Positions 1 through 64,000 of a stretch of 64,000 bases of DNA are shown here, piece after piece. Every line of letters starts with the position of its first letter. Positions within the stretch are counted from its first letter, which is position 1. The stretch is taken from NCBI GenBank assembly GCA_943788175.1, contig CALSPG010000007.1, positions 1 to 64,000 of the forward strand, in the 5' to 3' direction. Source of the stretch: an uncultured bacterium (GTDB taxonomy: Bacteria > Fidelibacterota > Marinisomatia > Marinisomatales > UBA1611). Position numbers and translations under genes: made by a program. The notes under the pieces were generated by a model. That model was given only the letters and a program-made list of their open reading frames with translations, was not told where the DNA came from and ran no database searches.

Positions 1-1003
1 CAAAAACAATGAACCAATTTCTGCTATACCAAACATTAATGTAACTGGAGGTCTACGTGCACTGAAATATTTATCTGATATATAACCATACGCAATACAA
101 CCAATGATTCCTGTGAATGTATTTAACCCAACCAAACCACCTGCTTCAAGTAAAGAATATCCTCTAGCCTTCTTGTAAGTACAAAACACCCCAGCTGTTT
201 ATAGCATACCTAGTTACATACATTGTAGCACTAGCTAAACCCAGAACCCATATAGATGGATACCTTATAATTTTTAATTGATTCTGTAAAACCTCTTTAA
301 AGTTTTTAGAAACCTTTTTAACATTTTCTTCATTTTTCCAATCGGTAACACTTGGAAGCCCTAGCGTTTCTGGCCGGTCTTGTAAAAATCGATATCCAGC
401 AAAAGTAATTAATATCAATGAAATTCCAGGACCAATAAATCCTGCATGCCATGAAAAATAATCAACGAGGGCTGCTGTACCAATGAATGTAAGCCCTTCT
501 CCAATGGCGTGAGCTGTGCTCCATAGTCCATAATACCAGCCTCTTTCTTTTGGGCTGAACCAATTTGTTAAAGCAATTGCACATGAAGGAGCACCGATTC
601 CCTGAACCCACCCATTTAAAAACCAAAAAACAACCCATAATGTTAAGGATTGATTTAAGCCCATTGATATATTGATTGCTCCAGAAGTAATCAAACCAAA
701 TGTAAAAAACCTTTTTATATTTGCATAATCAGCCAAAAATCCATTTAAAAATTTTCCTAATGCATAACCATAAAAATAAGCAGAGCCAACTAAACCAAGG
801 TCAACAATTGAAAAAATGCCACCATCTATTAATGGTTTTTTAACAACAGAAAGGGCCAACCTACAAGTATATCCAAACCCATAAAGCGTAATTATCGTAG
901 CAAGGATCTCTTTACGATACTTTGAGTATTTGCTTTTTATCTGATCAACATCAGTAATGATAGGCTGATCAACACCAGCTTTAAAAAAATCTAATATATT
1001 AAT
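1..1003 (-). CDS. GlpT/UhpT/PgtP-like organophosphate:Pi antiporter-family MFS transporter (3' end beyond window; frameshift near 169)
   Basis: ORF 164-859 has OPA-family motifs (AYGYALGKFLNGFLAD, WFSPKERG, DRPETLGLP, YVTRYAINSWG). The frame stays open upstream to an ATT at 1003 (..KYSKYRKEILATIITLYGFGYTCR..). After one extra G near 169 the protein continues as ARGYSLLEAG..GYISDKYFSARRPP. Confidence 0.85.
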
Positions 1004-1008
1004 TACTA

Positions 1009-2436
1009 CTAATCTCCCAATTCAAAACAAAAATCGTGTTCAAGTAAGTCACCTTCTTTATTTTTAACAAATTCACCTTTGTGATTTTTTACCTTCCACT
1101 CAATACATATATTATCTCCTCCATCATCAATAACCTCCATAATACCAAATTGACCGCGAACGCCGCTAGCACCATGCGAATATGGCCCGCCTTTGATACT
1201 TGGCTTTCTATCTAAAGGACCTGCGTGGAAAATCGGAATTGGAGCGCCACCATTTGTTGCATAATCACTATTTGTACCATCATCAATTGCCGCCATATGC
1301 GCATCTCCACTAACTATACAAACTGGTATATCATTCTTTTTAATAAAATTTGCAATGCCTGTTCTTTCCTCGGGATACCACCCCCAATTATCATGGTCAT
1401 CACACTCAAAACCTTTACTTGTCTTGATAATTTCACTTTGTTCACAATTAAAAGTACTTACATCTGGAGCACTCAAATAGGGGAAACTTGAATGCCAAAC
1501 AACGGCATTATTATTTGCTTTTGCAATCAATAATTGATCTTTAAACCAGTTTAGATGTTCATCCGATCCAAAATTAGAACCATCTTTTATTTTCTTACAG
1601 TTTGGTGAATCAAGGTTTTCACAATCGCCTTGAAACAATGGTCTTCTTTTTTCAGAGCGCAAATCAGTTAATAAATAAGTTATCCTGCCAACATTAAAAA
1701 CTTGTGATATAACCTCACCTTCTTCTTGAAAAGCTAAAGGATAATGTGGAACATAATTTTTATATGCGTGCCTTGCTTCTGATTGACAAGCGACCTTACC
1801 ATCTCCATTTGGAGCAAGCCCGGCACTATTGTTTGGGCCATAGTCATGGTCATCCCACATATAAGCTATCGGAATATTGTTATACAAACTTGATTGTTTT
1901 TTGGAGCCAAGAGTAGCACGAAAATATGTTAAAAAGTTGTCTTCACAATCTCTGTATATGTTCCCATAATGAAAGTCACCAAGCATTAAATAAAACTGCG
2001 AATTCTCTTCTCTTATCCGGTCAAATACCGGACTATTAGACCCCGTAGTAGCGCATGTTGCCATCGTTACTTTATACGAAAAAGGTTTATCACTATGAGT
2101 TTTAAACTTTCCAATTTGGTCTTTTTCTAAAGTCCCATTAATATTAAACCTATAGTAGTATGTTTGATTAGGTTTTAGTTTTATTAATTGTTCTTTTGCA
2201 AAGAAATTAGATTTTTCATCGATTGTTGTTGTTTTTGTATATCGTTTATTTTTTTTAAAATTTTTATTATCACTGTATTGAATCTTAATTTTAGCTTTTT
2301 TATCAGTTGCATAAGATATTACAGCGCTCTCAGATGTAACGGCACCAGACCAATAATATTCAATTTCACCAGCTTTTATAAAATTAAATAAAAACAAACT
2401 AAAAGCAACTAACTTAACATTTTTATAAATATCCAT
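1009..2436 (-). CDS. PhoD-like alkaline phosphatase/phosphodiesterase with N-terminal FN3-like domain, secreted
   Basis: Motifs LGDFHY, WDDHDYGPNNS, DLRS and SGDAH; hydrophobic N-terminal signal peptide. Confidence 0.85.
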   Translation of the reverse strand: MDIYKNVKLVAFSLFLFNFIKAGEIEYYWSGAVTSESAVISYATDKKAKIKIQYSDNKNFKKNKRYTKTTTIDEKSNFFAKEQLIKLKPNQTYYYRFNINGTLEKDQIGKFKTHSDKPFSYKVTMATCATTGSNSPVFDRIREENSQFYLMLGDFHYGNIYRDCEDNFLTYFRATLGSKKQSSLYNNIPIAYMWDDHDYGPNNSAGLAPNGDGKVACQSEARHAYKNYVPHYPLAFQEEGEVISQVFNVGRITYLLTDLRSEKRRPLFQGDCENLDSPNCKKIKDGSNFGSDEHLNWFKDQLLIAKANNNAVVWHSSFPYLSAPDVSTFNCEQSEIIKTSKGFECDDHDNWGWYPEERTGIANFIKKNDIPVCIVSGDAHMAAIDDGTNSDYATNGGAPIPIFHAGPLDRKPSIKGGPYSHGASGVRGQFGIMEVIDDGGDNICIEWKVKNHKGEFVKNKEGDLLEHDFCFELGD

Positions 2437-2439
2437 TTT

Positions 2440-3204
2440 CTACTCCAACATGTTTTCAAAAGATTTTACATATGTAAACCCGTTATATCTTTTTTTATCA
2501 TCATGCCTTATTGCCCACAAATAATACATGTGGAACCCTGGGGCAGATGTTTGACTATGAGTTTTACTATTTGTAATAGCGAGTACGTCACCATTTTTTA
2601 TTTTAAACACCTCTTCTCCTAACTCTCCATGTCCATATCCCCAACCTGGTGAAAGCTCATAATAATAGAGTTCAGATTGCGGATGATGATGAGGTGGATA
2701 ACTACTCCATTTTCCTGGAAAATTTAAAACCTCCCCGATGACAAGCTTTGCTTCTTTTGGAGAAATAGTATCATCAAAAGCTAAACGAACTAACCTATAA
2801 CAGGTATCATCTAATTGATCTTTACCTCTGTGTTCAGTGTCTATATCATTCGGTAAGTAAATTTTTCCTTTAAATTTTTCGTTGTTCGCTGTTTTAATTA
2901 TTGAGAACCGAGATTGCGTTTTAGATCTTATTTTAACACTTTCCCCAGGACTCATATGCACAACTGTGGGGTCACAATCAATCCAATTAGGACGATCGAA
3001 TTTTATAGTCTCCCCTTGAAATTCTATTTCTCCCTTTCCTTCTATCACAATGATAGCAATTTCTTTTTCATCATCTTTTAGTTCAAAACTTTCATTTTCA
3101 GCTGCAATGAAAATATCAAAATCCATCCCGGTTTTACCCTGAGTTTCAACATAGGAGTTGGTTCCCGATTTAAAACCATTACGATGTGGCGCTATCAATG
3201 TCAT
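2440..3204 (-). CDS. iolB: 5-deoxy-glucuronate isomerase
   Basis: KduI/IolB family motifs GKWSSYPPHHH, ELYYY, H..SAPGFHMYYLW; located in the iol operon. Confidence 0.9.
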   Translation of the reverse strand: MTLIAPHRNGFKSGTNSYVETQGKTGMDFDIFIAAENESFELKDDEKEIAIIVIEGKGEIEFQGETIKFDRPNWIDCDPTVVHMSPGESVKIRSKTQSRFSIIKTANNEKFKGKIYLPNDIDTEHRGKDQLDDTCYRLVRLAFDDTISPKEAKLVIGEVLNFPGKWSSYPPHHHPQSELYYYELSPGWGYGHGELGEEVFKIKNGDVLAITNSKTHSQTSAPGFHMYYLWAIRHDDKKRYNGFTYVKSFENMLE

Positions 3205-3207
3205 ATC

Positions 3208-4272
3208 CTATTTTCCTATCATTCTGCTTCTAATCAAAGCAATAAATTCATCATACCCCTCTAAAAATGTTTTCATAGTATGGACACAAGCACCAAAAGA
3301 TTCAAACTCATCTGTATTCATACCATCTTCATTATAAGCTTTATTAAAATCATCAAAATTACTTCTTAAAACATTCATAATATTTTCGTCAACTGGTTTA
3401 TCAACTCTGTTTTTAACCTCAATGTCTGAGTCATTAAACTTGTTCCACCACTCATAAGGCATACTTATAACTATATCACCCCCAACAATTTCTTTCCAAT
3501 GTAAGTCACATCGAAATGCTGCCGCTAAGAGTTTAGATTTATAATTTTTCTTTTTAAAAATAGAATAGGCATTTTTAAATATCGCTATTGAAGCCCAGTC
3601 TATTGTTTTAGGGTCTATATCAATTCCCTTGGATTCTCTTATTCTTTTTAAATGGTCATCAATTCTACCAACCATGATTGTAACATACGGTGTTACATTT
3701 TTCGTATCTATTCCATTTTCCTCAGCCTGAGCAAGGCCTCTTTCAATAGCCTCAGCGACTTGAACAGCTTGTGGAACCGTAAAACTAACTGTAGCATTTA
3801 CTGTTATACCGATAGCTGTAAGCATTTCCATAGCCTTAATTCCTGCAGGCAAAGCAGGACATTTGATTGCAATATTTGGTGCAAGGGATGCTAAATATTT
3901 TCCCTGTTCAAACATTGCTTCTGCATTTCTATAGTATTTAGGGTTTACCTGTAAAGATAGTTTTCCTTTTTGTTTATTTGTCTTTTCGTAGACAGGTAGC
4001 AAAATTTTCGCGGCTTTTTGACCAACCTCATCGCACAATAGCCATAAAATATCGTCTTCTGATGCTTGTTGATTTTTTGAAATCATATCATCTATTACAG
4101 GCATCCAAAATTCTGGATGGTTTTTTACACTGTTAAAAGTAATTACCGGGTTGGATGTAGCGCCTACTGCTCCCTCATCAAAAGCATGTTGAAGTTCAAC
4201 ATGGTCATTTGAATCGTTCCACCAATCAGAACCAAAGTCTGATGTTTGTTGCATTTTTGTTTTTTGATCCAT
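3208..4272 (-). CDS. Transaldolase/fructose-6-phosphate aldolase family enzyme with atypical active site
   Basis: WWNDS, ATSNP, Schiff-base Lys in IAIKCP, VNATVSF, VGRIDD, AAAFR. Confidence 0.85.
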   Translation of the reverse strand: MDQKTKMQQTSDFGSDWWNDSNDHVELQHAFDEGAVGATSNPVITFNSVKNHPEFWMPVIDDMISKNQQASEDDILWLLCDEVGQKAAKILLPVYEKTNKQKGKLSLQVNPKYYRNAEAMFEQGKYLASLAPNIAIKCPALPAGIKAMEMLTAIGITVNATVSFTVPQAVQVAEAIERGLAQAEENGIDTKNVTPYVTIMVGRIDDHLKRIRESKGIDIDPKTIDWASIAIFKNAYSIFKKKNYKSKLLAAAFRCDLHWKEIVGGDIVISMPYEWWNKFNDSDIEVKNRVDKPVDENIMNVLRSNFDDFNKAYNEDGMNTDEFESFGACVHTMKTFLEGYDEFIALIRSRMIGK

Positions 4273-5163
4273 TTAATTACTCCAAATTTTATCAAGATAT
4301 TTTTTTGATGATATTGCAAGCTCAAGCGGGTTGTATATCGCTGGGTCTTGTTCAGCTTCAACAATTATCCAACCTTCATATCCCGAAGCTTTAATAACAT
4401 TGCCAATAGAAACAAAATCAATACCCCCATCACCTGGAACGGTAAAGACTCCTTTTAAAACAGATTTTAAAAATGATTCACTTTGAAAGTTTATATTCTC
4501 GAGAACTTGAAGCCTTAAATCTTTAAAATGTATGTGTTTAATTCGTTGTAAATGTTTTTCAAAAAACGTAATTGGATTTACTCCAGCAAAATATAAGTGC
4601 CCTGTATCCGCGCAAAGATAAACCGAGGAAGGATCAGTCTTTGATAACATCGTTTCTATTTCAATTTCATTTTGAATATAATTCCCCATATGGTGATGAA
4701 ATGCCAAATTCATTCCAAGAGAGTTACAGATTTCTCCAGCCTTATTTAACGATTCTGCTAAAATATCATACTCATTTTCAGTACATACTGGTTTTAAATC
4801 AAGCGGACTATTCATTTCACCATGGACAGAGTTAGAGCATTCTGCAATGTTAATTACTTTAGCTCCAGCTTTATTTAAAAGTGAACATTTTTGTCTGACT
4901 TTTTCTAATTGAGAGTCAATGTCCTGTGATAAAAAAAATGTAGAGTGCCATGAAGAAGCAAGTTCTAAATTATGTTTTTTTAATATATTTTTTATGTCTT
5001 TATCGTTTGATGGAAATTTATTTCCTATTTCAGTACCCTTATATCCAGCTTCTGACATTTCGGATAAGATAGTATCGAGCGTGTAATCCCCACCTATTTC
5101 AGGCATGTCATCATTACTCCAATTAATTGGAGCAATTCCAAGTTTTATGTTTTGATCTAACAA
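4273..5163 (-). CDS. iolE: myo-inosose-2 dehydratase
   Basis: GIAPINWSNDD, FHHHMG, DTGH, HIHFKD, FTVPGDG, VEAEQDP. Confidence 0.95.
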   Translation of the reverse strand: MLDQNIKLGIAPINWSNDDMPEIGGDYTLDTILSEMSEAGYKGTEIGNKFPSNDKDIKNILKKHNLELASSWHSTFFLSQDIDSQLEKVRQKCSLLNKAGAKVINIAECSNSVHGEMNSPLDLKPVCTENEYDILAESLNKAGEICNSLGMNLAFHHHMGNYIQNEIEIETMLSKTDPSSVYLCADTGHLYFAGVNPITFFEKHLQRIKHIHFKDLRLQVLENINFQSESFLKSVLKGVFTVPGDGGIDFVSIGNVIKASGYEGWIIVEAEQDPAIYNPLELAISSKKYLDKIWSN

Positions 5164-5164
5164 G

Positions 5165-7021
5165 TTAGAAATCTCTTTCTTTTTTTATTTGTTGGTCATA
5201 TTGTGCTCTGACTTCTTTGACTTTTTCAGATGCTGATACTTCAGCAACTGGTACATCCCACCATGCACCATAACCCGGAACGCGTATATTTTTATCTACT
5301 AAAACTTCTATTAGTATAGAGTTGGTATTTTTTCTGGCTTTATTTAGAGCATTCTCAAATTCATTTTTTTCTTGAACCCTTACTGCATCTATTCCCATAG
5401 ATTTTGCATGCGCAACATAATCAACGTGTATCCTGTCTCCGGTGTAATCATTCGTATTTATTTCTCTTTTTTTATATTGGTTTCCGAAACCCTTACTGCC
5501 GAGACTTAAAGAAAGATTATTTATACTTCCAAAACCATGATTATTTACTAAAATGATAATCAATTTTTGGTCTTCTTGTACCGCTGTTACAATTTCTGAA
5601 TTCATCATTAAATAAGAACCATCTCCAACCATTACAAAAACGTCGCCCTCTTTTTTTGCCATCCGTATTCCAAGGCCACCTGCAACTTCATATCCCATAC
5701 ATGAATAACCATATTCCATATGATACTGGCTTCCGTTTTTTGTGCGCCAAAGTTTATGCATATCACCTGGAAGACTACCAGCCGCTCCAACCACTGTATC
5801 TTCTTTTTCCATAAAATTTGATACTATACCTATAACCTCACCTTGACTTATTTGAGGTTCATTATTTAAATCGAATATTCTATCTACTTCTTTATCCCAC
5901 GCCTCTTTTAGGGTAATAATTTCTTTTTCATATTTTTGAGAAACCGTAAAACCTTGACTTTTTAACCTATTATTTAAATCTTCAACACAAGATTTTGCAT
6001 CACCAACTAAAGACAAAGAAGAGTGTTTATATGCGTCAAAAGATGAAACATTAATGCTTATAAATTTGACATCTTTATTATTAAAAAGGGTTTTTGACGC
6101 AGTAGTAAAATCTGATAGTCTACTTCCAATGCATATGACGAGGTCCGCTTTTTGAGCCATCAGGTTTGCTGCATTTGTACCTGTAACTCCTATCGCACCT
6201 AAGTTTTGTTTATGGTTCCACGGTAACGAACCTTTTCCAGCTTGAGTTTCTGTTATTGGAATACCTGAGTTTTTACAAAAAGCACTTAACATATTTTCAG
6301 CATCTGAATAAATAATACCACCGCCAGCAATTATTAAAGGCCTTGATGATTTTTTAATAAGACTAGCTGCTTTCGCTAAAGAATTTTCTGATGGTACGTT
6401 TCTTGAGATTGACCAAACTTTTTTCTCAAAAAAGTTTTCTGGATAATGATAAGCCTCAGCTTGAACATCTTGTGGTAGGCAAATTGTAACAGCTCCTGTT
6501 TTTTCTGGGTTTGTCAACACGCGCATTGCTTCTACCAAAGAGGTAATTATTTGTTCTGGTCTGTTTATTCTATCCCAAAAGACACTTACGGGTTTAAAAC
6601 AATCATTTACCGAAACATCAAAAGAATTTGTATGCTCAAGTTGCTGTAAAACAGGACCTACATTTCTTCTACTAAAAATGTCACCAGGTAACAATAAAAC
6701 TGGTAATCTATTTATGGTAGCTCCTGCAGCAGCTGTAATCATATTCGTTGCACCTGGCCCGATAGATGTAGTGCAAGCATACGTTTTTAATCTTTTGTGT
6801 TGTTTGGCATACGCAACTGCGGCGTGGACCATGCCTTGCTCATTGCGAGGCAGGTAATGCTTTAGATCTCTATTTTGTTCTAAAGCCTCTCCAATTCCCG
6901 CAACATTTCCATGTCCAAATATTCCCCAAACGCCATTAATAAACTTATGTTCTTCTCCATCTCTTTCAACGTATTGTTGATTTAAAAACTGAATAGTTGC
7001 CTGGGCTGAAGTAAGCTTCAT
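5165..7021 (-). CDS. iolD: 3D-(3,5/4)-trihydroxycyclohexane-1,2-dione acylhydrolase (TPP-dependent)
   Basis: IFGHGNVAG, RNEQGM, TSIGPGATN, HMEYGYSCMGYE, GDGSYLM, WWDVPV. Confidence 0.97.
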   Translation of the reverse strand: MKLTSAQATIQFLNQQYVERDGEEHKFINGVWGIFGHGNVAGIGEALEQNRDLKHYLPRNEQGMVHAAVAYAKQHKRLKTYACTTSIGPGATNMITAAAGATINRLPVLLLPGDIFSRRNVGPVLQQLEHTNSFDVSVNDCFKPVSVFWDRINRPEQIITSLVEAMRVLTNPEKTGAVTICLPQDVQAEAYHYPENFFEKKVWSISRNVPSENSLAKAASLIKKSSRPLIIAGGGIIYSDAENMLSAFCKNSGIPITETQAGKGSLPWNHKQNLGAIGVTGTNAANLMAQKADLVICIGSRLSDFTTASKTLFNNKDVKFISINVSSFDAYKHSSLSLVGDAKSCVEDLNNRLKSQGFTVSQKYEKEIITLKEAWDKEVDRIFDLNNEPQISQGEVIGIVSNFMEKEDTVVGAAGSLPGDMHKLWRTKNGSQYHMEYGYSCMGYEVAGGLGIRMAKKEGDVFVMVGDGSYLMMNSEIVTAVQEDQKLIIILVNNHGFGSINNLSLSLGSKGFGNQYKKREINTNDYTGDRIHVDYVAHAKSMGIDAVRVQEKNEFENALNKARKNTNSILIEVLVDKNIRVPGYGAWWDVPVAEVSASEKVKEVRAQYDQQIKKERDF

Positions 7022-7034
7022 GAGTTACTATAGT

Positions 7035-8126
7035 TTAGTACCGGATGCTCCACTTATTATTATTTGATAGTGGAGGATTAAATGACGATGCTATGTTCTC
7101 CCAAGGCACTACTTTAAAATTCTGTTTACCTTTATCATTCTCATCATCTTGAACAATAAATGCACCTTGGCTAAAGTTTTTCCCTAGACTCATATTGCAA
7201 ACATCTATTCCATCTGTTGAACTGGTCCCATCGATATTTTCACTATCTACAATTGCAAACCTACCTATAAATTTGTTATCACCTTCTCTGGTATAAATAG
7301 CATATGTATTATCACCCTGGCTAGATGCGATTAAATACCCTGTGGTTTTACTACTATAATAAATCGTTAAACCTTCAACATCAGCAGCAAGGTTAGGACC
7401 AATAGAATCAATTAACACACCCTCTTCTGATGAATTGGGGTTTGCATTATATTTCCAAATACCATTTTCCTCTTCACCAAGATAAAGGTGACCTAAAATA
7501 TCATCAGCAACACAACCTTCAAGTTGCCCAGGTAGTTTTAATGTCCTAACAAGCTTTGCATCGACTTTGCCAGAACCATTGTCAAATAATTTATATTGCT
7601 CAACATTACCTTCTTTATCATTGATAATTGCATAGAAAGTATTTGTTGCAATGTCTTTATACATACAAGAACCATAAGCTTCAATACCAAGACTTATTTT
7701 CCTAGCGGCTATTGATATTAAAGATTTAGAATTTCCATCAACCCTATAAACACCTAGAGTATTTGAGACTCTCAGACCTGTTGTAACTATGTCATAGGCA
7801 TTAGATCCAACTTTCATTCCATATCGAATATCTACATTGTTTGCCTTTTCATTGCTGGTTGTAAAAACCTGATCACCATCCATATTATATACCCTAAGCC
7901 CCGGGTAGTTTTCGTCTTTATCGGTTCCAATAATTAAGGATAATGAGGGGTTTGTTGGATGCACCCAAACACAAGGATCATCCGCTACATCATCTCTACC
8001 AGTAACAGGTTCTGTTTCCATTGTAGCATTAACATATGCATCTGTTACACGAACTATATTATCTTTAGAACAAGCGGATAACATTAAAATAGCGCAAAGT
8101 ATTGAAAGATTAATTTTGTTTTTCAT
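7035..8126 (-). CDS. Beta-propeller phytase (single domain, lipoprotein)
   Basis: ETEPV..DVADDPCVW, GTDK, NNVD, EGCVAD, DVEGL, ASSQG, TDG, QNFKVVPW; lipobox LSAC. Confidence 0.93.
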   Translation of the reverse strand: MKNKINLSILCAILMLSACSKDNIVRVTDAYVNATMETEPVTGRDDVADDPCVWVHPTNPSLSLIIGTDKDENYPGLRVYNMDGDQVFTTSNEKANNVDIRYGMKVGSNAYDIVTTGLRVSNTLGVYRVDGNSKSLISIAARKISLGIEAYGSCMYKDIATNTFYAIINDKEGNVEQYKLFDNGSGKVDAKLVRTLKLPGQLEGCVADDILGHLYLGEEENGIWKYNANPNSSEEGVLIDSIGPNLAADVEGLTIYYSSKTTGYLIASSQGDNTYAIYTREGDNKFIGRFAIVDSENIDGTSSTDGIDVCNMSLGKNFSQGAFIVQDDENDKGKQNFKVVPWENIASSFNPPLSNNNKWSIRY

Positions 8127-8158
8127 AAAAGGGATCCATTTAATTGTTATATAAAATT

Positions 8159-8174
8159 AAATGTACGTACAATT
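8159..8174. promoter_or_regulatory. Putative AraR/GntR-type operator AAATGTACGTACAATT within the predicted phytase-iol promoter (minus strand TTGGAC 8188-8183, 17 bp, TACATT 8165-8160)
   Basis: Perfect 10-bp palindromic core TGTACGTACA, resembling the B. subtilis AraR operator; related copies at 11235 and 11350. Confidence 0.7.
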
Positions 8175-8220
8175 AGATAAGTGTCCAAGTTTTTTGAGAG
8201 CACTATATTATTTTAAAAAC

Positions 8221-8253
8221 AACAAAGGCCTCAATAAAATCGAGGCCTTTGTT
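8221..8253. terminator. Intrinsic terminator after the TonB-dependent receptor
   Basis: 12-bp inverted repeat AACAAAGGCCTC / GAGGCCTTTGTT with 9-nt loop, T-rich tail on the minus strand. Confidence 0.8.
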
Positions 8254-8279
8254 TAATAAGTAACTTCTGAAACTAAAAA

Positions 8280-11178
8280 TTAGAATCTATAGTTTGTTCC
8301 AATTTTTATTGTAGAACCATACACTTCTTTTTCAACCGGCTTACTAGCATCTCCCATGAAATACACATGAGGCACATTTGTAATGTTAAGTATATCAGCA
8401 AAAAGAGTAATTTTATTATTTAAGTTATAACTCAAAGAAAGATCTAAACGGTTTGCCGGGTCATAATAGATATCTTCATCTTTATCTCCACCAACTTCAA
8501 CCAAATATTGATCTGCAATTGACTGTGAAAACCTAGCTGTTAACTTACTTGTTTCATAAGCTAAACTTAAGTTTCCAGTACTAGCCGCTTGCCCGGGGAA
8601 TGTTGATTTCTCGCGAGAATCACCATAATCGGCCTCTGAGTCTGTTGAAGTGTAGTTAAAGTAAAGAGACATTGCACTAAGAGGGCCTGGTAAGAAATCA
8701 AGATTTTTTACAAAATTCATTTCCCAACCACTTAATGTTGCATTGTTTCCATTTACTGGCATACTCACTTCATCATACACTTTTGAGCCACCTCGAATTG
8801 AAACATCTTGCAGCGTTGATGTGTAGATATAGTTATCAATAGACTTACTAAAATAACCGAAAGAAAACACACCTAAACCCGCTGGGTAATACTCTAACAT
8901 AAGATCAATGTTTTGCGAATGCGCAGATTCAAGCTCGGGATTTCCAGCTTCAGCATCATCACCGTCAGTTGCAATAAAAGGAACCAATGCTGCAAAGTCA
9001 GCTCTTGCAATACTCTCTGTGTATGCTAAACGAACTAAAGCTTGGTCATTAACCGCATACCTAACATGAGCCATTGGAAGAACATTTGTGTATTCTTTAG
9101 TAACTTTTTGAGCAGTGAAGTATGCCGCAAGACTTTCATCAATAGTTCCTTCATTATCTTCAGCATCTTCTACAGAACCAGCCCAAGAATTATAAGTACT
9201 AGATGTCTTTTCCATCCTCGCACCACCGATAAAATTAATCTTGCCAAATTTCATATCTGCCATTCCGTAAAATGCAGTTATGTCTTCTGTCGCGTCCCAG
9301 GTTTCAAGAATAGCGTCTTCATACATTGGCAATATTTCATATGACCCAAGGTTTGCGCTCATGTGGTCGCGAACTTTTTTAACATCTAGACCATTCGTAT
9401 GAACATAATTTCCATCCATGTATTCATCACCTTCAATATCCATATTAAATCCTTGCATAATGAGGTCATCGTCACCGCCCCATTCCCATACTTCCGCACC
9501 AGATTTATCAGATTTTTTATCTTTTTTTGAAAGCTTAGCACCTAATTTGACTTCACCATTTCCACCTGCAATTGAAAGAGGCATGGACATATTAAATGCA
9601 ATCACCTGATCGTCGCCTGAAACTAAATTCCCGTTTGGACTTTTTTTGTTCGGAATGTAATTACCTTCAAGCTCGATTGCATCTAGTTCATACTTTGATA
9701 AATCGTGCTGGTCAAAAGCCGCGCCATCTTCATCTGTAAAACTTGTGATTTGCGGGTGATTATTATCACTGAACTCGTAGTTCATATTTATATCTTTTAC
9801 TACAAACTCAGCATTTACTGAAGGGTCTCTTAGTTCTTCAGCATATGATTTTGTAAATGCCCAATCTAAACCAAGCTTACCCAACGCGTGGTCACCACCA
9901 AGAGAAAAGCTATTAATTTTTGATATTGAAGATCTGCTTTTAAGCTCCCTGGCTATTCTAGCAAGGTTCGCTGTTCCAGCAGTAGATGTAACATTGCTAT
10001 ACCCAGACCCAGGAGTTTCTTCATCAACAGATTTATCAAAACGATATCTCAACCTATTTCTGTTTTCATTATCTGTATATGTGTTTGATATAAGATTAAA
10101 ATAGAGTTTTGAATCGTTTGCCAAGTTTATAATCTAAACTTGTGGTAACACCAACTCTCTCCCTACTCAACGAATAGTTCTTTAATTGCATGTCATTTAT
10201 GATCACACCATCTGTTTCATCGACAACATAGGTTTCATCCTCTTCACTGTCTACGACATCTGAAACCGTCTCATATTTGTCATTCCACTCTAATTCAATA
10301 TTATCAGTTTTCATATCATTAAACTCATAACTACCAGAGACAATCAAACCTAAGTTTCCATCCATAAACTGGTTACCATAAGTAAATGCACCCATACTAC
10401 CACTTTTACCATAAAGAGGTCTATGTCCGCCAGCAACTTTTGCCTCCATAAACTGACCATCATAATCGAAAGCATTTTTTGTGATAAGATTAACGTGTCC
10501 ACCAATTGCATCAGCATCCATATCTGGAGTTATGGCCTTCGTAACCTCAACAGAACCAAGTGAATAACTCGGTATAATGTCTAAAGAAATTTTCCTAACA
10601 TCTTCAGGACTTGGTACTTTAACACCATTAATTGTAGTTGTGTTTAAAGAAGCTTCCGCACCTCTAATTTGAACATAACGACCTTCACCATGGTCACTTT
10701 CTAGAGCAACACCTGGCAATCTTTGTAGAACATCAGCAACATTCTGATCAGGGAATTTTTCCATCTGGTCTCTTGAAACTACGTTTTTAATATTCCCAGC
10801 GCTCTTTTGTTGACTTAGCGCTTTAGCTTGCCCTTGTGCAAGTCCAGTAACATTTACACCTTCCATTGAAACATAATCAACATCAAGAGAGACGTCAACC
10901 ATAACATCATCAGACCCAACCGTTACTGAATCTGAAAAATCAGCATAGCCAACATAGGTTACCTTCAAAGTGTAGTCCCCTTCTGGAACACCACCTATTT
11001 TATAATTCCCAAACCTGTCTGATGAGGTTCCGTAATTGGTACCATCTAACATCACGTTAGCTCCTGGAAGAAAATCCCCAGAACTGGAACCGGTTACCTT
11101 ACCACTCACATTTCCCGCATATGCAAGATGGGTAAACGACAATAAAAAAGTTATAATTGATATCGATTTAATATTCAT
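8280..11178 (-). CDS. TonB-dependent receptor, probable phytate/inositol-phosphate transporter (split by a frameshift near 10122)
   Basis: ORF 10096-11178: signal peptide, CarboxypepD_reg-like domain and plug (FPDQNVADVLQRLPG, GEGRYVQIRG, DADAIGG). ORF 8280-10124: beta-barrel ending in NYRF. Removing one base at ..YKL/ANDSKL.. joins them. Confidence 0.9.
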
Positions 11179-11234
11179 ACTACCTCTTTCATGTTATTAT
11201 TGATATGTGTTCTACCTACATTTCTAAGTAAACA

Positions 11235-11276
11235 AAATGTATATATAATTATAATTGAAAGTTTTTTTATATGCAA
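11235..11276 (-). promoter_or_regulatory. Sigma70-type promoter of the TBDR (TTGCAT-17-TATAAT) with overlapping operator AAATGTATATATAATT (11235-11250)
   Basis: -35 at 11276-11271, -10 at 11253-11248; operator matches the 8159 site at 13/16 positions. Confidence 0.6.
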
Positions 11277-11322
11277 GTTTGAAAATAAAATTAGCATGCT
11301 TCAGCTTTTTCAACGTTATTTC

Positions 11323-11365
11323 TTGATACTTGTGAGTAACAATACCTATAATTGTACATACAATT
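11323..11365 (+). promoter_or_regulatory. Sigma70-type promoter of the regulator operon (TTGATA-18-TATAAT) with overlapping operator AATTGTACATACAATT (11350-11365)
   Basis: -35 at 11323-11328, -10 at 11347-11352; near-perfect palindrome immediately downstream. Confidence 0.7.
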
Positions 11366-11382
11366 GAACATTTAAATCAGTT

Positions 11383-12462
11383 ATGATAATAAATAATAAA
11401 AGCTCAGTTCCAAAATACTTTCAACTGCAAACATGGCTACAAGACAGGATTGAACAGGGTTACTATGGTACCAATGAAAAAATTCCAACTGAAAATGAAT
11501 TAGTTAAGTTAAGCGGGTTGTCTAGGGCAACTGTACGGCAAGCATTAAAAAATTTAGAGAACGATGGCTATATTATAAGAAAAAAAAGGGTTGGCTCTTT
11601 TGTGCAAAAAACAAGAAAGCAAACCAATGGAATTACAACTATTGGGTTACTTATTCCCGATATTAGATCTGGTTATGCGCCTATTCTAGCAAGGGGTGCG
11701 GAAGATGAAGCAATTAAAAATGATGTAAACTTAATCCTCTGTAATACAGATGACACTCTAAGCCAAGCAAACTATCATATTGAACGATTGATTAAGATGT
11801 CAATTAGTGGTGTCATTTATATACCTGTTGCAGCAAGCGATAAAAAAAATCTACAGATTATAAATAAACTGAAAAGAAAAAACATACCTGTTGTCTTGGC
11901 AGATAGAGGCATTCAAGGTTCAGATTTCGATTTTGTTACAACTAATAATTTTGAAGGGTCCCGAGAAATTACTCAACACCTTATTAATAGAGGACATGAG
12001 AAAATAGCTTTTTTAAGTAATAAGGTGTACAGTACGGAAAGATTGAGATATGATGGTTTTATATCAAAATTGAAAGAATTAAAAATTGCTCAAGACCCAT
12101 CAATAACAATAATTGATAAAAGCGCATTTAATGTTAACAGATATCTAAATCATGCTCATAAAATTTTAAAAAACAGAAGAAAATTTACTGCTGTGTATGC
12201 TGGGCATGATAGAATCGCTTTATTGTTTTATGCTGCTGCTAAAAATTTAGGACTCAATGTTCCAGAAGATTTTTCACTAGTCGGCTATGATAATATGCCT
12301 TTGACAACAGTTTCCTTAACAACTATGCATCAACCTATTTATGAAATAGGTCAAGAAAGTATAAAACTAATTGTAGCCAGAATAAATAACAGGTCAATTA
12401 AAACTAAAAATATTATACTGAAATCAAACCTAATAAAAAGAAATTCAGTAAAGAGTATTTAA
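11383..12462 (+). CDS. AraR-like repressor (GntR wHTH + LacI-type effector-binding domain), probable inositol/phytate regulator
   Basis: PKYFQL..KIPTENEL..SRATVRQAL N-terminus; C-terminal PEDFSLVGYD, LTTMHQP. Confidence 0.9.
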   Translation: MIINNKSSVPKYFQLQTWLQDRIEQGYYGTNEKIPTENELVKLSGLSRATVRQALKNLENDGYIIRKKRVGSFVQKTRKQTNGITTIGLLIPDIRSGYAPILARGAEDEAIKNDVNLILCNTDDTLSQANYHIERLIKMSISGVIYIPVAASDKKNLQIINKLKRKNIPVVLADRGIQGSDFDFVTTNNFEGSREITQHLINRGHEKIAFLSNKVYSTERLRYDGFISKLKELKIAQDPSITIIDKSAFNVNRYLNHAHKILKNRRKFTAVYAGHDRIALLFYAAAKNLGLNVPEDFSLVGYDNMPLTTVSLTTMHQPIYEIGQESIKLIVARINNRSIKTKNIILKSNLIKRNSVKSI

Positions 12463-13471
12463 TGCGTCACCGAATAATTAATGTGGGACTTATTGGCTTG
12501 GGGCGTATCGGGAAAATGCATGCTAAAAATATCTGCGAAAAACTGCCTTCTATTAGAATTTAAAAGGTATAGCTGACCCAAAACCAGATCTAGATTTCAT
12601 TCAAAACCTTGGAGAAATAACAGTACATAAAAATGCCCAAGAAATTATTTCTGATAAAAATATTGATGCTGTTATTATTTCTTCTCCAACGCCAACACAT
12701 TTTAATCTGATTAAAAAATGCCTCAGAAACAATAAACATGTTTTCTGCGAAAAGCCTATTTCTTTTTCAAAAAACGAAATAAATGAGATCATTGACCTAA
12801 TGGTTATTCAGAAATCATTTGTCCAAGTTGGATTAAATAGAAGGTTTGATGAAGAATTTATTTTATTAAAAGAAAAAATAAAAGAAGGCCTAATTGGTAA
12901 AACACAAATAATACACATTACAAACCATGATAGTACTATCCCAAGATTCAAGTTTTTAAAAACATCTGGTGGCATGCTGTTTGACCTTTGCATCCATGAT
13001 TTTGATATGTTAACATTTATAACAGGTAAAAAAATAAAAGAAATATATGTTAATGGTTCTGTTTTCATAGAGCCAAGGTTAAAAGACATAAATGATATCG
13101 ATAATGCAATAATTACCCTAGAGCTTACAAATGGAGTTTTATGCACTATTGATAGCTCAAGACAAACTCATTTTGGATATGATCAAAGAATTGAAGTTTT
13201 TGGCTCAAAAGGAATGATCTCTATTGACAACAAACCAAACCAGCTATTTTTATTAAGTGACGAATCAAGAACAATTAAATCAAAAATTAAAAAGTCTTTT
13301 GTTGAAAGATATGAATCTTCATATATCAATGAACTTGAACATTTTTATAAATGTGTAATAAGCGATAAAAGTCCAATCGTGGGTCCAGAAAATATTTTAG
13401 ATGCGATACATATTGCGACCGCAGGAACCAAATCGCTAGAGCTAAACAGACCTATCATGGTGGAAAGATGA
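12462..13471 (+). CDS. Gfo/Idh/MocA inositol dehydrogenase, IolG-like paralog 1 (frameshift near 12555)
   Basis: ATG at 12462 overlaps the upstream stop (TAATG) and gives MRHRIINVGLIGLGRIGKMHA. After the frameshift: LKGIADP..HVFCEKP, then ORF 12800 with GLNRRFD, SGGMLFDLCIHDFD, GYDQRIEVFG. Confidence 0.85.
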
Positions 13472-14460
13472 ATAAAATTAATTTGGCCATTCTAGGGTTA
13501 GGTAGAATAGGGAAAGTGCATGCAGAAAATATTATTTCTTTAAATGAGTGTAATCTAAAAATTATAATTGACCCTGTATCAGATTTTGATAACAATTTCA
13601 CTGACCTAGGTATAAAACAATCAAAACATTTTGATGATCTTTTAAATGAAAATGATATTGATGGTGTTATAATATGTTCACCATCTAAATACCACGTTAG
13701 CCAAATTAAAAGTCTCTCAGACTTGACAAAGAATATTTTTTGTGAAAAACCTTTAGGCTTATCTATCGAAGAAATCCTTGATGTTAAGTCACTAGTAACA
13801 AAAAAAAGTCTCAATCTGCATATAGGCTTTAACAGAAGATATGATCCGGATTTTTCTGAATTGAAAAGACATATTTTAAATAATGAGATTGGTGACTTGC
13901 ATATGATCAAAATAACCTCTCGAGATCCCGCGCCACCACCAATTAGTTATATCAAAAAGTCTGGGGGAATATTCTTAGACATGACTATTCATGATTTTGA
14001 TATGGTTAAATATTTATCTGGATCAGAAATAGCTGAATTGTATGTTAAAGGTGGCTGCTTTGTTGATCCAGAAATAGAAAAAGCGAACGATGTTGATACA
14101 GCTATTATTAATATGAGTTTAAAAAACGGTGTTTTAGCAACAATCAATAATTCAAGGCAGGCAGTTTATGGTTACGACCAACGAATCGAAGTTCTAGGTT
14201 CAAAGGGAGTTTTAAAAGTTGAAAATAAGCTTTTAAATAAAGTTGTAAAAGGGACAAAAGAAGGATTTATATCATCAAACCCTCAAAACTTTTTTATTGA
14301 TAGATACGAACAATCATATAAAAAAGAATTATTGAATTTTGTACAATCAATAAAAGGCGACATTGTTGATTATGCAGATGCAGATGATGGTCTACATGCT
14401 CTTAAGGCAGGATTAGCCGCAAATAATTCATTATTAAACAACACTCCTTTCTTGGTTTAA
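13468..14460 (+). CDS. iolG: myo-inositol 2-dehydrogenase
   Basis: GLGRIG, CEKP, GFNRRYDP, ITSRDPAPPP, SGGIFLDMTIHDFD, YGYDQRIEV. Confidence 0.9.
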   Translation: MNKINLAILGLGRIGKVHAENIISLNECNLKIIIDPVSDFDNNFTDLGIKQSKHFDDLLNENDIDGVIICSPSKYHVSQIKSLSDLTKNIFCEKPLGLSIEEILDVKSLVTKKSLNLHIGFNRRYDPDFSELKRHILNNEIGDLHMIKITSRDPAPPPISYIKKSGGIFLDMTIHDFDMVKYLSGSEIAELYVKGGCFVDPEIEKANDVDTAIINMSLKNGVLATINNSRQAVYGYDQRIEVLGSKGVLKVENKLLNKVVKGTKEGFISSNPQNFFIDRYEQSYKKELLNFVQSIKGDIVDYADADDGLHALKAGLAANNSLLNNTPFLV

Positions 14461-14465
14461 ATGAT

Positions 14466-15440
14466 ATGCTAAGAACAAAAAAAGAAAATGTTTTTAGCCT
14501 TGTTATTATTTTCATTTTCTTATCTTGCTCTGGTATAGAAAAACAAAAAGATAAACCATTAAAAAAAGTTTCAATTAATATGGTAACTCATGGCCAAGCA
14601 ACTGATCCCTTTTGGAGCGTAGTTAGTAATGGCGCTAAAGACGCAGCTAAAGAACTTGGAATAGATTTTTATTATCAATCACCACAAAATTTTGATATGA
14701 TAACCATGTCACAAATAATTGATGCTGTTGTTTCAACTAACCCTGATGGTATCATTGTTTCTGTCCCAGACGTAGCAGCTTTAAAGAAGAGTATTTTAGC
14801 TGCATCAAAAAAAAATATACCTATCATCGTAATTAATGCTGGTAGCGAAATTATGGAAGAGGTTGATATCCTCACTTATGTAGGACAAAGTGAATATGAA
14901 GCAGGAATGAAAGCAGCAAAAGAATTAATAAAATACAATATTACAACTGCTCTATGTGTAAATCATGAAATTGGAAACATTAGCCTAGATAAGAGAGAAC
15001 AGGGTTTTAGAAAAGTTTTAAAAGAAAATAATATCGATGTGAAAACAATACCTATTGATGCCTCAGATCCATCAGTGGCTAGAGAAACAATTAGAGCATA
15101 CCTCTCTATAAACAACACGATAGATGGAATACTAACGCTCGGTCCGCTTGGAGCAATACCCATTATGAGTTTATTAAAAACCGTTGATAAAGAAAAAAAA
15201 ATCAAGTTAGCGACCTTTGATTTTACTCCTGAAATAATTGATGGTATTATGAATGATCAAATCGTTTTCGCTTTAGATCAGCAACAATATCTTCAAGGAT
15301 ACTTACCGGTTATATTAATGAATCTATATATAACCAATAAAAACACCCCCGCATTTGAAAAACTAGAAACGGGGCCTAGTATAATTAATATTAAAAATGC
15401 ACAAGATGTATTGGCTTTGAGCAAAAAAGGGAAAAGATAA
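14466..15440 (+). CDS. Sugar (probably inositol) ABC transporter substrate-binding lipoprotein
   Basis: Lipobox FLSC; VTHGQATDPFWSVV, DQQQYLQGYLP. Confidence 0.9.
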   Translation: MLRTKKENVFSLVIIFIFLSCSGIEKQKDKPLKKVSINMVTHGQATDPFWSVVSNGAKDAAKELGIDFYYQSPQNFDMITMSQIIDAVVSTNPDGIIVSVPDVAALKKSILAASKKNIPIIVINAGSEIMEEVDILTYVGQSEYEAGMKAAKELIKYNITTALCVNHEIGNISLDKREQGFRKVLKENNIDVKTIPIDASDPSVARETIRAYLSINNTIDGILTLGPLGAIPIMSLLKTVDKEKKIKLATFDFTPEIIDGIMNDQIVFALDQQQYLQGYLPVILMNLYITNKNTPAFEKLETGPSIINIKNAQDVLALSKKGKR

Positions 15441-16435
15441 TTTTATCTAAAAAAATATTTTCAAGACCAGAAACAGGTGCTTTACTCGGTCTCGTGTTCG
15501 TATGGTTATTTTTTGCGATTTTTGCTCATAACGGGTTCCTATCTATTTATGGTGTGAAGTCTTACCTCCAAGTTTCATCTGAAATTGGAATTCTTGCAGT
15601 AGGTGTTGCACTATTAATGATAGCTGGAGAATTTGATTTATCTATCGGGTCACTAATTGGTTTCTCAAGTATGTCAATAACATTACTAACAATCGAAGCA
15701 AATATGCCAATGCCTCTAGCATCTGTTTTGACTTTAATAATGACAATTTTTATTGGATATTGTAATGGTCTTACGGTCGTAAAAAGTGGCTTACCCTCTT
15801 TTATTATCACACTTGGATCTTTGTTTATTGTAAGGGGTTTAACCATTGCTGTAACAAAACTAATTACTGGTAGAACTCAAATTAGCGGAATTGATGAATC
15901 AAGTGGTTATGATTTTATGCATTCAATATTCAGCAGCAGCGTAAAAATAGCTGATGTTAATTTTCCTGTATCAATCTTCTGGTGGATCTTATTTGTCTTT
16001 TTAGGATACTTTATGTTAAACCAAACACAAATAGGAAATTGGATCTTTGCTACCGGTGCGTCAAAAGAGAGTTCAAAACTAATGGGCATACCTATTAGAA
16101 AAATAAAGGTTTCACTTTTCATGTTAACCGCATTTTGTGCCTGGTTTATTGCGGTGATTCAAGTAACTACTTTTAATGGCGCTGATGTTTTAAGGGGTGA
16201 GCAAAAAGAATTTATTTCAATAATCGCAGCTGTGATTGGAGGGACCTTACTCACAGGTGGATATGGTTCAATCATTGGTGTTATGATAGGAGCTTTAATT
16301 TTTGGTATTGTAAAGCAGGGAATAATTTTTGCAGGTATTGACGCTGATTGGTTCCAAGTGTTTATGGGTGTGATGTTGGTTTCTGCCGTTTTAGTTAATG
16401 GCAGTTTTAAAAAAAAGTACATTCATGAATTCTAA
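15437..16435 (+). CDS. Sugar ABC transporter permease (start probably upstream of 15494)
   Basis: IAGEFDLSIG, LPSFIITLG, AAVIGGTLLTGGYGS; the family motif RPETGAL lies in frame upstream of the GTG at 15494. Confidence 0.9.
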   Translation: MILSKKIFSRPETGALLGLVFVWLFFAIFAHNGFLSIYGVKSYLQVSSEIGILAVGVALLMIAGEFDLSIGSLIGFSSMSITLLTIEANMPMPLASVLTLIMTIFIGYCNGLTVVKSGLPSFIITLGSLFIVRGLTIAVTKLITGRTQISGIDESSGYDFMHSIFSSSVKIADVNFPVSIFWWILFVFLGYFMLNQTQIGNWIFATGASKESSKLMGIPIRKIKVSLFMLTAFCAWFIAVIQVTTFNGADVLRGEQKEFISIIAAVIGGTLLTGGYGSIIGVMIGALIFGIVKQGIIFAGIDADWFQVFMGVMLVSAVLVNGSFKKKYIHEF

Positions 16436-17156
16436 CAGACTAGATCTTCATAATATTTATAAAAACTTTGGGAACGTAAAAGCATTAAAAAATGTTTCTA
16501 TGAGTACTAACTCTGGACAAATTAATTGCATCCTTGGCGATAACGGAGCGGGGAAATCAACCTTAGTAAATATTATTTCTGGAGTCTTTCAGCAAGATGA
16601 AGGAGACTATAAAATTAACGATGAAATCGTTTCTTTCTCTAGCCCTATGGAAGCAATGAATGCTGGTATATCAACAGTATATCAAAATTTAGCTATCATA
16701 CCTATTATGAATATTTATAGAAATTTTTTTTTAGGCCAGGAACCAACAAAAAAAGGTTTTTTTAAAACCTTTGATAAAGAGTTTGCAACACGAACAACCA
16801 TTGAACAGTTAGAAAAATTTGATATTAAAATAGAAAACCCTAAAAGAGCAGCTGGTACACTTTCAGGCGGTGAAAGACAAATACTCGCAATTGCGCGAGC
16901 ACTATATTTTGGGGCGAAAATTCTCATTCTTGATGAACCTACTTCTGCTCTAGGGGTTAAAGAATCTAATAAAGTAGTAAATCAAATTATTTCACTTAAA
17001 AATCAAAATATTAATGTGATTCTCATTTCTCACAACATTGAGCAGGCATATATGCTCAGTGATAAATTTTTTATTATTAAAAATGGGGACATGATAGACC
17101 AGTTTGAAAAAAATCAAACATCTGTTAATGATTTGAGAAAAATTTTAGGAAAATAA
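16425..17156 (+). CDS. Sugar ABC transporter ATP-binding protein (single NBD)
   Basis: GDNGAGKST, LSGGERQ, ILDEPT; ATG at 16425 preferred as start. Confidence 0.92.
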   Translation: MNSNRLDLHNIYKNFGNVKALKNVSMSTNSGQINCILGDNGAGKSTLVNIISGVFQQDEGDYKINDEIVSFSSPMEAMNAGISTVYQNLAIIPIMNIYRNFFLGQEPTKKGFFKTFDKEFATRTTIEQLEKFDIKIENPKRAAGTLSGGERQILAIARALYFGAKILILDEPTSALGVKESNKVVNQIISLKNQNINVILISHNIEQAYMLSDKFFIIKNGDMIDQFEKNQTSVNDLRKILGK

Positions 17157-17189
17157 TTTATTTAATACAATGAAAGGGACAAAGTAAAA

Positions 17190-18071
17190 ATGGAAAAAAT
17201 AGGAGTAATTGGCCTTGGAAATATGGGTATGGGTATTGCAAAAAATGTAATCAATAACGGCTATAAAACAATGGGGTATGACCTACGTGATTCATGTTTA
17301 ACAGAATTAAAAAAAAATGGTGGTGACGCTGCAGAAAGTGTAGAAAAAGTAGGAGAATCTTGTGATGTGGTTTTTGTAATGGTAATGAATGGAGATCAAG
17401 TTAAGGATGTTGTTACAAAACTATCACCAGGGTTAAAGAACAGAGGTACAATAATTATAACAGCAACTATTACACCAGAAGAAGTAAGAGTTGCTCATAA
17501 AATTGCGCAAGAAAACAATATAAAAATGATTGATAGTCCTGTTAGTGGAGGCCTGCAGGGAGCACACGAAGGGACATTAACACTTATGACAGCAGCAGAA
17601 AACGAAGTGTTTGATAAATACAAACCTATTCTAGAATCAATATCAAAAAATATGTTTCATGTGGGTGTTAACATTGGAGATGGCCAAACCGTAAAGGCAT
17701 CTTTACAGGTTTTTATTGGCGCGACCTTCACAGCAATTTTTGAATCATTAGTTCTGGGTTCCAAAGCGGGAATCGATGGTAAAATTCTTTATGATGTTTT
17801 TAGCTCTAGTGGTGTAAGTAGTCCATTATTTAAAAATTGTGCCAGCTTAATAATGGATAGGAAATTTGAAAATACTGGAAGCCACATATCAACAATGCAT
17901 AAAGACCTTGGCATAAGCATGAGTATGGCTAAACAAAATGGCGTTCCTATGTTTACGGCTGCCGCAGCGTATGAATTATTTCAAGCTGGAATTTCAATGT
18001 ATCCGGAAGGTGATAATTGGTCTATTGTTAAATTGTTAGAAAAAATGTCTGATACAAAAGTTGAATGGTAA
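17190..18071 (+). CDS. NAD(P)-dependent beta-hydroxyacid dehydrogenase (MmsB/GarR/LtnD/YihU family)
   Basis: GVIGLGNMGMGIA, DSPVSGG, catalytic Lys in GQTVKA, KDL. Confidence 0.88.
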   Translation: MEKIGVIGLGNMGMGIAKNVINNGYKTMGYDLRDSCLTELKKNGGDAAESVEKVGESCDVVFVMVMNGDQVKDVVTKLSPGLKNRGTIIITATITPEEVRVAHKIAQENNIKMIDSPVSGGLQGAHEGTLTLMTAAENEVFDKYKPILESISKNMFHVGVNIGDGQTVKASLQVFIGATFTAIFESLVLGSKAGIDGKILYDVFSSSGVSSPLFKNCASLIMDRKFENTGSHISTMHKDLGISMSMAKQNGVPMFTAAAAYELFQAGISMYPEGDNWSIVKLLEKMSDTKVEW

Positions 18072-18106
18072 TTAATTAATTTTTAAAAAAAATAAAGGAA
18101 GAGAAA

Positions 18107-18973
18107 ATGGCAAAACTAGGTGTAATTACAGATGGAATAAGTACAGATTTTGAACACGCTTTAAAAATAATGAGTCAAAACAATTTAGATCAAGCAGAGC
18201 TACAATATCTATGGGATAAAGAAGTTGGTGATTTTGATAAATCTGAAATTGATAAAATTGAAGAACTTTTAAAAAAATATAACATGGATGTGTCTTGTAT
18301 CTCTCGTCATAATTTTGCAGGTGTTGGCGTACATGAAGTCAGTATTGGCGATGATACATACAACCATCATATGGAAAAATTAAAAGAGTGTATTGATATG
18401 GCCAAGAGATTCAATTCTCCCTTAGTGAGAATAATGAGTTTTAGAAAAGAAATGGTTTTGTTTGGTGAGCACGGTGCAGAAAAATGGAATGTTAGTGATG
18501 GTGCCTGGAATAAATTAGTAGAACTTTTAACTCCTGTCGTTAAGTTAGCAAAAGAATCAAATATTATGCTTGTAGTTGAAACAGGAAACAACGCAATGAT
18601 AACATCCTGTTTTCTAGGTAGAAAATTGATTGATGATTTAGATACAAAACATTTAAAAGTACTATGGGATCCTGCAAACGCTCTTTATTGTGGAGAAAAT
18701 CCAAGTAAGAATGCATTAGATTCCATGGAAGGCGGGTACCTTGGTCATGTGCACATGAAAGATGTTGAAGTTTCTATTCATCAGGCGAAAATTAAATGTG
18801 TAGCGCTTGGTGAAGGGCAAATGGCACCTCACCTACAGACAATATCAGAACGATTGGACCAAATAGGTTATGATGGTTCCATGTCTTTAGAGAGTGTTTA
18901 CAGACCAACCGAAGGAAATTTTGAAGATGGCTTTAATGCCTCCATAACAAAATTCAAAAATCTGTATTCGTAA
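18107..18973 (+). CDS. Sugar phosphate isomerase/epimerase, xylose-isomerase-like TIM barrel (AP_endonuc_2)
   Basis: LVVET, WDPAN, HVHMKD, LGEG, SLE metal-ligand pattern. Confidence 0.8.
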   Translation: MAKLGVITDGISTDFEHALKIMSQNNLDQAELQYLWDKEVGDFDKSEIDKIEELLKKYNMDVSCISRHNFAGVGVHEVSIGDDTYNHHMEKLKECIDMAKRFNSPLVRIMSFRKEMVLFGEHGAEKWNVSDGAWNKLVELLTPVVKLAKESNIMLVVETGNNAMITSCFLGRKLIDDLDTKHLKVLWDPANALYCGENPSKNALDSMEGGYLGHVHMKDVEVSIHQAKIKCVALGEGQMAPHLQTISERLDQIGYDGSMSLESVYRPTEGNFEDGFNASITKFKNLYS

Positions 18974-18993
18974 AAAGGAAGGGTTACTTTAGA

Positions 18994-20013
18994 ATGATTA
19001 TAAAAAATAATATATGTCTTCAAATTGCACATTTAACTCTGTTTTGTTTAGTACTACAGTTTTTTAATTCGTGTACAACAAGCGATAAGGGGTATGTTTT
19101 TAAATATTCTAATGAACAACCCGAGACAGCGATACGTAGTCAATCAATGCTTTTTTTTAAAGAGAGACTTGAAAAGGAATCGGATGGTAAAATTAAAGTA
19201 GACCTGTTTTTTAGTGGAGTACTTGGTAACGAAAGAGAACTTATGGACCTTGTTTCAACTGGTGCTCTCCAAGGCACTAGGGGAGGGTTTTTTAATGACG
19301 TTAATCCAAAGTTTAATTTACTCACGCTTCCTTTTCTTGTTTCTAATTGGGATGAAGCATCAAATTTAGTGAACAGTTCTTTGATGAAAACTATAAACGC
19401 TGGGTCTAGAACCAATGGCTTTCATGTTCCGGCAACAGGGATATCACAAGGATTTCGAGCTCACACAAATAATAAAAAACCAATTTTAACTCCACGTGAC
19501 TTTAAAGGTTTAAAAATGAGAGTTCCAATGCAAGAAGTTTTCATTCAGACAGCTCGGGCTTTCGGTGCAAACCCGCAGGAATTAGCAGCTATTGATATTT
19601 ATCAAGCACTACAAACCGGTGTTATTGATGGTCAAGATAATCCACCATCTAATATATGGGATTTTAAAATGTATGAAGTTTCAAAATACCTTACAGTTAC
19701 AAACTACGCAACAGGACCAGATCCTTTCATAGTTAACCTGAAATGGTATAATACGCTTCCACCTGAATTGAAAATTATTTTTGATAGAGTAGCGAAAGAG
19801 GCTATTGCTAAAAGCGATCAAATGAATAGAGAAAAAGAATCTGAATATCTAAATATGTTATCAAAACACTTAAAAATAAATTACATATCCGGAAAAGATC
19901 TGATTCCGTTTCAGGATGCAGTTAAGCCAGTTTATAATTATTTTATAAATAAAGGAATGTTTACAATGGCTGAGATTAAAGAGGCACAAAAAATTGCTAA
20001 GCAAAAAAACTAA
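18994..20013 (+). CDS. dctP: TRAP transporter substrate-binding protein (DctP family)
   Basis: LGNERE, GFR, FKGLKMRVP, ALQTGVIDGQDNP. Confidence 0.9.
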   Translation: MIIKNNICLQIAHLTLFCLVLQFFNSCTTSDKGYVFKYSNEQPETAIRSQSMLFFKERLEKESDGKIKVDLFFSGVLGNERELMDLVSTGALQGTRGGFFNDVNPKFNLLTLPFLVSNWDEASNLVNSSLMKTINAGSRTNGFHVPATGISQGFRAHTNNKKPILTPRDFKGLKMRVPMQEVFIQTARAFGANPQELAAIDIYQALQTGVIDGQDNPPSNIWDFKMYEVSKYLTVTNYATGPDPFIVNLKWYNTLPPELKIIFDRVAKEAIAKSDQMNREKESEYLNMLSKHLKINYISGKDLIPFQDAVKPVYNYFINKGMFTMAEIKEAQKIAKQKN

Positions 20014-20103
20014 CACATTAAAAAGAACAAAAACCATATTCTAAACTCCACAAAAAACAATTTCTTAATTATAAGTAGGTACTTAGAAAAAACTTTAATT
20101 GGT

Positions 20104-20532
20104 TTGCTGTTTTTTGTGTTTTCAATAACATTTATTCTTGTCTTTTTAAGGTATGTTCTTAATCAGTCTATAACGGGGGCAAATGAAATTGTAACAATTT
20201 TATTTATTTATACTACGGCTATTGGTTCAGCAATATCTATTGATAAAAACGAACATATTTCAATTGATATACTTGTTAATTATTTAAGTTTAAGGAATCA
20301 AAAAATAATCAAAACAGTACAACTGCTTTTGCTGGTTTTTCTACATATAACAATATTTGTATACTGTTTAGACTGGATTAAAACAGCGGGTGGATATCTA
20401 ATGCCAGCTACTGGTCTTCCAAGAATAATTACTATCGCAAGTATTCCTATTTGCTGTTTATTATCTATTTTATATTGTATTAATGCTGCTGGAAGACTCT
20501 TTACCAAACTCAGTGTGAGTGATAAAAACTAA
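20104..20532 (+). CDS. dctQ: TRAP transporter small permease (frame open upstream to about 20017)
   Basis: RYVLN..GANE, HISID; lies between dctP and dctM. Confidence 0.85.
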   Translation: MLFFVFSITFILVFLRYVLNQSITGANEIVTILFIYTTAIGSAISIDKNEHISIDILVNYLSLRNQKIIKTVQLLLLVFLHITIFVYCLDWIKTAGGYLMPATGLPRIITIASIPICCLLSILYCINAAGRLFTKLSVSDKN

Positions 20533-20535
20533 AAT

Positions 20536-21813
20536 ATGATAGTTTTATTATTTAGTCTATTTGCTTTTTTAGCAATTGGTGTTCCAATTGCATTTTCACT
20601 TGGACTTTCAACAACATTATATTTTATAATATTTAATAAAGACTTATTACAAGTTGTCCCTCAAATGTTATTTGCCGGGATGGACTCTTATACATTAATT
20701 GCTCTACCACTTTTTATTTTAATGGGACAATTAATGAATGAAAGTAAAATAACGTCCAGACTAATTGATTATTGCTTAATCTTTATTGGTAACATAAGAG
20801 GGGGACTTGGAATAGTAAATGTTATTTCTAGTATGCTCTTTGGTGGAATATCTGGTTCTTCTGTTTCTGACACAGCTTCTATCGGATCAATTTTAATTCC
20901 AGAAATGAAAAAACGCGGTTACCCAGAAGAATACGCTGCTGGACTTACAGTTGCTTCTTCTACAATGGGTATGATAATACCTCCCAGTATACCAATGGTC
21001 CTTTATGCCGTGACAGCACAGGAATCTGTGGGAAGATTATTTCTCGGAGGAGTGTTTCCAGGAATTATGGTAGGTGTTTTCCAACTCTTAATAACAATTG
21101 TGATTTCAAATAAAAATTGTTTCCCAAGAGAAAATAAAATTGTTTCTTTTGACACCATATTAAAAATGACAGCAAAAAACTCTTATATATTATTTATGCC
21201 TTTTTTTGTTGTTGGATCTGTGATTCTTGGAATAGCCACCCCAACAGAATCCGCGGCTCTAGGTGTCTTTTATGCTTTAATAATTGGTTTGTTTTTAATT
21301 AAAAGTCTGAATTTAAAACGAATTGTAAAAGCATTAAAAAGTGCTGTCTTAACAAGCGCAAAGATTATGATTATTATTGCTTTTTCCAAAATTTTTATAT
21401 GGGTCCTCGCTTTCGAAAGGGTACCAGATGAGCTGTCTGAAACAATATCTTCCTTAGGTTTAAATTCTACAAGCATGCTTTTATTGTTCGTTGTTATAAT
21501 ATTGATTTCAGGAACATTTATTGACGTTAGTCCAGCCATTTTATTGTTTACTCCTGTTTTTTTGCCAAGCATAATTCAATTAGGAGTGTCCCCGGTTTTG
21601 TTCGGAGTTGTTTTAGTCATTGGTCTTGCAGTTGGCGCCTGCACACCTCCTGTTGGTAACTGCTTGAATGTCTGTGCAATTATAACGGGGCTTAGTATTG
21701 GAAAGATTTTTAAAGGTGCTGCACCTTTTTTAATCGCAAACGTCGTTACGTTAATTATTATTGTACTGTTCCCCAAAATCGTTACTTGGTTACCAGAAGC
21801 AATAATGAAATAA
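20536..21813 (+). CDS. dctM: TRAP transporter large permease
   Basis: FGGISGSS, IIPPSIP, ATPTESA, TPPVG. Confidence 0.92.
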   Translation: MIVLLFSLFAFLAIGVPIAFSLGLSTTLYFIIFNKDLLQVVPQMLFAGMDSYTLIALPLFILMGQLMNESKITSRLIDYCLIFIGNIRGGLGIVNVISSMLFGGISGSSVSDTASIGSILIPEMKKRGYPEEYAAGLTVASSTMGMIIPPSIPMVLYAVTAQESVGRLFLGGVFPGIMVGVFQLLITIVISNKNCFPRENKIVSFDTILKMTAKNSYILFMPFFVVGSVILGIATPTESAALGVFYALIIGLFLIKSLNLKRIVKALKSAVLTSAKIMIIIAFSKIFIWVLAFERVPDELSETISSLGLNSTSMLLLFVVIILISGTFIDVSPAILLFTPVFLPSIIQLGVSPVLFGVVLVIGLAVGACTPPVGNCLNVCAIITGLSIGKIFKGAAPFLIANVVTLIIIVLFPKIVTWLPEAIMK

Positions 21814-21835
21814 AATTTATAAAAACAAATAAGGA

Positions 21836-22720
21836 TTGAATAAAATGGAATATGACATAACACTAATAGGTAATTACACTAAAGATAAAATTGTAACACC
21901 AACGGAAACGAAATATGTTGATGGTGGTGGTTTTAACTATGGCGCACACGCTGCCATTGCCTTAGGTGCAAAAACTGCCGCAATTACTCGCTTAAAAGAA
22001 AGTGACAAACACGTGGTTGATAATTTAGTAAGTACTGGTGTTGATGCATTTCCTACCTATACAAAAAATTCAACTCATATGGAGCTTATATATCCAACAG
22101 ATGATTTCGACGATAGAGTTTTAGTTATGCCTAAGTCAGCTGGATCGTTCACATCAGATCAATTTAAAAATATTAAGTCTAAAGTTTTTTTAGTAAATGC
22201 TTCAATTAGAGATGAGTTCAAAGTTGAAACATTAGTTGATCTGAAAAAAAAAGGATCTCTAATTGGAATAGATTTGCAAGGTTTCATTAGAACTATAGAC
22301 AAGAATAATATTTTAATAAACAGTAATTGGAAAGAAAAAGAAGAAGCTTTAGGGTTAACGCATTATTTAAAAGCGGATGGTGTTGAAGCAGAGTTTTTAA
22401 CGGGAGAATCAGATTTAATATCAGCAGCTAAAATTTTAAAATCTTATGGACCTAAAGAAGTTATAATTACACACAAAGACGGCGTTCTTGTTTATGATGG
22501 TGAAAACATTTACCAAGAGCCATTCATTCTTGATAAAATTATTGGTCGTAGTGGAAGGGGTGATACTTGTGGCGCGAGCTATGTTTATAAACGCTTAACA
22601 TTAAACCCAAAAAATTCAATTAAATGGGCTGCTGCTGCAACTAGTTTAAAAATGGAATCAGATACCCCTCTTAAAAACACAATGCATGAAATTGAAAATA
22701 GAGTAAGTAAATATAAATGA
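21836..22720 (+). CDS. PfkB/ribokinase-family kinase, probable pyrophosphate-dependent myo-inositol kinase (TM0415-like)
   Basis: Anion-hole motif GRSGRGDT (RxGRGD instead of GAGD), DLQGFIR, LKAD..EAE.LTG, TSLKM. Confidence 0.75.
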   Translation: MNKMEYDITLIGNYTKDKIVTPTETKYVDGGGFNYGAHAAIALGAKTAAITRLKESDKHVVDNLVSTGVDAFPTYTKNSTHMELIYPTDDFDDRVLVMPKSAGSFTSDQFKNIKSKVFLVNASIRDEFKVETLVDLKKKGSLIGIDLQGFIRTIDKNNILINSNWKEKEEALGLTHYLKADGVEAEFLTGESDLISAAKILKSYGPKEVIITHKDGVLVYDGENIYQEPFILDKIIGRSGRGDTCGASYVYKRLTLNPKNSIKWAAAATSLKMESDTPLKNTMHEIENRVSKYK

Positions 22721-22741
22721 TTAAATAAGCTAAGTTAAACT

Positions 22742-24070
22742 ATGCTAACCTTAATATATCTTTTAATAACAATTGTATTTATTGTCCTTTCTACAGCTAA
22801 ATACAAGATTCACCCTTTCTTAACTCTACTTATTGCTTCTTTAGGAATGGGCGTATTGAGTGGTTTAGATGTTGATTTTGTTATTAAGACTGTTTCAGAA
22901 GGTTTTGGAAACACCTTAAAAAGTATAGGAATTATAATTGCGTGTGGTTCAATTATTGGTACTTTTTTAGAAAAAACAGGTGCTGCAAAATCTATAGCTA
23001 ACAAACTTTTACAAGTTATTGGAAATAAAAACTCTGCTTTAGCAATGAATTTAACTGGAAGCATCGTATCTATTCCCGTGTTTTGCGATTCAGGTTTTGT
23101 CATACTTTCCACATTAAATAATGCAATAAACAAAAAAACCGGTATATCACTTTCCGTGCTGGGCACATCTCTTGCTGCTGGATTATACGCAACTCATGTG
23201 TTTGTACCTCCAACCCCTGGGCCTTTAGCAGCAGCATCTATAATTGGTGCAGATGTAGGGCTTGTTTTAATTTTTGGTTTGTTAACTGCAATTCCAGTAT
23301 CAATAGTTGGTTGGGTTTGGGCATCATATTACTGTTCTAGGTTTTCGATAAATCAAAAAATTGATAATGACGATCTCAATATTGAAACTAAAAACAATAT
23401 AAAGCTAACAATGTCAATTCTACCTATCATTGTTCCCATTGTGCTCATTACGCTTAAATCAATAATTAATCACCCAGCTGTGGAATTAGAAAACCTATTT
23501 ATCAATAATGTTATCTCTTTTTGTGGACACCCAATTATAGCAATTCTCTTTGGGGTTTTTATCGCGATGTTTTCTGCTACTAATTTTTCATTGGAGCAAC
23601 ATTTTGATTGGGTTTCTAATGCTCTCAAATCAGCAGGTGGTATAATACTTATTACTGGTGCTGGTGGTGCTTTTGGTAATATTTTAAGAGCAACATCACT
23701 TGGAGATACTATAAGTCAAAGTCTTTTGAGTTTTGAAGTAGGACTCCTCTTACCGTTCATTATTGCTGCTTTTTTAAAAACAGCACAGGGGTCATCAACT
23801 GTATCAATTATTACCACGTCAGCGATGGTTTTACCATTACTAGATTCGCTAGGCTTATCAAGTGAAATGGGTAAAGTGCTTACAGTGCTTTCAATTGGTG
23901 CTGGCGCAATGACTGTTAGTCATCTAAACGATAGTTATTTTTGGATAGTATCTCAGTTTTCAAACATGAATACTAAGACAGCATTACATTGTCATACTGC
24001 GTCAACACTATTACAAGGTTTAACGAGTATTGTTTTGATAAAAATCATATCACTATTTTTATTAGTATAA
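22742..24070 (+). CDS. GntP-family sugar-acid:H+ symporter
   Basis: KIHPF, SIPVFCDSG, VPPTPGP, KTAQGSST, SHLNDS.FW. Confidence 0.9.
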   Translation: MLTLIYLLITIVFIVLSTAKYKIHPFLTLLIASLGMGVLSGLDVDFVIKTVSEGFGNTLKSIGIIIACGSIIGTFLEKTGAAKSIANKLLQVIGNKNSALAMNLTGSIVSIPVFCDSGFVILSTLNNAINKKTGISLSVLGTSLAAGLYATHVFVPPTPGPLAAASIIGADVGLVLIFGLLTAIPVSIVGWVWASYYCSRFSINQKIDNDDLNIETKNNIKLTMSILPIIVPIVLITLKSIINHPAVELENLFINNVISFCGHPIIAILFGVFIAMFSATNFSLEQHFDWVSNALKSAGGIILITGAGGAFGNILRATSLGDTISQSLLSFEVGLLLPFIIAAFLKTAQGSSTVSIITTSAMVLPLLDSLGLSSEMGKVLTVLSIGAGAMTVSHLNDSYFWIVSQFSNMNTKTALHCHTASTLLQGLTSIVLIKIISLFLLV

Positions 24071-24072
24071 TA

Positions 24073-24861
24073 TCATACGTTTGTCGTTTTACTTATATCT
24101 GTAATTATTCCGCTAATCCCTAAGTTTTTACAGAAAGCAATAGAAGATTTTGAATTTACAGTCCAAGTATTAATAAAAATATTTCTCTTCTTACATATAC
24201 TTATTAGGTCTTTATTTAAAAAATCTGCTCTTGGGTGTATACAATCAGGATGACAAAAGTTCATCCATTTTAACATATTTATATTTTCAATTAAAAACCC
24301 CGTTTTAACATACGGTATTAACCATCTTGAGTAAAAAACTATAAGAGGATTAAAAGAGGATATTAAAATGTTTTGTCTTATTCTATTTTTTTTTAAAAAT
24401 GTTTTAAGCGCCGAAATTGTAGAGAAATCAAAAAGACCTGAAAACTTAATTTCTATATTTAGCCTAATATTGTCTGATATATTATTGAAAACGTCTTCTA
24501 TCCTTGGGATGTTTTTTTGATTGCTGGGGTGGGAAAATACTCCTGTTTTTATTTTATCTAATTTTGTTGAAATCATTTGGTGTATGTATCCTGACGAATC
24601 TGTTTCCTGCTCAAGTTGATGATTATGAGAACAATATAACACACCATCTTTTGAAGAAATTATATCGAGTTCTATACCACTAAAACCTCTTTCTTCAGAT
24701 TCTTTATATGCCTCTAACGTGTTTTCTGGATAATCATTGGTAACACCTCTATGAGAAAACAACATCGGTTCTGAAGAATAAAAGTCTTTCATTCCTCGAC
24801 CACTCCAATATCTTAAATAACTAACAATTATTAATAAAAGAATAAAACAAATTAAAATCAT
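24073..24861 (-). CDS. Glycerophosphodiester phosphodiesterase (GDPD), N-terminally membrane anchored
   Basis: HRG..PENT, ELD, NIEIK, ISSF, WTVN, GIITD. Confidence 0.88.
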   Translation of the reverse strand: MILICFILLLIIVSYLRYWSGRGMKDFYSSEPMLFSHRGVTNDYPENTLEAYKESEERGFSGIELDIISSKDGVLYCSHNHQLEQETDSSGYIHQMISTKLDKIKTGVFSHPSNQKNIPRIEDVFNNISDNIRLNIEIKFSGLFDFSTISALKTFLKKNRIRQNILISSFNPLIVFYSRWLIPYVKTGFLIENINMLKWMNFCHPDCIHPRADFLNKDLISICKKRNIFINTWTVNSKSSIAFCKNLGISGIITDISKTTNV

Positions 24862-27254
24862 TTTAAAGGCAGGAGTGTTAACCTTCTAAATTCTTTGCTT
24901 TCCCTTATATATGTTTCGTCAAACCAAGTGGTCCTATATTTACCACTATGATATAAATCAGCTTGGTCATCATAATGTTTGCTGTTGTATAGACCTGATT
25001 GACCCGTGGGAATAATTTGTTGTGTCCCATTCAAATTACTAAAATCTACTACACGCCTCATTGAAGCACCTGCTGTTTGAGCATAAGGTTTGCTAAAAGA
25101 ATAAGACCCGGCGTTTGGTGATTTATCTGAACCGCCGGAGAGATATGGACCAACATTAAAATCAAATATCCAATCTAAAACTTTCTTACTACCCATTTTG
25201 TGCTCGTGTTTTAAGTAGTGAGCTCTCCCCCATTCCCAGTTTTTCATGTTGTGCCCTACGATATTTTCAATGTCTTCTATACCATTAATGAATGATTTTT
25301 TTAATACCTCTTCAAGCGTTTCTATTTTTTCTTTTGTTCTTATGTCGTCTACCCATGAAGAAGAACCGTCTGCCAAAATTTTCCTTAAACTTCTACTGTG
25401 TAAATACTTCATAGATGTAAAAGCTTCTAAATATTTATCGCCCAGTAAAGATAGCTCATCGCCAAATAATTCAATCACTAATTGACGAAGAACAGAGTGA
25501 AATATAAGCGCACCTTTTGAATCAGGGCTTTCAATAAAATCCCAATCCTTAAGTATTTCCATAGACTTATTAATTTTTTCGTTTTCCTGTGTAATGTTTA
25601 CTGATAGAAAGTATGGTGTGATTTCTTTAGCAAATAAAGAGGTGTAGTCAAGTTGAACTGCTTTCATATCATCAACACTTGCCCTGCTTAAGGTGTCAAG
25701 TCGAGATACAATCTGTTGTGCTCTACTGGGGTCAGCCCACAAGCCACTTATATAGTATGGGAATTTGTCATCGATTGTTTTATTGTTGGCAGTCGCTATA
25801 TACCCCGACTCAGGATTAAACAAATAAGGCATTTCTTTATATGGAACTCTCCCCTCCCAGTCAAAATCGGGATCATGACCCGGCCTAGGTATAAGACTTG
25901 AGCCTTCTTTTCTAATCGGAACGTAAACAGCGGGTCTCCAACCTATATTACCAAATACATCTGCGTAGACAATATTTTGACCGGGAACACCATAATTTTT
26001 TACGGCTTTAGAAAAATCATCCCAGTTTTTTGAAGTCGCCAAACCAAATAACCCGTCAATTTCTTTTGTTAACCAATTACCCGTCCAAGCCATGGAGAGC
26101 GCAACGGTATCCTCATTTATTAGACTGTGTACATCCGTGATAATTGGTCCATGGTGTGTTAACCTAATTGTAATTGTTGTGTCCTTATCATTTTTTAAAG
26201 GTATTTTTTCTTTAATCACCACCATATCTTGATAGCTATCATTGTATAAATATTGATTTTTGTTTTTTGGGTTTATTGATTCAATAAAAAAATCCATATC
26301 GTCAACCATTGAATTTGTTAAACCCCAAGCCATATGTTCGTTTTGACCAATAATTGGCATAGGGATGCCAGCTAGACAAAGACCGCTTACATTGAATCGG
26401 CCGCCTTTTAAATGCATTTCATACCACCTTGGAGGCTGTGTGAATTTTAAATGTGGATCATTCGCTAAAAGAGGTTTACCGGATTCAGTTCGAGTACCCG
26501 ATACAACCCAGTTATTAGAACCGGAAACGGAAGAATTATAACCAAGTAGTTTTTCAAGTAATAATTCTTGATCCATGATTTTTGAAAAAGAAATATTATT
26601 AACTGTTTGTGTTTTTTTAGTTATAGTTGGATGATTATCGGCATAATATGGATATACTTCTTTTAGTTTTTCTTTTCCAAAATAATTCTCAATTGCTCCA
26701 AACACAATTTCTGGCTTCCATGAGGATGACATTTCTCGAGCCATCATTCTTGCATATCCCGTAACAATAGAGGGGTTCCAAATAGGTGGCTTTAATTGAA
26801 GTATTTTAAATTCAATTGGCAAGTCGTCGTACACCTCGTCAATTCGGTAATTTATACCTGCACAAAATGCGTTTATCAAAGAGACTGTTTCAGGATCTAG
26901 TTCTTTAACTAGTTTTTTAGCTGTGTCGTGTATTCTCCAGGTTCTAAGGTAAATATCACTTTCAAGTAATTCATCTCCCAGGGCATATGATAATTCTCCC
27001 CTAACAGAAAAATTAACTATCGACATTTGAAACAGTCTGTCTCTAGCAGCGTAATAACCGGCGGCATAAAATAAATCTTCTTCGTTTTGAGCAAAAAGAT
27101 GAGGTACACCAAAATTATCCGTATAAATATCTACAGAATTATTAAGACCAGCTATTGAGTGATGACCTTCATATTTTGGTGTTGGATGAATAAAATACCA
27201 ATATATTATCGAAATAATAAATATTATCGTTATAGTGATAAGTTTGTTTTTCAT
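24858..27254 (-). CDS. Penicillin acylase family Ntn-hydrolase (peptidase S45)
   Basis: FGVPH, ARDRLFQM, GSNNW nucleophile, LANDPHL, TGQSG..HYDDQ. Confidence 0.92.
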   Translation of the reverse strand: MKNKLITITIIFIISIIYWYFIHPTPKYEGHHSIAGLNNSVDIYTDNFGVPHLFAQNEEDLFYAAGYYAARDRLFQMSIVNFSVRGELSYALGDELLESDIYLRTWRIHDTAKKLVKELDPETVSLINAFCAGINYRIDEVYDDLPIEFKILQLKPPIWNPSIVTGYARMMAREMSSSWKPEIVFGAIENYFGKEKLKEVYPYYADNHPTITKKTQTVNNISFSKIMDQELLLEKLLGYNSSVSGSNNWVVSGTRTESGKPLLANDPHLKFTQPPRWYEMHLKGGRFNVSGLCLAGIPMPIIGQNEHMAWGLTNSMVDDMDFFIESINPKNKNQYLYNDSYQDMVVIKEKIPLKNDKDTTITIRLTHHGPIITDVHSLINEDTVALSMAWTGNWLTKEIDGLFGLATSKNWDDFSKAVKNYGVPGQNIVYADVFGNIGWRPAVYVPIRKEGSSLIPRPGHDPDFDWEGRVPYKEMPYLFNPESGYIATANNKTIDDKFPYYISGLWADPSRAQQIVSRLDTLSRASVDDMKAVQLDYTSLFAKEITPYFLSVNITQENEKINKSMEILKDWDFIESPDSKGALIFHSVLRQLVIELFGDELSLLGDKYLEAFTSMKYLHSRSLRKILADGSSSWVDDIRTKEKIETLEEVLKKSFINGIEDIENIVGHNMKNWEWGRAHYLKHEHKMGSKKVLDWIFDFNVGPYLSGGSDKSPNAGSYSFSKPYAQTAGASMRRVVDFSNLNGTQQIIPTGQSGLYNSKHYDDQADLYHSGKYRTTWFDETYIRESKEFRRLTLLPLK

Positions 27255-27283
27255 TTGCAGATCATTTGATTTACAATAGGACT

Positions 27284-28888
27284 TTACTCTTTTTTGTGAA
27301 TTGTTAATAGAACTCTTTTATCGGGATCAATTCTTATTTTGTTGTATTGAGGAATTGCTATCATTATTGGTTCATTTGTTAAAACTAGTTTTTTTTTAGT
27401 AAATCCGATATTTGATTTATAAAAAACTTCAACTGGCATTGAAAAATCACTGTTTTCCCAATGAAGCTCAACAAACGTATGATTTGATCCGTGACTAATT
27501 TTTTGATTAATTATAGGGTATTGGTTTTCATATAGATATACTTTAAAAAACCAATCAATATTTGTTTCTATTACGCTATGAACAATATCAATAAAATCAC
27601 TAGTTGTTATCTGGTTATTAGGCAGGTCTTTTTTTGAATGTAATAATTCTTTTAAGATTTTAAAAAATTTTTCATCTCCAACTAAATATCGAAGCATATG
27701 CAAAACAAAAGCCCCTTTATAATATGGATCCAAACCGAAAATTTGACTCATCGTAGAGTTTCTTTCTAAAACGATAGGTTTGCTTAGTGGTATTTTTTTT
27801 GAAATATTTTTAGTAAAAAAAGAATTGTATTCTTCATAACCATATTTTTCTTCAATATATAAGGCTTCGCAATAAACGGCAAAACCTTCATGTATCCAAA
27901 AATCCGACCAATCACTAACGCTTAAATAATTTCCCCACCACTCGTGAGCCATTTCATGAAACAATAAAAAGTCATATCCTTTTTCGTTTTTTTTATAATC
28001 GTTTCCATATGCAATCATAGTTTGATGTTCCATGCCAAAATATGGTGTATTAACAAGTCCCAATTTTTCTTCAATCCATGGGAACTGTCCGAAGTTTCTA
28101 GTAAAAAACTCAACAAATATTTCGACCTGATCTAATAGTTTTTCAGCGCCTTCTAAATTTTCTTTCAGCACATAAAACTGAACCCTTAAAGGTTTTCCTA
28201 AAGAAGGAACAATTCTTTCGATTAACTCAAAGTGCCCAACTGTAAAATTTATATTATATGGATTAATACTATATTTTGTACTCCAATGCCATGTTGTCCA
28301 TTTATTTTTATGTTCTTTTACACTTTGAAGGCTTCCATTAGATGCTACAGATAGTGGTTTTGGAACAGTAATACGGATTTCAGCGCTTTCCGGTTCATCA
28401 CTTGGGTGCTCTTTAGATGGATACCAAAGATGAGAGCCGTTAGCCTGACAAGAAACACCAATCCAAGGGTAACCATCCTTGCTTTTACTCCACGTAAACC
28501 CGCCACTCCATGGAGGGTTTTCCGCTATTGGAGGTTTTCCCTTGTATTCTACAGTAACTAAAATTGTAGAATTAGTTTCGATGTCTTGAGCCTTTATAAA
28601 AATAGTATTATCACGATGTTTAAAAGGAGTTGTAACACCATCTATCATTACTTTTGATATAAAATATTGATTTAATAAATCTAACTCTATAAATCTTACT
28701 TCATCAATTACCTTAATTTTAATGTCAACATACCCTGATATCATTTTTCTTTTTGGGTCAATTTTTAGCCTTATGTCATAATGCCTAACATCTACTCCTA
28801 ATTGATTCTTACTTAATTTTCCACCGGAAGTTATATCTATAGAAAACCCTAATGATAAGAAACTCAATATCAATAACAATCTTCTCAT
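27284..28888 (-). CDS. M1-family zinc aminopeptidase, secreted
   Basis: GMEH, HEMAHEWWGN, HEGFA, YYKGA..LHMLR. Confidence 0.92.
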   Translation of the reverse strand: MRRLLLILSFLSLGFSIDITSGGKLSKNQLGVDVRHYDIRLKIDPKRKMISGYVDIKIKVIDEVRFIELDLLNQYFISKVMIDGVTTPFKHRDNTIFIKAQDIETNSTILVTVEYKGKPPIAENPPWSGGFTWSKSKDGYPWIGVSCQANGSHLWYPSKEHPSDEPESAEIRITVPKPLSVASNGSLQSVKEHKNKWTTWHWSTKYSINPYNINFTVGHFELIERIVPSLGKPLRVQFYVLKENLEGAEKLLDQVEIFVEFFTRNFGQFPWIEEKLGLVNTPYFGMEHQTMIAYGNDYKKNEKGYDFLLFHEMAHEWWGNYLSVSDWSDFWIHEGFAVYCEALYIEEKYGYEEYNSFFTKNISKKIPLSKPIVLERNSTMSQIFGLDPYYKGAFVLHMLRYLVGDEKFFKILKELLHSKKDLPNNQITTSDFIDIVHSVIETNIDWFFKVYLYENQYPIINQKISHGSNHTFVELHWENSDFSMPVEVFYKSNIGFTKKKLVLTNEPIMIAIPQYNKIRIDPDKRVLLTIHKKE

Positions 28889-29340
28889 GGTTTAATTATT
28901 TTATATTGATATTGATAAATCCCAACCTGCTTAGAGACCTCAACTAGATTAACAAATCTAAGTTTTGAGCTTTTTACTTTATCAGAAAAAAGAGAAACAC
29001 CTTCACCAAATATTTGTGGGTGCGGTGTAATGTAAATGTCAGTTAAAAAAGGGTAAAACCTAGAATACGTTTTACCACCACCAACAATAAAACATTTCTT
29101 TGATGAAATATTCTTTAAAACATCTCTTGGTCTATCATTTCTTTTTACTACTATTATATCTCGACCTTTTAATTCATTGGTTATCGTTTTTTTAGTATTG
29201 GATCCCATAATAATTGGATATCCCATCGTCTGCTTTTTAAAAAGCGATAGGTCTTTTGTCCAGGTTGTTATTTCGTTACTATGTCTAGCAATAAAGCCAT
29301 CTACTGTCACTGCTGCAATTAGTATAATTTCAGATGGCAA
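28885..29340 (-). CDS. Dihydrofolate reductase / RibD-C family protein
   Basis: IAAVTVDGFIA, DL..FK..TMG.PIIMG, IVGGG. Confidence 0.8.
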   Translation of the reverse strand: MPSEIILIAAVTVDGFIARHSNEITTWTKDLSLFKKQTMGYPIIMGSNTKKTITNELKGRDIIVVKRNDRPRDVLKNISSKKCFIVGGGKTYSRFYPFLTDIYITPHPQIFGEGVSLFSDKVKSSKLRFVNLVEVSKQVGIYQYQYKIIKP

Positions 29341-29368
29341 AATTATAATACGGTTGAGTTAAAGTTTT

Positions 29369-30793
29369 TTAACTGGTTTTTTTAGGTATATATAGATCTG
29401 TAACAGTTCCTTCAAAAACTTCTGCTGCATTTGCAAACGTCTCTCCTAGTGTTGGGTGAGGGTGAACTGTTAAACTAATATCTTCGGCGTCTGCACCCAT
29501 TTCAATGGCTAACGCACCTTCAGATATTAAATCACCCGCATTGGGACCAACTATTCCAACACCAATCGTTCTTTTTGTTTCTTTATCAAAAAGAATTTTT
29601 GTTCGCCCTTCATTTCTACCTAAAGCAAGAGACTTTCCACTAGCTGCCCAAGGGAACTCACCCTTTTCATAAGCAATGGATTTTTGTTTTGCTTCAGTTT
29701 CGGTTAAACCAACCCAGGCGATTTCTGGATCTGTAAAAATAACTGCTGGGATAGCTTTTGCATCAAAGGCAGCCGGTAAACCACATATCACTTCAGCCGC
29801 AACTTTTCCTTCATGTGTAGCTTTATGAGCTAACATAGGGTTCCCAACAATATCGCCAATAGCATATATGTTATCGACACTTGTTTTTTGATATTTATCA
29901 ACCGATATAAAACCTTGTTTATCTACTTTTATACCTGTCGTATTTACTCCCATTTTATCTGTGTTCGGCTTCCTACCAACGGAAACCAGAACTTGATCAT
30001 ATGTTTCAACACTTTCTTTTCCATTACGTTCCATTGTAACACTTAAACCTCCGGAAGAAGATTCCTCTACCTTAGTAATTTTAGTGGACAATAAAATTTG
30101 ATTGAATTCTTTTTTTAATTTTCGAGCTAATGGTTTTACTAAATCTGGATCAGCGCCAGGAAGCAGGTTAGGTAAAAACTCTGCAACACTTACAGTTGCA
30201 CCTAAAGCGCTAAAAACTGTTCCCATTTCTAAACCAATATAGCCACCACCAATGACAAGGAGACTATCGGGGATTTTCTTAAGATCGAGTGCTGTCTTTG
30301 AGGTCAACACATTGTCATTTTCAAAAGGAATCCCAGGTATAACGGATGAAGATGATCCAGCAGCAATAATACAATGATCAAACGTAACTGTTTCTTTTTT
30401 TGAATCTGTTTTTAATTCCACCTTTGTGTTTGATAAAAAAGTTGCCTCTGCTTGCACAGTTTCAACCTTCCTAGCTTTTGCCATTTGACCAATTCCATTT
30501 GACAATTGTGAAACAACCTTGTTTTTCCAATCTCTTACAGAATTAATATCTATTTTGGGTTTAGAGAAAGTAACACCCATTTTTTTCAAAGACTCTGCCT
30601 CTTCTAAAACCTTTGCTATATGCAAAAGTGTTTTTGAAGGAATACAACCCCTATTAAGACAGACCCCCCCGAGCGTTGGATCTTTATCAACCAACATTAC
30701 CTTCCGTCCAAGATCAGCGGCTCTAAAAGCAGCTGCATAACCACCTGGACCTGAACCAATTACCAGTATATCTATATGCTTATTTTTTACCAT
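29369..30793 (-). CDS. lpdA: Dihydrolipoamide dehydrogenase (E3)
   Basis: GSGPGGY, GGVCLNRGCIPSK, HPHPTLGE. Confidence 0.97.
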   Translation of the reverse strand: MVKNKHIDILVIGSGPGGYAAAFRAADLGRKVMLVDKDPTLGGVCLNRGCIPSKTLLHIAKVLEEAESLKKMGVTFSKPKIDINSVRDWKNKVVSQLSNGIGQMAKARKVETVQAEATFLSNTKVELKTDSKKETVTFDHCIIAAGSSSSVIPGIPFENDNVLTSKTALDLKKIPDSLLVIGGGYIGLEMGTVFSALGATVSVAEFLPNLLPGADPDLVKPLARKLKKEFNQILLSTKITKVEESSSGGLSVTMERNGKESVETYDQVLVSVGRKPNTDKMGVNTTGIKVDKQGFISVDKYQKTSVDNIYAIGDIVGNPMLAHKATHEGKVAAEVICGLPAAFDAKAIPAVIFTDPEIAWVGLTETEAKQKSIAYEKGEFPWAASGKSLALGRNEGRTKILFDKETKRTIGVGIVGPNAGDLISEGALAIEMGADAEDISLTVHPHPTLGETFANAAEVFEGTVTDLYIPKKTS

Positions 30794-30799
30794 TTAACA

Positions 30800-32038
30800 T
30801 TACTCGAAAGTAGACACATCAAGAAGAGATCTTGAAAAAAACGTTGTAAAAGAAGCACCAAGTGCACCATCTATAACACGGTGATCGTAAGACAGTGAGT
30901 ATGGCATAACAAAAGTTGGAATAATTTCTTTGTTTTTATGATCATATAATGGTTTCCAAGAGCTTTTAGAAATGCCCATAATTGCTACCTCTGGGGGGTT
31001 AATAATTGGAGAAAAGTTTGTTCCTCCAATTCCACCCAAACTAGAAATAGTAAAAGAACCACCTTTAAGTTCTTCAGGTCTTAGTTTTTTAGTTCTAGCT
31101 CTCTCACTTATATCCATTAATTCTTCGGAAAGACCTAATACCGATTTGTTATCTGCATCTTTTATAACAGGAACAACCAACCCTGTCGGCGTATCCACAG
31201 CTATACCAATGTTGAAATAATTTTTTTGAACCAAGTTTTCACCTAGGTGGTCTAAAGAACTATTAAAGCGAGGAAACTCTTTTAGAGCTTTGACAACTGC
31301 TTTAATAATAAAAGGTAAAAATGTTACTTTAATATTTTTTTTCAAACCCTCTTTCTTTAACTCTATTCGTTTTGTATTCAAAACAGATATGTCGGCCTCA
31401 TCAAACTGAGTAACGTGGGGTATTGTTTGCCAGGCTTGTTGTAATCTTTCACCAGTAATTTTTTGAATTTTTGATAACGGCGTATTTTCAACGACCCCCC
31501 ATTGAGAAAAATCAATTTTAGGAAAACTTGTGGCAGCTATTGATCCACTTTGGACCATTTTTTGTTTTATATAACCATGCAAATCCTCTTTTGTGATTCT
31601 ACCTTTTTCACCGGTTGCCCTAACTAACGATAAGTCAATTTCTAATTCTCTTGATAACTTTCTAACGCCTGGACTTGCAAATGTTTTGTCTGTAGATGGC
31701 CTTGTTTCTTGTTTTATTTCTACAGGTTTTACGATTTTTTCTACTACTTCCTTTGGGGTTTCTTCTGCTTTTTGAGTGTCTGGTTTATCTTTATCATCAG
31801 ATGTAATTTCAATAGAGAGAAGCGACTCACCGGTTTTAACCTCATCTCCCATAACAACAAAAACCTCTTTTACTGTTCCACTGTTTTCTGAGGGGATTTC
31901 CATACTGGCTTTATCTGATTCCAATACTAATATAATATCATCTACAGAAACGGTGTCTCCGGGTTTAATTAAAATTTCACTTACATCAGCCGAATCAATA
32001 CCTTCGCCTAGATCTGGTAATACAATTTTTTTTAACAT
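30800..32038 (-). CDS. aceF: Pyruvate dehydrogenase E2, single lipoyl domain
   Basis: ESDKASMEIP, ASPGVRKL, SYDHRVIDG. Confidence 0.95.
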   Translation of the reverse strand: MLKKIVLPDLGEGIDSADVSEILIKPGDTVSVDDIILVLESDKASMEIPSENSGTVKEVFVVMGDEVKTGESLLSIEITSDDKDKPDTQKAEETPKEVVEKIVKPVEIKQETRPSTDKTFASPGVRKLSRELEIDLSLVRATGEKGRITKEDLHGYIKQKMVQSGSIAATSFPKIDFSQWGVVENTPLSKIQKITGERLQQAWQTIPHVTQFDEADISVLNTKRIELKKEGLKKNIKVTFLPFIIKAVVKALKEFPRFNSSLDHLGENLVQKNYFNIGIAVDTPTGLVVPVIKDADNKSVLGLSEELMDISERARTKKLRPEELKGGSFTISSLGGIGGTNFSPIINPPEVAIMGISKSSWKPLYDHKNKEIIPTFVMPYSLSYDHRVIDGALGASFTTFFSRSLLDVSTFE

Positions 32039-32039
32039 A

Positions 32040-34691
32040 TCATACCGTTATTGGGTTGGGTTTAGTTGAATCTATATTATATTTTTTCATCACCTCATTA
32101 GCCACGCTCATCTTTATTTTCCCCTCATTTACCAATGCGCGAATTGCTGTTAGAACAATATAATATCGATCGACTTCAAAAAAGTGTCTAAGGTTTTCCC
32201 TCGTGTCACTGCGTCCAAAACCATCTGTTCCAAGTGAATAAAAAGAACCAGAAACAAACGGTGAAACTTGCTCTGTGGACATTTTTACATAATCAGAAAC
32301 CGCAACAGTGGGAACAAGGTTTTTATTTAAAGACTTTTCTATGTGTGATTGTTTAGGTTTTTTACCAGGGTTCATTAAGTTCCATCTTTCTACTTCTTCA
32401 GCTTCTCTTCTTAATTCAGTAAAAGAGGTTACGTTCCAAATTCCCGCTTCAATACCCCAATCATCGTTTAAAAGTTTTGAAGCTTCAATAACCTCATTCA
32501 ATAATGGTCCACTACCAAGTAGCCTTATTGTTGGGTTTTTTGTTGAATGTAATTTATACATTCCTTTGATAATGTTTTTTTCAATGCCTTTGGGCATTGT
32601 TGGGTGTACGTAGTTTTCATTTTCTAGAGTTAGGTAATAAATAACATCTTTTTGTTCATAAAACATTTCTTTTATTCCGTGTTGAACAACAACAGCTATT
32701 TCATAAGCATATGCCAAATCATACGCCTTAACATTCGGTGTTACGGCTGCTGCTATATGACTATGTCCATCTTGATGTTGCAACCCTTCACCATTTAATG
32801 TTGTTCTTCCAGCTGTACCTCCAAGTAAAAATCCACGAACACGCATATCACCAGCTGCCCAGATAAAATCCCAAACTCTTTGAAAACCAAACATAGAATA
32901 ATAAATATAGAAAGGTATCATGTTTTCACCGGTGGTCTGATATGACATTCCCGCAGCTATGAAAGACGATATAGCCCCAGCTTCGTTGATACCTTCTTCA
33001 AAAATTTGTCCATTGATAGCTTCTTTATAATATAAAAACTGATCTGAATCAACAGGTTCATATAGTTGACCCCTGTGTGCATATATACCAAGCTGCCTAA
33101 AGAGTGGGTCCATTCCAAATGTTCTTGCTTCGTCAGGGATAATAGGAACAATGTTTTTCCCTACTTTTTTGTCTCTACATAGAATTGTTAATAACCGAAC
33201 AAACGCCATTGTTGTTGATATAGCTCTTTCGCCAGTGCCATCTAACAACTCTTGGAAAATTTTTACATTTGGGGGTGTCATTTTTTTGTTTCTAACAACC
33301 CTACTTGGTAGTGATCCACCAAGTTCTATTCTTCTGTTTTTTAAATACTTTATTTCTTTGCTGCTTGATGCTGGTTTAAAAAATGGCGCCTTTACAGCTT
33401 CTTTATCAGTTAAACCAACATTGAAACGATCTCTAAAATAAAGAAGTTCATCTTCGTTTAGCTTTTTTTGATTGTGCGTTATGTTGCGACCTTCGCCTGC
33501 CGTACCCATTCCATAACCTTTAATCGTTCTAGCAAGTATTACCGTTGGTTTTCCTTTGTGCTCAGTTGCTTCTTTATATGCAGCGTACATTTTAACCGGG
33601 TCATGACCACCAAGTTTCATTGAAATCAACTCATCATCACTTAAGTGAGACACAAGATCTAATGTTTCAGGGTATTTACCAAAAAAATGTTTTCTAAAAT
33701 ATGCGCCACCCTCAACAACATATTTTAAAAGGTCACCATCGATAACTTCATCCATTCTTTGTAATAGTTTTCCAGAGATATCTTTTTCAATTAATGCATC
33801 CCAATCAGAACCCCAGATAACCTTTATAACATTCCAACCCGCGCCACGAAAAGCTCCTTCAAGTTCTTGGATGACTTTAGAGTTACCACGAACCGGTCCA
33901 TCTAACCTTTGAAGGTTACAGTTTACAACAAAAATTAAATTATCTAACTCTTCTTTCGATGCAAGTGTTAATGCACCTTTTGACTCTGGTTCATCCATTT
34001 CACCATCACCTAAAAAAGCCCAAACCTTTCTATCTGTTTTTTTGTATATCCCGCGGTCAGTGATATAACTAAGAAACCGAGCTTGATAAATAGCCATAAT
34101 AGGACCGAGCCCCATTGACACTGTTGCAAATTGCCAAAAGTCTGGCATTAAATATGGGTGTGGGTATGACGAAAGTCCGCCAGGTGTAAGCTCTCTTCTA
34201 AAACTTTCTAAGTTTTTATCACTAAGACGTCCCTCAACATATGCTCTGGCATACATTCCCGGTGAACCGTGTCCTTGAAAAAAGATTAAATCTCCTCCGT
34301 TCGGATGGTCTGGTCCTTTAAAAAAATGATTAAAAGCGACTTCATATAAATTTGAAGAAGATGCATATGTTGAAATATGGCCACCAATTCCAGGTGTGTT
34401 TGTGTTTGCTCGAACTACCATAGCCATAGCATTCCAACGAATAATTGATTTTATTTTTCTCTCAACGTCTTTATCACCAGGGTATTCTGGCTCATCTTTT
34501 GGTTGTATAGTGTTAATAAATGGTGTGTTCGTATTAAAAGGAAGCCTTGCTCCTTTTGCTTGGGCATAATCAATAAGTTCTTCTAATAAAAAACGTGTTC
34601 TGGCATGACCATGTTCCTCTAGGGCATCGTCAATCGAGTCTAACCACTCTTGCGTTTCTTGTGGGTCTGTATCTTTGTAGTGTTTTGACAA
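32040..34691 (-). CDS. aceE: Pyruvate dehydrogenase E1, homodimeric type
   Basis: DPQETQEW, IRWNAMAMV, GDGEMDEPES, GEGLQHQDG, GTDGFGRSD. Confidence 0.97.
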   Translation of the reverse strand: MSKHYKDTDPQETQEWLDSIDDALEEHGHARTRFLLEELIDYAQAKGARLPFNTNTPFINTIQPKDEPEYPGDKDVERKIKSIIRWNAMAMVVRANTNTPGIGGHISTYASSSNLYEVAFNHFFKGPDHPNGGDLIFFQGHGSPGMYARAYVEGRLSDKNLESFRRELTPGGLSSYPHPYLMPDFWQFATVSMGLGPIMAIYQARFLSYITDRGIYKKTDRKVWAFLGDGEMDEPESKGALTLASKEELDNLIFVVNCNLQRLDGPVRGNSKVIQELEGAFRGAGWNVIKVIWGSDWDALIEKDISGKLLQRMDEVIDGDLLKYVVEGGAYFRKHFFGKYPETLDLVSHLSDDELISMKLGGHDPVKMYAAYKEATEHKGKPTVILARTIKGYGMGTAGEGRNITHNQKKLNEDELLYFRDRFNVGLTDKEAVKAPFFKPASSSKEIKYLKNRRIELGGSLPSRVVRNKKMTPPNVKIFQELLDGTGERAISTTMAFVRLLTILCRDKKVGKNIVPIIPDEARTFGMDPLFRQLGIYAHRGQLYEPVDSDQFLYYKEAINGQIFEEGINEAGAISSFIAAGMSYQTTGENMIPFYIYYSMFGFQRVWDFIWAAGDMRVRGFLLGGTAGRTTLNGEGLQHQDGHSHIAAAVTPNVKAYDLAYAYEIAVVVQHGIKEMFYEQKDVIYYLTLENENYVHPTMPKGIEKNIIKGMYKLHSTKNPTIRLLGSGPLLNEVIEASKLLNDDWGIEAGIWNVTSFTELRREAEEVERWNLMNPGKKPKQSHIEKSLNKNLVPTVAVSDYVKMSTEQVSPFVSGSFYSLGTDGFGRSDTRENLRHFFEVDRYYIVLTAIRALVNEGKIKMSVANEVMKKYNIDSTKPNPITV

Positions 34692-34734
34692 AATAATATT
34701 GAATATTAAGAGCTAAATCTAATACATTTATGTG

Positions 34735-36159
34735 CTAGACATCTATTTCTTTCCAATCCCCTTTTTTCATTTTTAGCGACAAAATGATAGCCATTAGGAA
34801 TAAATAAATTGCAAAGGCTATAAAGGGGCTTTTAAACCCGCCACCCAAAACAACGCCCGTATAGTAACTGAAGGGGAGCATAAACCCCCATATAAGTGAA
34901 GATTCTACCAATGCTGGAAATAGGGTGTTCCCAGCACCTGTCAAAGCTAAAAAAAGTGTAAAACAAATTGCATCAATAAACTGTAAAAAACCAATCAACC
35001 TGAGTCCCCACACCCCAAGTTGAAGAATGTTTGGGTCGCTTGTAAATAATAATAGTATAAACTTTGGAAATAAAATAAATATAATTCCCATTGTGCCCAT
35101 AATGTATTCAGCAATCCTAAGCGACTCTTTAATACTTTGTTCTGATTTTTCTATTTCCTTAGAACCCATGTATTTTCCAACAAGGGTGGCACAAGCCTGA
35201 CCAACTCCCATTGCAGGCATAAACGATGCATGCATTACCGTAAACAATAATTGTGTTGTTGCTAACTCAACAATTCCAATTATTGACATTATTTTGTAAA
35301 AAAAAGAATAACCAACAGCTATCATCATTTCTTGACTTCCCATTGGAACAGATAGTTTGATTTGTTTTTTTAACATCTCAACGTCAAAACCAAGATTTAT
35401 AATCCCTTTATTTTCTATTATTATTTCCTGTTTTTTTAAATAATAAGAATAGTGAAACATCATCCAAGCTGAGGAAATTAAAGTGCCAATTGCCGCGCCA
35501 GTAACACCCATACCATCAAAATCAGCCCAAAACCACAAAGAGGACAAGTCAAAAAGACCATTGGTTTTTACGCTTAATGCTTGGGCAAGTCCTTCTTTTC
35601 CATAGATTAGACCAGCGTTTAGGTATGCATTAATTACATTGCTTGTTATTGTAACACTTAGGTGAACTTTCGTTTTTTCAATACCGGTATAAAACCCTTG
35701 AAAGACAAAGCTTATAGCATTAAAAAAAACACCTGCAGATGAAATACTTAAATAACTTATTGCGATTGGAGCTGTTGTGCTATCAGAAATAAAAAAAGGA
35801 ATAATCCAATATCCATATACCCAACCAATAATTGAAATTGGAATTGAATATATTGAAGCTAGCAAAAGCCCATTATTTAGAGCTTTTATGCATTCTTGTT
35901 TTTTGTTTTGGCCTAAGCGTCTAGATGTAATCGTTTGAACAGAGGTTCTAATTCCAAGAACAATACTTAGTGCTCCCCATGATAACATACCTCCCATACC
36001 GGTTGCAGCAAGCGCTTCAGGGCCAAGGTGACCAACCATCGCTACATCTACCAAACTCATAATTACACGGCTTAAATTGCTTATAATTACGGGAAAAGCG
36101 AGAAACCAAACGGCTTTAAATATTTTAAAGTCTCCTGGAAATAAAAGTGTTTTTAACAC
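34735..36159 (-). CDS. MATE family efflux transporter
   Basis: DVAMVGHLG..ALAA, GVTGAAIGT, about 12 TM segments. Confidence 0.88.
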   Translation of the reverse strand: MLKTLLFPGDFKIFKAVWFLAFPVIISNLSRVIMSLVDVAMVGHLGPEALAATGMGGMLSWGALSIVLGIRTSVQTITSRRLGQNKKQECIKALNNGLLLASIYSIPISIIGWVYGYWIIPFFISDSTTAPIAISYLSISSAGVFFNAISFVFQGFYTGIEKTKVHLSVTITSNVINAYLNAGLIYGKEGLAQALSVKTNGLFDLSSLWFWADFDGMGVTGAAIGTLISSAWMMFHYSYYLKKQEIIIENKGIINLGFDVEMLKKQIKLSVPMGSQEMMIAVGYSFFYKIMSIIGIVELATTQLLFTVMHASFMPAMGVGQACATLVGKYMGSKEIEKSEQSIKESLRIAEYIMGTMGIIFILFPKFILLLFTSDPNILQLGVWGLRLIGFLQFIDAICFTLFLALTGAGNTLFPALVESSLIWGFMLPFSYYTGVVLGGGFKSPFIAFAIYLFLMAIILSLKMKKGDWKEIDV

Positions 36160-36162
36160 TGT

Positions 36163-36447
36163 CTATGTAACAATATAATTGAAAACCGTTTTGATTTGGT
36201 TTTCTTCTAAATATCGTTTCGTTTTACTACAAACAGGAGCAGTGGTAGCGAGAAATTTTTTTGTGCTTTTTTGTGCTTGTATAGACTTTGCAATATCAAC
36301 GATTTTTATTCCGTCTTTCATAATAATTCGAGACTTTATATTTTTAACTATGTAAATATTTTTGTTTAAATCTATTGCTAGTTTTGATCTTGGTGGTGCG
36401 CCGACAGTAAGTGGATTAATTTCTTTTAATTTAATAATATTATTCAT
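36163..36447 (-). CDS. Small basic hypothetical protein
   Basis: 94-aa ATG-initiated ORF ending 3 nt before the MATE start. Confidence 0.6.
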   Translation of the reverse strand: MNNIIKLKEINPLTVGAPPRSKLAIDLNKNIYIVKNIKSRIIMKDGIKIVDIAKSIQAQKSTKKFLATTAPVCSKTKRYLEENQIKTVFNYIVT

Positions 36448-36494
36448 TGCGTTCTTTTTGACATTTAACGTGAGAAGTTTATGTATTTTTTAAT

Positions 36495-37391
36495 ATGAAA
36501 TTTACTTTATCCAAAAGTGTAAAGCATGCGATAAATAACAACAAGCCGGTTTTGGCTCTAGAGTCTACTATAATCGCCAGTGGGATGCCGTATCCACAAA
36601 ACATTGAATTTCAAAACAAAGCAGAACGTATTTGTGCTAAGCTGGGTGTTGTACCTGCTACTATTGCCATCATTAAAGGTGTTGTGCATATTGGGCTTGG
36701 TTCAAAAGAATTAAACTTCATAGCAACAAACTCATCTGTTAAGAAAATATCAAAAAGAGAAATTGGTATTTGTTTAGAAAAAAACATTTCTGGAGCAACA
36801 ACAGTCAGTAGCACTTCTCACCTTGCTCACTTGGCAGGTATTAAGGTTTTTTCGACAGGGGGAATTGGTGGGGTTCATCGAGGCTACAAAAAATCACTTG
36901 ATATGTCACAAGACCTTTTTTCCTTAAGTCGAACTCCAATAGTGGTTGTCTGTTCCGGTGTTAAATCTTTTTTAAATGTGGAAAAAACAATAGAGGCCCT
37001 CGAAACATTTGGTGTAACAACGGTTGGATATAAAACAAACAGCTTTCCACTATTTTATTCTTCAAAATCTAAAAACAAACTCCAATATAGTTTTGACACC
37101 GTGGGTGGTTTAATTGGCACGTATAGGGAAAACATTAAAAATAAATTACAAAGCTCCCTCTTGGTTCTAAACCCCGTACCAAAAAAAGATGAAATCATAG
37201 AAGAAAAAATTAAAAGCATTGTTTCTAAATCAATTTCTAAAATGGATAAACTCGGAATTGTTGGAAATAAAACAACTCCTTTTTTGTTAAGTGAAATCGC
37301 AGAAAAGACAAAAAACAAGAGTCTAGAAACAAATATATCTCTTGCGTTAAACAATATAAAGCTTGGAGCAACAATAGCTCTTAAAATGTAG
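36495..37391 (+). CDS. psuG: Pseudouridine-5'-phosphate glycosidase
   Basis: ALESTII..GMPYPQN, PATIA, GATTVS, TGGIGGVHRG, TPFLL. Confidence 0.92.
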   Translation: MKFTLSKSVKHAINNNKPVLALESTIIASGMPYPQNIEFQNKAERICAKLGVVPATIAIIKGVVHIGLGSKELNFIATNSSVKKISKREIGICLEKNISGATTVSSTSHLAHLAGIKVFSTGGIGGVHRGYKKSLDMSQDLFSLSRTPIVVVCSGVKSFLNVEKTIEALETFGVTTVGYKTNSFPLFYSSKSKNKLQYSFDTVGGLIGTYRENIKNKLQSSLLVLNPVPKKDEIIEEKIKSIVSKSISKMDKLGIVGNKTTPFLLSEIAEKTKNKSLETNISLALNNIKLGATIALKM

Positions 37392-37432
37392 GTGTTTGAC
37401 ACTTTGGCACTATAATTAAGATGGAATAAAAA

Positions 37433-37678
37433 TTGAAAGAGTTAATTATGAATAACTTGAAACAACTAATGCTAAACCACCCGACTTTATCAATCTTACT
37501 GATTCTGCCTTTTTCACTAATGTTTGTTTTTGCCTTATTTGGTTTAATTATTAACGTTTTACTTCCTTTTATATTTGCTTTGTGGATAGCAAATTGGGTT
37601 TATGGGGTTATTGTTGGCTCTTCAATGGTAAAACCGATGTACGAACCTTTTTGGGTCGTGAGGTCAAAAAAACTTTAA
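37433..37678 (+). CDS. Small membrane protein (2 TM), unknown function
   Basis: Hydrophobic 81-aa ORF filling the gap between psuG and the convergent gene. Confidence 0.6.
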   Translation: MKELIMNNLKQLMLNHPTLSILLILPFSLMFVFALFGLIINVLLPFIFALWIANWVYGVIVGSSMVKPMYEPFWVVRSKKL

Positions 37679-37684
37679 CCAGAT

Positions 37685-38191
37685 TTAATTCTTATTTTCT
37701 AAAACACCAAAACATTTAACACTTACACCAACATAGTGCCAAAGAGTTGCTGTTATAGCACAACACTCTGAAAACACAACACCTTCCTGTGTTTCAGTGG
37801 TTTTAAACCTTTTAGGACCGAGTGTTTGAACGGTGGTTTTTTTAAGTTTAGATGTTTTTTCATAAACCTTAGACATATCTGGAAACATTGGAAATTCTTC
37901 GTGTGGGGTTCGACCTCGAAGAAAAAACAAACCAGACCTATTAATGTGGTCGGTTATTAAAACGTTGTGCTCTATTCCTCTTATTCTATCATACATATGA
38001 ATTTCTTTTATGTTGTATGTTTTTTTTAAGCCTAAAACATTGGAGGGAGACAATGAAAACTTGTTAAACCTGGTTGGTTTTATAAAAACATTGTTCTTTT
38101 TTTCGTTTATGGTATGTCCAAATAAGGTTTTGTGAAAAACACTGTTAAAACCAAATGTTTTTGGGTTACTATTAAAATAATAGAATTTCAA
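37685..38191 (-). CDS. Truncated/degenerate purine-nucleoside-phosphorylase-like protein
   Basis: ITDHIN.SG..LRG, FPDMS.VY and LGP.RF.T match the central part of trimeric PNP/MTAP proteins; only 168 aa. Confidence 0.55.
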   Translation of the reverse strand: MKFYYFNSNPKTFGFNSVFHKTLFGHTINEKKNNVFIKPTRFNKFSLSPSNVLGLKKTYNIKEIHMYDRIRGIEHNVLITDHINRSGLFFLRGRTPHEEFPMFPDMSKVYEKTSKLKKTTVQTLGPKRFKTTETQEGVVFSECCAITATLWHYVGVSVKCFGVLENKN

Positions 38192-38194
38192 ATT

Positions 38195-38881
38195 TTAATA
38201 ATCTCTGGAACCAAAAAGACCTGTTCCCACTCGAACCATCGTTGAACCCTCTTCTACTCCCAACTCAAAATCGTTTGTCATTCCCATCGACAATTCTTTA
38301 AGAATGTTTCTTCCAAGTTCTTGGTTTATTTTGTCTTTTAAATCACGAAGTGCTGAAAATGAGTTTTTGATTTTTTTTTCATCTAATGTATTGGGACCAA
38401 TTGTCATTAAACCTACAATTTCTAAATTTTGTAATGAAAAACAAGAAATCAACTCATTGGATATAGTAGGTGAAAAACCGTTTTTTTGAGGCTCCCCACT
38501 TGTGTTTATTTCAATTAAACACTCTGTTTTTTGAGTTCTTTTTTGAGAAGCGTTGTTTATCTTGTTTGCTGTTTTAAAAGTATCGACACTGTCAATAGTA
38601 TCAAAAAGATCAAGGCACTTATTTATTTTATTCGACTGAAGGTGACCAATAAACCTTTTTTTTAATGTTTTAAAACCTTGGAAGTCAACAAACTTGTTTT
38701 CGGCTTCTTGAACCCTGTTTTCACCAATGCTAGTAACACCCAGACTGTAGCACTTCTCTATTTGTGATATATCTCTAGTTTTTGTCGCCGCTATTAACTC
38801 AACTTTTTGTTTAAAGGATGATTTTTTTTTAGCAACCTCAATTTTTTCTAGAACTATTTTTAATTTATGTTCAAGGTCCAA
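38195..38881 (-). CDS. yggS: PLP homeostasis protein (YggS/PROSC)
   Basis: AATKT, GENRVQE, FIGHLQSNK, GLMTI, LSMGM, GSTMVRVGT. Confidence 0.95.
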   Translation of the reverse strand: MDLEHKLKIVLEKIEVAKKKSSFKQKVELIAATKTRDISQIEKCYSLGVTSIGENRVQEAENKFVDFQGFKTLKKRFIGHLQSNKINKCLDLFDTIDSVDTFKTANKINNASQKRTQKTECLIEINTSGEPQKNGFSPTISNELISCFSLQNLEIVGLMTIGPNTLDEKKIKNSFSALRDLKDKINQELGRNILKELSMGMTNDFELGVEEGSTMVRVGTGLFGSRDY

Positions 38882-38883
38882 CT

Positions 38884-41385
38884 TTATTCTGTGTTTGGTT
38901 TTTCTTCTTCGGTTTCTTCTATGGTTTTTGGTTCTGTGTTCTCTTCAGTTTTCTCGGCTTCTTCCATCACTCTTGTGATCGATGAAATAATGCTTCCATC
39001 ATCTAATTTAACCAAACGAACACCTTGTGTTACTCGACCAATTGTTCTAATTGCACCAACGGGTTGACGCATCAACACCCCCGCATCAGTAATAACAATT
39101 AAATCATCTGAATCTACAACTTCCATTATTTTAACCATTTTACCCGTTTTATCAGTGCATCGCATTGTTAAAACACCTTTTCCGCCACGAGTTTGTGTTC
39201 GATATTGTATAACATCCGTTCTTTTTCCATACCCTTTTTCTGTTGCAACAAGAATCGTACCTTCTCTTTTAACAATTAACATACCGACAACATAATCATC
39301 TACTGAGCTAAGTTTAATTCCCCGAACACCCATTGTTTTTCGTCCACTAGGTCTAACATTCGTTTCTGAAAAACGAATTGATTTACCTTCATGTGTTCCT
39401 AATAATATATCGTGGTCGCCATTTGTTATTCGCGCTTCAATTAGTTGGTCATCTTCTCTGATTTCAATAGCGTATATACCACCTTTTCTCGGTTTTCCAT
39501 ACGCTGATAGAACTGTTTTTTTAACAACACCTTTTTTAGTTGCCATTACAATAAAGTGATCATCTTTAAACTCACTTACACTAACAAAGGCTTCTACTCT
39601 TTCTGTTGGGTCACAACCAATAAGGTTAACAATCGCTCGGCCCCTTGTCGCTCTCCCACCCTGTGGTATGTCATACACTTTCAGCCAAAAACATTTTCCT
39701 CTATCTGTAAAAAACAACATATAGTTATGTGTGTTTGCAATAAAAAGATGTTCAACAAAATCTTCGTCTTTACTACCAGCACCCTGTACACCTCGACCAC
39801 CTCGTCGTTGTGTTTTATATGTGTTAAGCGCTGTCCTTTTTATATAACCCTGATGAGTAATCGTTAAAACAACCTCTTCTTCAGCAATCATATCTTCCAT
39901 TGAAAAATCAGAATCGACCGGTATAATTTCAGTCCTTCTTTCATCTCCATAGTTTTCTTGAACCTCCAACAATTCACTTTTTATAATATCCATTCTTTGG
40001 TTTTTGTTTTCAAGAATACCCTTAAGGTTTGAAATAATTTTTATTAACTCTTTATACTCTTCAAGTACTTTATCAACCTCCAACCCTGTTAAACGTTGCA
40101 ACCTCATTTCTAATATTGCTTGAGCTTGTATTTCTGAAAGGTTAAAGTTGTTCATTAAGCCTTCTTTTGCAACGTTGGGGTTTTTACTCGCTTTAATTAA
40201 CTCAATGACAGCGTCGATATTATCCAGAGCAATTTTTAAACCCTCTAATATATGAGCCCTTGCCTCAGCTTGCCTTAACTCAAACTCTGTTCTCTTCACA
40301 ACCACTTCATGTCTAAAATCAACAAAGTGATTTAAAACCTCTTTTAACGGCATGATTTTTGGAACACCATTAACTAAAGCAAGTAAGATAATTCCAAACG
40401 TGTCTTGCAGTTGTGTAAATTTATAAAGTTGGTTTAAAATAACTTCAGGAACGGCGTCTCTTTTTGTTTCTATAACAACGCGAATTCCATCTTTATCAGA
40501 CTCATCTCTTAAGTCTGTAATACCAACAATCTTTTTATCTCTAACAAGGTCTGCTATTTTTTCTACTAAGTTTGCTTTATTACACTGGTATGGTAATTCA
40601 GTTATAACAACACTGTCTTTTCCTGACTTTGAGGATTCAATGTGCGCGCGAGCTCTTATTTTAATTTTGCCGCGGCCCGTATTATAAGCACTACTTAATC
40701 CGTCCATTCCCATAATTAAACCAGCTGTTGGGAAATCTGGCCCTTTGATGTGACCCATCAACTCTTCAGTGGAAATATCTGCGTTATCAATCATTGCAAT
40801 TAAACCACTAATTACCTCTGTTAGGTTGTGTGGTGGTATTTTTGTTGCCATACCTACAGCAATACCTTCAGATCCGTTTACCAGTAGTGTTGGAACAGTT
40901 GTTGGTAAAACGGTTGGTTCTTTTAATGTTTCGTCAAAGTTAACTGTCCAACTAACAGTTTCCTTATCAAGATCTTTTAACATCTCGCTTGTAAGTTTTG
41001 TCATTCTAGATTCCGTATAACGCATTGCAGCTGCATTATCACCATCAACAGAACCAAAGTTTCCTTGACCATCTACAAGTTCGTATCTCATTGAAAACGC
41101 TTGTGCCATTCTTACTAAAGCATCATAAACCGAAGAGTCGCCGTGCGGGTGGTACTTACCTAGAACATCTCCAACAATTCTAGCTGATTTTTTATAAGGC
41201 CTATTCCAAGAAGAACCGAGTTCGCTCATTCCATATAAAATTCTTCTATGAACAGGTTTTAAACCATCTCTAACATCTGGAAGTGCTCTTGAAACTATTA
41301 CAGACATGGAGTAGTTTAAATAACTCTCCCTCATCTCATCTACAATGTCTCTAGGGAGGGTATTGTCTCTATTTATATCAACCAT
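38884..41385 (-). CDS. gyrA: DNA gyrase subunit A
   Basis: [26 protein letters not shown], GyrA-box QRRGGRG. Confidence 0.98.
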
Positions 41386-41395
41386 TTTAAATCCT

Positions 41396-43618
<2,223 letters not shown>

Positions 43619-43632
<14 letters not shown>

Positions 43633-44731
43633 TTATTTGTAAATGGTGTTTATTAACCTCATTAAACTCTAGAAAGAAATCGTTTTCTTTTATGTTTACG
43701 ATATTGGTTGTTGTTATTATTGTTTGTGTTTTTTTTTCTTTGTTTTTAAATCTTTCCACAAATCTTAATAATTTTTTACTTCTTTCTTTATCTAAATTAG
43801 CAAACATATCATCAATTAAAAAAATCGGTGTTTTTTGTGTTTTTTGTGACAGAAAAAGCTGTTCTGTTATTTTTAAGAGCGCAAGAAAAAGTTTATGTTC
43901 TCCTTGTGATCCGTGGTTTTTAATTTGTTTCTGATCCCAAAAAAAGAAAACGTCGTCTCTATGGGGACCAAAAGAAGTGTGTTTCTTTTTAATATCAGAA
44001 TCTTTTTTTTCAATGAGTTTAAGATTGTATTCTTCCTCGTCTTTAGTTTTTAAGTCATATTTGATGTCTAGGTTTAAATTTTGATCAAACTTTTTTACGG
44101 TGTTTATAAAAAAAGAAATAAATTCATTCATTAGGGACTTTCTTTTTAACCAAAGAGAAAAACCTTTTTGGATTAACGGTTTGTTCCAAATTTCTAATTC
44201 TTTTTGCTTTTTAATTGTGTTTTTTTCTGTTCTTAAAAGAGAGTTTCTTTGTTTTAATATTTTATTATATGATAACAGTTCGTTTAAATAACTATAAGAA
44301 CAAATAGAAAAGATTTTATCAAAATAGTTTCTTCTGTTTAGGGGTGAACCTTTTGTTATTTCTTCTTCTTCTGGGGAAAAAATAACAACATTGTTTAGGC
44401 CTAATAATTCTTTTCTTTTTTTAATCGGTTTTTTATTTATTGTTATTTTTTTTAAGCCAGACGTGTCTTGGGATAAAGTAACTTCGTTTTTAGAGTTGTC
44501 TTTGTTTTTAAAAAAACCTTTAATAAAAAAATTTTTATCACCTTTTTTTATTAAGTCAACTTTATTATTTGTTCTAAAACTTTTACCGTAAGACAAACTA
44601 TGAATAGCCTCTAAAATTGATGTTTTACCGGAACCATTTTCACCCCAAATAATTGTTAGACCTGGATTAAAATTTATATTTGTTTTCTTGTGGTTTCTGA
44701 AAGAAATCATCTCAAGTTTGTTGATTTCCAT
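43619..44731 (-). CDS. recF: DNA replication/repair protein RecF
   Basis: FRNH, GENGSGKTSILEAI, GPHRDD, GSQGE, LIDD. Confidence 0.95.
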
Positions 44732-44746
44732 TTAGATGTTTTTTTT

Positions 44747-45853
44747 TCAACTATTTAATCGAACAGGCATTAATAACATCGTTTTGTTTTCTTCTTCTTC
44801 ACTACCTGTAAACAATGTTGCACTAATAGGTGTGTTTAATTTTATTATAACCTCTTCACCTGAAATATGACTAATAACATCTTTAAGATATTCACCATTA
44901 TATCCGATGATTAAATCATCTCCTTCATACTCACCTATTATTTCTTCCTTAGCTCTAGAACTTGATTCAGGATCCTCGGTGTGAATAATAAAAGAGTTGT
45001 TAGAAACATTAAAAGCAACTTGGTGTGTTGATTTGTTTGAAAAAATCGATACTCTTTTAATGGCTCCTAAAACACTTTTTTTGTCTACTTTTAAAATTTT
45101 AGTGTTATCCGTTGGTATAACGCTTTCATAGTCTGGAAAAACCTCATTTATGGTTCTAGAAATTATTGTATCTTGATTTATTGTCGCTGTCATATGTGTT
45201 TCACCAATTGATAATAAAATATCATCGTTTGATAAAAAGGTAGATAAATATGATAAGAATTTTTTTGGTACCACAATATCACCAACAAACGTATCTACTT
45301 TATAATCATCTTTAATTGTTTTTACCAACCTGTGTCCGTCTGTTGCAACAGCGGTTAAACCTGTACTATTAAACCGGAAAAGAACACCGGTTAAAGAGGG
45401 TTTTAAATCATCTTTACTTACAGCAAAAAGCGTCGAGTCAATAATGTTTCTAAAAACATTCCCAGATATACTTAATCTGTTTTTTTCTTCTACTTTTGGC
45501 ATTGTGGGAAATTCTTCTTTTTGTTTTCCCATTAAATCATAAGATCCAGAATTTGTTTTTATTTCTATTTTGTTTTTTATATCTGCTATTATCGTAATTC
45601 TAGTTTCTGGTAATTCATTTGTTATATCATATAGTTGCTTTAGTGGAACAGCTGCTGAACCCTCTTCTTCAATACTGACAGATATTTCTAAATCGATAGT
45701 TAGCTCAAGATCAGTAGTTCTAAGAGTTGTTTTATCATTTGAAGCTGTAATTAAAACACAACTTAAAATTGGAAGTGTTGATCTTGTGGGTGTTGCTTTA
45801 GATAGTTTTTGAAGAGCTTGTTGTAATTCGTTTTTAGATGTGGAAAATTTCAT
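44747..45853 (-). CDS. dnaN: DNA polymerase III beta clamp
   Basis: TLPILS, TDLE, VATDGHRL, FPDYE.VIP, LLMPVR. Confidence 0.97.
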   Translation of the reverse strand: MKFSTSKNELQQALQKLSKATPTRSTLPILSCVLITASNDKTTLRTTDLELTIDLEISVSIEEEGSAAVPLKQLYDITNELPETRITIIADIKNKIEIKTNSGSYDLMGKQKEEFPTMPKVEEKNRLSISGNVFRNIIDSTLFAVSKDDLKPSLTGVLFRFNSTGLTAVATDGHRLVKTIKDDYKVDTFVGDIVVPKKFLSYLSTFLSNDDILLSIGETHMTATINQDTIISRTINEVFPDYESVIPTDNTKILKVDKKSVLGAIKRVSIFSNKSTHQVAFNVSNNSFIIHTEDPESSSRAKEEIIGEYEGDDLIIGYNGEYLKDVISHISGEEVIIKLNTPISATLFTGSEEEENKTMLLMPVRLNS

Positions 45854-45959
45854 AAAACCTAAAATTTATTGTGTTAACAAAAAGATAAATACATAACTGT
45901 ATTTTAACTTCATAAAATACTTATAAGGACTCTTTTTTAAAAGATATTATGTCAACATT

Positions 45960-46199
45960 ATGGAATAAGAAGAAAAGTAAAAACAGTAATTAATATTATT
46001 TATAGCGGTGTATTTGTGGATAACAACAATAACTATCTAATATAAATTATTATTATTTAATTTAATTAAAAGACTTAAAGAATATTATAAAGTCTTTCAT
46101 TGTGGATAAAAGGTATAATTTGTTAAGAAAAACAAGTTATTGTTTTTCAAAATAAAAATCCACACTACATAATTAAGATGTGGATAACAATGTGGATAA
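45960..46199. other. Candidate oriC: four perfect DnaA boxes plus an AT-rich/DnaA-trio-like segment toward dnaN
   Basis: TGTGGATAA at 46015-46023, 46101-46109, 46179-46187 and 46191-46199. On the minus strand the first box is followed by CACCGC and then CTA TAA ATA ATA TTA.., resembling the basal unwinding architecture upstream of dnaN. Confidence 0.7.
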
Positions 46200-47480
46200 C
46201 TAACTATTTATCTTTATGTATTTTTCTTTTTTTGCTTTTTCTATCCAAGAGTTATACCAATTCATTTTTTTATTATTCAACGCCATCATTTCAATTTTTG
46301 GCCAATGGTCTTCTATTTTTGGTTTTCCACCTTCTTTGATTCTTTCTAACCAAAGTAAATGAAAACCGTAAGAAGTGTTAATTGGGGGGCTGCATTCACC
46401 TTTTTTAATATAACTCAAAGCTAAACCAAATTCTTTTATTGGGTAACTGCTTGGAATTATCCAACCGAGGTCTCCACCAATACCAGCGGTTTGATAGTCT
46501 TTTGAATGTTTTTCAGTAAAAAACTTAAAATCTTTTAAAGTATTACAAGAGTCTTTTAATTGAGTTGCAAAATTAAAGGCTCTTTCTTCATCTTTTTTCT
46601 GTATTTCAGGACTAATTAATATATGTCTTACCCTTGCTTTATCACCTTTTCTCTCAAAAACCTCTAATATGTGAAAACCGACATCTGTTTCAATTGGTTC
46701 GCTTATTACATTCTCTTTTATTGTAAAAGCGGTCTCTTCAAATTCTTTTAAAAGAGATCCTCTCTTTACCCAACCAAGGTTTCCTCCTTTATCTTTAGAA
46801 CCTGGGTCCATTGAAAAGTTTCTAGCAAACTCTTCAAAACTCTCACCTTTGTTTATTTTAGCTTTAATGTTTTTTAATAAAAGAACAGTTTCTTTTTTTA
46901 AACTATCACTGGGGGTTGGTTTAATTAATAAATGTCTTAGTTTTGCTTCTGTTGGGAAAACAGGAAGACTGTCTCTATAGACTTTAAAAAAAGACAAAAC
47001 CTCATCTTTAGATATTTTTACTTTTGATAATAGTTTTTGTTGATATTTTTCTGATATTATTTTGTCTTTCATGTCATACCAAAACTCAGAACGAAAAGAT
47101 TTAATGCTTTGACCCAGCATTTTTTCTGCTGCTTTTTCCCCACCAGCTTGTAAAACAATTCCATTAACCTGCTGGTCTAACGCTTGGTTTATTTCGTTTT
47201 CTGTAAATTCGACAGTAGTATCTTTTTCAGCTAGTTTTAATAATATTTTTTGATCAATCATTGACCCCAAAACAACAGATCTTAATTTTAAGAAACCGTT
47301 TATATCTTCATTTGGGTTTATGTTTTGTTGAATCGCCATCATGTTTACCATTTGGCTTAGGTCGCTTTTTAAAATAATTTTATCTTCCACAACAGCAGCC
47401 ACACCATCAACAATCAAAACATTGTTTTGACTGTTTAAAATATTTAAAACAAGTACTAAAACTAAAATTAAAAAATTCAC
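46200..47480 (-). CDS. surA: SurA-like chaperone/peptidyl-prolyl isomerase
   Basis: VDGVAAVV..IL.SD; two parvulin domains (RHLLI..S.DPGS..GGNLGW..GFHIL; RHILI..GGDLGW..GFHL). Confidence 0.85.
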   Translation of the reverse strand: MNFLILVLVLVLNILNSQNNVLIVDGVAAVVEDKIILKSDLSQMVNMMAIQQNINPNEDINGFLKLRSVVLGSMIDQKILLKLAEKDTTVEFTENEINQALDQQVNGIVLQAGGEKAAEKMLGQSIKSFRSEFWYDMKDKIISEKYQQKLLSKVKISKDEVLSFFKVYRDSLPVFPTEAKLRHLLIKPTPSDSLKKETVLLLKNIKAKINKGESFEEFARNFSMDPGSKDKGGNLGWVKRGSLLKEFEETAFTIKENVISEPIETDVGFHILEVFERKGDKARVRHILISPEIQKKDEERAFNFATQLKDSCNTLKDFKFFTEKHSKDYQTAGIGGDLGWIIPSSYPIKEFGLALSYIKKGECSPPINTSYGFHLLWLERIKEGGKPKIEDHWPKIEMMALNNKKMNWYNSWIEKAKKEKYIKINS

Positions 47481-48265
47481 TTACTAACCTCCGGAGAAAT
47501 ATAAATATCTGCGTTTACATACAAACTATCTAAGACCTTTTTTAAAAAAACAACCTCTTTGTTTTTAATGATCCTTTGTTGTATTTCATCATAAACAACC
47601 TCAAGACCCTTTATTGTTCCCTTTTTGTTTTTTTTTAAAATTTCAAAAACGTGGTAAGAAGATCTTATTTTTTTTGGTCCAACAACATCCCCAACAACGT
47701 GGCTAAAAACAAAACCTATTAAATTATCACCAACGAGACTTTTTTTAACTGTTTTTATTTCTGGTTTATATTTGTACATATATTCTTCTAAAAGAGAACC
47801 TTTTTTATTTGATTTTAATAGTTTTTTTAATTTTACAGCATCATTCTTTGTGGGCAAAACAAAGTGTTTTAACCTAATTTCATCTTCATTTCTTATAAAA
47901 GATTTTTTATGGGTTCTATAATAGTTTGACACTTCCTTTTTTGAAATAGTAATTTGTTTTTTTGCTTCTAGCTCTAAAAAAGAACCAATAAGTAAATCCT
48001 TATAAAAATCTTCTTTTTTTTCTATTAAAAGAAAGTCTTTATCTAGGTTTGCGTTTAGAGCGGCTTCATATAGCAACGTTTTTTCAACCCAGTTGTTTGT
48101 AAGATGTAGAACAGAATTAGAACTAACTAAATCACCATCGGTCTTATCTATAATGTTTTTCTTTGTTAAAATGTTCTCACCTACACGTGCAACAACACCC
48201 TCTTCAATGTCTTTATTTGAAGAACAGGAAAAAACAGTAATAAGTAGAAGCGTAAGTATAATCAT
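47477..48265 (-). CDS. PpiC/PrsA-like peptidyl-prolyl isomerase lipoprotein (degenerate)
   Basis: Lipobox VFSC, VVARVG, EV.NYY, rotamase-like segment; between mfd and surA. Confidence 0.7.
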   Translation of the reverse strand: MIILTLLLITVFSCSSNKDIEEGVVARVGENILTKKNIIDKTDGDLVSSNSVLHLTNNWVEKTLLYEAALNANLDKDFLLIEKKEDFYKDLLIGSFLELEAKKQITISKKEVSNYYRTHKKSFIRNEDEIRLKHFVLPTKNDAVKLKKLLKSNKKGSLLEEYMYKYKPEIKTVKKSLVGDNLIGFVFSHVVGDVVGPKKIRSSYHVFEILKKNKKGTIKGLEVVYDEIQQRIIKNKEVVFLKKVLDSLYVNADIYISPEVSK

Positions 48266-48286
48266 TAGGTATTAACCGGGTAAAAA

Positions 48287-51200
48287 TTAAACAAAAAACA
48301 AGTTAGTTGAACTATTGATGTTTTTATACCAATCAAAACCATCTAAATAAGAAAAAACCAAGGAAAAACACTCGTTATCTTCTTCGAATTTTCTGTTTTG
48401 AATGTTTTTATTTTCAAAGGACAAAACACTGTTGATAAAGGTTTCTCCAACTTTTTCTTGGTCTAAAATAAAAACAACACTGTTTTTATTAATGGAAAGG
48501 CTCTTAACAATGGAATTTTTAAGAGATATTTTTAACCGCGATAAATTTAAATAATTAACGGTTTCTTTTGGTGGTTTTCCGTAGCGATCAATTAGTTCGT
48601 TTTGAATATCTAAAACCCTGTCAGCGCTAGTAGCTTTATTAATCTTTGTATAAAAAGAAAAACGCTCTGTTTCACCTTTTACAAAAAACAAAGGAATTAA
48701 CGATTTTCCAAAAAAGAAGACATCTACATCTTTGCCCGGTTCTTTTTTGTTTAATTTTTTACCAACAGATTTTTTAAGAAGACTGTTGTAGTGCTCTAGT
48801 CCAACTCTTGAGATTTGACCACTTTGTTTGTAACCAAAAACAGCACCACCACCCCTTATGTCGAGGTCGTTTGTTGCTATATTGTACCCAGAACCCAAAG
48901 AGGTGTGCCGCTCTATTGTTTTTAATCTTTTATATGCTTTTTCACTTAATTTTGTCTTTTTTGGAACAAATAAATAACAACTAGCCTGGCGCGAAGACCT
49001 ACCAACACGTCCCCTTATCTGATATAGTTGACTTAAACCAAGGTTTTGAGGGTTGTTAATAATAATACAATTAGCGTTTGAAACGTCTAAACCCGACTCT
49101 ATAATTGTACTGCAAACTAAAACAGATATTTTACCGTCAAAAAAACCAAGTAAGTTTTTTTCAAGGTCTTTACTGCTTTGTTGTCCGTGTATAAAATCAA
49201 CCTTTTCGCTTGGGAAAAGTTCTTGGATTTTTTCAACATAATACTCAATTGATTCTACGTTGTTATGTAAAAAATATACCTGCCCGCCCCTTAAAAGTTC
49301 TTTTTCAATGATTTGTTCTGTTCTTTTCCAAGAAAAAAACTCAACAAAAGTACTTATTGGTTTTCTTGTTGTTGGTGGCGTTTCTATTCTACTAATATCT
49401 CGAATTCCAAGCATTGATTGTTGAAGTGTTCTTGGTATTGGTGTAGCAGACATCGATAAAACATCCACGTTGTTTTTTAATGCGCGAATACTTTCTTTAT
49501 GTTTAACCCCAAACCGGTGTTCCTCATCAATAATAAGTAAACCAAGGAATGGCATTACCACATCATCAGATAATAAACGGTGTGTGCCTATAACAAGGTT
49601 TATCTTACCAGTTAAGACCTGCCCAAGAACCTCTTTTTGTGTTTTTCTTGTTTGAAATCGCGAAAGTAAAGCAACAGACACACCCAAAGGCTCAAGTCTT
49701 TCTTTTGTTGTTATGTAGTGCTGATCAGAAAGAACGGTTGTTGGACAGAGCAGCACCACCTGCTTTGAAAACGCAACAACACGAACGATAGCCCTTAAAG
49801 CAACCTCCGTTTTACCAAAACCAACATCACCACAAATAAGTCTATCCATTGGTTTTTTGCTTTTTAAGTCAAAAAGAACATCTTTTATTGCTTGTTTTTG
49901 ATCTATCGTTTCTTTGAAAGGAAAAGATTTTTTAATTGCACGCTCAAACTCGAGACTCTTTATATAGCTAAAACCACGCGGTCTTTCTCTTGAATTATAA
50001 ATTTCTACCAACGAATCAGAAACAACCTCAACTTCTTTTTTTGTTTTTGATATGTTTTTTTGCCATTCTTTTCCACCAAGTTTGTTTAGGGTTGGTTTTC
50101 CACCAACATTAACATATTTATGAACAAGGTTTGCTTTGTTTATTGGTACAAAAAGAGTTCCACCGTCTTTATAAACCAGTTTAATATATTCTTTTTCATA
50201 ACCGCTTGGGCCCCGAACCACCAAACCACCGAACTTACCAACACCGTGAGACACGTGAACAAGTAAGTCACCAACAACAATGTTTGATAAGTTGTTTATT
50301 AATAATGGTTTGTGCGACTTGTTTCCTCTGTGTTTTTTTAAATCAGGAACAAAGTATAAGTTTTTTGATTTTATTTTTATAGTTGTATTTATCAAACCCC
50401 TTTGTGTTGAAAAACCAAGTTTCTCCAAGTTGTTTTTTCTACTGTTTTTCGTAATAAAAACCACCACGTTTTCAATTCCAACCTTGTTTCCAAAAACCAA
50501 TAATTCTTTTTTGTTTTTTATGGTGTTGGTTTTTTTTTCAGATAAAAAACTTAGCTTTTCATGACCAGGGTTTAATGTGTATTTATTATTGTTGTTTTTT
50601 AAGTTTATTACAAGGTCCCAATCGAAAAAAGCAAACAAACTCTTCCCCATTTCTACTGGCTCACCAAGTAAATCGTAAAAAACAAAACCCTTTGTGTTTT
50701 TAGTTGATCGCTGACTGTCAATATTAAAAAAGGTTATTTCTTCCACGACATTAAAGGCAAAAACCACACGCAATGGTTCTTGTGTGTTTTCAGGGTAAAT
50801 ATCAACAATTTCACCGCGAAGAGAAAACTCTTTCGGGTTGTACACGTAATCAACCTTTTTATATCCAAAAGAAAATAGTTTTTCACAAAAACTATCTCTA
50901 TCAAGTTGTTGCCCCACCTCTAAAACAAGTTTTCTAAACACTGTTTTTTTATTTATGTTTTTAACATGAGCAACACTTTCTAGACTTGTACAAACACCGC
51001 CCTCCGGTTTCGATAAACCAACCAAAGCTTCAGACCTAAAAAAGTTGTGTTGTGTTTCAAAACCGGGAACAATAGCATTTTTTGACTGTTCTGGATAATA
51101 AAACAAAGAACCACTAAAAAACTCTTTTTGTCGTAAAAAACTTGAAGCAAACCCACTATCTGCTAAAACCAAAACACGAAACCCCTTCTTGTTTTTAGAG

Positions 51201-51298
51201 AGTAGGTTTAAAAAAACAACCAATAGGTCTGGCTGTAGCCCCGTTATTGTTCCACCCCTCAACAAATGTTCAAACTCTTTATTAAATATATGTTTCAC
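48287..51298 (-). CDS. mfd: Transcription-repair coupling factor
   Basis: FSLRGEIVD, VH..HGVG, CGDVGFGKTEVA, DEEHRFGV, SATPIPRTL, QIRGRVGRS, DLDIRG. Confidence 0.95.
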   Translation of the reverse strand: MKHIFNKEFEHLLRGGTITGLQPDLLVVFLNLLSKNKKGFRVLVLADSGFASSFLRQKEFFSGSLFYYPEQSKNAIVPGFETQHNFFRSEALVGLSKPEGGVCTSLESVAHVKNINKKTVFRKLVLEVGQQLDRDSFCEKLFSFGYKKVDYVYNPKEFSLRGEIVDIYPENTQEPLRVVFAFNVVEEITFFNIDSQRSTKNTKGFVFYDLLGEPVEMGKSLFAFFDWDLVINLKNNNNKYTLNPGHEKLSFLSEKKTNTIKNKKELLVFGNKVGIENVVVFITKNSRKNNLEKLGFSTQRGLINTTIKIKSKNLYFVPDLKKHRGNKSHKPLLINNLSNIVVGDLLVHVSHGVGKFGGLVVRGPSGYEKEYIKLVYKDGGTLFVPINKANLVHKYVNVGGKPTLNKLGGKEWQKNISKTKKEVEVVSDSLVEIYNSRERPRGFSYIKSLEFERAIKKSFPFKETIDQKQAIKDVLFDLKSKKPMDRLICGDVGFGKTEVALRAIVRVVAFSKQVVLLCPTTVLSDQHYITTKERLEPLGVSVALLSRFQTRKTQKEVLGQVLTGKINLVIGTHRLLSDDVVMPFLGLLIIDEEHRFGVKHKESIRALKNNVDVLSMSATPIPRTLQQSMLGIRDISRIETPPTTRKPISTFVEFFSWKRTEQIIEKELLRGGQVYFLHNNVESIEYYVEKIQELFPSEKVDFIHGQQSSKDLEKNLLGFFDGKISVLVCSTIIESGLDVSNANCIIINNPQNLGLSQLYQIRGRVGRSSRQASCYLFVPKKTKLSEKAYKRLKTIERHTSLGSGYNIATNDLDIRGGGAVFGYKQSGQISRVGLEHYNSLLKKSVGKKLNKKEPGKDVDVFFFGKSLIPLFFVKGETERFSFYTKINKATSADRVLDIQNELIDRYGKPPKETVNYLNLSRLKISLKNSIVKSLSINKNSVVFILDQEKVGETFINSVLSFENKNIQNRKFEEDNECFSLVFSYLDGFDWYKNINSSTNLFFV

Positions 51299-51306
51299 GT
51301 GAAACG
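51291..51306. other. parS site TGTTTCACGTGAAACG
   Basis: 15/16 match to consensus TGTTTCACGTGAAACA; origin-proximal. Confidence 0.9.
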
Positions 51307-51308
51307 GG

Positions 51309-53158
51309 TTATGTTTTTAACAGGTAAATCATTAATGCTGATACATCTGACGGTGACACGCCTGATATTCTACTCGCTTGCCCAAATGTTTGCGGCTTAA
51401 CAATATTGAGTTTTTCTCTTCCCTCTATCGAAATACCTTTAAACTTAGAATAGTTTATGTTTGGTTTGATTTTAAGGTTTTCGTTTGCGCTTTGTTTTTT
51501 TATCTCTAACAAATGTCTTTTTATGTACCCATCATATTTTATTTCTGTTTCTATGTCTTCCAGGGCTTCAAGAAAAGACCATTTTTTAGATTTAAAGTTC
51601 TTTGGCATAAGGTTTGTTTTTTTAAGTGTGTCCCGAAGGTTGCTTTCTGGTCTTTTTATGTATTCACTTATCGGCGTTGCTTGTTTTAGGTTGAAAAACG
51701 AAAGGTCTTTTGTTTGAATGGATTTTTCACTAATTCGTAAAACCGTATTTCTATCGACCAGTCTTTTTTCAATTATTTCTTTTTCGTCTGTGTTTAATAG
51801 GTTGTGATTGGTGGCGGTTTTATATAGTCTTGTTTCTGTGTTTGAATATCTCAACATCATTCGATATTCTGCTCGACTGGTAAACATTCTATATGGCTCA
51901 TCTGTATCTTTTGTGACGAGGTCATCAATTAGCACCCCAATGTAACCTTCAGACCTTTTTATGGTTAACTCTTTTTTGTTTAGTGTTTTGTTTGCGGCGT
52001 TTATTCCAGCTATAAGTCCTTGAGCTGCGGCTTCCTCATAGCCCGATGTTCCGTTAATTTGACCAGCAAAAAACAACCCAAAAACCTCCTTGGACTCCAA
52101 GGTTGTTTTAAGTTGAGATGGCGCGATGCAGTCATATTCAATAGCATACCCGGGACGTAAAAACTCAACATTTTTAAAAGCAGGAATTGTTTTAAGGCTT
52201 TCAGTTTGTACCGACTCTGGTAAGCTAGTAGAAAAACCATTTATATATATCTGGTCAGACCTATACCACTCTGGTTCTAAAAACAATAGATGTGATGGTT
52301 GATCCGAAAAACGTTTTACTTTGTCTTCAATTGAGGGGCAGTATCTCGGCCCAACTCCCTTGATTTCTCCGTTGTACATTGGTGAGAGGTGGGCTTTTTT
52401 TTCAATAATTGCGTGTGTTTTTTCGCTTGTCCTAACAGTGTGGCAAGGTTCGTTTTTTGGAGAAAATTTTGATGTAAAATAAGAGAAAGGTGTTGGGTTT
52501 CTGTCGCCAAAATCCTCTGTTGTTTTTTCCCAGTCAATACTAGACTTTAAAACCCTTGGCGGTGTACCTGTTTTGAGTCGCATAGTCCTAAACCCAACCG
52601 TCCTTAAATATTCAGTCATACCGATCGATGCTGATTCACCCATTCTACCCGCTAAAACCTTTCTATCTCCAATATGAATCACCCCAGATAAAAACGTTCC
52701 ACACGTTATTACGACAGCGTTTGAAAGGACCCGGTCTCCACTTCTTAAAACCACACCAAAAACAGAATTGTTTTTAATTAATAGCGATGTGGCTTCCCCC
52801 TTTATTATGGATATGTTTTTATCATTTAGAACAGTCTCAGATATGTTTTTTTCATATATTCGTTTATCTACTTGTGCTCTTGGGGACCAAACAGACCTGC
52901 CTTTTGATTTGTTTAGTATTTTAAATTGCAACCCAGAAGTGTCAGCTGTTTTTGCCATTAAACCACCTAGATATCAATTTCTCTGACAATCTGCCCTTTT
53001 GCTATTCCACCGATAGCAGGATTACAAGACATTCTACCAATACTTTTTTCATCCATTGTAATTAGAGATACTTTACAGCCAATTTTTGAAGCAATTTTAG
53101 CCGCCTCCACCCCTGCATGACCACCACCAACAACAACAATGTTCTTTTTTTGTTTCAC
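51309..53158 (-). CDS. mnmG: tRNA uridine-5-carboxymethylaminomethyl(34) synthesis enzyme MnmG/GidA (frameshift near 52968)
   Basis: ORF 52967-53158 ([22 protein letters not shown]) joins ORF 51309-52958 ([41 protein letters not shown]) if one base is restored. Confidence 0.95.
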
Positions 53159-53166
53159 GTGAAACT
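53151..53166. other. parS site TGTTTCACGTGAAACT
   Basis: 15/16 match to the parS consensus; 14-bp perfect palindrome. Confidence 0.9.
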
Positions 53167-54502
53167 ATTTCCCAACACAAAAACCTGAAAAAACACTATC
53201 GAGTACATCATCTGAGGTGGTTTTCCCGAGAAGATTGTCAAAGTAACCTATAGCCACTTTTATGTGGTGCGCTAAAAGCTCGAGGTTTTTTTCTTTGTTT
53301 GTAATAAGTGGTTTAAGCTCGGACTGTATTTGTAGGAGTACGTTCTCCTGCCTTTTTGATGTTAAAAAAAGGTTGTTGTTTTTTGCTGTAATCTGAAAAA
53401 TAAGACCCTCAATTTTTAAAAGAAGATTACTAATACCTTGTTTTTCTTTTGCAGATATAAAAACAAAACCAGGGTTTTTATCTTTAAGTGTTTTTAATAG
53501 GTCGCTATCTAAGAGATCAATTTTGTTTAAGATATGGATTGTGTTTTTATTGTTTATGGTTTTGTTTTGTTTTGATACAGAATTAAACAAAGAAAGAACA
53601 ATATCTGCATTCTTTATTTCATTTTTAGTTCGTTCAATTCCTTTTTGTTCAACTAGGTTTTTGGTTTTTCGTATTCCAGCGGTATCTACAAACACCACAT
53701 TGTTTTTATTGAGGATAAGCCCTTCTTCGATTGTGTCTCTGGTTGTACCGGGAACAGCGGTTACAATTGCGCGTTCATGTTTAAGTAAAGTGTTAAATAG
53801 AGTTGACTTACCGGTGTTGGGCTCACCGCATATTACTACACGCGCACCAGATGTCAAGATCTTAGATGTTTGCCCAGATGATAAATAGTGGTTAACGTTT
53901 TTTATTGTTTTCTTTAGTTTCTTGTGAACCTCAGTAGTTGTTGTTTTTTGATTTTCTGTTTCCGAGATATCTAATTCATATTCCAATAAAGCAAGAGCGC
54001 TAACTAAAAAATTTTTGGTGTTCTGCAACTCATTTGTTGCAAAGCCGGACACACTGTTGAGTGATAGGTTTACACCTGAAGCTGATGTTGAATTAATAAG
54101 TAAAAGAACGCTCTCAGCTTGAACAAGATCTATTTTACCGTTCAAGTAGGCTGTTTTTGTAAACTCGCCGGGTTCTGCTGGGCGCACCCCCATCTCTAAC
54201 AGTTTTTTTGACAGTGTGTTAATTATGGTGGGGTTACCATGTGTGTGAATTTCAACTAAATCTTCACCGGTATAAGATTTAGGTTTTTTATAATAAGTAG
54301 AGATTGAATTGTCAATTAAATCATTGTTTTTATTATATATATTAACCAGTAAGTTTTTTGCGTGTTTTATATCTTTTTTTTTCTTCTTTGATAGTTGCAG
54401 TAAAGTATCAAGAGCCTTCTCACCGTTAATTCTAATTGTGGCTGTTGCAGATCTACCCATCGGTGTAGAAAGAGCAAAAAAAGTTTCTTTAGTTGTTAAC
54501 AA
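53165..54502 (-). CDS. mnmE: tRNA modification GTPase MnmE/TrmE
   Basis: SYTGED.VEIH.HG, AEPGEFT, GEPNTGKS, GTTRD, DTAG, NKID, C-terminal FCVGK. Confidence 0.96.
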   Translation of the reverse strand: MLTTKETFFALSTPMGRSATATIRINGEKALDTLLQLSKKKKKDIKHAKNLLVNIYNKNNDLIDNSISTYYKKPKSYTGEDLVEIHTHGNPTIINTLSKKLLEMGVRPAEPGEFTKTAYLNGKIDLVQAESVLLLINSTSASGVNLSLNSVSGFATNELQNTKNFLVSALALLEYELDISETENQKTTTTEVHKKLKKTIKNVNHYLSSGQTSKILTSGARVVICGEPNTGKSTLFNTLLKHERAIVTAVPGTTRDTIEEGLILNKNNVVFVDTAGIRKTKNLVEQKGIERTKNEIKNADIVLSLFNSVSKQNKTINNKNTIHILNKIDLLDSDLLKTLKDKNPGFVFISAKEKQGISNLLLKIEGLIFQITAKNNNLFLTSKRQENVLLQIQSELKPLITNKEKNLELLAHHIKVAIGYFDNLLGKTTSDDVLDSVFSGFCVGK

Positions 54503-54935
54503 CTTTCCAACCTTCTTTTTTCTTTATATAGTAGTCGCTTACTGGTTGTGTTTTTATTAAAACCACCTTTTGTTTTTTTGATTTATTTATACTTAAAAAC
54601 TGAATATTTTTTGCAAAAAACAAACAAGCTCTATCTATTTTATGTATTACAAGTTCATAAAAAACAGCGGTTAACAGTTTGTTTTTTTTATACGTTTTTT
54701 TATCTATAATAAAACTAAATAATAGCGATGAAAACGACCTCACCTTACCTTGTTTTTCTCTTGTTTTCTTTTGATTTATGCATTGTGGTTCTGTTTTTTT
54801 TGATACCCGGTATTTTTGTAAAAAAACAATTCTCCGGTTGCTGGTATTATATTTATGTTTCTCAAAAGTTATTCTTCTTTTAAAGTTTTCTCTTTTCTGT
54901 TTTTTTTGTTTTTGATGGGATTGTTTGATTCTTTA
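54489..54935 (-). pseudogene. Lysine-rich degenerate ORF at the position normally occupied by jag/khpB
   Basis: Frame of ORF 54489-54743 stays open to about 54935 without a standard start; no clear KH or R3H motif; assignment rests on position only. Confidence 0.2.
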
Positions 54936-55006
54936 AACAACCAAAACAAAAAAAACCCTCTATGTTTTGTCACGAATCATAAAGGTAATAAAAACAATGT
55001 TATACC

Positions 55007-56689
55007 TTACGAAACAACAGGGTTTTTCGCTTGCGTGTTCCCTGTTAGTTTTTGTTGCGCTATTGTTAGCACATTAAACAAAGTATAATACAGGTTAAGT
55101 CCAGATGGAAAACTGTTAAACAGAAGAAAGAAAAATCCCATCATAAAATATTGCATAATTTTTTGTTGTTCTGCTTGTGGGCCTGTAGTTGCTTGTGGTG
55201 TCATCATTTTTTGCTGTGCAAACATTGATAGCGCCATCAATATTGGAAGGGCGCAAACATAGTCACCGTATAAAGGTACTTTGAATGGGAGGTAAAAAAT
55301 CACATCTGGTGCTGAAAGGTCTTTTATCCAAAAAATAAAAGGTTCTCCCCTTAATTCTATCGTTGACCTAAACACTGTAAATAAAGCAAACAAAAGTGGC
55401 ATCTGCAGCATCATTGGGAAACACGATCCAAGTGGGTTAACGCCTTTTTTCTTATAAAGCTCCATTGTTGCTTGGTTAAGCTTTGTTGGGTTGTTTTTAT
55501 ATTTTTCTTTTAATGATGCTATTTCTGGTTGGATTGCTTGCATTGCTTGTGTTGATTGATAACTTTTTTTCGTTAGTGGATAAACAATCAACTTTATTAA
55601 AATTGAAAAAATTATTAGAATTACCCCATAGTTAGGTATAAAACCATGCATGGTTTTTAAAACCCACAATACACCTTTTGATATTGGCCTTACTATCGCC
55701 CAGCCAAAGTCCATTACAGACTCAAGGTTAACACCAAGGTTTTTAATTCTATCATATTCTAGTGGGCCTAAATAAAGAGATGTATTAGCAACCCTGTTTG
55801 ATTCAAGGGATGCATAAACGCTGTAAAGTTCGTCTTTTGAGAAAGAAGCCGATATTGCTGAGCTAATAAATTGACCCCCCGAGTCGTCAAACAAGGAAGC
55901 AATAAAGTATTTACTTCTTGTTGCCACCCAACCCGTTTGTCCCTTATAGTCATTAGAAAAGGTTTCATCTTTTCCTACTTTTACATCTACCAGCTCATCG
56001 CCCTGATAAACATATGAGTAAAAGTAAGTACTTTCACTTACGCTGTCTTTTTCTGTTGGTGGTAAGCCCCCAACCCAACCTAAGGTGTATGTATTGCCAA
56101 GTGTGTTAGCTGCTATTTCTGTAATGTCGGTATCTATATCTATCACAAACCTGTCAGGGTGAAAGGTTAATGCTTTTGTTATTTTTCCTTTTCCCAGGTT
56201 ATTTGTATAGATCAGGGTCTTTGAATTGTCTATATAAAAATTATCACCTTTAAATTGTTGTACCCACCCACTATTAATATCTACAAGTTCACCATTAAAA
56301 TTTTTAAAACTGATTAACAGGTTGTTCTTATTGTTGTTTGAAGAAAGGTTGACAAAACTACTATCACTTTTCAGGTGGTCTTTTATTTCGAAAGAAGTAA
56401 TTGAGCCTCCATTTTTTGAACTAATGGTTGCTATGTATAAATCGTTTTCAATCTTAACAAGGTTTTCAACGCTAGATTCGTCTAGAATGGTTAAGTCGCT
56501 GTTTCCTTCTTGGTTTAACGCGCTTTCATATTCCCGATAAACCACGGGTTGCTCTGTTGTTTCAGTGGAATTATTAAAGGTTTCTTCAATTGGGTCGACA
56601 TCAGGAGAAACTAGCTTTATGTAATAAGGTGTAACAATAAGCACCAACGTAATTAATAAAAGCGCTGTAATTGTGTTTCTATCCATCAT
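55007..56689 (-). CDS. yidC: Membrane protein insertase YidC
   Basis: LYLGP, DFGW, NYGVILI, GVNPLGSCFP..QMP, WIKDLSAPD, PSGLNLY. Confidence 0.96.
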   Translation of the reverse strand: MMDRNTITALLLITLVLIVTPYYIKLVSPDVDPIEETFNNSTETTEQPVVYREYESALNQEGNSDLTILDESSVENLVKIENDLYIATISSKNGGSITSFEIKDHLKSDSSFVNLSSNNNKNNLLISFKNFNGELVDINSGWVQQFKGDNFYIDNSKTLIYTNNLGKGKITKALTFHPDRFVIDIDTDITEIAANTLGNTYTLGWVGGLPPTEKDSVSESTYFYSYVYQGDELVDVKVGKDETFSNDYKGQTGWVATRSKYFIASLFDDSGGQFISSAISASFSKDELYSVYASLESNRVANTSLYLGPLEYDRIKNLGVNLESVMDFGWAIVRPISKGVLWVLKTMHGFIPNYGVILIIFSILIKLIVYPLTKKSYQSTQAMQAIQPEIASLKEKYKNNPTKLNQATMELYKKKGVNPLGSCFPMMLQMPLLFALFTVFRSTIELRGEPFIFWIKDLSAPDVIFYLPFKVPLYGDYVCALPILMALSMFAQQKMMTPQATTGPQAEQQKIMQYFMMGFFFLLFNSFPSGLNLYYTLFNVLTIAQQKLTGNTQAKNPVVS

Positions 56690-56795
56690 AGTGTAGACCT
56701 TTTATATTGATATAAAATCAAAAAAAGTATGATTATATAGTAAGGGTGTGTGAGTAAGTATGTAAAGTAGTGGAAAGCAGCTTTAGGTTATTCAC

Positions 56796-56930
56796 CTAAG
56801 CAGAAAGGACCTTACGTCCTTTTTTTCTTCTTCTACGCAAGACAGCTCTTCCTCCAACAGTTGCCATTCTGGAGCGAAATCCGTGCTTGTTTTTACGTTT
56901 ACGTTTACTTGGTTGATATGTTCTTTTCAT
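56796..56930 (-). CDS. rpmH: 50S ribosomal protein L34
   Basis: [24 protein letters not shown]..; true start at 56930. Confidence 0.97.
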
Positions 56931-57065
56931 AGTGTATACTTTATTTAAAAAGCCGAGAAAGATACGAAAGATGAATGTATAAGACAAATTTTATAAAATT
57001 TTTATTTTTTAACAAAACTTCTTAGTGGTAGTAAAAAATTCAAGTAATTTAAAAGGCGGAGCAAA

Positions 57066-57085
57066 TGTGGATAACTTGTGGATAA
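57066..57085. promoter_or_regulatory. Tandem DnaA boxes just upstream of dnaA
   Basis: TGTGGATAA at 57066-57074 and 57077-57085, 9 nt before the ATG. Confidence 0.85.
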
Positions 57086-57094
57086 ATAAAAAAT

Positions 57095-58432
57095 ATGGTT
57101 AAAGATACTTGGGGAAAGATAAAAAACGAACTAAAAGAGCAGTTACCGGCGCACACAATTAGTACCTGGTTTGAACCGATTTGCCCAATAGCTTTTGATG
57201 AAAAAGAATTAATTCTTGAGGTTCCTAATCAGTTTTTTTACGATTGGATCGAATCTCACTATAGGCAAAACATAGATAGGGCTCTCGAAAATCTCGAAAT
57301 AAAAGAGGTTAATACAAAGTTTATCATATCTGCAGAAACGCAAAATGTAGAACAGGGTGAAAAACAAGATCACACACCTTCAAAAAAGTCACATCTAATA
57401 CCTATTTTAAACTCAGATCATGTTTTTGAGACCTTTATTGAGGGTTCAAATAACCAATTCGCTAAGACAGCTGCTGAAGCAGTAGCAGAAAACCCCGGGA
57501 AACAATCTTTTAATCCACTCATTATATATGGTGGCACCGGATTGGGGAAAACACACCTTTTGCATGCAATCGGTAATCGGGTAATAGAAACCCAACCCGA
57601 AAAAAGAGTGGTTATAGCAACAAGTGAAAAATTCACCTTGGATTTTGTTAATGGTTTAAGAAAAAACAGAACAGTGGAGTTTGCCAAACAATATAGAAAC
57701 GCAGATTTACTGCTAATAGATGATATTCAGTTTTTTAAAGGTAAAGAACAAACGCAAGAACAGTTTTTTCATACATTTAATGAGTTGTATCAATCTGGAA
57801 AGCAGATTGTGTTAACTGCAGATAGGTATCCAGGTGAGATGCAAGGGCTACAAGATCGCTTGTTGTCTCGTTTTCAATCTGGGTTGTCTGTTGATATCCA
57901 ACCACCTGATTTCGAAGTGCGCGTAGCTATTCTTATGGATAAGGCAGAGCGAAACGGGGTAGACCTTCCTTACGATGTTATTGAATTTATCGCAACACAC
58001 ATGCGAACAAATATACGCGACCTAGAAGGAACGGTGATACGGTTGCTTGCAAGGTCTTCTTTAATGAATCAAGATATTGACCAATCTCTTGTGAAAGACG
58101 TTGTTAAAGAGAGGGTTGGAGAACAGGCAAGTAGAGATTTATCTATGGAAGACGTTGTGCGAAAAGTGGTCGAAATTACCGGTGTTGACGAAAACAACAT
58201 TGTTGGGAAAAGTAGAAAAAAAGAAATAGTGGAGGCGAGGCAAACAGCGATGTTTCTTTGCAGAAGTTTGTTAGATGCTTCCTTAAGCAGTGTTGGTTTG
58301 TTTTTTGGAGGGCGCGACCACACAACGGTCATGCACGCGATTAAAACAATTGAACAAAAAAAGACAAAAAAAACAAAGGTTAATCAAAACATTAATCAAA
58401 TCACAAGCGATTTCAACACGGATTTTTTTTAA
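57095..58432 (+). CDS. dnaA: Chromosomal replication initiator DnaA
   Basis: FNPL.IYGGTGLGKTHL, LIDDIQF, QEQFFHTFN, NIRDLEG, FGGRDHTTVMHA. Confidence 0.98.
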   Translation: MVKDTWGKIKNELKEQLPAHTISTWFEPICPIAFDEKELILEVPNQFFYDWIESHYRQNIDRALENLEIKEVNTKFIISAETQNVEQGEKQDHTPSKKSHLIPILNSDHVFETFIEGSNNQFAKTAAEAVAENPGKQSFNPLIIYGGTGLGKTHLLHAIGNRVIETQPEKRVVIATSEKFTLDFVNGLRKNRTVEFAKQYRNADLLLIDDIQFFKGKEQTQEQFFHTFNELYQSGKQIVLTADRYPGEMQGLQDRLLSRFQSGLSVDIQPPDFEVRVAILMDKAERNGVDLPYDVIEFIATHMRTNIRDLEGTVIRLLARSSLMNQDIDQSLVKDVVKERVGEQASRDLSMEDVVRKVVEITGVDENNIVGKSRKKEIVEARQTAMFLCRSLLDASLSSVGLFFGGRDHTTVMHAIKTIEQKKTKKTKVNQNINQITSDFNTDFF

Positions 58433-58519
58433 AAAATTAGATTTATGGTGTAAATACTTTAATTGTTTCAAAATTAAAGCTGTAAAAAGTTAAAAACTGT
58501 GTAATTGACAATCTATTTC

Positions 58520-58548
58520 TTGACCAATGTAAAAATCTTAATTATATT
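58520..58548 (+). promoter_or_regulatory. Sigma70-type promoter TTGACC-17-TATATT for the large surface protein
   Basis: Consensus-like spacing; GGAGGA RBS at 58639-58644 before ATG 58652. Confidence 0.5.
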
Positions 58549-58651
58549 ATTTGTGGGACCTGTGTAAGTTTTTTTCATTTAAGTCTACCCCGGGTTCCTC
58601 CACAAACCACGAAATTTGAGTTATTTACTATAATCTAGGGAGGAAATTAGT

Positions 58652-61600
58652 ATGTTCAAAATGGTAACTATGTTTATGATTGTTTCTTTTTTTACAGCAT
58701 ATGGAAACAATGTTGTTTTAAATGAGAGCAATATTCAGATAAGCAAAACATCTAAAAAAGATGTAAAAAAGGTAGAGTATCAAAAGCAGAATTTATATGG
58801 TGCTGATAGAACAGTAAAGCGGCAGCTGTCTTCAAATTTAAAAGTCAAAAAAAAATTAAATAACAAAGTCAATCTTAAAGATGGTAAAGGGCAGGTGTCA
58901 GCCGCACAATTAAACCAGTCGGCTAAGCCAAAAGAGGGCGCAATAATTAAAGAAAGATATGTTTCGAATAAAAAACTTAATGTTGGTCCGAGAAAATCTA
59001 TATCAGAAAGTCAGATTTCTAGAAACACTCGTGACCATGAAACGTTGTTTTTCTCAGAATATGCTGAGGGTACTAGTTATAATAAATATTTTGAAATTTA
59101 TAATGGCACAGGGTCTGATGTTGACTTGTCTGGTTACGCATTTCCAAGTGTGTCAAATGACCAAGATGATGCGCAAACGTATGACTTCTGGAACACCTTT
59201 AGTGACGGTGCAACAATAGCTGATGGTGATGTTTATGTTGTTTGTAACGGACAGGCTGATGCATCAATTCTTGTAGAATGTGATCAGACTTGGGGTTATT
59301 TTCCTAGTGGGGACGATGCGATTGGATTGGTTCAGGGTACAGCGGACAGTTATACAGTCATTGATGTAATTGGAGATAATTTTACTTCATTAGATTATGA
59401 GAGAGGCCCTTGGGATGTTGCTGGAACTTCAAATAGCACGCAAAATAAAACAATAGTTAGAAAACCGAGTGTCGCTGCTGGAAACTCAGATTGGGATGCT
59501 TCTGCGGGAACTAATGTGGATGATTCTGAATGGATTGTTTATGATAGCAATACCTGGACTAACTTAGGTTCACATGAAGTAGAACAAGAAGATGGTCCTT
59601 ATTTATCAGAGGGTTTTGAGGGAGATGTTTTTCCACCAACTGATTGGGATATGGTTTCATTTGACGATTATGGATATTCAACAACCGCAGGTTGGGCTGT
59701 GGGTGATGCCTCGACGTCGTGTTTTTCTGGGGCGTGTGGTCCAGGTAGTCCAAACTCTGGAGATGCAGCGGCATACTACGATGTATATTCCTATTACTAT
59801 GATGCAAATTCAATGTTGATCACCCCTTCTATTGATTTGTCTGGGGCTACAGCGCCGAAACTTTCTTTTTATCTTTGGGATGAGTATCATAGTTCTTCGT
59901 ATGGTTACCCATTAGAGGTTTTCATTTCCACAGACGGCGGAGCTTCATTTGGAAGCGCTGTTTATCAAGCACCGACAGCTTCTTTCCCTAACTTTGTAAC
60001 AGATGGCTGGGAAAAAATTGACGTTGATCTTTCTGGTTATGTTGGTCAATCAATACATATTGGTTTTAAAAGCACCAGCGATTGGGGCTCTGACAACCCA
60101 CATTTAGATGACATTGTAGTAGAAGAACCACCTACATACCCAATTGCAGGAGTTTCTACTGAGATTATTGACTTTGGGGTAATTAAAGTGACAGATACTA
60201 AAACAGAAAGTTTTAGCGTAAATAATACCGGTGGGGCGGCATTATCATGGACGGCGTTAAGCGATGGTTCTTTGTTTACAATTAGCTCTTCTTCGGGGTC
60301 TGTTGATCCTGGCGCTATGGCTGATATATCTGTAACCTACACACCTACTAGTGCTGGCGTAATTGACACTGCTTACGTTATTATTACGCACGATGCTGAG
60401 TTAGTCCGGATTCTGTTTTTCTAATTGGTTCAGCTCACAACGACCTTTATCGCACTAGTTTTGAAGAGCCGTGGTCTGTAGCTACAGACACAAGGCCTTC
60501 TTCTCCACCAGGTTGGAGCCACATAAAAGTTAGTGGCGAAGGCGGTTGGGGCCAATACAGTACCATCAGCGCTACAGATGGTGGTAATGTTGCTCGTGCT
60601 TACTACAGTGGTACTAATGATGATGACGTCGATTTGGACGGTGTTGCTGATAACCCTGGAGAACATTTACTTATTTCACCAGCGTTAGATCTTTCTTCTG
60701 GTAGCACAGGTTTTAAATTAACCTTTGATGCACTTTCTTCTTCTTACACTGAAACAAGATTAGAAGTTCAGATATCATCACAAAATACAGACGCTTCATC
60801 AGGTTGGACAACTCTTGGTAGTTATGTTTATGGTGATAATTTAACAACTTCAATGTCTGAACAAGCTATTAGCCTTAGCGATTACAGTGACGGAACTTAT
60901 TATATCGGTTTTAGGATGTTTGATGAAAATGGATACTATATATATGTTGATGATGTTAAGGTTGAGCCGCTCCCAGAAACAGCTGAGCTTTCGGTTGCCG
61001 CTACTGATTTACCATATCCTGCAACACCAATAGGCTCTACTGTTTCAGAAACAATCACGATTACTAATACCGGAGCTGTAACTCTTACGGGAACAATTAC
61101 TTATCCAGATGGATTCACAGGCCCAGCTGACTTTAGCACTGATGATAATGTAGATGTTGCAATTTCTTACTCCCCAACAACGGCAGGACTTCACTCTGGT
61201 TCGGTTGTCATTACTTCTAATGGTGGCGATGCATCTATTTTAGTAACTGGAGCTGCTGGTGGCTCTGTAGCAACATGGGATATCGATTACGATGGTGATG
61301 GATATGAAGATTGGCCATTAGGTTGGGATTGGGTTAACTATGATGGTGGTACCCAAGAGTGGGATTTCATGGACTATTCAAGAACTGGTACTGGAAACGC
61401 TGGTGTTAGATATGAGGGGTCTGCTCTCTCTAATGATGACTGGCTTATTTCTCCACAACTAGATGTTGTTGCGGGTGATAAATTTGTATTTTTTGCTAGG
61501 GGTCTTTCTTCTTTCTATACTGAGAGTTTTAACGTGATGCTTTCAACTACAGGAGCAAATGATGTCACTTCTTTTGATGTAACCCTTTTAAGTGATGCTG

Positions 61601-64000
61601 CTATGAGTACTGATTATGTTTCGTTTGAAATTGATCTATCTGCTTATGTAGGAACTCAACCAAGAATAGCTATTCAATACACTGCTTTGGATCAGTATTA
61701 TTTCTTTGTTGATGACATTGCTACTTCTGCGACATATGTACCTAGTGGACCAGCTTTAACGGATTACTATAGTAGTGTTGACTATGGTAATATTCTTGCT
61801 GGGGGAACAAGCTCGTTTAATTGGGATTATGTTAATGGTGGTGGTGCTGACCTTGAAGTGACTGCTGTTGATTTTTCGAATACTTCTTTTTCATTGCCAT
61901 CGGATATTAGTTTACCTGTGGTCACTGTACCTGGTGCAGTAGGTGGGTTTGATGTTGTTTTTTCTCCTCCTGCTGATGTTGATGCTAGTTATTCAGGAAC
62001 TATGACAGTAACTCACAATGGTGGGGATCCTATTGTTGTTAATGTTAGTGGTTATGGTTTGTTTGCTACATATGTTGAAAACTTTGATAATTTAAGTGAA
62101 GGAACAGATTTGCCTTCTGGTTGGACTTCAATGGATGATACAGACGCAAATAGTTGGGTAATAACAGCGACCGGTGGCACGTCAAACTTTTTATTTCACA
62201 GTGATGGAATATCAGGTATAGCAACACAGTATGATACTGTTGTGACAAGCGCTATATCTCTTCCTGCGGTTGTCGATTATCATTATGAATTAGAATTTTC
62301 TGATTATGTGAATTATGGAACCTGGTCTAATTATTCTGGTATTCATATTTCTCAAGATGGAGGATTAACATGGACAGAGATTTACGAAAGCGATTATATT
62401 GATGGTTGGGATACGGGTTTAGTGTTAGACTTGACAGGTTTTGATGGTGGAGATGTACACTTGGCTATTGTTTATGTAGGTGCTTATGATCACGCATATG
62501 GTGTTGATGATTTAATAATTAGATCAAAGCCCGACCCTATTATTCCAATATTATCAGCTTCGAGTTTTATGGTTTTTCCAGCGACAGCAATTGGTGAGCA
62601 AAGCACAAAGTGGCTCTATTTTCAAAATACAGGTTCTGGAGATTATTCTGGAACAGTTACTTATCCAGGTGGTCTTAGCGGCGAAACTAGTATAACTGGA
62701 CTAGCTGAAGGCACGGAAGACTCTATTGCTGTAGCCTATATGCCAACAACGCAAGGTATTATGACAGGATCTATAGTTTTTGATGGGTCCTCATCAGGTG
62801 CAGCTGAAGTCTCTGTTCCTGTTGAAGGTAATGCAGGTGTTCAAGGCGCAACATTTGAAGATAGTTGGATAGGTTGGGATGATTATAGTTTGGTAGGTTA
62901 TCCTTCCACAAGTGGGACTCCAGATACTTGGTTGTGGTTTGGAGGAAGTGGACACTCTGGCCCTAATTATGCAGGCGTATACTCTCACACTGGTAACTGG
63001 GGTGGTGTGAATGATTTCTTAGTTTCGCCTAAATTAGAAGTTGAATCAGGTGATATGCTCTCGTTTTGGGCAAAGGGTGGATATGGTCTTGATTGTGCTT
63101 ATGGAACAACCTTAGGTATTAACACAGACTCTGTAGTTGTTTGGGTAAGTACTGAGATGCCAATAATGGGAATGAATAACGATGGTATTGATACAGGTTT
63201 TGTGAATACGGATGCATTTACAGCTATAGGGGGGGGGACACCTTCTTGTGATACCTGGGATGCTCATAGCTACGACTTGTCTAACTATGCAGGTGATGCT
63301 TGGGTTTTAATCCAATCTGCAAAAGCAGGGTGGATGTTAAAAATAGATGATGTAGCCTATCCTGATATGTACAAGAACCCAAACCCTGTTCTTTATGTTG
63401 GAAAAGAGTATGATTTTGGTGTTACTCAACCCACGATGGTGATTCTGTCCGCTAATTACTCTAAGGAATACTGGTGGTCAGTAGACCTTGTAATAGATTC
63501 TATGGACTTTGATGAACGGCGATGTACTTTCGACGTTGCATATGCAGATAGCACTTTCCCAATTACAATTACTACCTGGCGGCGTTGATAGTATAGATGT
63601 GTATTGGATGCCAGAAATGGAAGGACGTCAGACGGATACATTAAGGTATTTCTCCAGTAATTACACGGTTGGTCAGTTCTGATGCTTTTGGTTTTGGAAC
63701 AGACCATTCTGTTTTCACTGCTGATGCGTTTAACGCTCCACCTGGTGCTGTAATGCTTCTAACGCCAGATCCTACAGCTACTCCATTAGTAACGATAGAT
63801 GCAAATAACGCTACTGGTAGTACTGATTTTTTCTGGACAAATACATCAGATCCTGACGGTACTCCAATAGAGTATATTTTTGAAATAATGGTACCTGGTG
63901 ATACGCTAGATACGCTACTAAGCTCAAATAGTTTTAGCTTAGATCACTCTGAAGTTGTAGAGTTGATGGAAGAATTGTCAGTGACAAGTTTTGATGCCAC
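58652..64000 (+). CDS. Very large secreted/surface protein with lamin-tail domain, cleaved-adhesin/choice-of-anchor-J-like and Ig-like (ASH/choice-of-anchor-D-like) repeats; frameshifts near 60400 and 63440-63700; runs off the window
   Basis: Signal peptide; LFFSEYAEG..NKYFEIYN..VDLSGY (LTD); repeated LISP.LD...DLS.Y.G...I.F...DD and ITNTG...L motifs; ORFs 58652-60424 and 60634-63588 are bridged by an open frame from about 60402. Confidence 0.8.

Follow-up and report, generated by a model that had tools for sequence, protein, structure and literature searches.

An operon for phytate-derived inositol in a marine SAR406-type bacterium points to an undescribed way of splitting the six-carbon intermediate of inositol breakdown. 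Canonical myo-inositol catabolism of the Bacillus subtilis type is carried by IolG, IolE, IolD, IolB, IolC, IolJ and IolA. In the operon described here, a gene of the transaldolase family (hereafter TAL) stands among the iol genes, and on balance its product probably splits the six-carbon intermediate of a variant myo-inositol pathway by cleaving 2-deoxy-5-keto-D-gluconate (DKG) in its unphosphorylated form. The observations behind this proposal are the gene order, the co-occurrence of TAL with iol genes, gene fusions, the missing IolC and IolJ, the protein fold and the pattern of active-site residues.

The window, i.e., the whole stretch of 64,000 nt that was analysed, comes from a genome of 2.27 Mb in 12 contigs that is 92% complete. 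In the ORF list, the genes for phytase, IolD, IolE, TAL, an IolB-type protein and a PhoD-like phosphatase form one minus-strand run with gaps of 13, 1, 0, 3 and 3 nt. The initial annotation had described a tight iolD-iolE-TAL-iolB operon containing a transaldolase-family gene, and the ORF coordinates agree, with gaps of 0-3 nt around TAL. The run begins with a beta-propeller phytase (7035-8126; PF02333, 346 bits), followed by iolD, encoding the ring-opening TPP hydrolase (5165-7021; TIGR04377, 934 bits, cut-off 715), iolE, encoding myo-inosose-2 dehydratase (4273-5163; TIGR04379, 373.7 bits, cut-off 290), TAL, the candidate C6-to-C3+C3 cleavage enzyme of 354 aa that we refer to as the Q/M type (3208-4272), a KduI/IolB-family gene (2440-3204) and the PhoD-like phosphatase gene (1009-2436; PF09423 and PF16655). 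The KduI/IolB-family protein is a divergent IolB and presumed 5-deoxy-glucuronate isomerase, scoring 156 bits with the Pfam family PF04962 and 90.6 bits with TIGR04378, the cut-off of which is 205. At the contig start, a GlpT/UhpC-like organophosphate MFS transporter gene on the minus strand (1-859) is frameshifted and truncated, and is intact at 419 aa in the related locus L050.

On the other side of the phytase gene, a consensus scan alone placed a terminator-like hairpin with a 15-bp stem (8221-8253, minus strand) between it and a TonB-dependent receptor gene (8280-11178, minus strand). A surplus base near 10121-10123 splits the receptor gene in the assembly; the gene is a single frame of 961-965 aa in six related loci (L050, L024, L055, L057, L083 and L052), and the extra base is absent from the RNA-library contigs X4 and X6. 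Divergent from the operon, the plus strand carries a GntR-HTH/LacI-type sugar-binding regulator (11383-12462), a first iolG-like dehydrogenase (12477-13471; N-terminal part frameshifted in the assembly, 343 aa and intact in L050), iolG for inositol 2-dehydrogenase (13468-14460, profile match 13474-14445; TIGR04380, 389.8 bits, cut-off 355) and a sugar ABC importer with binding protein, permease and ATPase (14466-17156). IolG, IolE and IolD of the canonical pathway are hence all present as equivalogs. The stretch contains at least three frameshifts and the genome is incomplete (92%), both of which count against the reading proposed above. Marine RNA-library contigs from three studies cover the operon and span the iolB/TAL and TAL/iolE junctions, with DNA carry-over possible.

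TAL is a member of PF00923 (Pfam profile, 144.8 bits, gathering cut-off 27) and reaches the cut-off of none of the NCBIfam models for transaldolase or FSA, the best being NF002881 (115.7 against 367 bits), with the FSA model TIGR00875 at 50 bits (cut-off 245.95). Its AlphaFold model (pLDDT 95.8) has the TIM-barrel transaldolase fold. The best Foldseek matches are transaldolases, and the nearest solved structures are the transaldolases of Neisseria gonorrhoeae and Corynebacterium glutamicum (TM 0.82-0.83, 20-21% identity). Alignment with E. coli K-12 TalB and FsaA placed the Schiff-base lysine K132 and the catalytic aspartate D17 of TalB at K137 and D20 of TAL, and N35, N154, T156, R181 and R228 at N41, N159, T161, R203 and R254. 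We take Asp17, Asn35, Lys132, Asn154, Thr156 and the two anion-site arginines of TalB to be holders of the dihydroxyacetone unit and the anion. Four positions are substituted, namely E96 by Q108 (Q59 in FSA), S176 by T198, F178 by M200 (Y131 in FSA) and S226 by A252. The active site as previously read by eye, with Asp, Asn and Lys kept, Glu changed to Gln, Phe/Tyr to Met and Ser to Ala, was borne out by this alignment.

Neither established type accommodates the protein. A classical TalB-type transaldolase was rejected, as the catalytic Glu96 and Phe178 are Q108 and M200 in TAL and no curated NCBIfam model is reached; the FSA type was also rejected, for the equivalent of Gln59 is present but the Tyr131 position is Met. 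Having neither the Glu of TalB nor the Tyr of FSA counts against our preferred reading with respect to the proton relay. Among the loci of the best 80 of 543 TAL relatives, the complete 12-residue signature is common to 77. In a count of 80 full-length relatives, Gln occupies the Glu position in 73 and Glu in none.

TAL follows iolD closely among relatives of the source organism. PF00923 was found in just 8 of 41 related genomes, the other 33 having no TAL/FSA gene at all, and the four long TALs (G000, G001, G003 and G026) belong to exactly the four genomes with IolD. In a sample of 301 genomes of the phylum, iolD occurred in 13 and a TAL orthologue (at least 58% identity) in 13, with both in 12. 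The genome counted with TAL only, G221, has an iolD truncated at a contig end; therefore, 13 of the 14 genomes with iolD or TAL have both, and these represent seven families of the phylum. The exception, G184, in which iolD-iolE was found and TAL was not, counts against the preferred reading. Wherever contigs extend far enough, the order iolE-TAL-iolB is conserved (TAL identity 62-97%), in loci that are not independent because some are contigs of the same genomes, and an iolB-type gene follows TAL in 11 of the 11 loci compared. Outside the source genome, IolE and TAL are fused in four proteins of 645-695 aa; the IolE domains of three exceed the equivalog cut-off (341.4, 344.8 and 382.0 bits) and the fourth is under it (170.3 bits). 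The neighbourhood analysis that had been suggested for this TAL subfamily hence confirmed co-occurrence with the iol genes: TAL is a constant part of the iol cluster in seven families of the phylum and on distant metagenome contigs.

Of the 80 best metagenome loci, 67 carry a TAL below 58% identity. IolD lies nearby in 24 of these distant loci and MMSDH in 13. Three (L074, L078 and L081) have the order iolG-iolB-iolD-iolE-TAL-iolA, and L076 has the same order from iolB onward, so that TAL directly precedes IolA in other lineages (MMSDH of L074, 643.7 bits, cut-off 448.5). A true IolC (357 bits, cut-off 300) stands beside TAL in 3 of the 67. One of these three, L112, has TAL together with IolC, IolB and a Cgl0159-type aldolase, i.e., TAL alongside a full canonical set. 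The three loci count against the preferred reading.

The two canonical steps, IolC and IolJ, reported as absent from the window, were searched for across the genome. No IolC (TIGR04382) exceeded the cut-off in the source genome, the best hit reaching 72 against 300 bits and lying outside the window. Among 13 related iol genomes, one was IolC-positive, with the gene on a 2.4-kb orphan contig of 46.6% GC, as against 39.6-42.6% for three other contigs of that genome (two iol contigs and one more). The IolJ class, PF01116, is represented in the source genome by a single gene for a 360-aa aldolase, away from the operon on contig C1, and was found in no more than 6 of the 14 iol genomes. A tblastn search with this aldolase as query found no class II aldolase-like gene at the 80 metagenome loci or at 23 Marinimicrobia loci. 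Nearly all of the genomes and loci compared yielded neither IolC nor IolJ, and none of the loci has an IolJ-type gene; the three distant loci with IolC beside TAL are among the exceptions. The reported lack of iolA is probably an artefact of the contig start. A profile search found no MMSDH/IolA over the cut-off in the source assembly. In L050, where TAL is 97% identical, an MMSDH gene (519.5 bits, cut-off 448.5) lies beyond the MFS gene at a distance of about 0.8 kb, and MMSDH also occurs in 10 of 14 related iol genomes.

From these observations we infer the substrate of TAL, the lack of prior phosphorylation, the acceptor and likewise the products. The phytase and the PhoD-like phosphatase would release inositol from phytate, and IolG, IolE, IolD and the IolB-type isomerase would convert it into DKG. 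TAL would then bind unphosphorylated DKG through a Schiff base between Lys137 and the keto group at C5, the C1 carboxylate being placed in the retained Arg203/Arg254 anion site. Breakage of the C3-C4 bond would yield malonate semialdehyde, which would pass to IolA, and an aldehyde, most plausibly glyceraldehyde 3-phosphate, would receive the dihydroxyacetone unit and thereby become fructose 6-phosphate; free dihydroxyacetone is a less likely product. This single step would stand in for both IolC, an ATP kinase, and IolJ, a class II aldolase. Our literature search found no published description of TAL cleaving DKG and no published assay of any member of the TAL clade.

Donors of known TAL/FSA enzymes have a free C1 hydroxyl, and the residues holding it are kept in TAL according to the alignment. 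This argues against the alternative that survives best, which we nonetheless consider unlikely: a non-orthologous kinase, either TM0415-type and pyrophosphate-dependent or of an unrecognised kind, would form DKG 6-phosphate, and TAL would be a Schiff-base aldolase replacing IolJ only and releasing DHAP and malonate semialdehyde, making the route ATP-free but not kinase-free. The only PfkB kinase of the window (type A; 21836-22720, plus strand) had been placed in a subfamily other than IolC, and it does match TM0415-type kinases (PDB 7e4l, 1vk4 and 5ysp, E 5.5e-39 to 3.2e-37). It is probably pyrophosphate-dependent, since the pyrophosphate-signature residues K171, F221, R229, R232 and M266, as listed in PMC5931981, read as conserved in type A, the one type examined for them. 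Type A occurs in 16 genomes, four of which have iolD, and accompanies the GlpT-like transporter rather than TAL or iolD, which again speaks against a kinase before cleavage. A second kind, type B, speaks for it: it lies upstream of iolD in eight related genomes, in the order kinase, oxidoreductase, iolD, iolE, and of the 13 genomes with type B, 10 contain iolD. Its acceptor site, read from the alignment, differs from that of TM0415 (I76E, N78I, S89V, L116S) and resembles the published homologue No. 49 (PMC5931981). That study reports a Km of 12 mM for inositol for the published enzyme, and suspects the true acceptor to be a different intermediate of the pathway. Locus L091, with the order IolB-IolA-TAL-IolC on a contig that shows no aldolase, also favours this alternative. 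However, the TAL operon is kept without type B in the source genome and G003 and without any TM0415-type kinase in G261 and G221, and no such kinase lies near TAL at any of the 67 distant loci. Pyrophosphate-dependent phosphorylation of DKG or dihydroxyacetone may still take place in type B clusters. The label "kinase-free" is insecure, given the TM0415-type homologues found with many clusters, one paralogue of which lies in the window, and the true iolC at three distant loci.

A somewhat less probable alternative is that the main donor of TAL is not DKG but a related keto sugar acid or cyclitol-derived intermediate, for instance one derived from an amino-cyclitol or a different inositol isomer. 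Three observations would suit such a donor: the score of the IolB-type protein falls far short of the IolB equivalog cut-off, no iol gene is visible on the contig at about half of the 67 distant loci (many such contigs being short), and at some distant loci TAL is accompanied by class III aminotransferases, SDRs or an acylating aldehyde dehydrogenase resembling SauS. Against it, IolD and IolE of the operon are clear equivalogs, the order iolB-iolD-iolE-TAL-iolA leaves just the step from DKG to malonate semialdehyde vacant, and the 12-residue signature is identical at loci with and without visible iol genes. Finally, an ordinary pentose phosphate transaldolase riding in the operon, e.g., rebalancing sugar phosphates during growth on inositol, would fit the fold of long transaldolases and the fact that TAL is the sole TAL/FSA-family gene of the source genome, but is very improbable given the scores below all NCBIfam transaldolase cut-offs, the replaced catalytic Glu and Phe, the 33 of 41 relatives that do without any such gene, the tracking of iolD in 13 of 14 genomes and the four fusions to IolE.

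Cleavage of unphosphorylated DKG by TAL thus remains our preferred reading. In its widest form, to which we would give somewhat less than an even chance, Marinimicrobia and bacteria of soil, peat and microbial mats would share a widespread undescribed inositol branch, in which a distinct Q/M-type TAL moves the dihydroxyacetone unit of unphosphorylated DKG to glyceraldehyde 3-phosphate and so produces malonate semialdehyde and fructose 6-phosphate at no cost of ATP; in the ocean the branch would be wired to phytate uptake, and the TM0415-type kinases would use pyrophosphate on inositol phosphates, not for cleavage. If true, the textbook inositol pathway would gain a second ending, and the transaldolase family an enzyme whose donor is new and whose catalytic set is unusual in lacking both Glu and Tyr. 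It would also account for many genomes with iolD, iolE and iolB being scored inositol-negative for want of iolC and iolJ, and would link deep-ocean SAR406 bacteria to phytate turnover and so to oceanic phosphorus and carbon. A transaldolase accepting keto-acid donors would in addition be of practical interest for biocatalysis.

Several known systems can be set beside this one. The Thermotoga maritima protein TM0415 is a pyrophosphate-dependent myo-inositol kinase of the ribokinase family (PMC5931981); the PfkB kinase of the window and the iolD-adjacent paralogue are homologous to it (E about 1e-37 to 5e-39) and likewise lie in inositol gene clusters, but several acceptor-site residues are changed. 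The sulfoquinovose transaldolase pathway (PMC7491151) avoids a kinase by means of a TAL-family 6-deoxy-6-sulfofructose transaldolase (SF-TAL), which acts after an aldose-ketose isomerase and cleaves a ketohexose analogue that is unphosphorylated and anionic at its far end. SF-TAL is the best functional analogy for the role proposed for TAL. Membership in its subfamily was rejected, since SF-TAL is short, with about 220 aa, whereas TAL is a long form of 354 aa with Gln/Met for Glu/Phe; PDB 8bc3 (BmSF-TAL) matches TAL at 32 bits over residues 104-175 only. Relative to E. coli TalB and FsaA (24-26% identity), TAL has the same fold and keeps the Schiff-base Lys and the equivalents of Asp17, Asn35, Asn154, Thr156, Arg181 and Arg228, and it shares with FSA the Gln at the Glu96 position; Met at Phe178/Tyr131, Thr for Ser176 and Ala for Ser226 set it apart. 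With the canonical iol pathway the proposed variant has in common the IolG, IolE and IolD equivalogs, a presumed isomerase of the IolB family and, in near-identical or related loci, IolA, and both routes would be expected to begin and end with the same metabolites. The differences are that IolC and IolJ were not found, that TAL lies between iolE and iolB in the source operon or between iolE and iolA in other phyla, and that the source operon is joined to genes for phytate uptake and dephosphorylation.

The genome that holds the window (2.27 Mb in 12 contigs, 92 % complete, the window being the opening 64 kb of contig 7) carries on the minus strand a series of genes that we assigned with family profiles, namely a TonB-dependent receptor (8280-11178), a beta-propeller phytase (7035-8126), iolD (5165-7021), iolE (4273-5163), the transaldolase-family gene (TAL, 3208-4272), a KduI/IolB-family gene (2440-3204), a PhoD-like phosphatase (1009-2436) and a GlpT/UhpC-like MFS transporter (1-859). 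A terminator-like hairpin lies on the same strand between the receptor and phytase genes (8221-8253), and the intergenic gaps from phytase through PhoD are 13, 1, 0, 3 and 3 nt. The initial annotation had placed a transaldolase gene among tightly packed iol genes, and this observation was confirmed as part of an operon running from the phytase to the PhoD-like gene. The plus strand contains a GntR/LacI-type regulator, two iolG-like genes and a sugar ABC importer, followed 3' by an HIBADH-family dehydrogenase, a xylose-isomerase-like barrel, a TRAP transporter, a weak PfkB kinase and a GntP permease. The scores of IolD, IolE and the second IolG exceeded their equivalog cut-offs; the IolB-type protein stayed below its own (90.6 vs 205 bits), with clear membership of the KduI/IolB Pfam family. 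A scan for sigma-70-type promoters remained at chance level (46 found vs 51 expected). Contigs from the marine RNA libraries of three studies covered the operon at at least 95 % identity and bridged the iolB/TAL, TAL/iolE and iolD/phytase junctions, which indicates presence in RNA libraries rather than one transcript, with DNA carry-over possible.

Using the family profile, we found no IolC above the cut-off in the genome of the window, the best match reaching 72 bits at a distance of 300 kb, and the only class II aldolase gene encodes a 360-aa protein on contig 1. The claim that iolC and iolJ are lacking, made from the window, therefore held when the whole genome was searched. The genome also yielded no methylmalonate-semialdehyde dehydrogenase (MMSDH, IolA) above the profile cut-off at 92 % completeness, so the reported absence of iolA is true of the assembly. 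It is not true of the biology, since MMSDH was found in the same-genus genome G003, in 10 of 14 iol genomes and in L050, a locus with the same gene order and a TAL 97 % identical, where it scored 519.5 bits about 0.8 kb beyond an intact 419-aa MFS gene. The contig of the window begins inside this MFS gene, and we attribute the missing iolA to the assembly. In L050, the region beyond the transporter gene (14853-18041) encodes a 192-aa ORF without family, MMSDH and a convergent glycerate kinase, and it is this stretch that is absent from the contig of the window.

Three genes in this region are frameshifted. The MFS gene has a frameshift and is truncated where the contig starts, and a frameshift disrupts the N-terminal part of the first iolG-like gene (12477-12800), which is intact in L050 (343 aa). 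The TonB-dependent receptor gene is split by one surplus base (10096-10124, minus strand); it forms a single frame of 961-965 aa in six related loci, and the RNA-library contigs X4 and X6 are one base short at 10121/10123, so the split is probably an assembly error and not a pseudogene. Three frameshifts within 13 kb point to indel errors introduced during assembly.

The active-site residues named earlier by eye were each confirmed by aligning TAL with TalB and FsaA as annotated in E. coli K-12. D20, N41, K137, N159, T161, R203 and R254 are kept, TalB Glu96 is replaced by Gln108 as in FSA (Gln59), TalB Phe178 or FSA Tyr131 by Met200, TalB Ser176 by Thr and Ser226 by Ala. The AlphaFold model (pLDDT 95.8) was nearest to the solved long transaldolases of Neisseria gonorrhoeae and Corynebacterium glutamicum, with TM 0.82-0.83 at 20-21 % identity. 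By profile, modelled fold, lysine and aspartate, TAL is assigned to the TAL/FSA superfamily; it lacks the defining residues of both classical transaldolases and FSA, falls below the curated cut-offs of both, and in the protein atlas matched only clusters named "transaldolase family protein". A HMMER search through all 1.84 billion representatives returned 3228 relatives, of which 197 reached E 1e-30 or better. Among the 80 full-length proteins within the best 150, the position of TalB Glu96 was Gln in 73 and Glu in none, and that of Phe178 was Met in 58. As judged from these sequences, the proteins with Gln and Met at these positions constitute a large, separate "Q/M-type" clade, in which the named proteins derive from MAGs of Chloroflexota and Oligoflexales. 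The best match of the scan was an IolE-TAL fusion, and a search for longer proteins gave four such fusions (645-695 aa, TAL part 42-52 % identical), three of which have an IolE domain above the equivalog cut-off.

The distribution of TAL follows that of iolD. TAL is the sole PF00923 gene in the genome of the window. Only 8 of 41 relatives have any TAL/FSA gene, and the long form occurs in G000, G001, G003 and G026, the same four genomes that carry IolD. Among 301 genomes sampled evenly across the phylum, 13 carried iolD and 13 a TAL orthologue (58-100 % identity), 12 genomes having both; the next best TAL match had only 34 % identity, and we give no statistic as kinship makes the genomes non-independent. 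G221, scored for TAL only, has an iolD truncated at the contig end beside iolE-TAL-iolB, and in G184, scored for iolD only, the contig stops 3.5 kb past iolD-iolE. Counting the truncated gene of G221, both genes occur in 13 of the 14 genomes with either, spread over seven families, which bears out the co-occurrence with iol genes expected from the initial annotation. The order iolE-TAL-iolB is conserved wherever the contig allows except in G216, where an ABC importer and the MFS gene intervene and TAL-iolB follows iolD-iolE at a distance of 16.7 kb downstream.

Outside the phylum we compared contig neighbourhoods rather than whole genomes. The metagenome contig scan gave 543 TAL relatives, of which we analysed the best 80, a set biased towards close relatives by the two search patterns used; 77 of these 80 share the full 12-residue active-site signature of TAL. 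Neighbouring genes were identified by tblastn with the proteins of the window and references taken from the loci, and an ORF cluster overlapping TAL in GC-rich contigs was discarded as antisense frames. Across the 80 loci we counted IolD in 34, IolE in 23, IolB in 16, IolG in 20, MMSDH in 14, a SauS-like acylating aldehyde dehydrogenase in 5, IolC in 3 and a TM0415-type kinase in 2. In the 67 loci with a TAL below 58 % identity, the counts were 24 for IolD, 13 for MMSDH, 3 for IolC and 0 for TM0415-type kinases, and in the 22 of this kind with at least 3 kb on both sides, IolD reached 10, MMSDH 8 and IolC 2. The order iolG-iolB-iolD-iolE-TAL-iolA was found on one strand in L074, L078 and L081, and from iolB onward in L076; the MMSDH assignment was checked in L074 (643.7 bits, cut-off 448.5). 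No class II aldolase-like gene was matched in any locus by tblastn with the genome's own 360-aa aldolase, a housekeeping query that could miss a distant IolJ. A true IolC stands beside TAL in three of the 67 distant loci. One of them, L112, holds IolC, IolB and a Cgl0159-type aldolase, a complete canonical set, and in L091 IolC is present with no aldolase seen on the contig. The related genome G258 has IolC on a 2.4-kb orphan contig with a GC content higher than that of its other contigs.

Several further genes were observed near these operons. In five distant loci (L097, L080, L084, L094 and L106) a SauS-like CoA-acylating aldehyde dehydrogenase replaces MMSDH near TAL; in L097 it follows TAL immediately (5007-6380; 561 bits, cut-off 600), and it may be an alternative malonate semialdehyde enzyme. 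Class III aminotransferases between or beside TAL and MMSDH (L061, 8496-9803; L101, 5561-8261) could reflect a shared malonate semialdehyde/beta-alanine node or an amino-cyclitol variant. In the window, the HIBADH-family dehydrogenase and the xylose-isomerase-like barrel lie 3' of the inositol ABC importer (17190-18973). The dehydrogenase, not seen in the other loci, is closest to the L-threonate dehydrogenase model (206 bits, under the cut-off) and could be a candidate malonate semialdehyde reducer. A glycerophosphodiester phosphodiesterase and a penicillin-amidase-family gene lie 3' of the GntP permease (24073-27254); a homologue of the former is also near the operon of locus L053, which fits a wider organophosphate-scavenging region.

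Taken together, we consider it very probable that this inositol pathway includes the TAL-like enzyme as one of its integral steps. IolB produces the six-carbon 2-deoxy-5-keto-D-gluconate (DKG), and IolA uses the three-carbon malonate semialdehyde. TAL is the only gene left in the clusters between the two, which makes DKG its likely substrate. The established structures of the pathway intermediates show DKG, viewed from the keto group, as the 5-deoxy counterpart of fructuronate: its CH2OH-CO end is free, its configuration around the scissile bond is that of D-fructose, and its opposite end is anionic. Known TAL/FSA enzymes take donors of exactly this kind. The TalB/FSA residues kept in TAL are presumably those holding the dihydroxyacetone unit together with two anion-binding arginines. 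TAL would thus cleave unphosphorylated DKG to malonate semialdehyde in place of IolC and IolJ, the best-supported mechanism and one towards which we lean with modest confidence. The other product would be F6P if the unit is transferred, or dihydroxyacetone if it is released. FSA needs its Tyr for dihydroxyacetone release, and going by mutant work, Met at this position makes transfer to an acceptor somewhat likelier. No Dak1 dihydroxyacetone kinase was found in the genome and a glycerol kinase was present, a combination that does not decide between transfer and release.

A possible alternative in clusters with type B is pyrophosphate-driven phosphorylation by this kinase, one of two TM0415-type PfkB paralogues (34-38 % identical). 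Type B occurs in 13 of the 301 genomes, 10 of them with iolD, and in eight Marinimicrobia genomes it lies with a short GFO/IDH/MocA oxidoreductase directly upstream of iolD (L038, L039, L043, L046, L047 and L048; e.g. L046, 2840-4455). However, the TAL operon is kept in the genome of the window, which has no type B, and in G261 and G221, which have neither type, and neither type was found at any of the 67 distant TAL loci, all of which indicates that the TAL step is independent of these kinases. The only PfkB of the window (21836-22720) is the other paralogue, type A, and belongs, as first noted, to a subfamily other than that of IolC, being a TM0415 homologue (E 5.5e-39 to 3.2e-37 vs PDB 7e4l, 1vk4 and 5ysp). 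The published Thermotoga maritima enzyme is a pyrophosphate-dependent ribokinase-family kinase that forms inositol 1-phosphate; given its Km of 12 mM, it was suspected of having a different true acceptor (PMC5931981). Read by eye in the alignment, the PfkB of the window keeps the five pyrophosphate-signature residues and differs at four acceptor-site residues. Type A was present in 16 of the 301 genomes, just four of them with iolD; in five genomes without iolD or TAL (L133-L138) it adjoins a GlpT-like organophosphate transporter and two iolG-like genes, often near a TonB receptor and a phytase-like gene. We rejected it as a hidden IolC since it is TM0415-type and its orthologues lie mostly in genomes without iolD (12 of 16), beside the GlpT-like transporter; it may act with pyrophosphate on inositol phosphates taken up by the cell, perhaps running in reverse. 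A housekeeping transaldolase was rejected as the main reading because TAL falls below the NCBIfam cut-offs, 33 of 41 relatives have no TAL/FSA gene, TAL tracks iolD, and catalytic residues are changed.

In the largely open-access literature searched, we found no report tying a transaldolase to inositol catabolism or SAR406/Marinimicrobia to phytate. A precedent for sparing the kinase is found in sulfoquinovose breakdown, with its sulfofructose transaldolase (PMC7491151). As far as DKG, the system of the window resembles the canonical iol pathway, and from there the proposed step would work like the sulfofructose transaldolase. TAL is only remotely similar to the solved sulfofructose enzyme (32 bits), and it is unrelated to IolJ.

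Follow-up and report, generated by a model that had tools for sequence, protein, structure and literature searches.

Biochemical work published in 2018 brought to light the TM0415 type of kinase, which phosphorylates inositol with pyrophosphate (PPi). TM0415 of Thermotoga maritima (PDB 1VK4, 5YSP, 5YSQ) acts on the 1-hydroxyl to give Ins(1)P, and PPi, not ATP or ADP, is the donor for TM0415 itself and for its homologs No. 7 and No. 49, two further candidates (No. 48 and No. 111) being inactive on the acceptors tried (Nagata et al., 2018, PMC5931981). The activities that its main text gives for the family are all in the kinase direction, with a Km for PPi below 15 uM, and the published determinants of PPi use are an RxGRGD motif, K171, F221 and M266; ATP-dependent kinases of the ribokinase family leave space for the nucleotide by having a small residue as the second of the GXGD positions (PMC5931981). 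Homolog No. 49, from Levilinea saccharolytica, is described as PPi-specific in vitro and as making several inositol monophosphates as an isomer mixture. Myo-inositol was its sole positive among 14 acceptors, 2-keto-3-deoxygluconate, glycerol and erythritol gave no signal, and 5-dehydro-2-deoxygluconate (DKG) and dihydroxyacetone (DHA) lay outside those 14 (PMC5931981). With a Km of 12 mM, inositol seems to the TM0415 authors a doubtful acceptor for that enzyme; they suspect that it is the natural substrate of neither TM0415 nor No. 49, and they propose pathway intermediates instead (PMC5931981). A term search of the main text of that paper returned no mention of a reverse reaction for any family member, and our searches of the open literature found neither a physiological role nor a reverse reaction for kinases of this type.

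Several other described enzymes resemble the kinase reported here in part. MI3K_TK (TK2285 of Thermococcus kodakarensis, PDB 4XF7) is likewise a ribokinase-family protein with inositol as acceptor, but it is an ATP-dependent myo-inositol 3-kinase with a small residue in GXGD and lacks the R..R pattern. IolC (5-dehydro-2-deoxygluconokinase, TIGR04382), the PfkB-superfamily kinase of inositol catabolic clusters, has a different donor motif. LguH of Luteolibacter, a KDG kinase of the PfkB superfamily, uses PPi and, unlike TM0415 and No. 49, is reported to take ATP as well (PMC12632266). PPi-PFK and the PPi-acetate kinase (PPi-ACK) of Entamoeba are also PPi users, but their folds are unrelated; the former is described as reversible and the latter is thought to run towards PPi, which gives a precedent for a PPi-forming direction.

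Soils and sediments hold a large stock of organic phosphorus as phytate and the lower inositol phosphates, and to our knowledge the intracellular end of bacterial inositol-phosphate degradation is poorly described. Here we report that a marine Marinimicrobia genome and 72 related loci tie one TM0415 subtype to phosphate-ester importers, phytases and both inositol ring-cleavage routes, a conserved context that gives the TM0415 family a testable role.

Results

The window, as we call the whole 64,000-nt stretch of DNA analysed, contains an open frame at 21836-22720 on the plus strand that encodes 294 residues counted from a TTG at 21836. An ATG at 21845 is the likelier start, since AAGGA stands 9 nt upstream of it and since all 120 homologues among the database matches listed are 291 residues long, and the coding sequence is accordingly given as 21845..22720 (+, 291 residues). 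Judged by eye, its N-terminus has no signal peptide. Pfam assigns the product to PfkB (PF00294, residues 8-274, 41.3 bits against a cut-off of 25.8), and NCBIfam returned six weak matches, all at 18-30 bits where the cut-offs are 216-700, with 1-phosphofructokinase, KDG kinase and ribokinase among the models. A sequence search of the PDB matched TM0415 chains at full length (residues 6-281, 132-137 bits, E 1.5e-37 to 5.5e-39), with the next match at E 8.9e-06 and none to MI3K_TK (4XF7) at E up to 1; this match to solved structures settles the fold. The best match was 7e4l, a TM0415 chain reading L at positions 78 and 89, which presumably belongs with work on regiochemistry mutants of TM0415. 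Among 84 family members placed in a tree, those with R..R group in a single clade, apart from the relatives that lack it (SH-aLRT 99). By its sequence, the kinase is a homologue of TM0415 with a likeness beyond chance. It is an additional member of the already described TM0415 family of PPi kinases, and is very probably PPi-dependent itself.

We mapped residues with a HMMER alignment to TM0415 and a MAFFT alignment with 93 family representatives. All five published PPi determinants are kept, K179, F230, R238, R241 and M273 standing for K171, F221, R229, R232 and M266 of TM0415, as is the catalytic Asp (D243 for D234); T212, D181/E184 and K272 align with published determinants as well. The KFRRM pattern occurs exactly in 25 of the 93 aligned representatives, and KFRRL in 19 of the 93. 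Along the plus strand, YLKAD (residues 177-181, 22364..22378) contains the counterpart of the PPi-binding Lys, K179, and the Asp that opens a DxxE form of the NXXE Mg motif (D181, with E184). QEPF (residues 227-230, 22514..22525) ends in the bulky F230, expected to fill the ATP pocket together with M273 of TSLKM (residues 269-273, 22640..22654), in which K272 corresponds to K265, the Lys that occupies the monovalent-cation site. GRSGRGDT (residues 237-244, 22544..22567) carries the RxGRGD motif with R238, R241 and D243, so that the second GXGD position is Arg241, a place taken by one of the small residues A, C, V, S or T in ATP-dependent ribokinase-family kinases.

The kinase also keeps the TM0415 inositol contacts D11, Q141 and R145, as D17, Q148 and R152. 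The latter two lie in DLQGFIR (residues 146-152, 22271..22291, +), whose D146, Q148 and R152 align with the Mg-water and inositol contacts D139, Q141 and R145. The likeness to TM0415 thus takes in the fold, RxGRGD, the equivalents of K171, F221, R229, R232 and M266, the DxxE Mg site and the Lys in the cation site, at an identity of about one third (32-37% for N78-type representatives). The acceptor pocket itself differs from that of TM0415 proper: M82 and L84 in HMELIY (22076..22093, +) stand at I76 and N78, L96 in RVLVM (22115..22129, +) at S89, and S123 in VNASI (22193..22207, +) at L116. Compared through the published substitutions of homolog No. 49 (N78L, S89L and L116S), L84, L96 and S123 are the same three residues, and the five donor residues are common to both proteins as well. 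This pocket subtype forms one clade (SH-aLRT 99; 5 of the 84 tree rows), representatives of the No. 49-type clade are 43-46% identical to the kinase, and the main kinases of all 72 related loci read M/L, L, L/I/V and S/T at the pocket positions. On its aligned residues, then, the kinase belongs to the No. 49 pocket subtype and not to TM0415 proper, and it need not share the Ins(1)P regiochemistry of TM0415. L84 and L96 have hydrophobic counterparts in the reported pocket of MI3K_TK, namely L77 and L87.

These alignments bear on an earlier note on this DNA, written from the sequence. It had quoted YLKAD, QEPF, GRSGRGDT and TSLKM as signs of a probable TM0415-like, PPi-dependent kinase; every one of them is present in the frame and maps to TM0415 PPi determinants, TM0415 aligns over its full length, and the PPi signature is complete. 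Its view that the gene is not IolC agrees with the Arg at the position that is small in ATP kinases and with the NCBIfam search, where TIGR04382 (300-bit cut-off) was not among the six matches at E up to 0.01; we rejected an IolC identity accordingly. The inositol segment D.QGF.R that it saw as shared is indeed so (D146, Q148, R152), although it had overlooked the changed acceptor pocket (L84, L96, S123). It was mistaken in calling TM0415 a 3-kinase, the actual product being Ins(1)P, made through the 1-hydroxyl (PMC5931981).

The gene, like that of TM0415, lies among inositol catabolic genes, but the Thermotoga operon combines IolM, IolN and IolO with an ABC importer, whereas the window has IolD, IolE and IolB with a phytase and with TRAP and GntP transporters. 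The minus strand encodes an organophosphate:Pi antiporter-type MFS protein (1..1021, truncated at the contig end and with its frame broken near 164-198) that shares 55-62% identity with the transporter encoded ahead of the kinase in other phyla, then a PhoD-like phosphatase (1009..2436), an IolB-family isomerase (2440..3204; 90.6 bits, under the NCBIfam cut-off of 205), a transaldolase/FSA-family gene within the iol operon (3208..4272), IolE (4273..5163; 373.7 bits, cut-off 290), IolD (5165..7021; 934 bits, cut-off 715), a beta-propeller phytase (7035..8126; PF02333, 346 bits) and a TonB-dependent receptor in two overlapping frames (8280..11178; plug 10096-11178, barrel 8280-10124). Divergent from this phytase operon, the plus strand encodes a regulator with a GntR-type HTH and a periplasmic-binding fold (11383..12462), an IolG paralogue (12408..13471, frame break near 12557-12563), the inositol 2-dehydrogenase IolG (13468..14460; 390 bits, cut-off 355), a sugar ABC importer whose binding protein resembles the binding protein for rhizopine, an inositol derivative (14466..17156), a reductase resembling HIBADH and L-threonate dehydrogenase with a xylose-isomerase-fold protein (17190..18973), and the TRAP transporter DctP, DctQ and DctM (18994..21813), directly upstream of the kinase with a gap of 22-31 nt. 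A GntP-family anion permease (22742..24070, +) begins 21 nt downstream of the kinase. A promoter and terminator scan of 11000-25000 gave a site count not above that of shuffles. The locus has no IolJ-type aldolase; one class II aldolase is encoded elsewhere in the genome.

We then compared gene context in the best 80 of 381 related loci, which span at least eight phyla. Seventy-two were counted, with an intact kinase ORF; in the other eight the ORF caller found none. Among 62 evaluable loci, an organophosphate:Pi antiporter-type MFS gene (GlpT/UhpC-type) lies directly upstream on the same strand in 43, at a gap of at most 39 nt in 40 of these, and the linkage was seen in six named phyla. The linked MFS proteins align with GlpT (1pw4) at E 3.7e-52; their matches to the UhpC, PgtP and GlpT models fall short of the cut-offs. 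Loci of Spirochaetota and Thermodesulfobacteriota have an ABC importer instead, whose binding protein best matches the hexose-phosphate binder AfuA (E 6e-48), and inositol-type ABC importers are also found in related loci. Directly downstream of the kinase, the same 62 loci carry a Metallophos phosphoesterase (17 loci), a histidine acid phosphatase (three) or a beta-propeller phytase (three). Anywhere in the 72 loci, beta-propeller phytases occur in 15 and TonB receptors in 14; by eye, the N-termini of the phosphatases and phytases resemble signal peptides. Ring-cleavage genes in the 72 loci are IolM (28), IolN (22) and IolO (22); the window has IolD, IolE and IolB. None of the 72 has a biosynthetic gene linked to the kinase.

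Within the phylum, 21 of 201 sampled genomes carry the kinase family, ten with IolD, eight with IolN and three with neither. A beta-propeller phytase occurs in 9 of these 21 and in 5 of the 180 genomes without the kinase, counts taken over related genomes that are not independent samples. The same holds for the ten IolD-positive genomes, relatives that all carry a TM0415-family kinase, at least seven of them with a sister subtype about 1 kb from IolD. Each of the four IolD-positive genomes checked has a transaldolase-family gene, which lies within about 2 kb of IolD in three and at a distance of about 11 kb in the other, and one complete genome has the kinase but neither IolD nor a transaldolase-type gene. 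IolC stays below its cut-off of 300 bits in the genome of the window, where the best score is 72, and none over cut-off was found in five further genomes with the kinase; IolD is present in four of the five, in one of them split across contig ends. A kinase that works within the IolDEB route could show the same pattern, present in all the IolD-positive genomes sampled and with no IolC found in the genomes checked. The genome of the window further encodes a membrane H+-PPase (881 bits), which the earlier note had thought worth looking for, along with CDP-inositol or phosphatidylinositol synthesis genes; on the latter point we found an operon of MIPS, a nucleotidyltransferase and a glycerophosphotransferase-like gene. 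Two IMPase-family genes in the same genome could hydrolyse InsP without the kinase, which counts against a PPi-forming role.

Discussion

Because loci of both ring-cleavage routes, IolDEB and IolMNO, contain it, the kinase most likely acts at the step between inositol and inositol phosphate (InsP). We infer that these compounds are its acceptor in vivo and the cargo of the linked transporters, and inositol and InsP are probably its physiological substrate pair. The best reading of the locus, to which we would give an even chance, is that of a reversible PPi:inositol phosphotransferase in phytate and inositol-phosphate utilisation, plausibly running towards PPi. Phytate would be stripped outside the cytoplasm by the TonB receptor, the beta-propeller phytase and exported phosphatases, and the last inositol monophosphates would be imported by the organophosphate:Pi antiporter and perhaps also by the flanking anion permeases. 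The kinase, a predicted cytoplasmic protein of the PfkB/ribokinase fold, would interconvert myo-inositol plus PPi and inositol monophosphate plus Pi, and in this scheme would in the cell most likely turn InsP and Pi into inositol and PPi. The freed inositol would pass to IolG and ring cleavage, and the PPi could be used by the membrane H+-pyrophosphatase. The 12 mM Km reported for TM0415 fits inositol as a product rather than a substrate. By standard free energies the kinase direction has an advantage of roughly 5-10 kJ/mol, so the reverse direction needs a low PPi/Pi ratio, and a net flux towards PPi strikes us as possible rather than probable. More tentatively still, the kinase could be in effect a phosphorolytic inositol-monophosphatase, by which phytate-derived InsP, imported by the antiporter, reacts with Pi to give PPi, which the H+-PPase turns into proton-motive force, so that the last phosphoester of phytate would yield energy rather than being hydrolysed; the loose regiochemistry of its subtype would be an adaptation to mixed InsP isomers, and bacteria of soil, sediment and ocean from at least eight phyla would share the arrangement. 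A reversal on imported InsP had been the more speculative suggestion of the earlier note, and it is the one that gained most support, from the organophosphate importers beside this subtype across phyla and from the H+-PPase; the direction itself is the conditional part.

The alternatives differ from this reading in donor, direction or acceptor. It is highly improbable that the protein is an ordinary ATP-dependent PfkB sugar kinase of the IolC, KdgK, fructokinase or ribokinase type with an incidental motif likeness to TM0415: its Pfam assignment goes no further than the broad PfkB family and the weak NCBIfam matches name such enzymes, but their scores fall far below their cut-offs against the full-length match to TM0415, the nucleotide position that must be small is Arg, F230 and M273 are predicted to fill the adenosine pocket, and both tested proteins with active donor sites of the TM0415 type are reported to refuse ATP and ADP. 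With PPi as donor, the enzyme could instead run forward on imported or released myo-inositol, the InsP going to an anabolic sink such as a CDP-inositol-dependent glycopolymer or lipid, or acting as an inducer. The kinase-direction activities and low PPi Km of the family point this way, as do the inositol-type ABC importers in the loci; the two Leu residues shared with the 3-kinase MI3K_TK make Ins(3)P a possible product, and the MIPS operon means that the genome has a use for inositol phosphate. Yet a genome with its own MIPS has no need of salvage, the isomer mixture made by No. 49 suits scavenging better than a defined biosynthetic precursor, and across many phyla the kinase sits in catabolic operons with IolG and ring cleavage, directly after an organophosphate importer, and none of the 72 loci links a biosynthetic gene to it. 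We consider this forward role unlikely; salvage to Ins(3)P, as proposed in the earlier note, keeps the MIPS operon in its favour and fits the conserved catabolic context poorly.

Equally improbable, in our estimate, is that PPi phosphorylates a later compound, whether DKG (in place of IolC), DHA or a sugar acid imported by the TRAP or GntP systems. This would account for the missing IolC in the genome of the window and in the five others and for the kinase in 10 of 10 IolD-positive genomes, in at least seven with the sister subtype close to IolD, and it accords with LguH as a PPi-using KDG kinase of the same superfamily and with the pathway intermediates that the TM0415 authors propose, DKG and DHA having been outside their 14 acceptors. 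Against it, the subtype with an identical pocket (DMLLSDQR pattern) is found mostly with the IolM/IolN/IolO route, which yields no DKG, and one complete genome has the kinase without IolD or the transaldolase-type gene. Presence with either ring-cleavage route thus argues against a replacement of IolC. Transaldolase-family enzymes take donors with a free hydroxymethyl group, so a gene of that family, as found in each of the four IolD-positive genomes examined, offers a kinase-free explanation for the absence of both IolC and IolJ. The replacement of IolC stays a rival reading and no more, given kinases in genomes that lack IolD and a transaldolase-family gene that tracks IolD. A KDG kinase role is made unlikely by the silence of No. 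49 on 2-keto-3-deoxygluconate, and it was silent on glycerol and erythritol too.

Should the phosphotransferase indeed run towards PPi, it would represent a new way to conserve phosphoester energy and a further case of PPi-based energetics in carriers of H+-pyrophosphatase. For annotation, a PfkB gene with RxGRGD and the K/F/M residues should not be named IolC, fructokinase or ribokinase.

It counts against the phosphotransferase reading that the antiporter gene of the window is broken in frame and does not adjoin the kinase, whose direct neighbours are the TRAP system and the GntP permease. Both of these families are best known for carboxylates. In a different genome of the phylum, the gene for a 46% identical homologue of the GntP permease comes after a phytase gene.

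A PPi-type kinase of the Levilinea subtype

The plus-strand open frame 21836-22720 begins with a TTG (21836) overlapping an AAGGA that is sited 9 nt before the ATG at 21845, and 120/120 database homologues among the matches listed are 291 residues long; we therefore took the gene as 21845-22720. Pfam recognized the broad PfkB family alone (41.3 bits, cut-off 25.8), and NCBIfam returned six weak matches (18-30 bits against cut-offs of 216-700), the IolC model not among them. A PDB sequence search at E up to 1 matched 7 chains, led by three TM0415 sequences (E 5.5e-39, 1.5e-37, and 3.2e-37) across query residues 6-281, with the next match at E 8.9e-06. The top match, 7e4l, is a TM0415 chain with L at positions 78 and 89, reportedly from a study that altered the phosphorylation position. 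The TM0415-type family is small (of 1.84 billion cluster representatives, 1101 match at E 1e-3, 530 at 1e-10, and 91 at 1e-30), and the near homologues among the matches listed (80-100% identical) come from marine metagenomes, with one labelled Candidatus Marinimicrobia.

Residues were mapped with the help of the printed PDB-search alignment and by aligning the query and 93 full-length representatives with MAFFT. The published determinants of PPi use, condensed to an RxGRGD motif in the main text of Nagata et al. (2018, PMC5931981), are present in the query as K179, R238, R241, F230, and M273, along with the catalytic D243, T212, the Mg site D181/E184, and K272 at the cation site. Judged by these residues, the donor side typical of the family is complete. 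The motifs quoted in the earlier note all occur in the 21836-22720 frame, and its proposal of a TM0415 relative rather than IolC, the 5-dehydro-2-deoxygluconate (DKG) kinase, agrees with the full donor-side match to TM0415 and with the NCBIfam result. A quick maximum-likelihood tree with 84 rows, built after excluding ten truncated or frame-shifted representatives, splits proteins with both arginines (R..R) from 12 relatives without them (SH-aLRT 99). This sister clade (database representatives P0177, P0194, P0198, P0211, P0221, P0230, P0232, P0234, P0240, P0244, P0249, and P0255) retains K171 and the inositol-contact residues, has an F-N-Q-L pocket and GCGD or GAGD, lacks the two arginines, and presumably comprises nucleotide-dependent relatives.

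On the acceptor side, the inositol contacts D11, Q141, and R145 of TM0415 are retained as D17, Q148, and R152. By contrast, I76, N78, S89, and L116 are replaced by M82, L84, L96, and S123, the last three exactly matching the changes N78L, S89L, and L116S of homolog No. 49 from Levilinea saccharolytica (PMC5931981). Proteins with this L-L-S pocket, including the query, form one clade (5 rows of the 84-row tree, SH-aLRT 99). According to the main text of PMC5931981, No. 49 released Pi from PPi with myo-inositol alone out of 14 acceptors, used neither ATP nor ADP, and gave three inositol monophosphates, none of them Ins(1)P. TM0415 phosphorylates the 1-hydroxyl to yield Ins(1)P, which corrects the earlier note's description of a 3-kinase; its Km values are 12 mM (inositol) and under 15 uM (PPi), and its authors thought that the real acceptor is perhaps another compound (PMC5931981). 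The assignment to the TM0415 family is sound, and the gene adds a member of the Levilinea subtype to this known family. A 445-aa metagenome protein (P0123, from a single 2.5-kb contig) fuses an L-L-S-type kinase to a ~145-aa N-terminal domain that carries an HCxxxxR-like motif and is labelled protein tyrosine phosphatase at the source and without a Pfam match at E 1e-5.

The kinase lies in a phytate and inositol locus

Upstream of the kinase, a minus-strand operon encodes a TonB receptor, a beta-propeller phytase, IolD, IolE, a transaldolase-family protein, IolB, a PhoD-like phosphatase, and an MFS transporter. The plus-strand order is regulator, two IolG, an inositol-type ABC importer, a HIBADH-like reductase, a xylose-isomerase-fold protein, TRAP DctPQM, the kinase, and a GntP permease, with intergenic gaps of 21-31 nt on either side of the kinase. 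Between the ABC and TRAP transporters (17190-18973, plus strand), the reductase resembles HIBADH and L-threonate dehydrogenase and could reduce malonate semialdehyde, and its xylose-isomerase-fold neighbor has weak similarity to IolO and IolE. In other genomes of the phylum, a GntP permease 46% identical to that of the window comes after a phytase gene (L109, G186:C18), and the gene for a DctP sharing 55% identity with the window's is found just 3' of an antiporter-kinase-phosphoesterase set (L107, G120:C4); given these placements, the TRAP and GntP neighbors may be part of the phytate system.

In the source genome (2.27 Mb, 12 contigs, 92% complete), neither IolC (best 72 bits against 300) nor methylmalonate-semialdehyde dehydrogenase exceeded its cut-off, and IolN was not found. 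One class II aldolase is encoded outside the locus, which itself has no IolJ-type aldolase. The genome also carries two IMPase-family genes, a MIPS gene, and an H+-pyrophosphatase (881 bits), a search the earlier note had called for. Apparent frame shifts interrupt three locus genes, those for the antiporter (164-198), the TonB receptor (10096-10124), and the first IolG paralogue (12557-12563), and could reflect genuine decay or faulty assembly; elsewhere in the genome, one TAG likewise splits an aldehyde dehydrogenase (C1:8944-9907).

Probable organophosphate importers and predicted exported phosphatases adjoin the kinase

Scanning a single genome for each species gave 405 pattern matches, 381 of them encoding relatives, and the best 80 of these 381 loci were used. 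With crude ORF calling, an intact main kinase was called in 72/80; the loci excluded from counts (L035, L036, L049, L053, L056, L059, L065, and L083) are mostly GC-rich, with a spurious antisense frame displacing the kinase gene. Neighbors were grouped using all-against-all blastp, and Pfam and NCBIfam supplied names for the representatives. Each of the 72 kinases fits the [M/L]-L-[L/I/V]-[S/T] subtype and carries K, F/W, R, R, D, and M/L/I.

The same-strand gene directly upstream belongs to one MFS family in 43 of the 62 evaluable loci among the best 80 of 381; in 40/43, no more than 39 nt separate it from the kinase. Its matches to the UhpC, PgtP, and GlpT models (242-260 bits, each under cut-off) and to the GlpT structure (E 3.7e-52) indicate a probable organophosphate:Pi antiporter. 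The MFS protein of the window (1-1021, minus strand) shares 55-62% identity with the kinase-linked ones; its gene contains a frame break and runs off the end of the contig. Antiporter and kinase are linked in Acidobacteriota, Fidelibacterota, Bacteroidota, Ignavibacteriota, Verrucomicrobiota, and Calditrichota, whereas loci of Spirochaetota and Thermodesulfobacteriota lack the antiporter and have an ABC importer instead, represented by a fused permease in 6 loci and a binding protein in 5. The best match of this binding protein is AfuA (4R72-4R75, E 6e-48), ahead of a pyridoxal-phosphate binding protein; AfuABC is described in PMC4546632 as an importer of hexose/heptose-phosphate.

Directly downstream of the kinase are Metallophos phosphoesterases (17/62 evaluable loci), histidine acid phosphatases (3/62), and beta-propeller phytases (3/62). 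Anywhere in the locus we found IolG and IolM (28/72 each), IolN and IolO (22/72 each), beta-propeller phytase (15/72), and TonB receptors (14/72), with IolM, IolN, and IolO passing their NCBIfam cut-offs at 501, 317, and 342 bits. Judged by eye, the listed N-termini of the phosphatases and phytases are signal-peptide or lipoprotein-like, and the kinase has no such N-terminus. Four loci (L037, L061, L073, and L085) encode two kinase subtypes a few kb apart, L-L-S and I-N-x-L, a pairing that would fit differing positional specificities.

Patchy distribution and a sister subtype within the phylum

In a phylum sample of 201 genomes (200 evenly drawn plus the source genome), whose counts include related, non-independent genomes, the kinase family was found at E 1e-40 or better in 21. 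Its absence from the sampled genomes of the same genus (0/2) and family (0/6) makes the distribution patchy. Beta-propeller phytase occurs in 14/201 genomes, 9 among the 21 kinase-positive and 5 among the other 180. IolD is present in 10/201, each with the kinase family, and IolN in 13/201, of which 8 have it; three kinase-positive genomes lack IolD as well as IolN.

Kinase scores fall into a high class (at least 409 bits; 10 genomes, 7 with phytase), whose inspected members (L107 and L111) are L-L-S, and a low class (247-299 bits) of an N78-like subtype (DINCI, DFNSL, DFLCL). The source genome is the sole IolD-positive genome in the sample with L-L-S as its only family member. The N78-like operon reads sodium:solute symporter, PhnP-like protein, kinase, IolG-like protein, IolD, IolE, transaldolase-family protein, and IolB, and is conserved in the same-phylum loci L100-L106, L108, and L110. 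One genome has this subtype with IolN, IolO, and UxaE instead, so it also occurs independently of the cleavage route. The PhnP-like metallo-beta-lactamase-fold protein matches the PhnP structure at E 1.3e-16 and the PhnP model at 95 bits (cut-off 272); the N78-like subtype thus again appears paired with a predicted phosphoester-processing gene, which suggests a cyclic or diester phosphate as precursor.

Substrate and direction of the reaction

In most loci the kinase accompanies the Thermotoga-type oxidative IolM/IolN/IolO route, and in the window and a few other loci the classical IolD/IolE/IolB route. Only inositol and scyllo-inosose are common to both, and the inspected pocket residues are the same in both settings, which points to a role at the top of the pathway rather than on route-specific intermediates. 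Since two unrelated organophosphate importers adjoin the kinase together with exported phosphatases and phytases, the context also points to import of inositol in phosphorylated form. These loci encode no cytoplasmic phosphotransfer enzyme other than the kinase, which on the simplest reading would interconvert imported inositol monophosphate (InsP) and free inositol through PPi (InsP + Pi <-> inositol + PPi). Standard free energies of hydrolysis are about -16 to -22 kJ/mol for PPi and -9 to -14 kJ/mol for sugar-alcohol phosphates, so PPi formation would be uphill by ~5-10 kJ/mol at standard conditions; an H+-PPase holding PPi/Pi low could make this direction favorable. The introduction of PMC5931981 cites as precedents PPi-PFK, which is reversible, and the Entamoeba acetate kinase, which forms PPi, and a term search of its main text turned up no reference to the TM0415 family working in reverse; our literature search found no physiological study of the family. 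The reverse reaction proposed in the earlier note, still a hypothesis, is the reading that gene context favors most.

The enzyme might conceivably run forward, salvaging inositol to inositol phosphate for anabolic use. The source genome does appear to use inositol phosphate anabolically, since its MIPS gene adjoins those for a nucleotidyltransferase and a CDP-glycerol:poly(glycerophosphate) glycerophosphotransferase-like protein in a row (L093, C5:286000-297000, ORFs 3073-6174, minus strand), an arrangement that suggests a CDP-inositol-type glycopolymer pathway. However, biosynthetic genes are linked to the kinase in 0/72 loci. A PPi-dependent replacement of IolC would fit two results: IolC was not found in the source genome or in five further genomes with the kinase, of which four are IolD-positive (IolD in one split at contig ends), and IolD and kinase co-occur perfectly in the phylum sample (10/10). 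Against it stands the transaldolase-family gene (3208-4272, minus strand), which lies within the IolD-IolE-IolB operon between IolE and IolB. Orthologues 42-75% identical occur in 4/4 IolD-positive genomes checked, within ~2 kb of IolD in three and ~11 kb off in the fourth, and none in the one IolD-negative genome checked; besides the window, this transaldolase/FSA-family gene was noted at L094-L097, L101-L103, L105, L106, and L109. Transaldolase/FSA donors carry a free hydroxymethyl adjoining the keto group, so that unphosphorylated DKG, and not DKG 6-phosphate, would be the natural substrate, and both IolC and IolJ would be dispensable. The gene is a candidate for a kinase-free bypass splitting or transferring from unphosphorylated DKG. 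We consider the replacement of IolC unlikely, while granting it some weight because DKG and dihydroxyacetone are not among the acceptors tried on family members in the main text of PMC5931981.

Elsewhere in the source genome, contig C9 (L001, 17-1459, plus strand) encodes an ABC-ATPase-like protein with a long C-terminal tail of near-identical ~26-residue repeats rich in S, N, K, and P.
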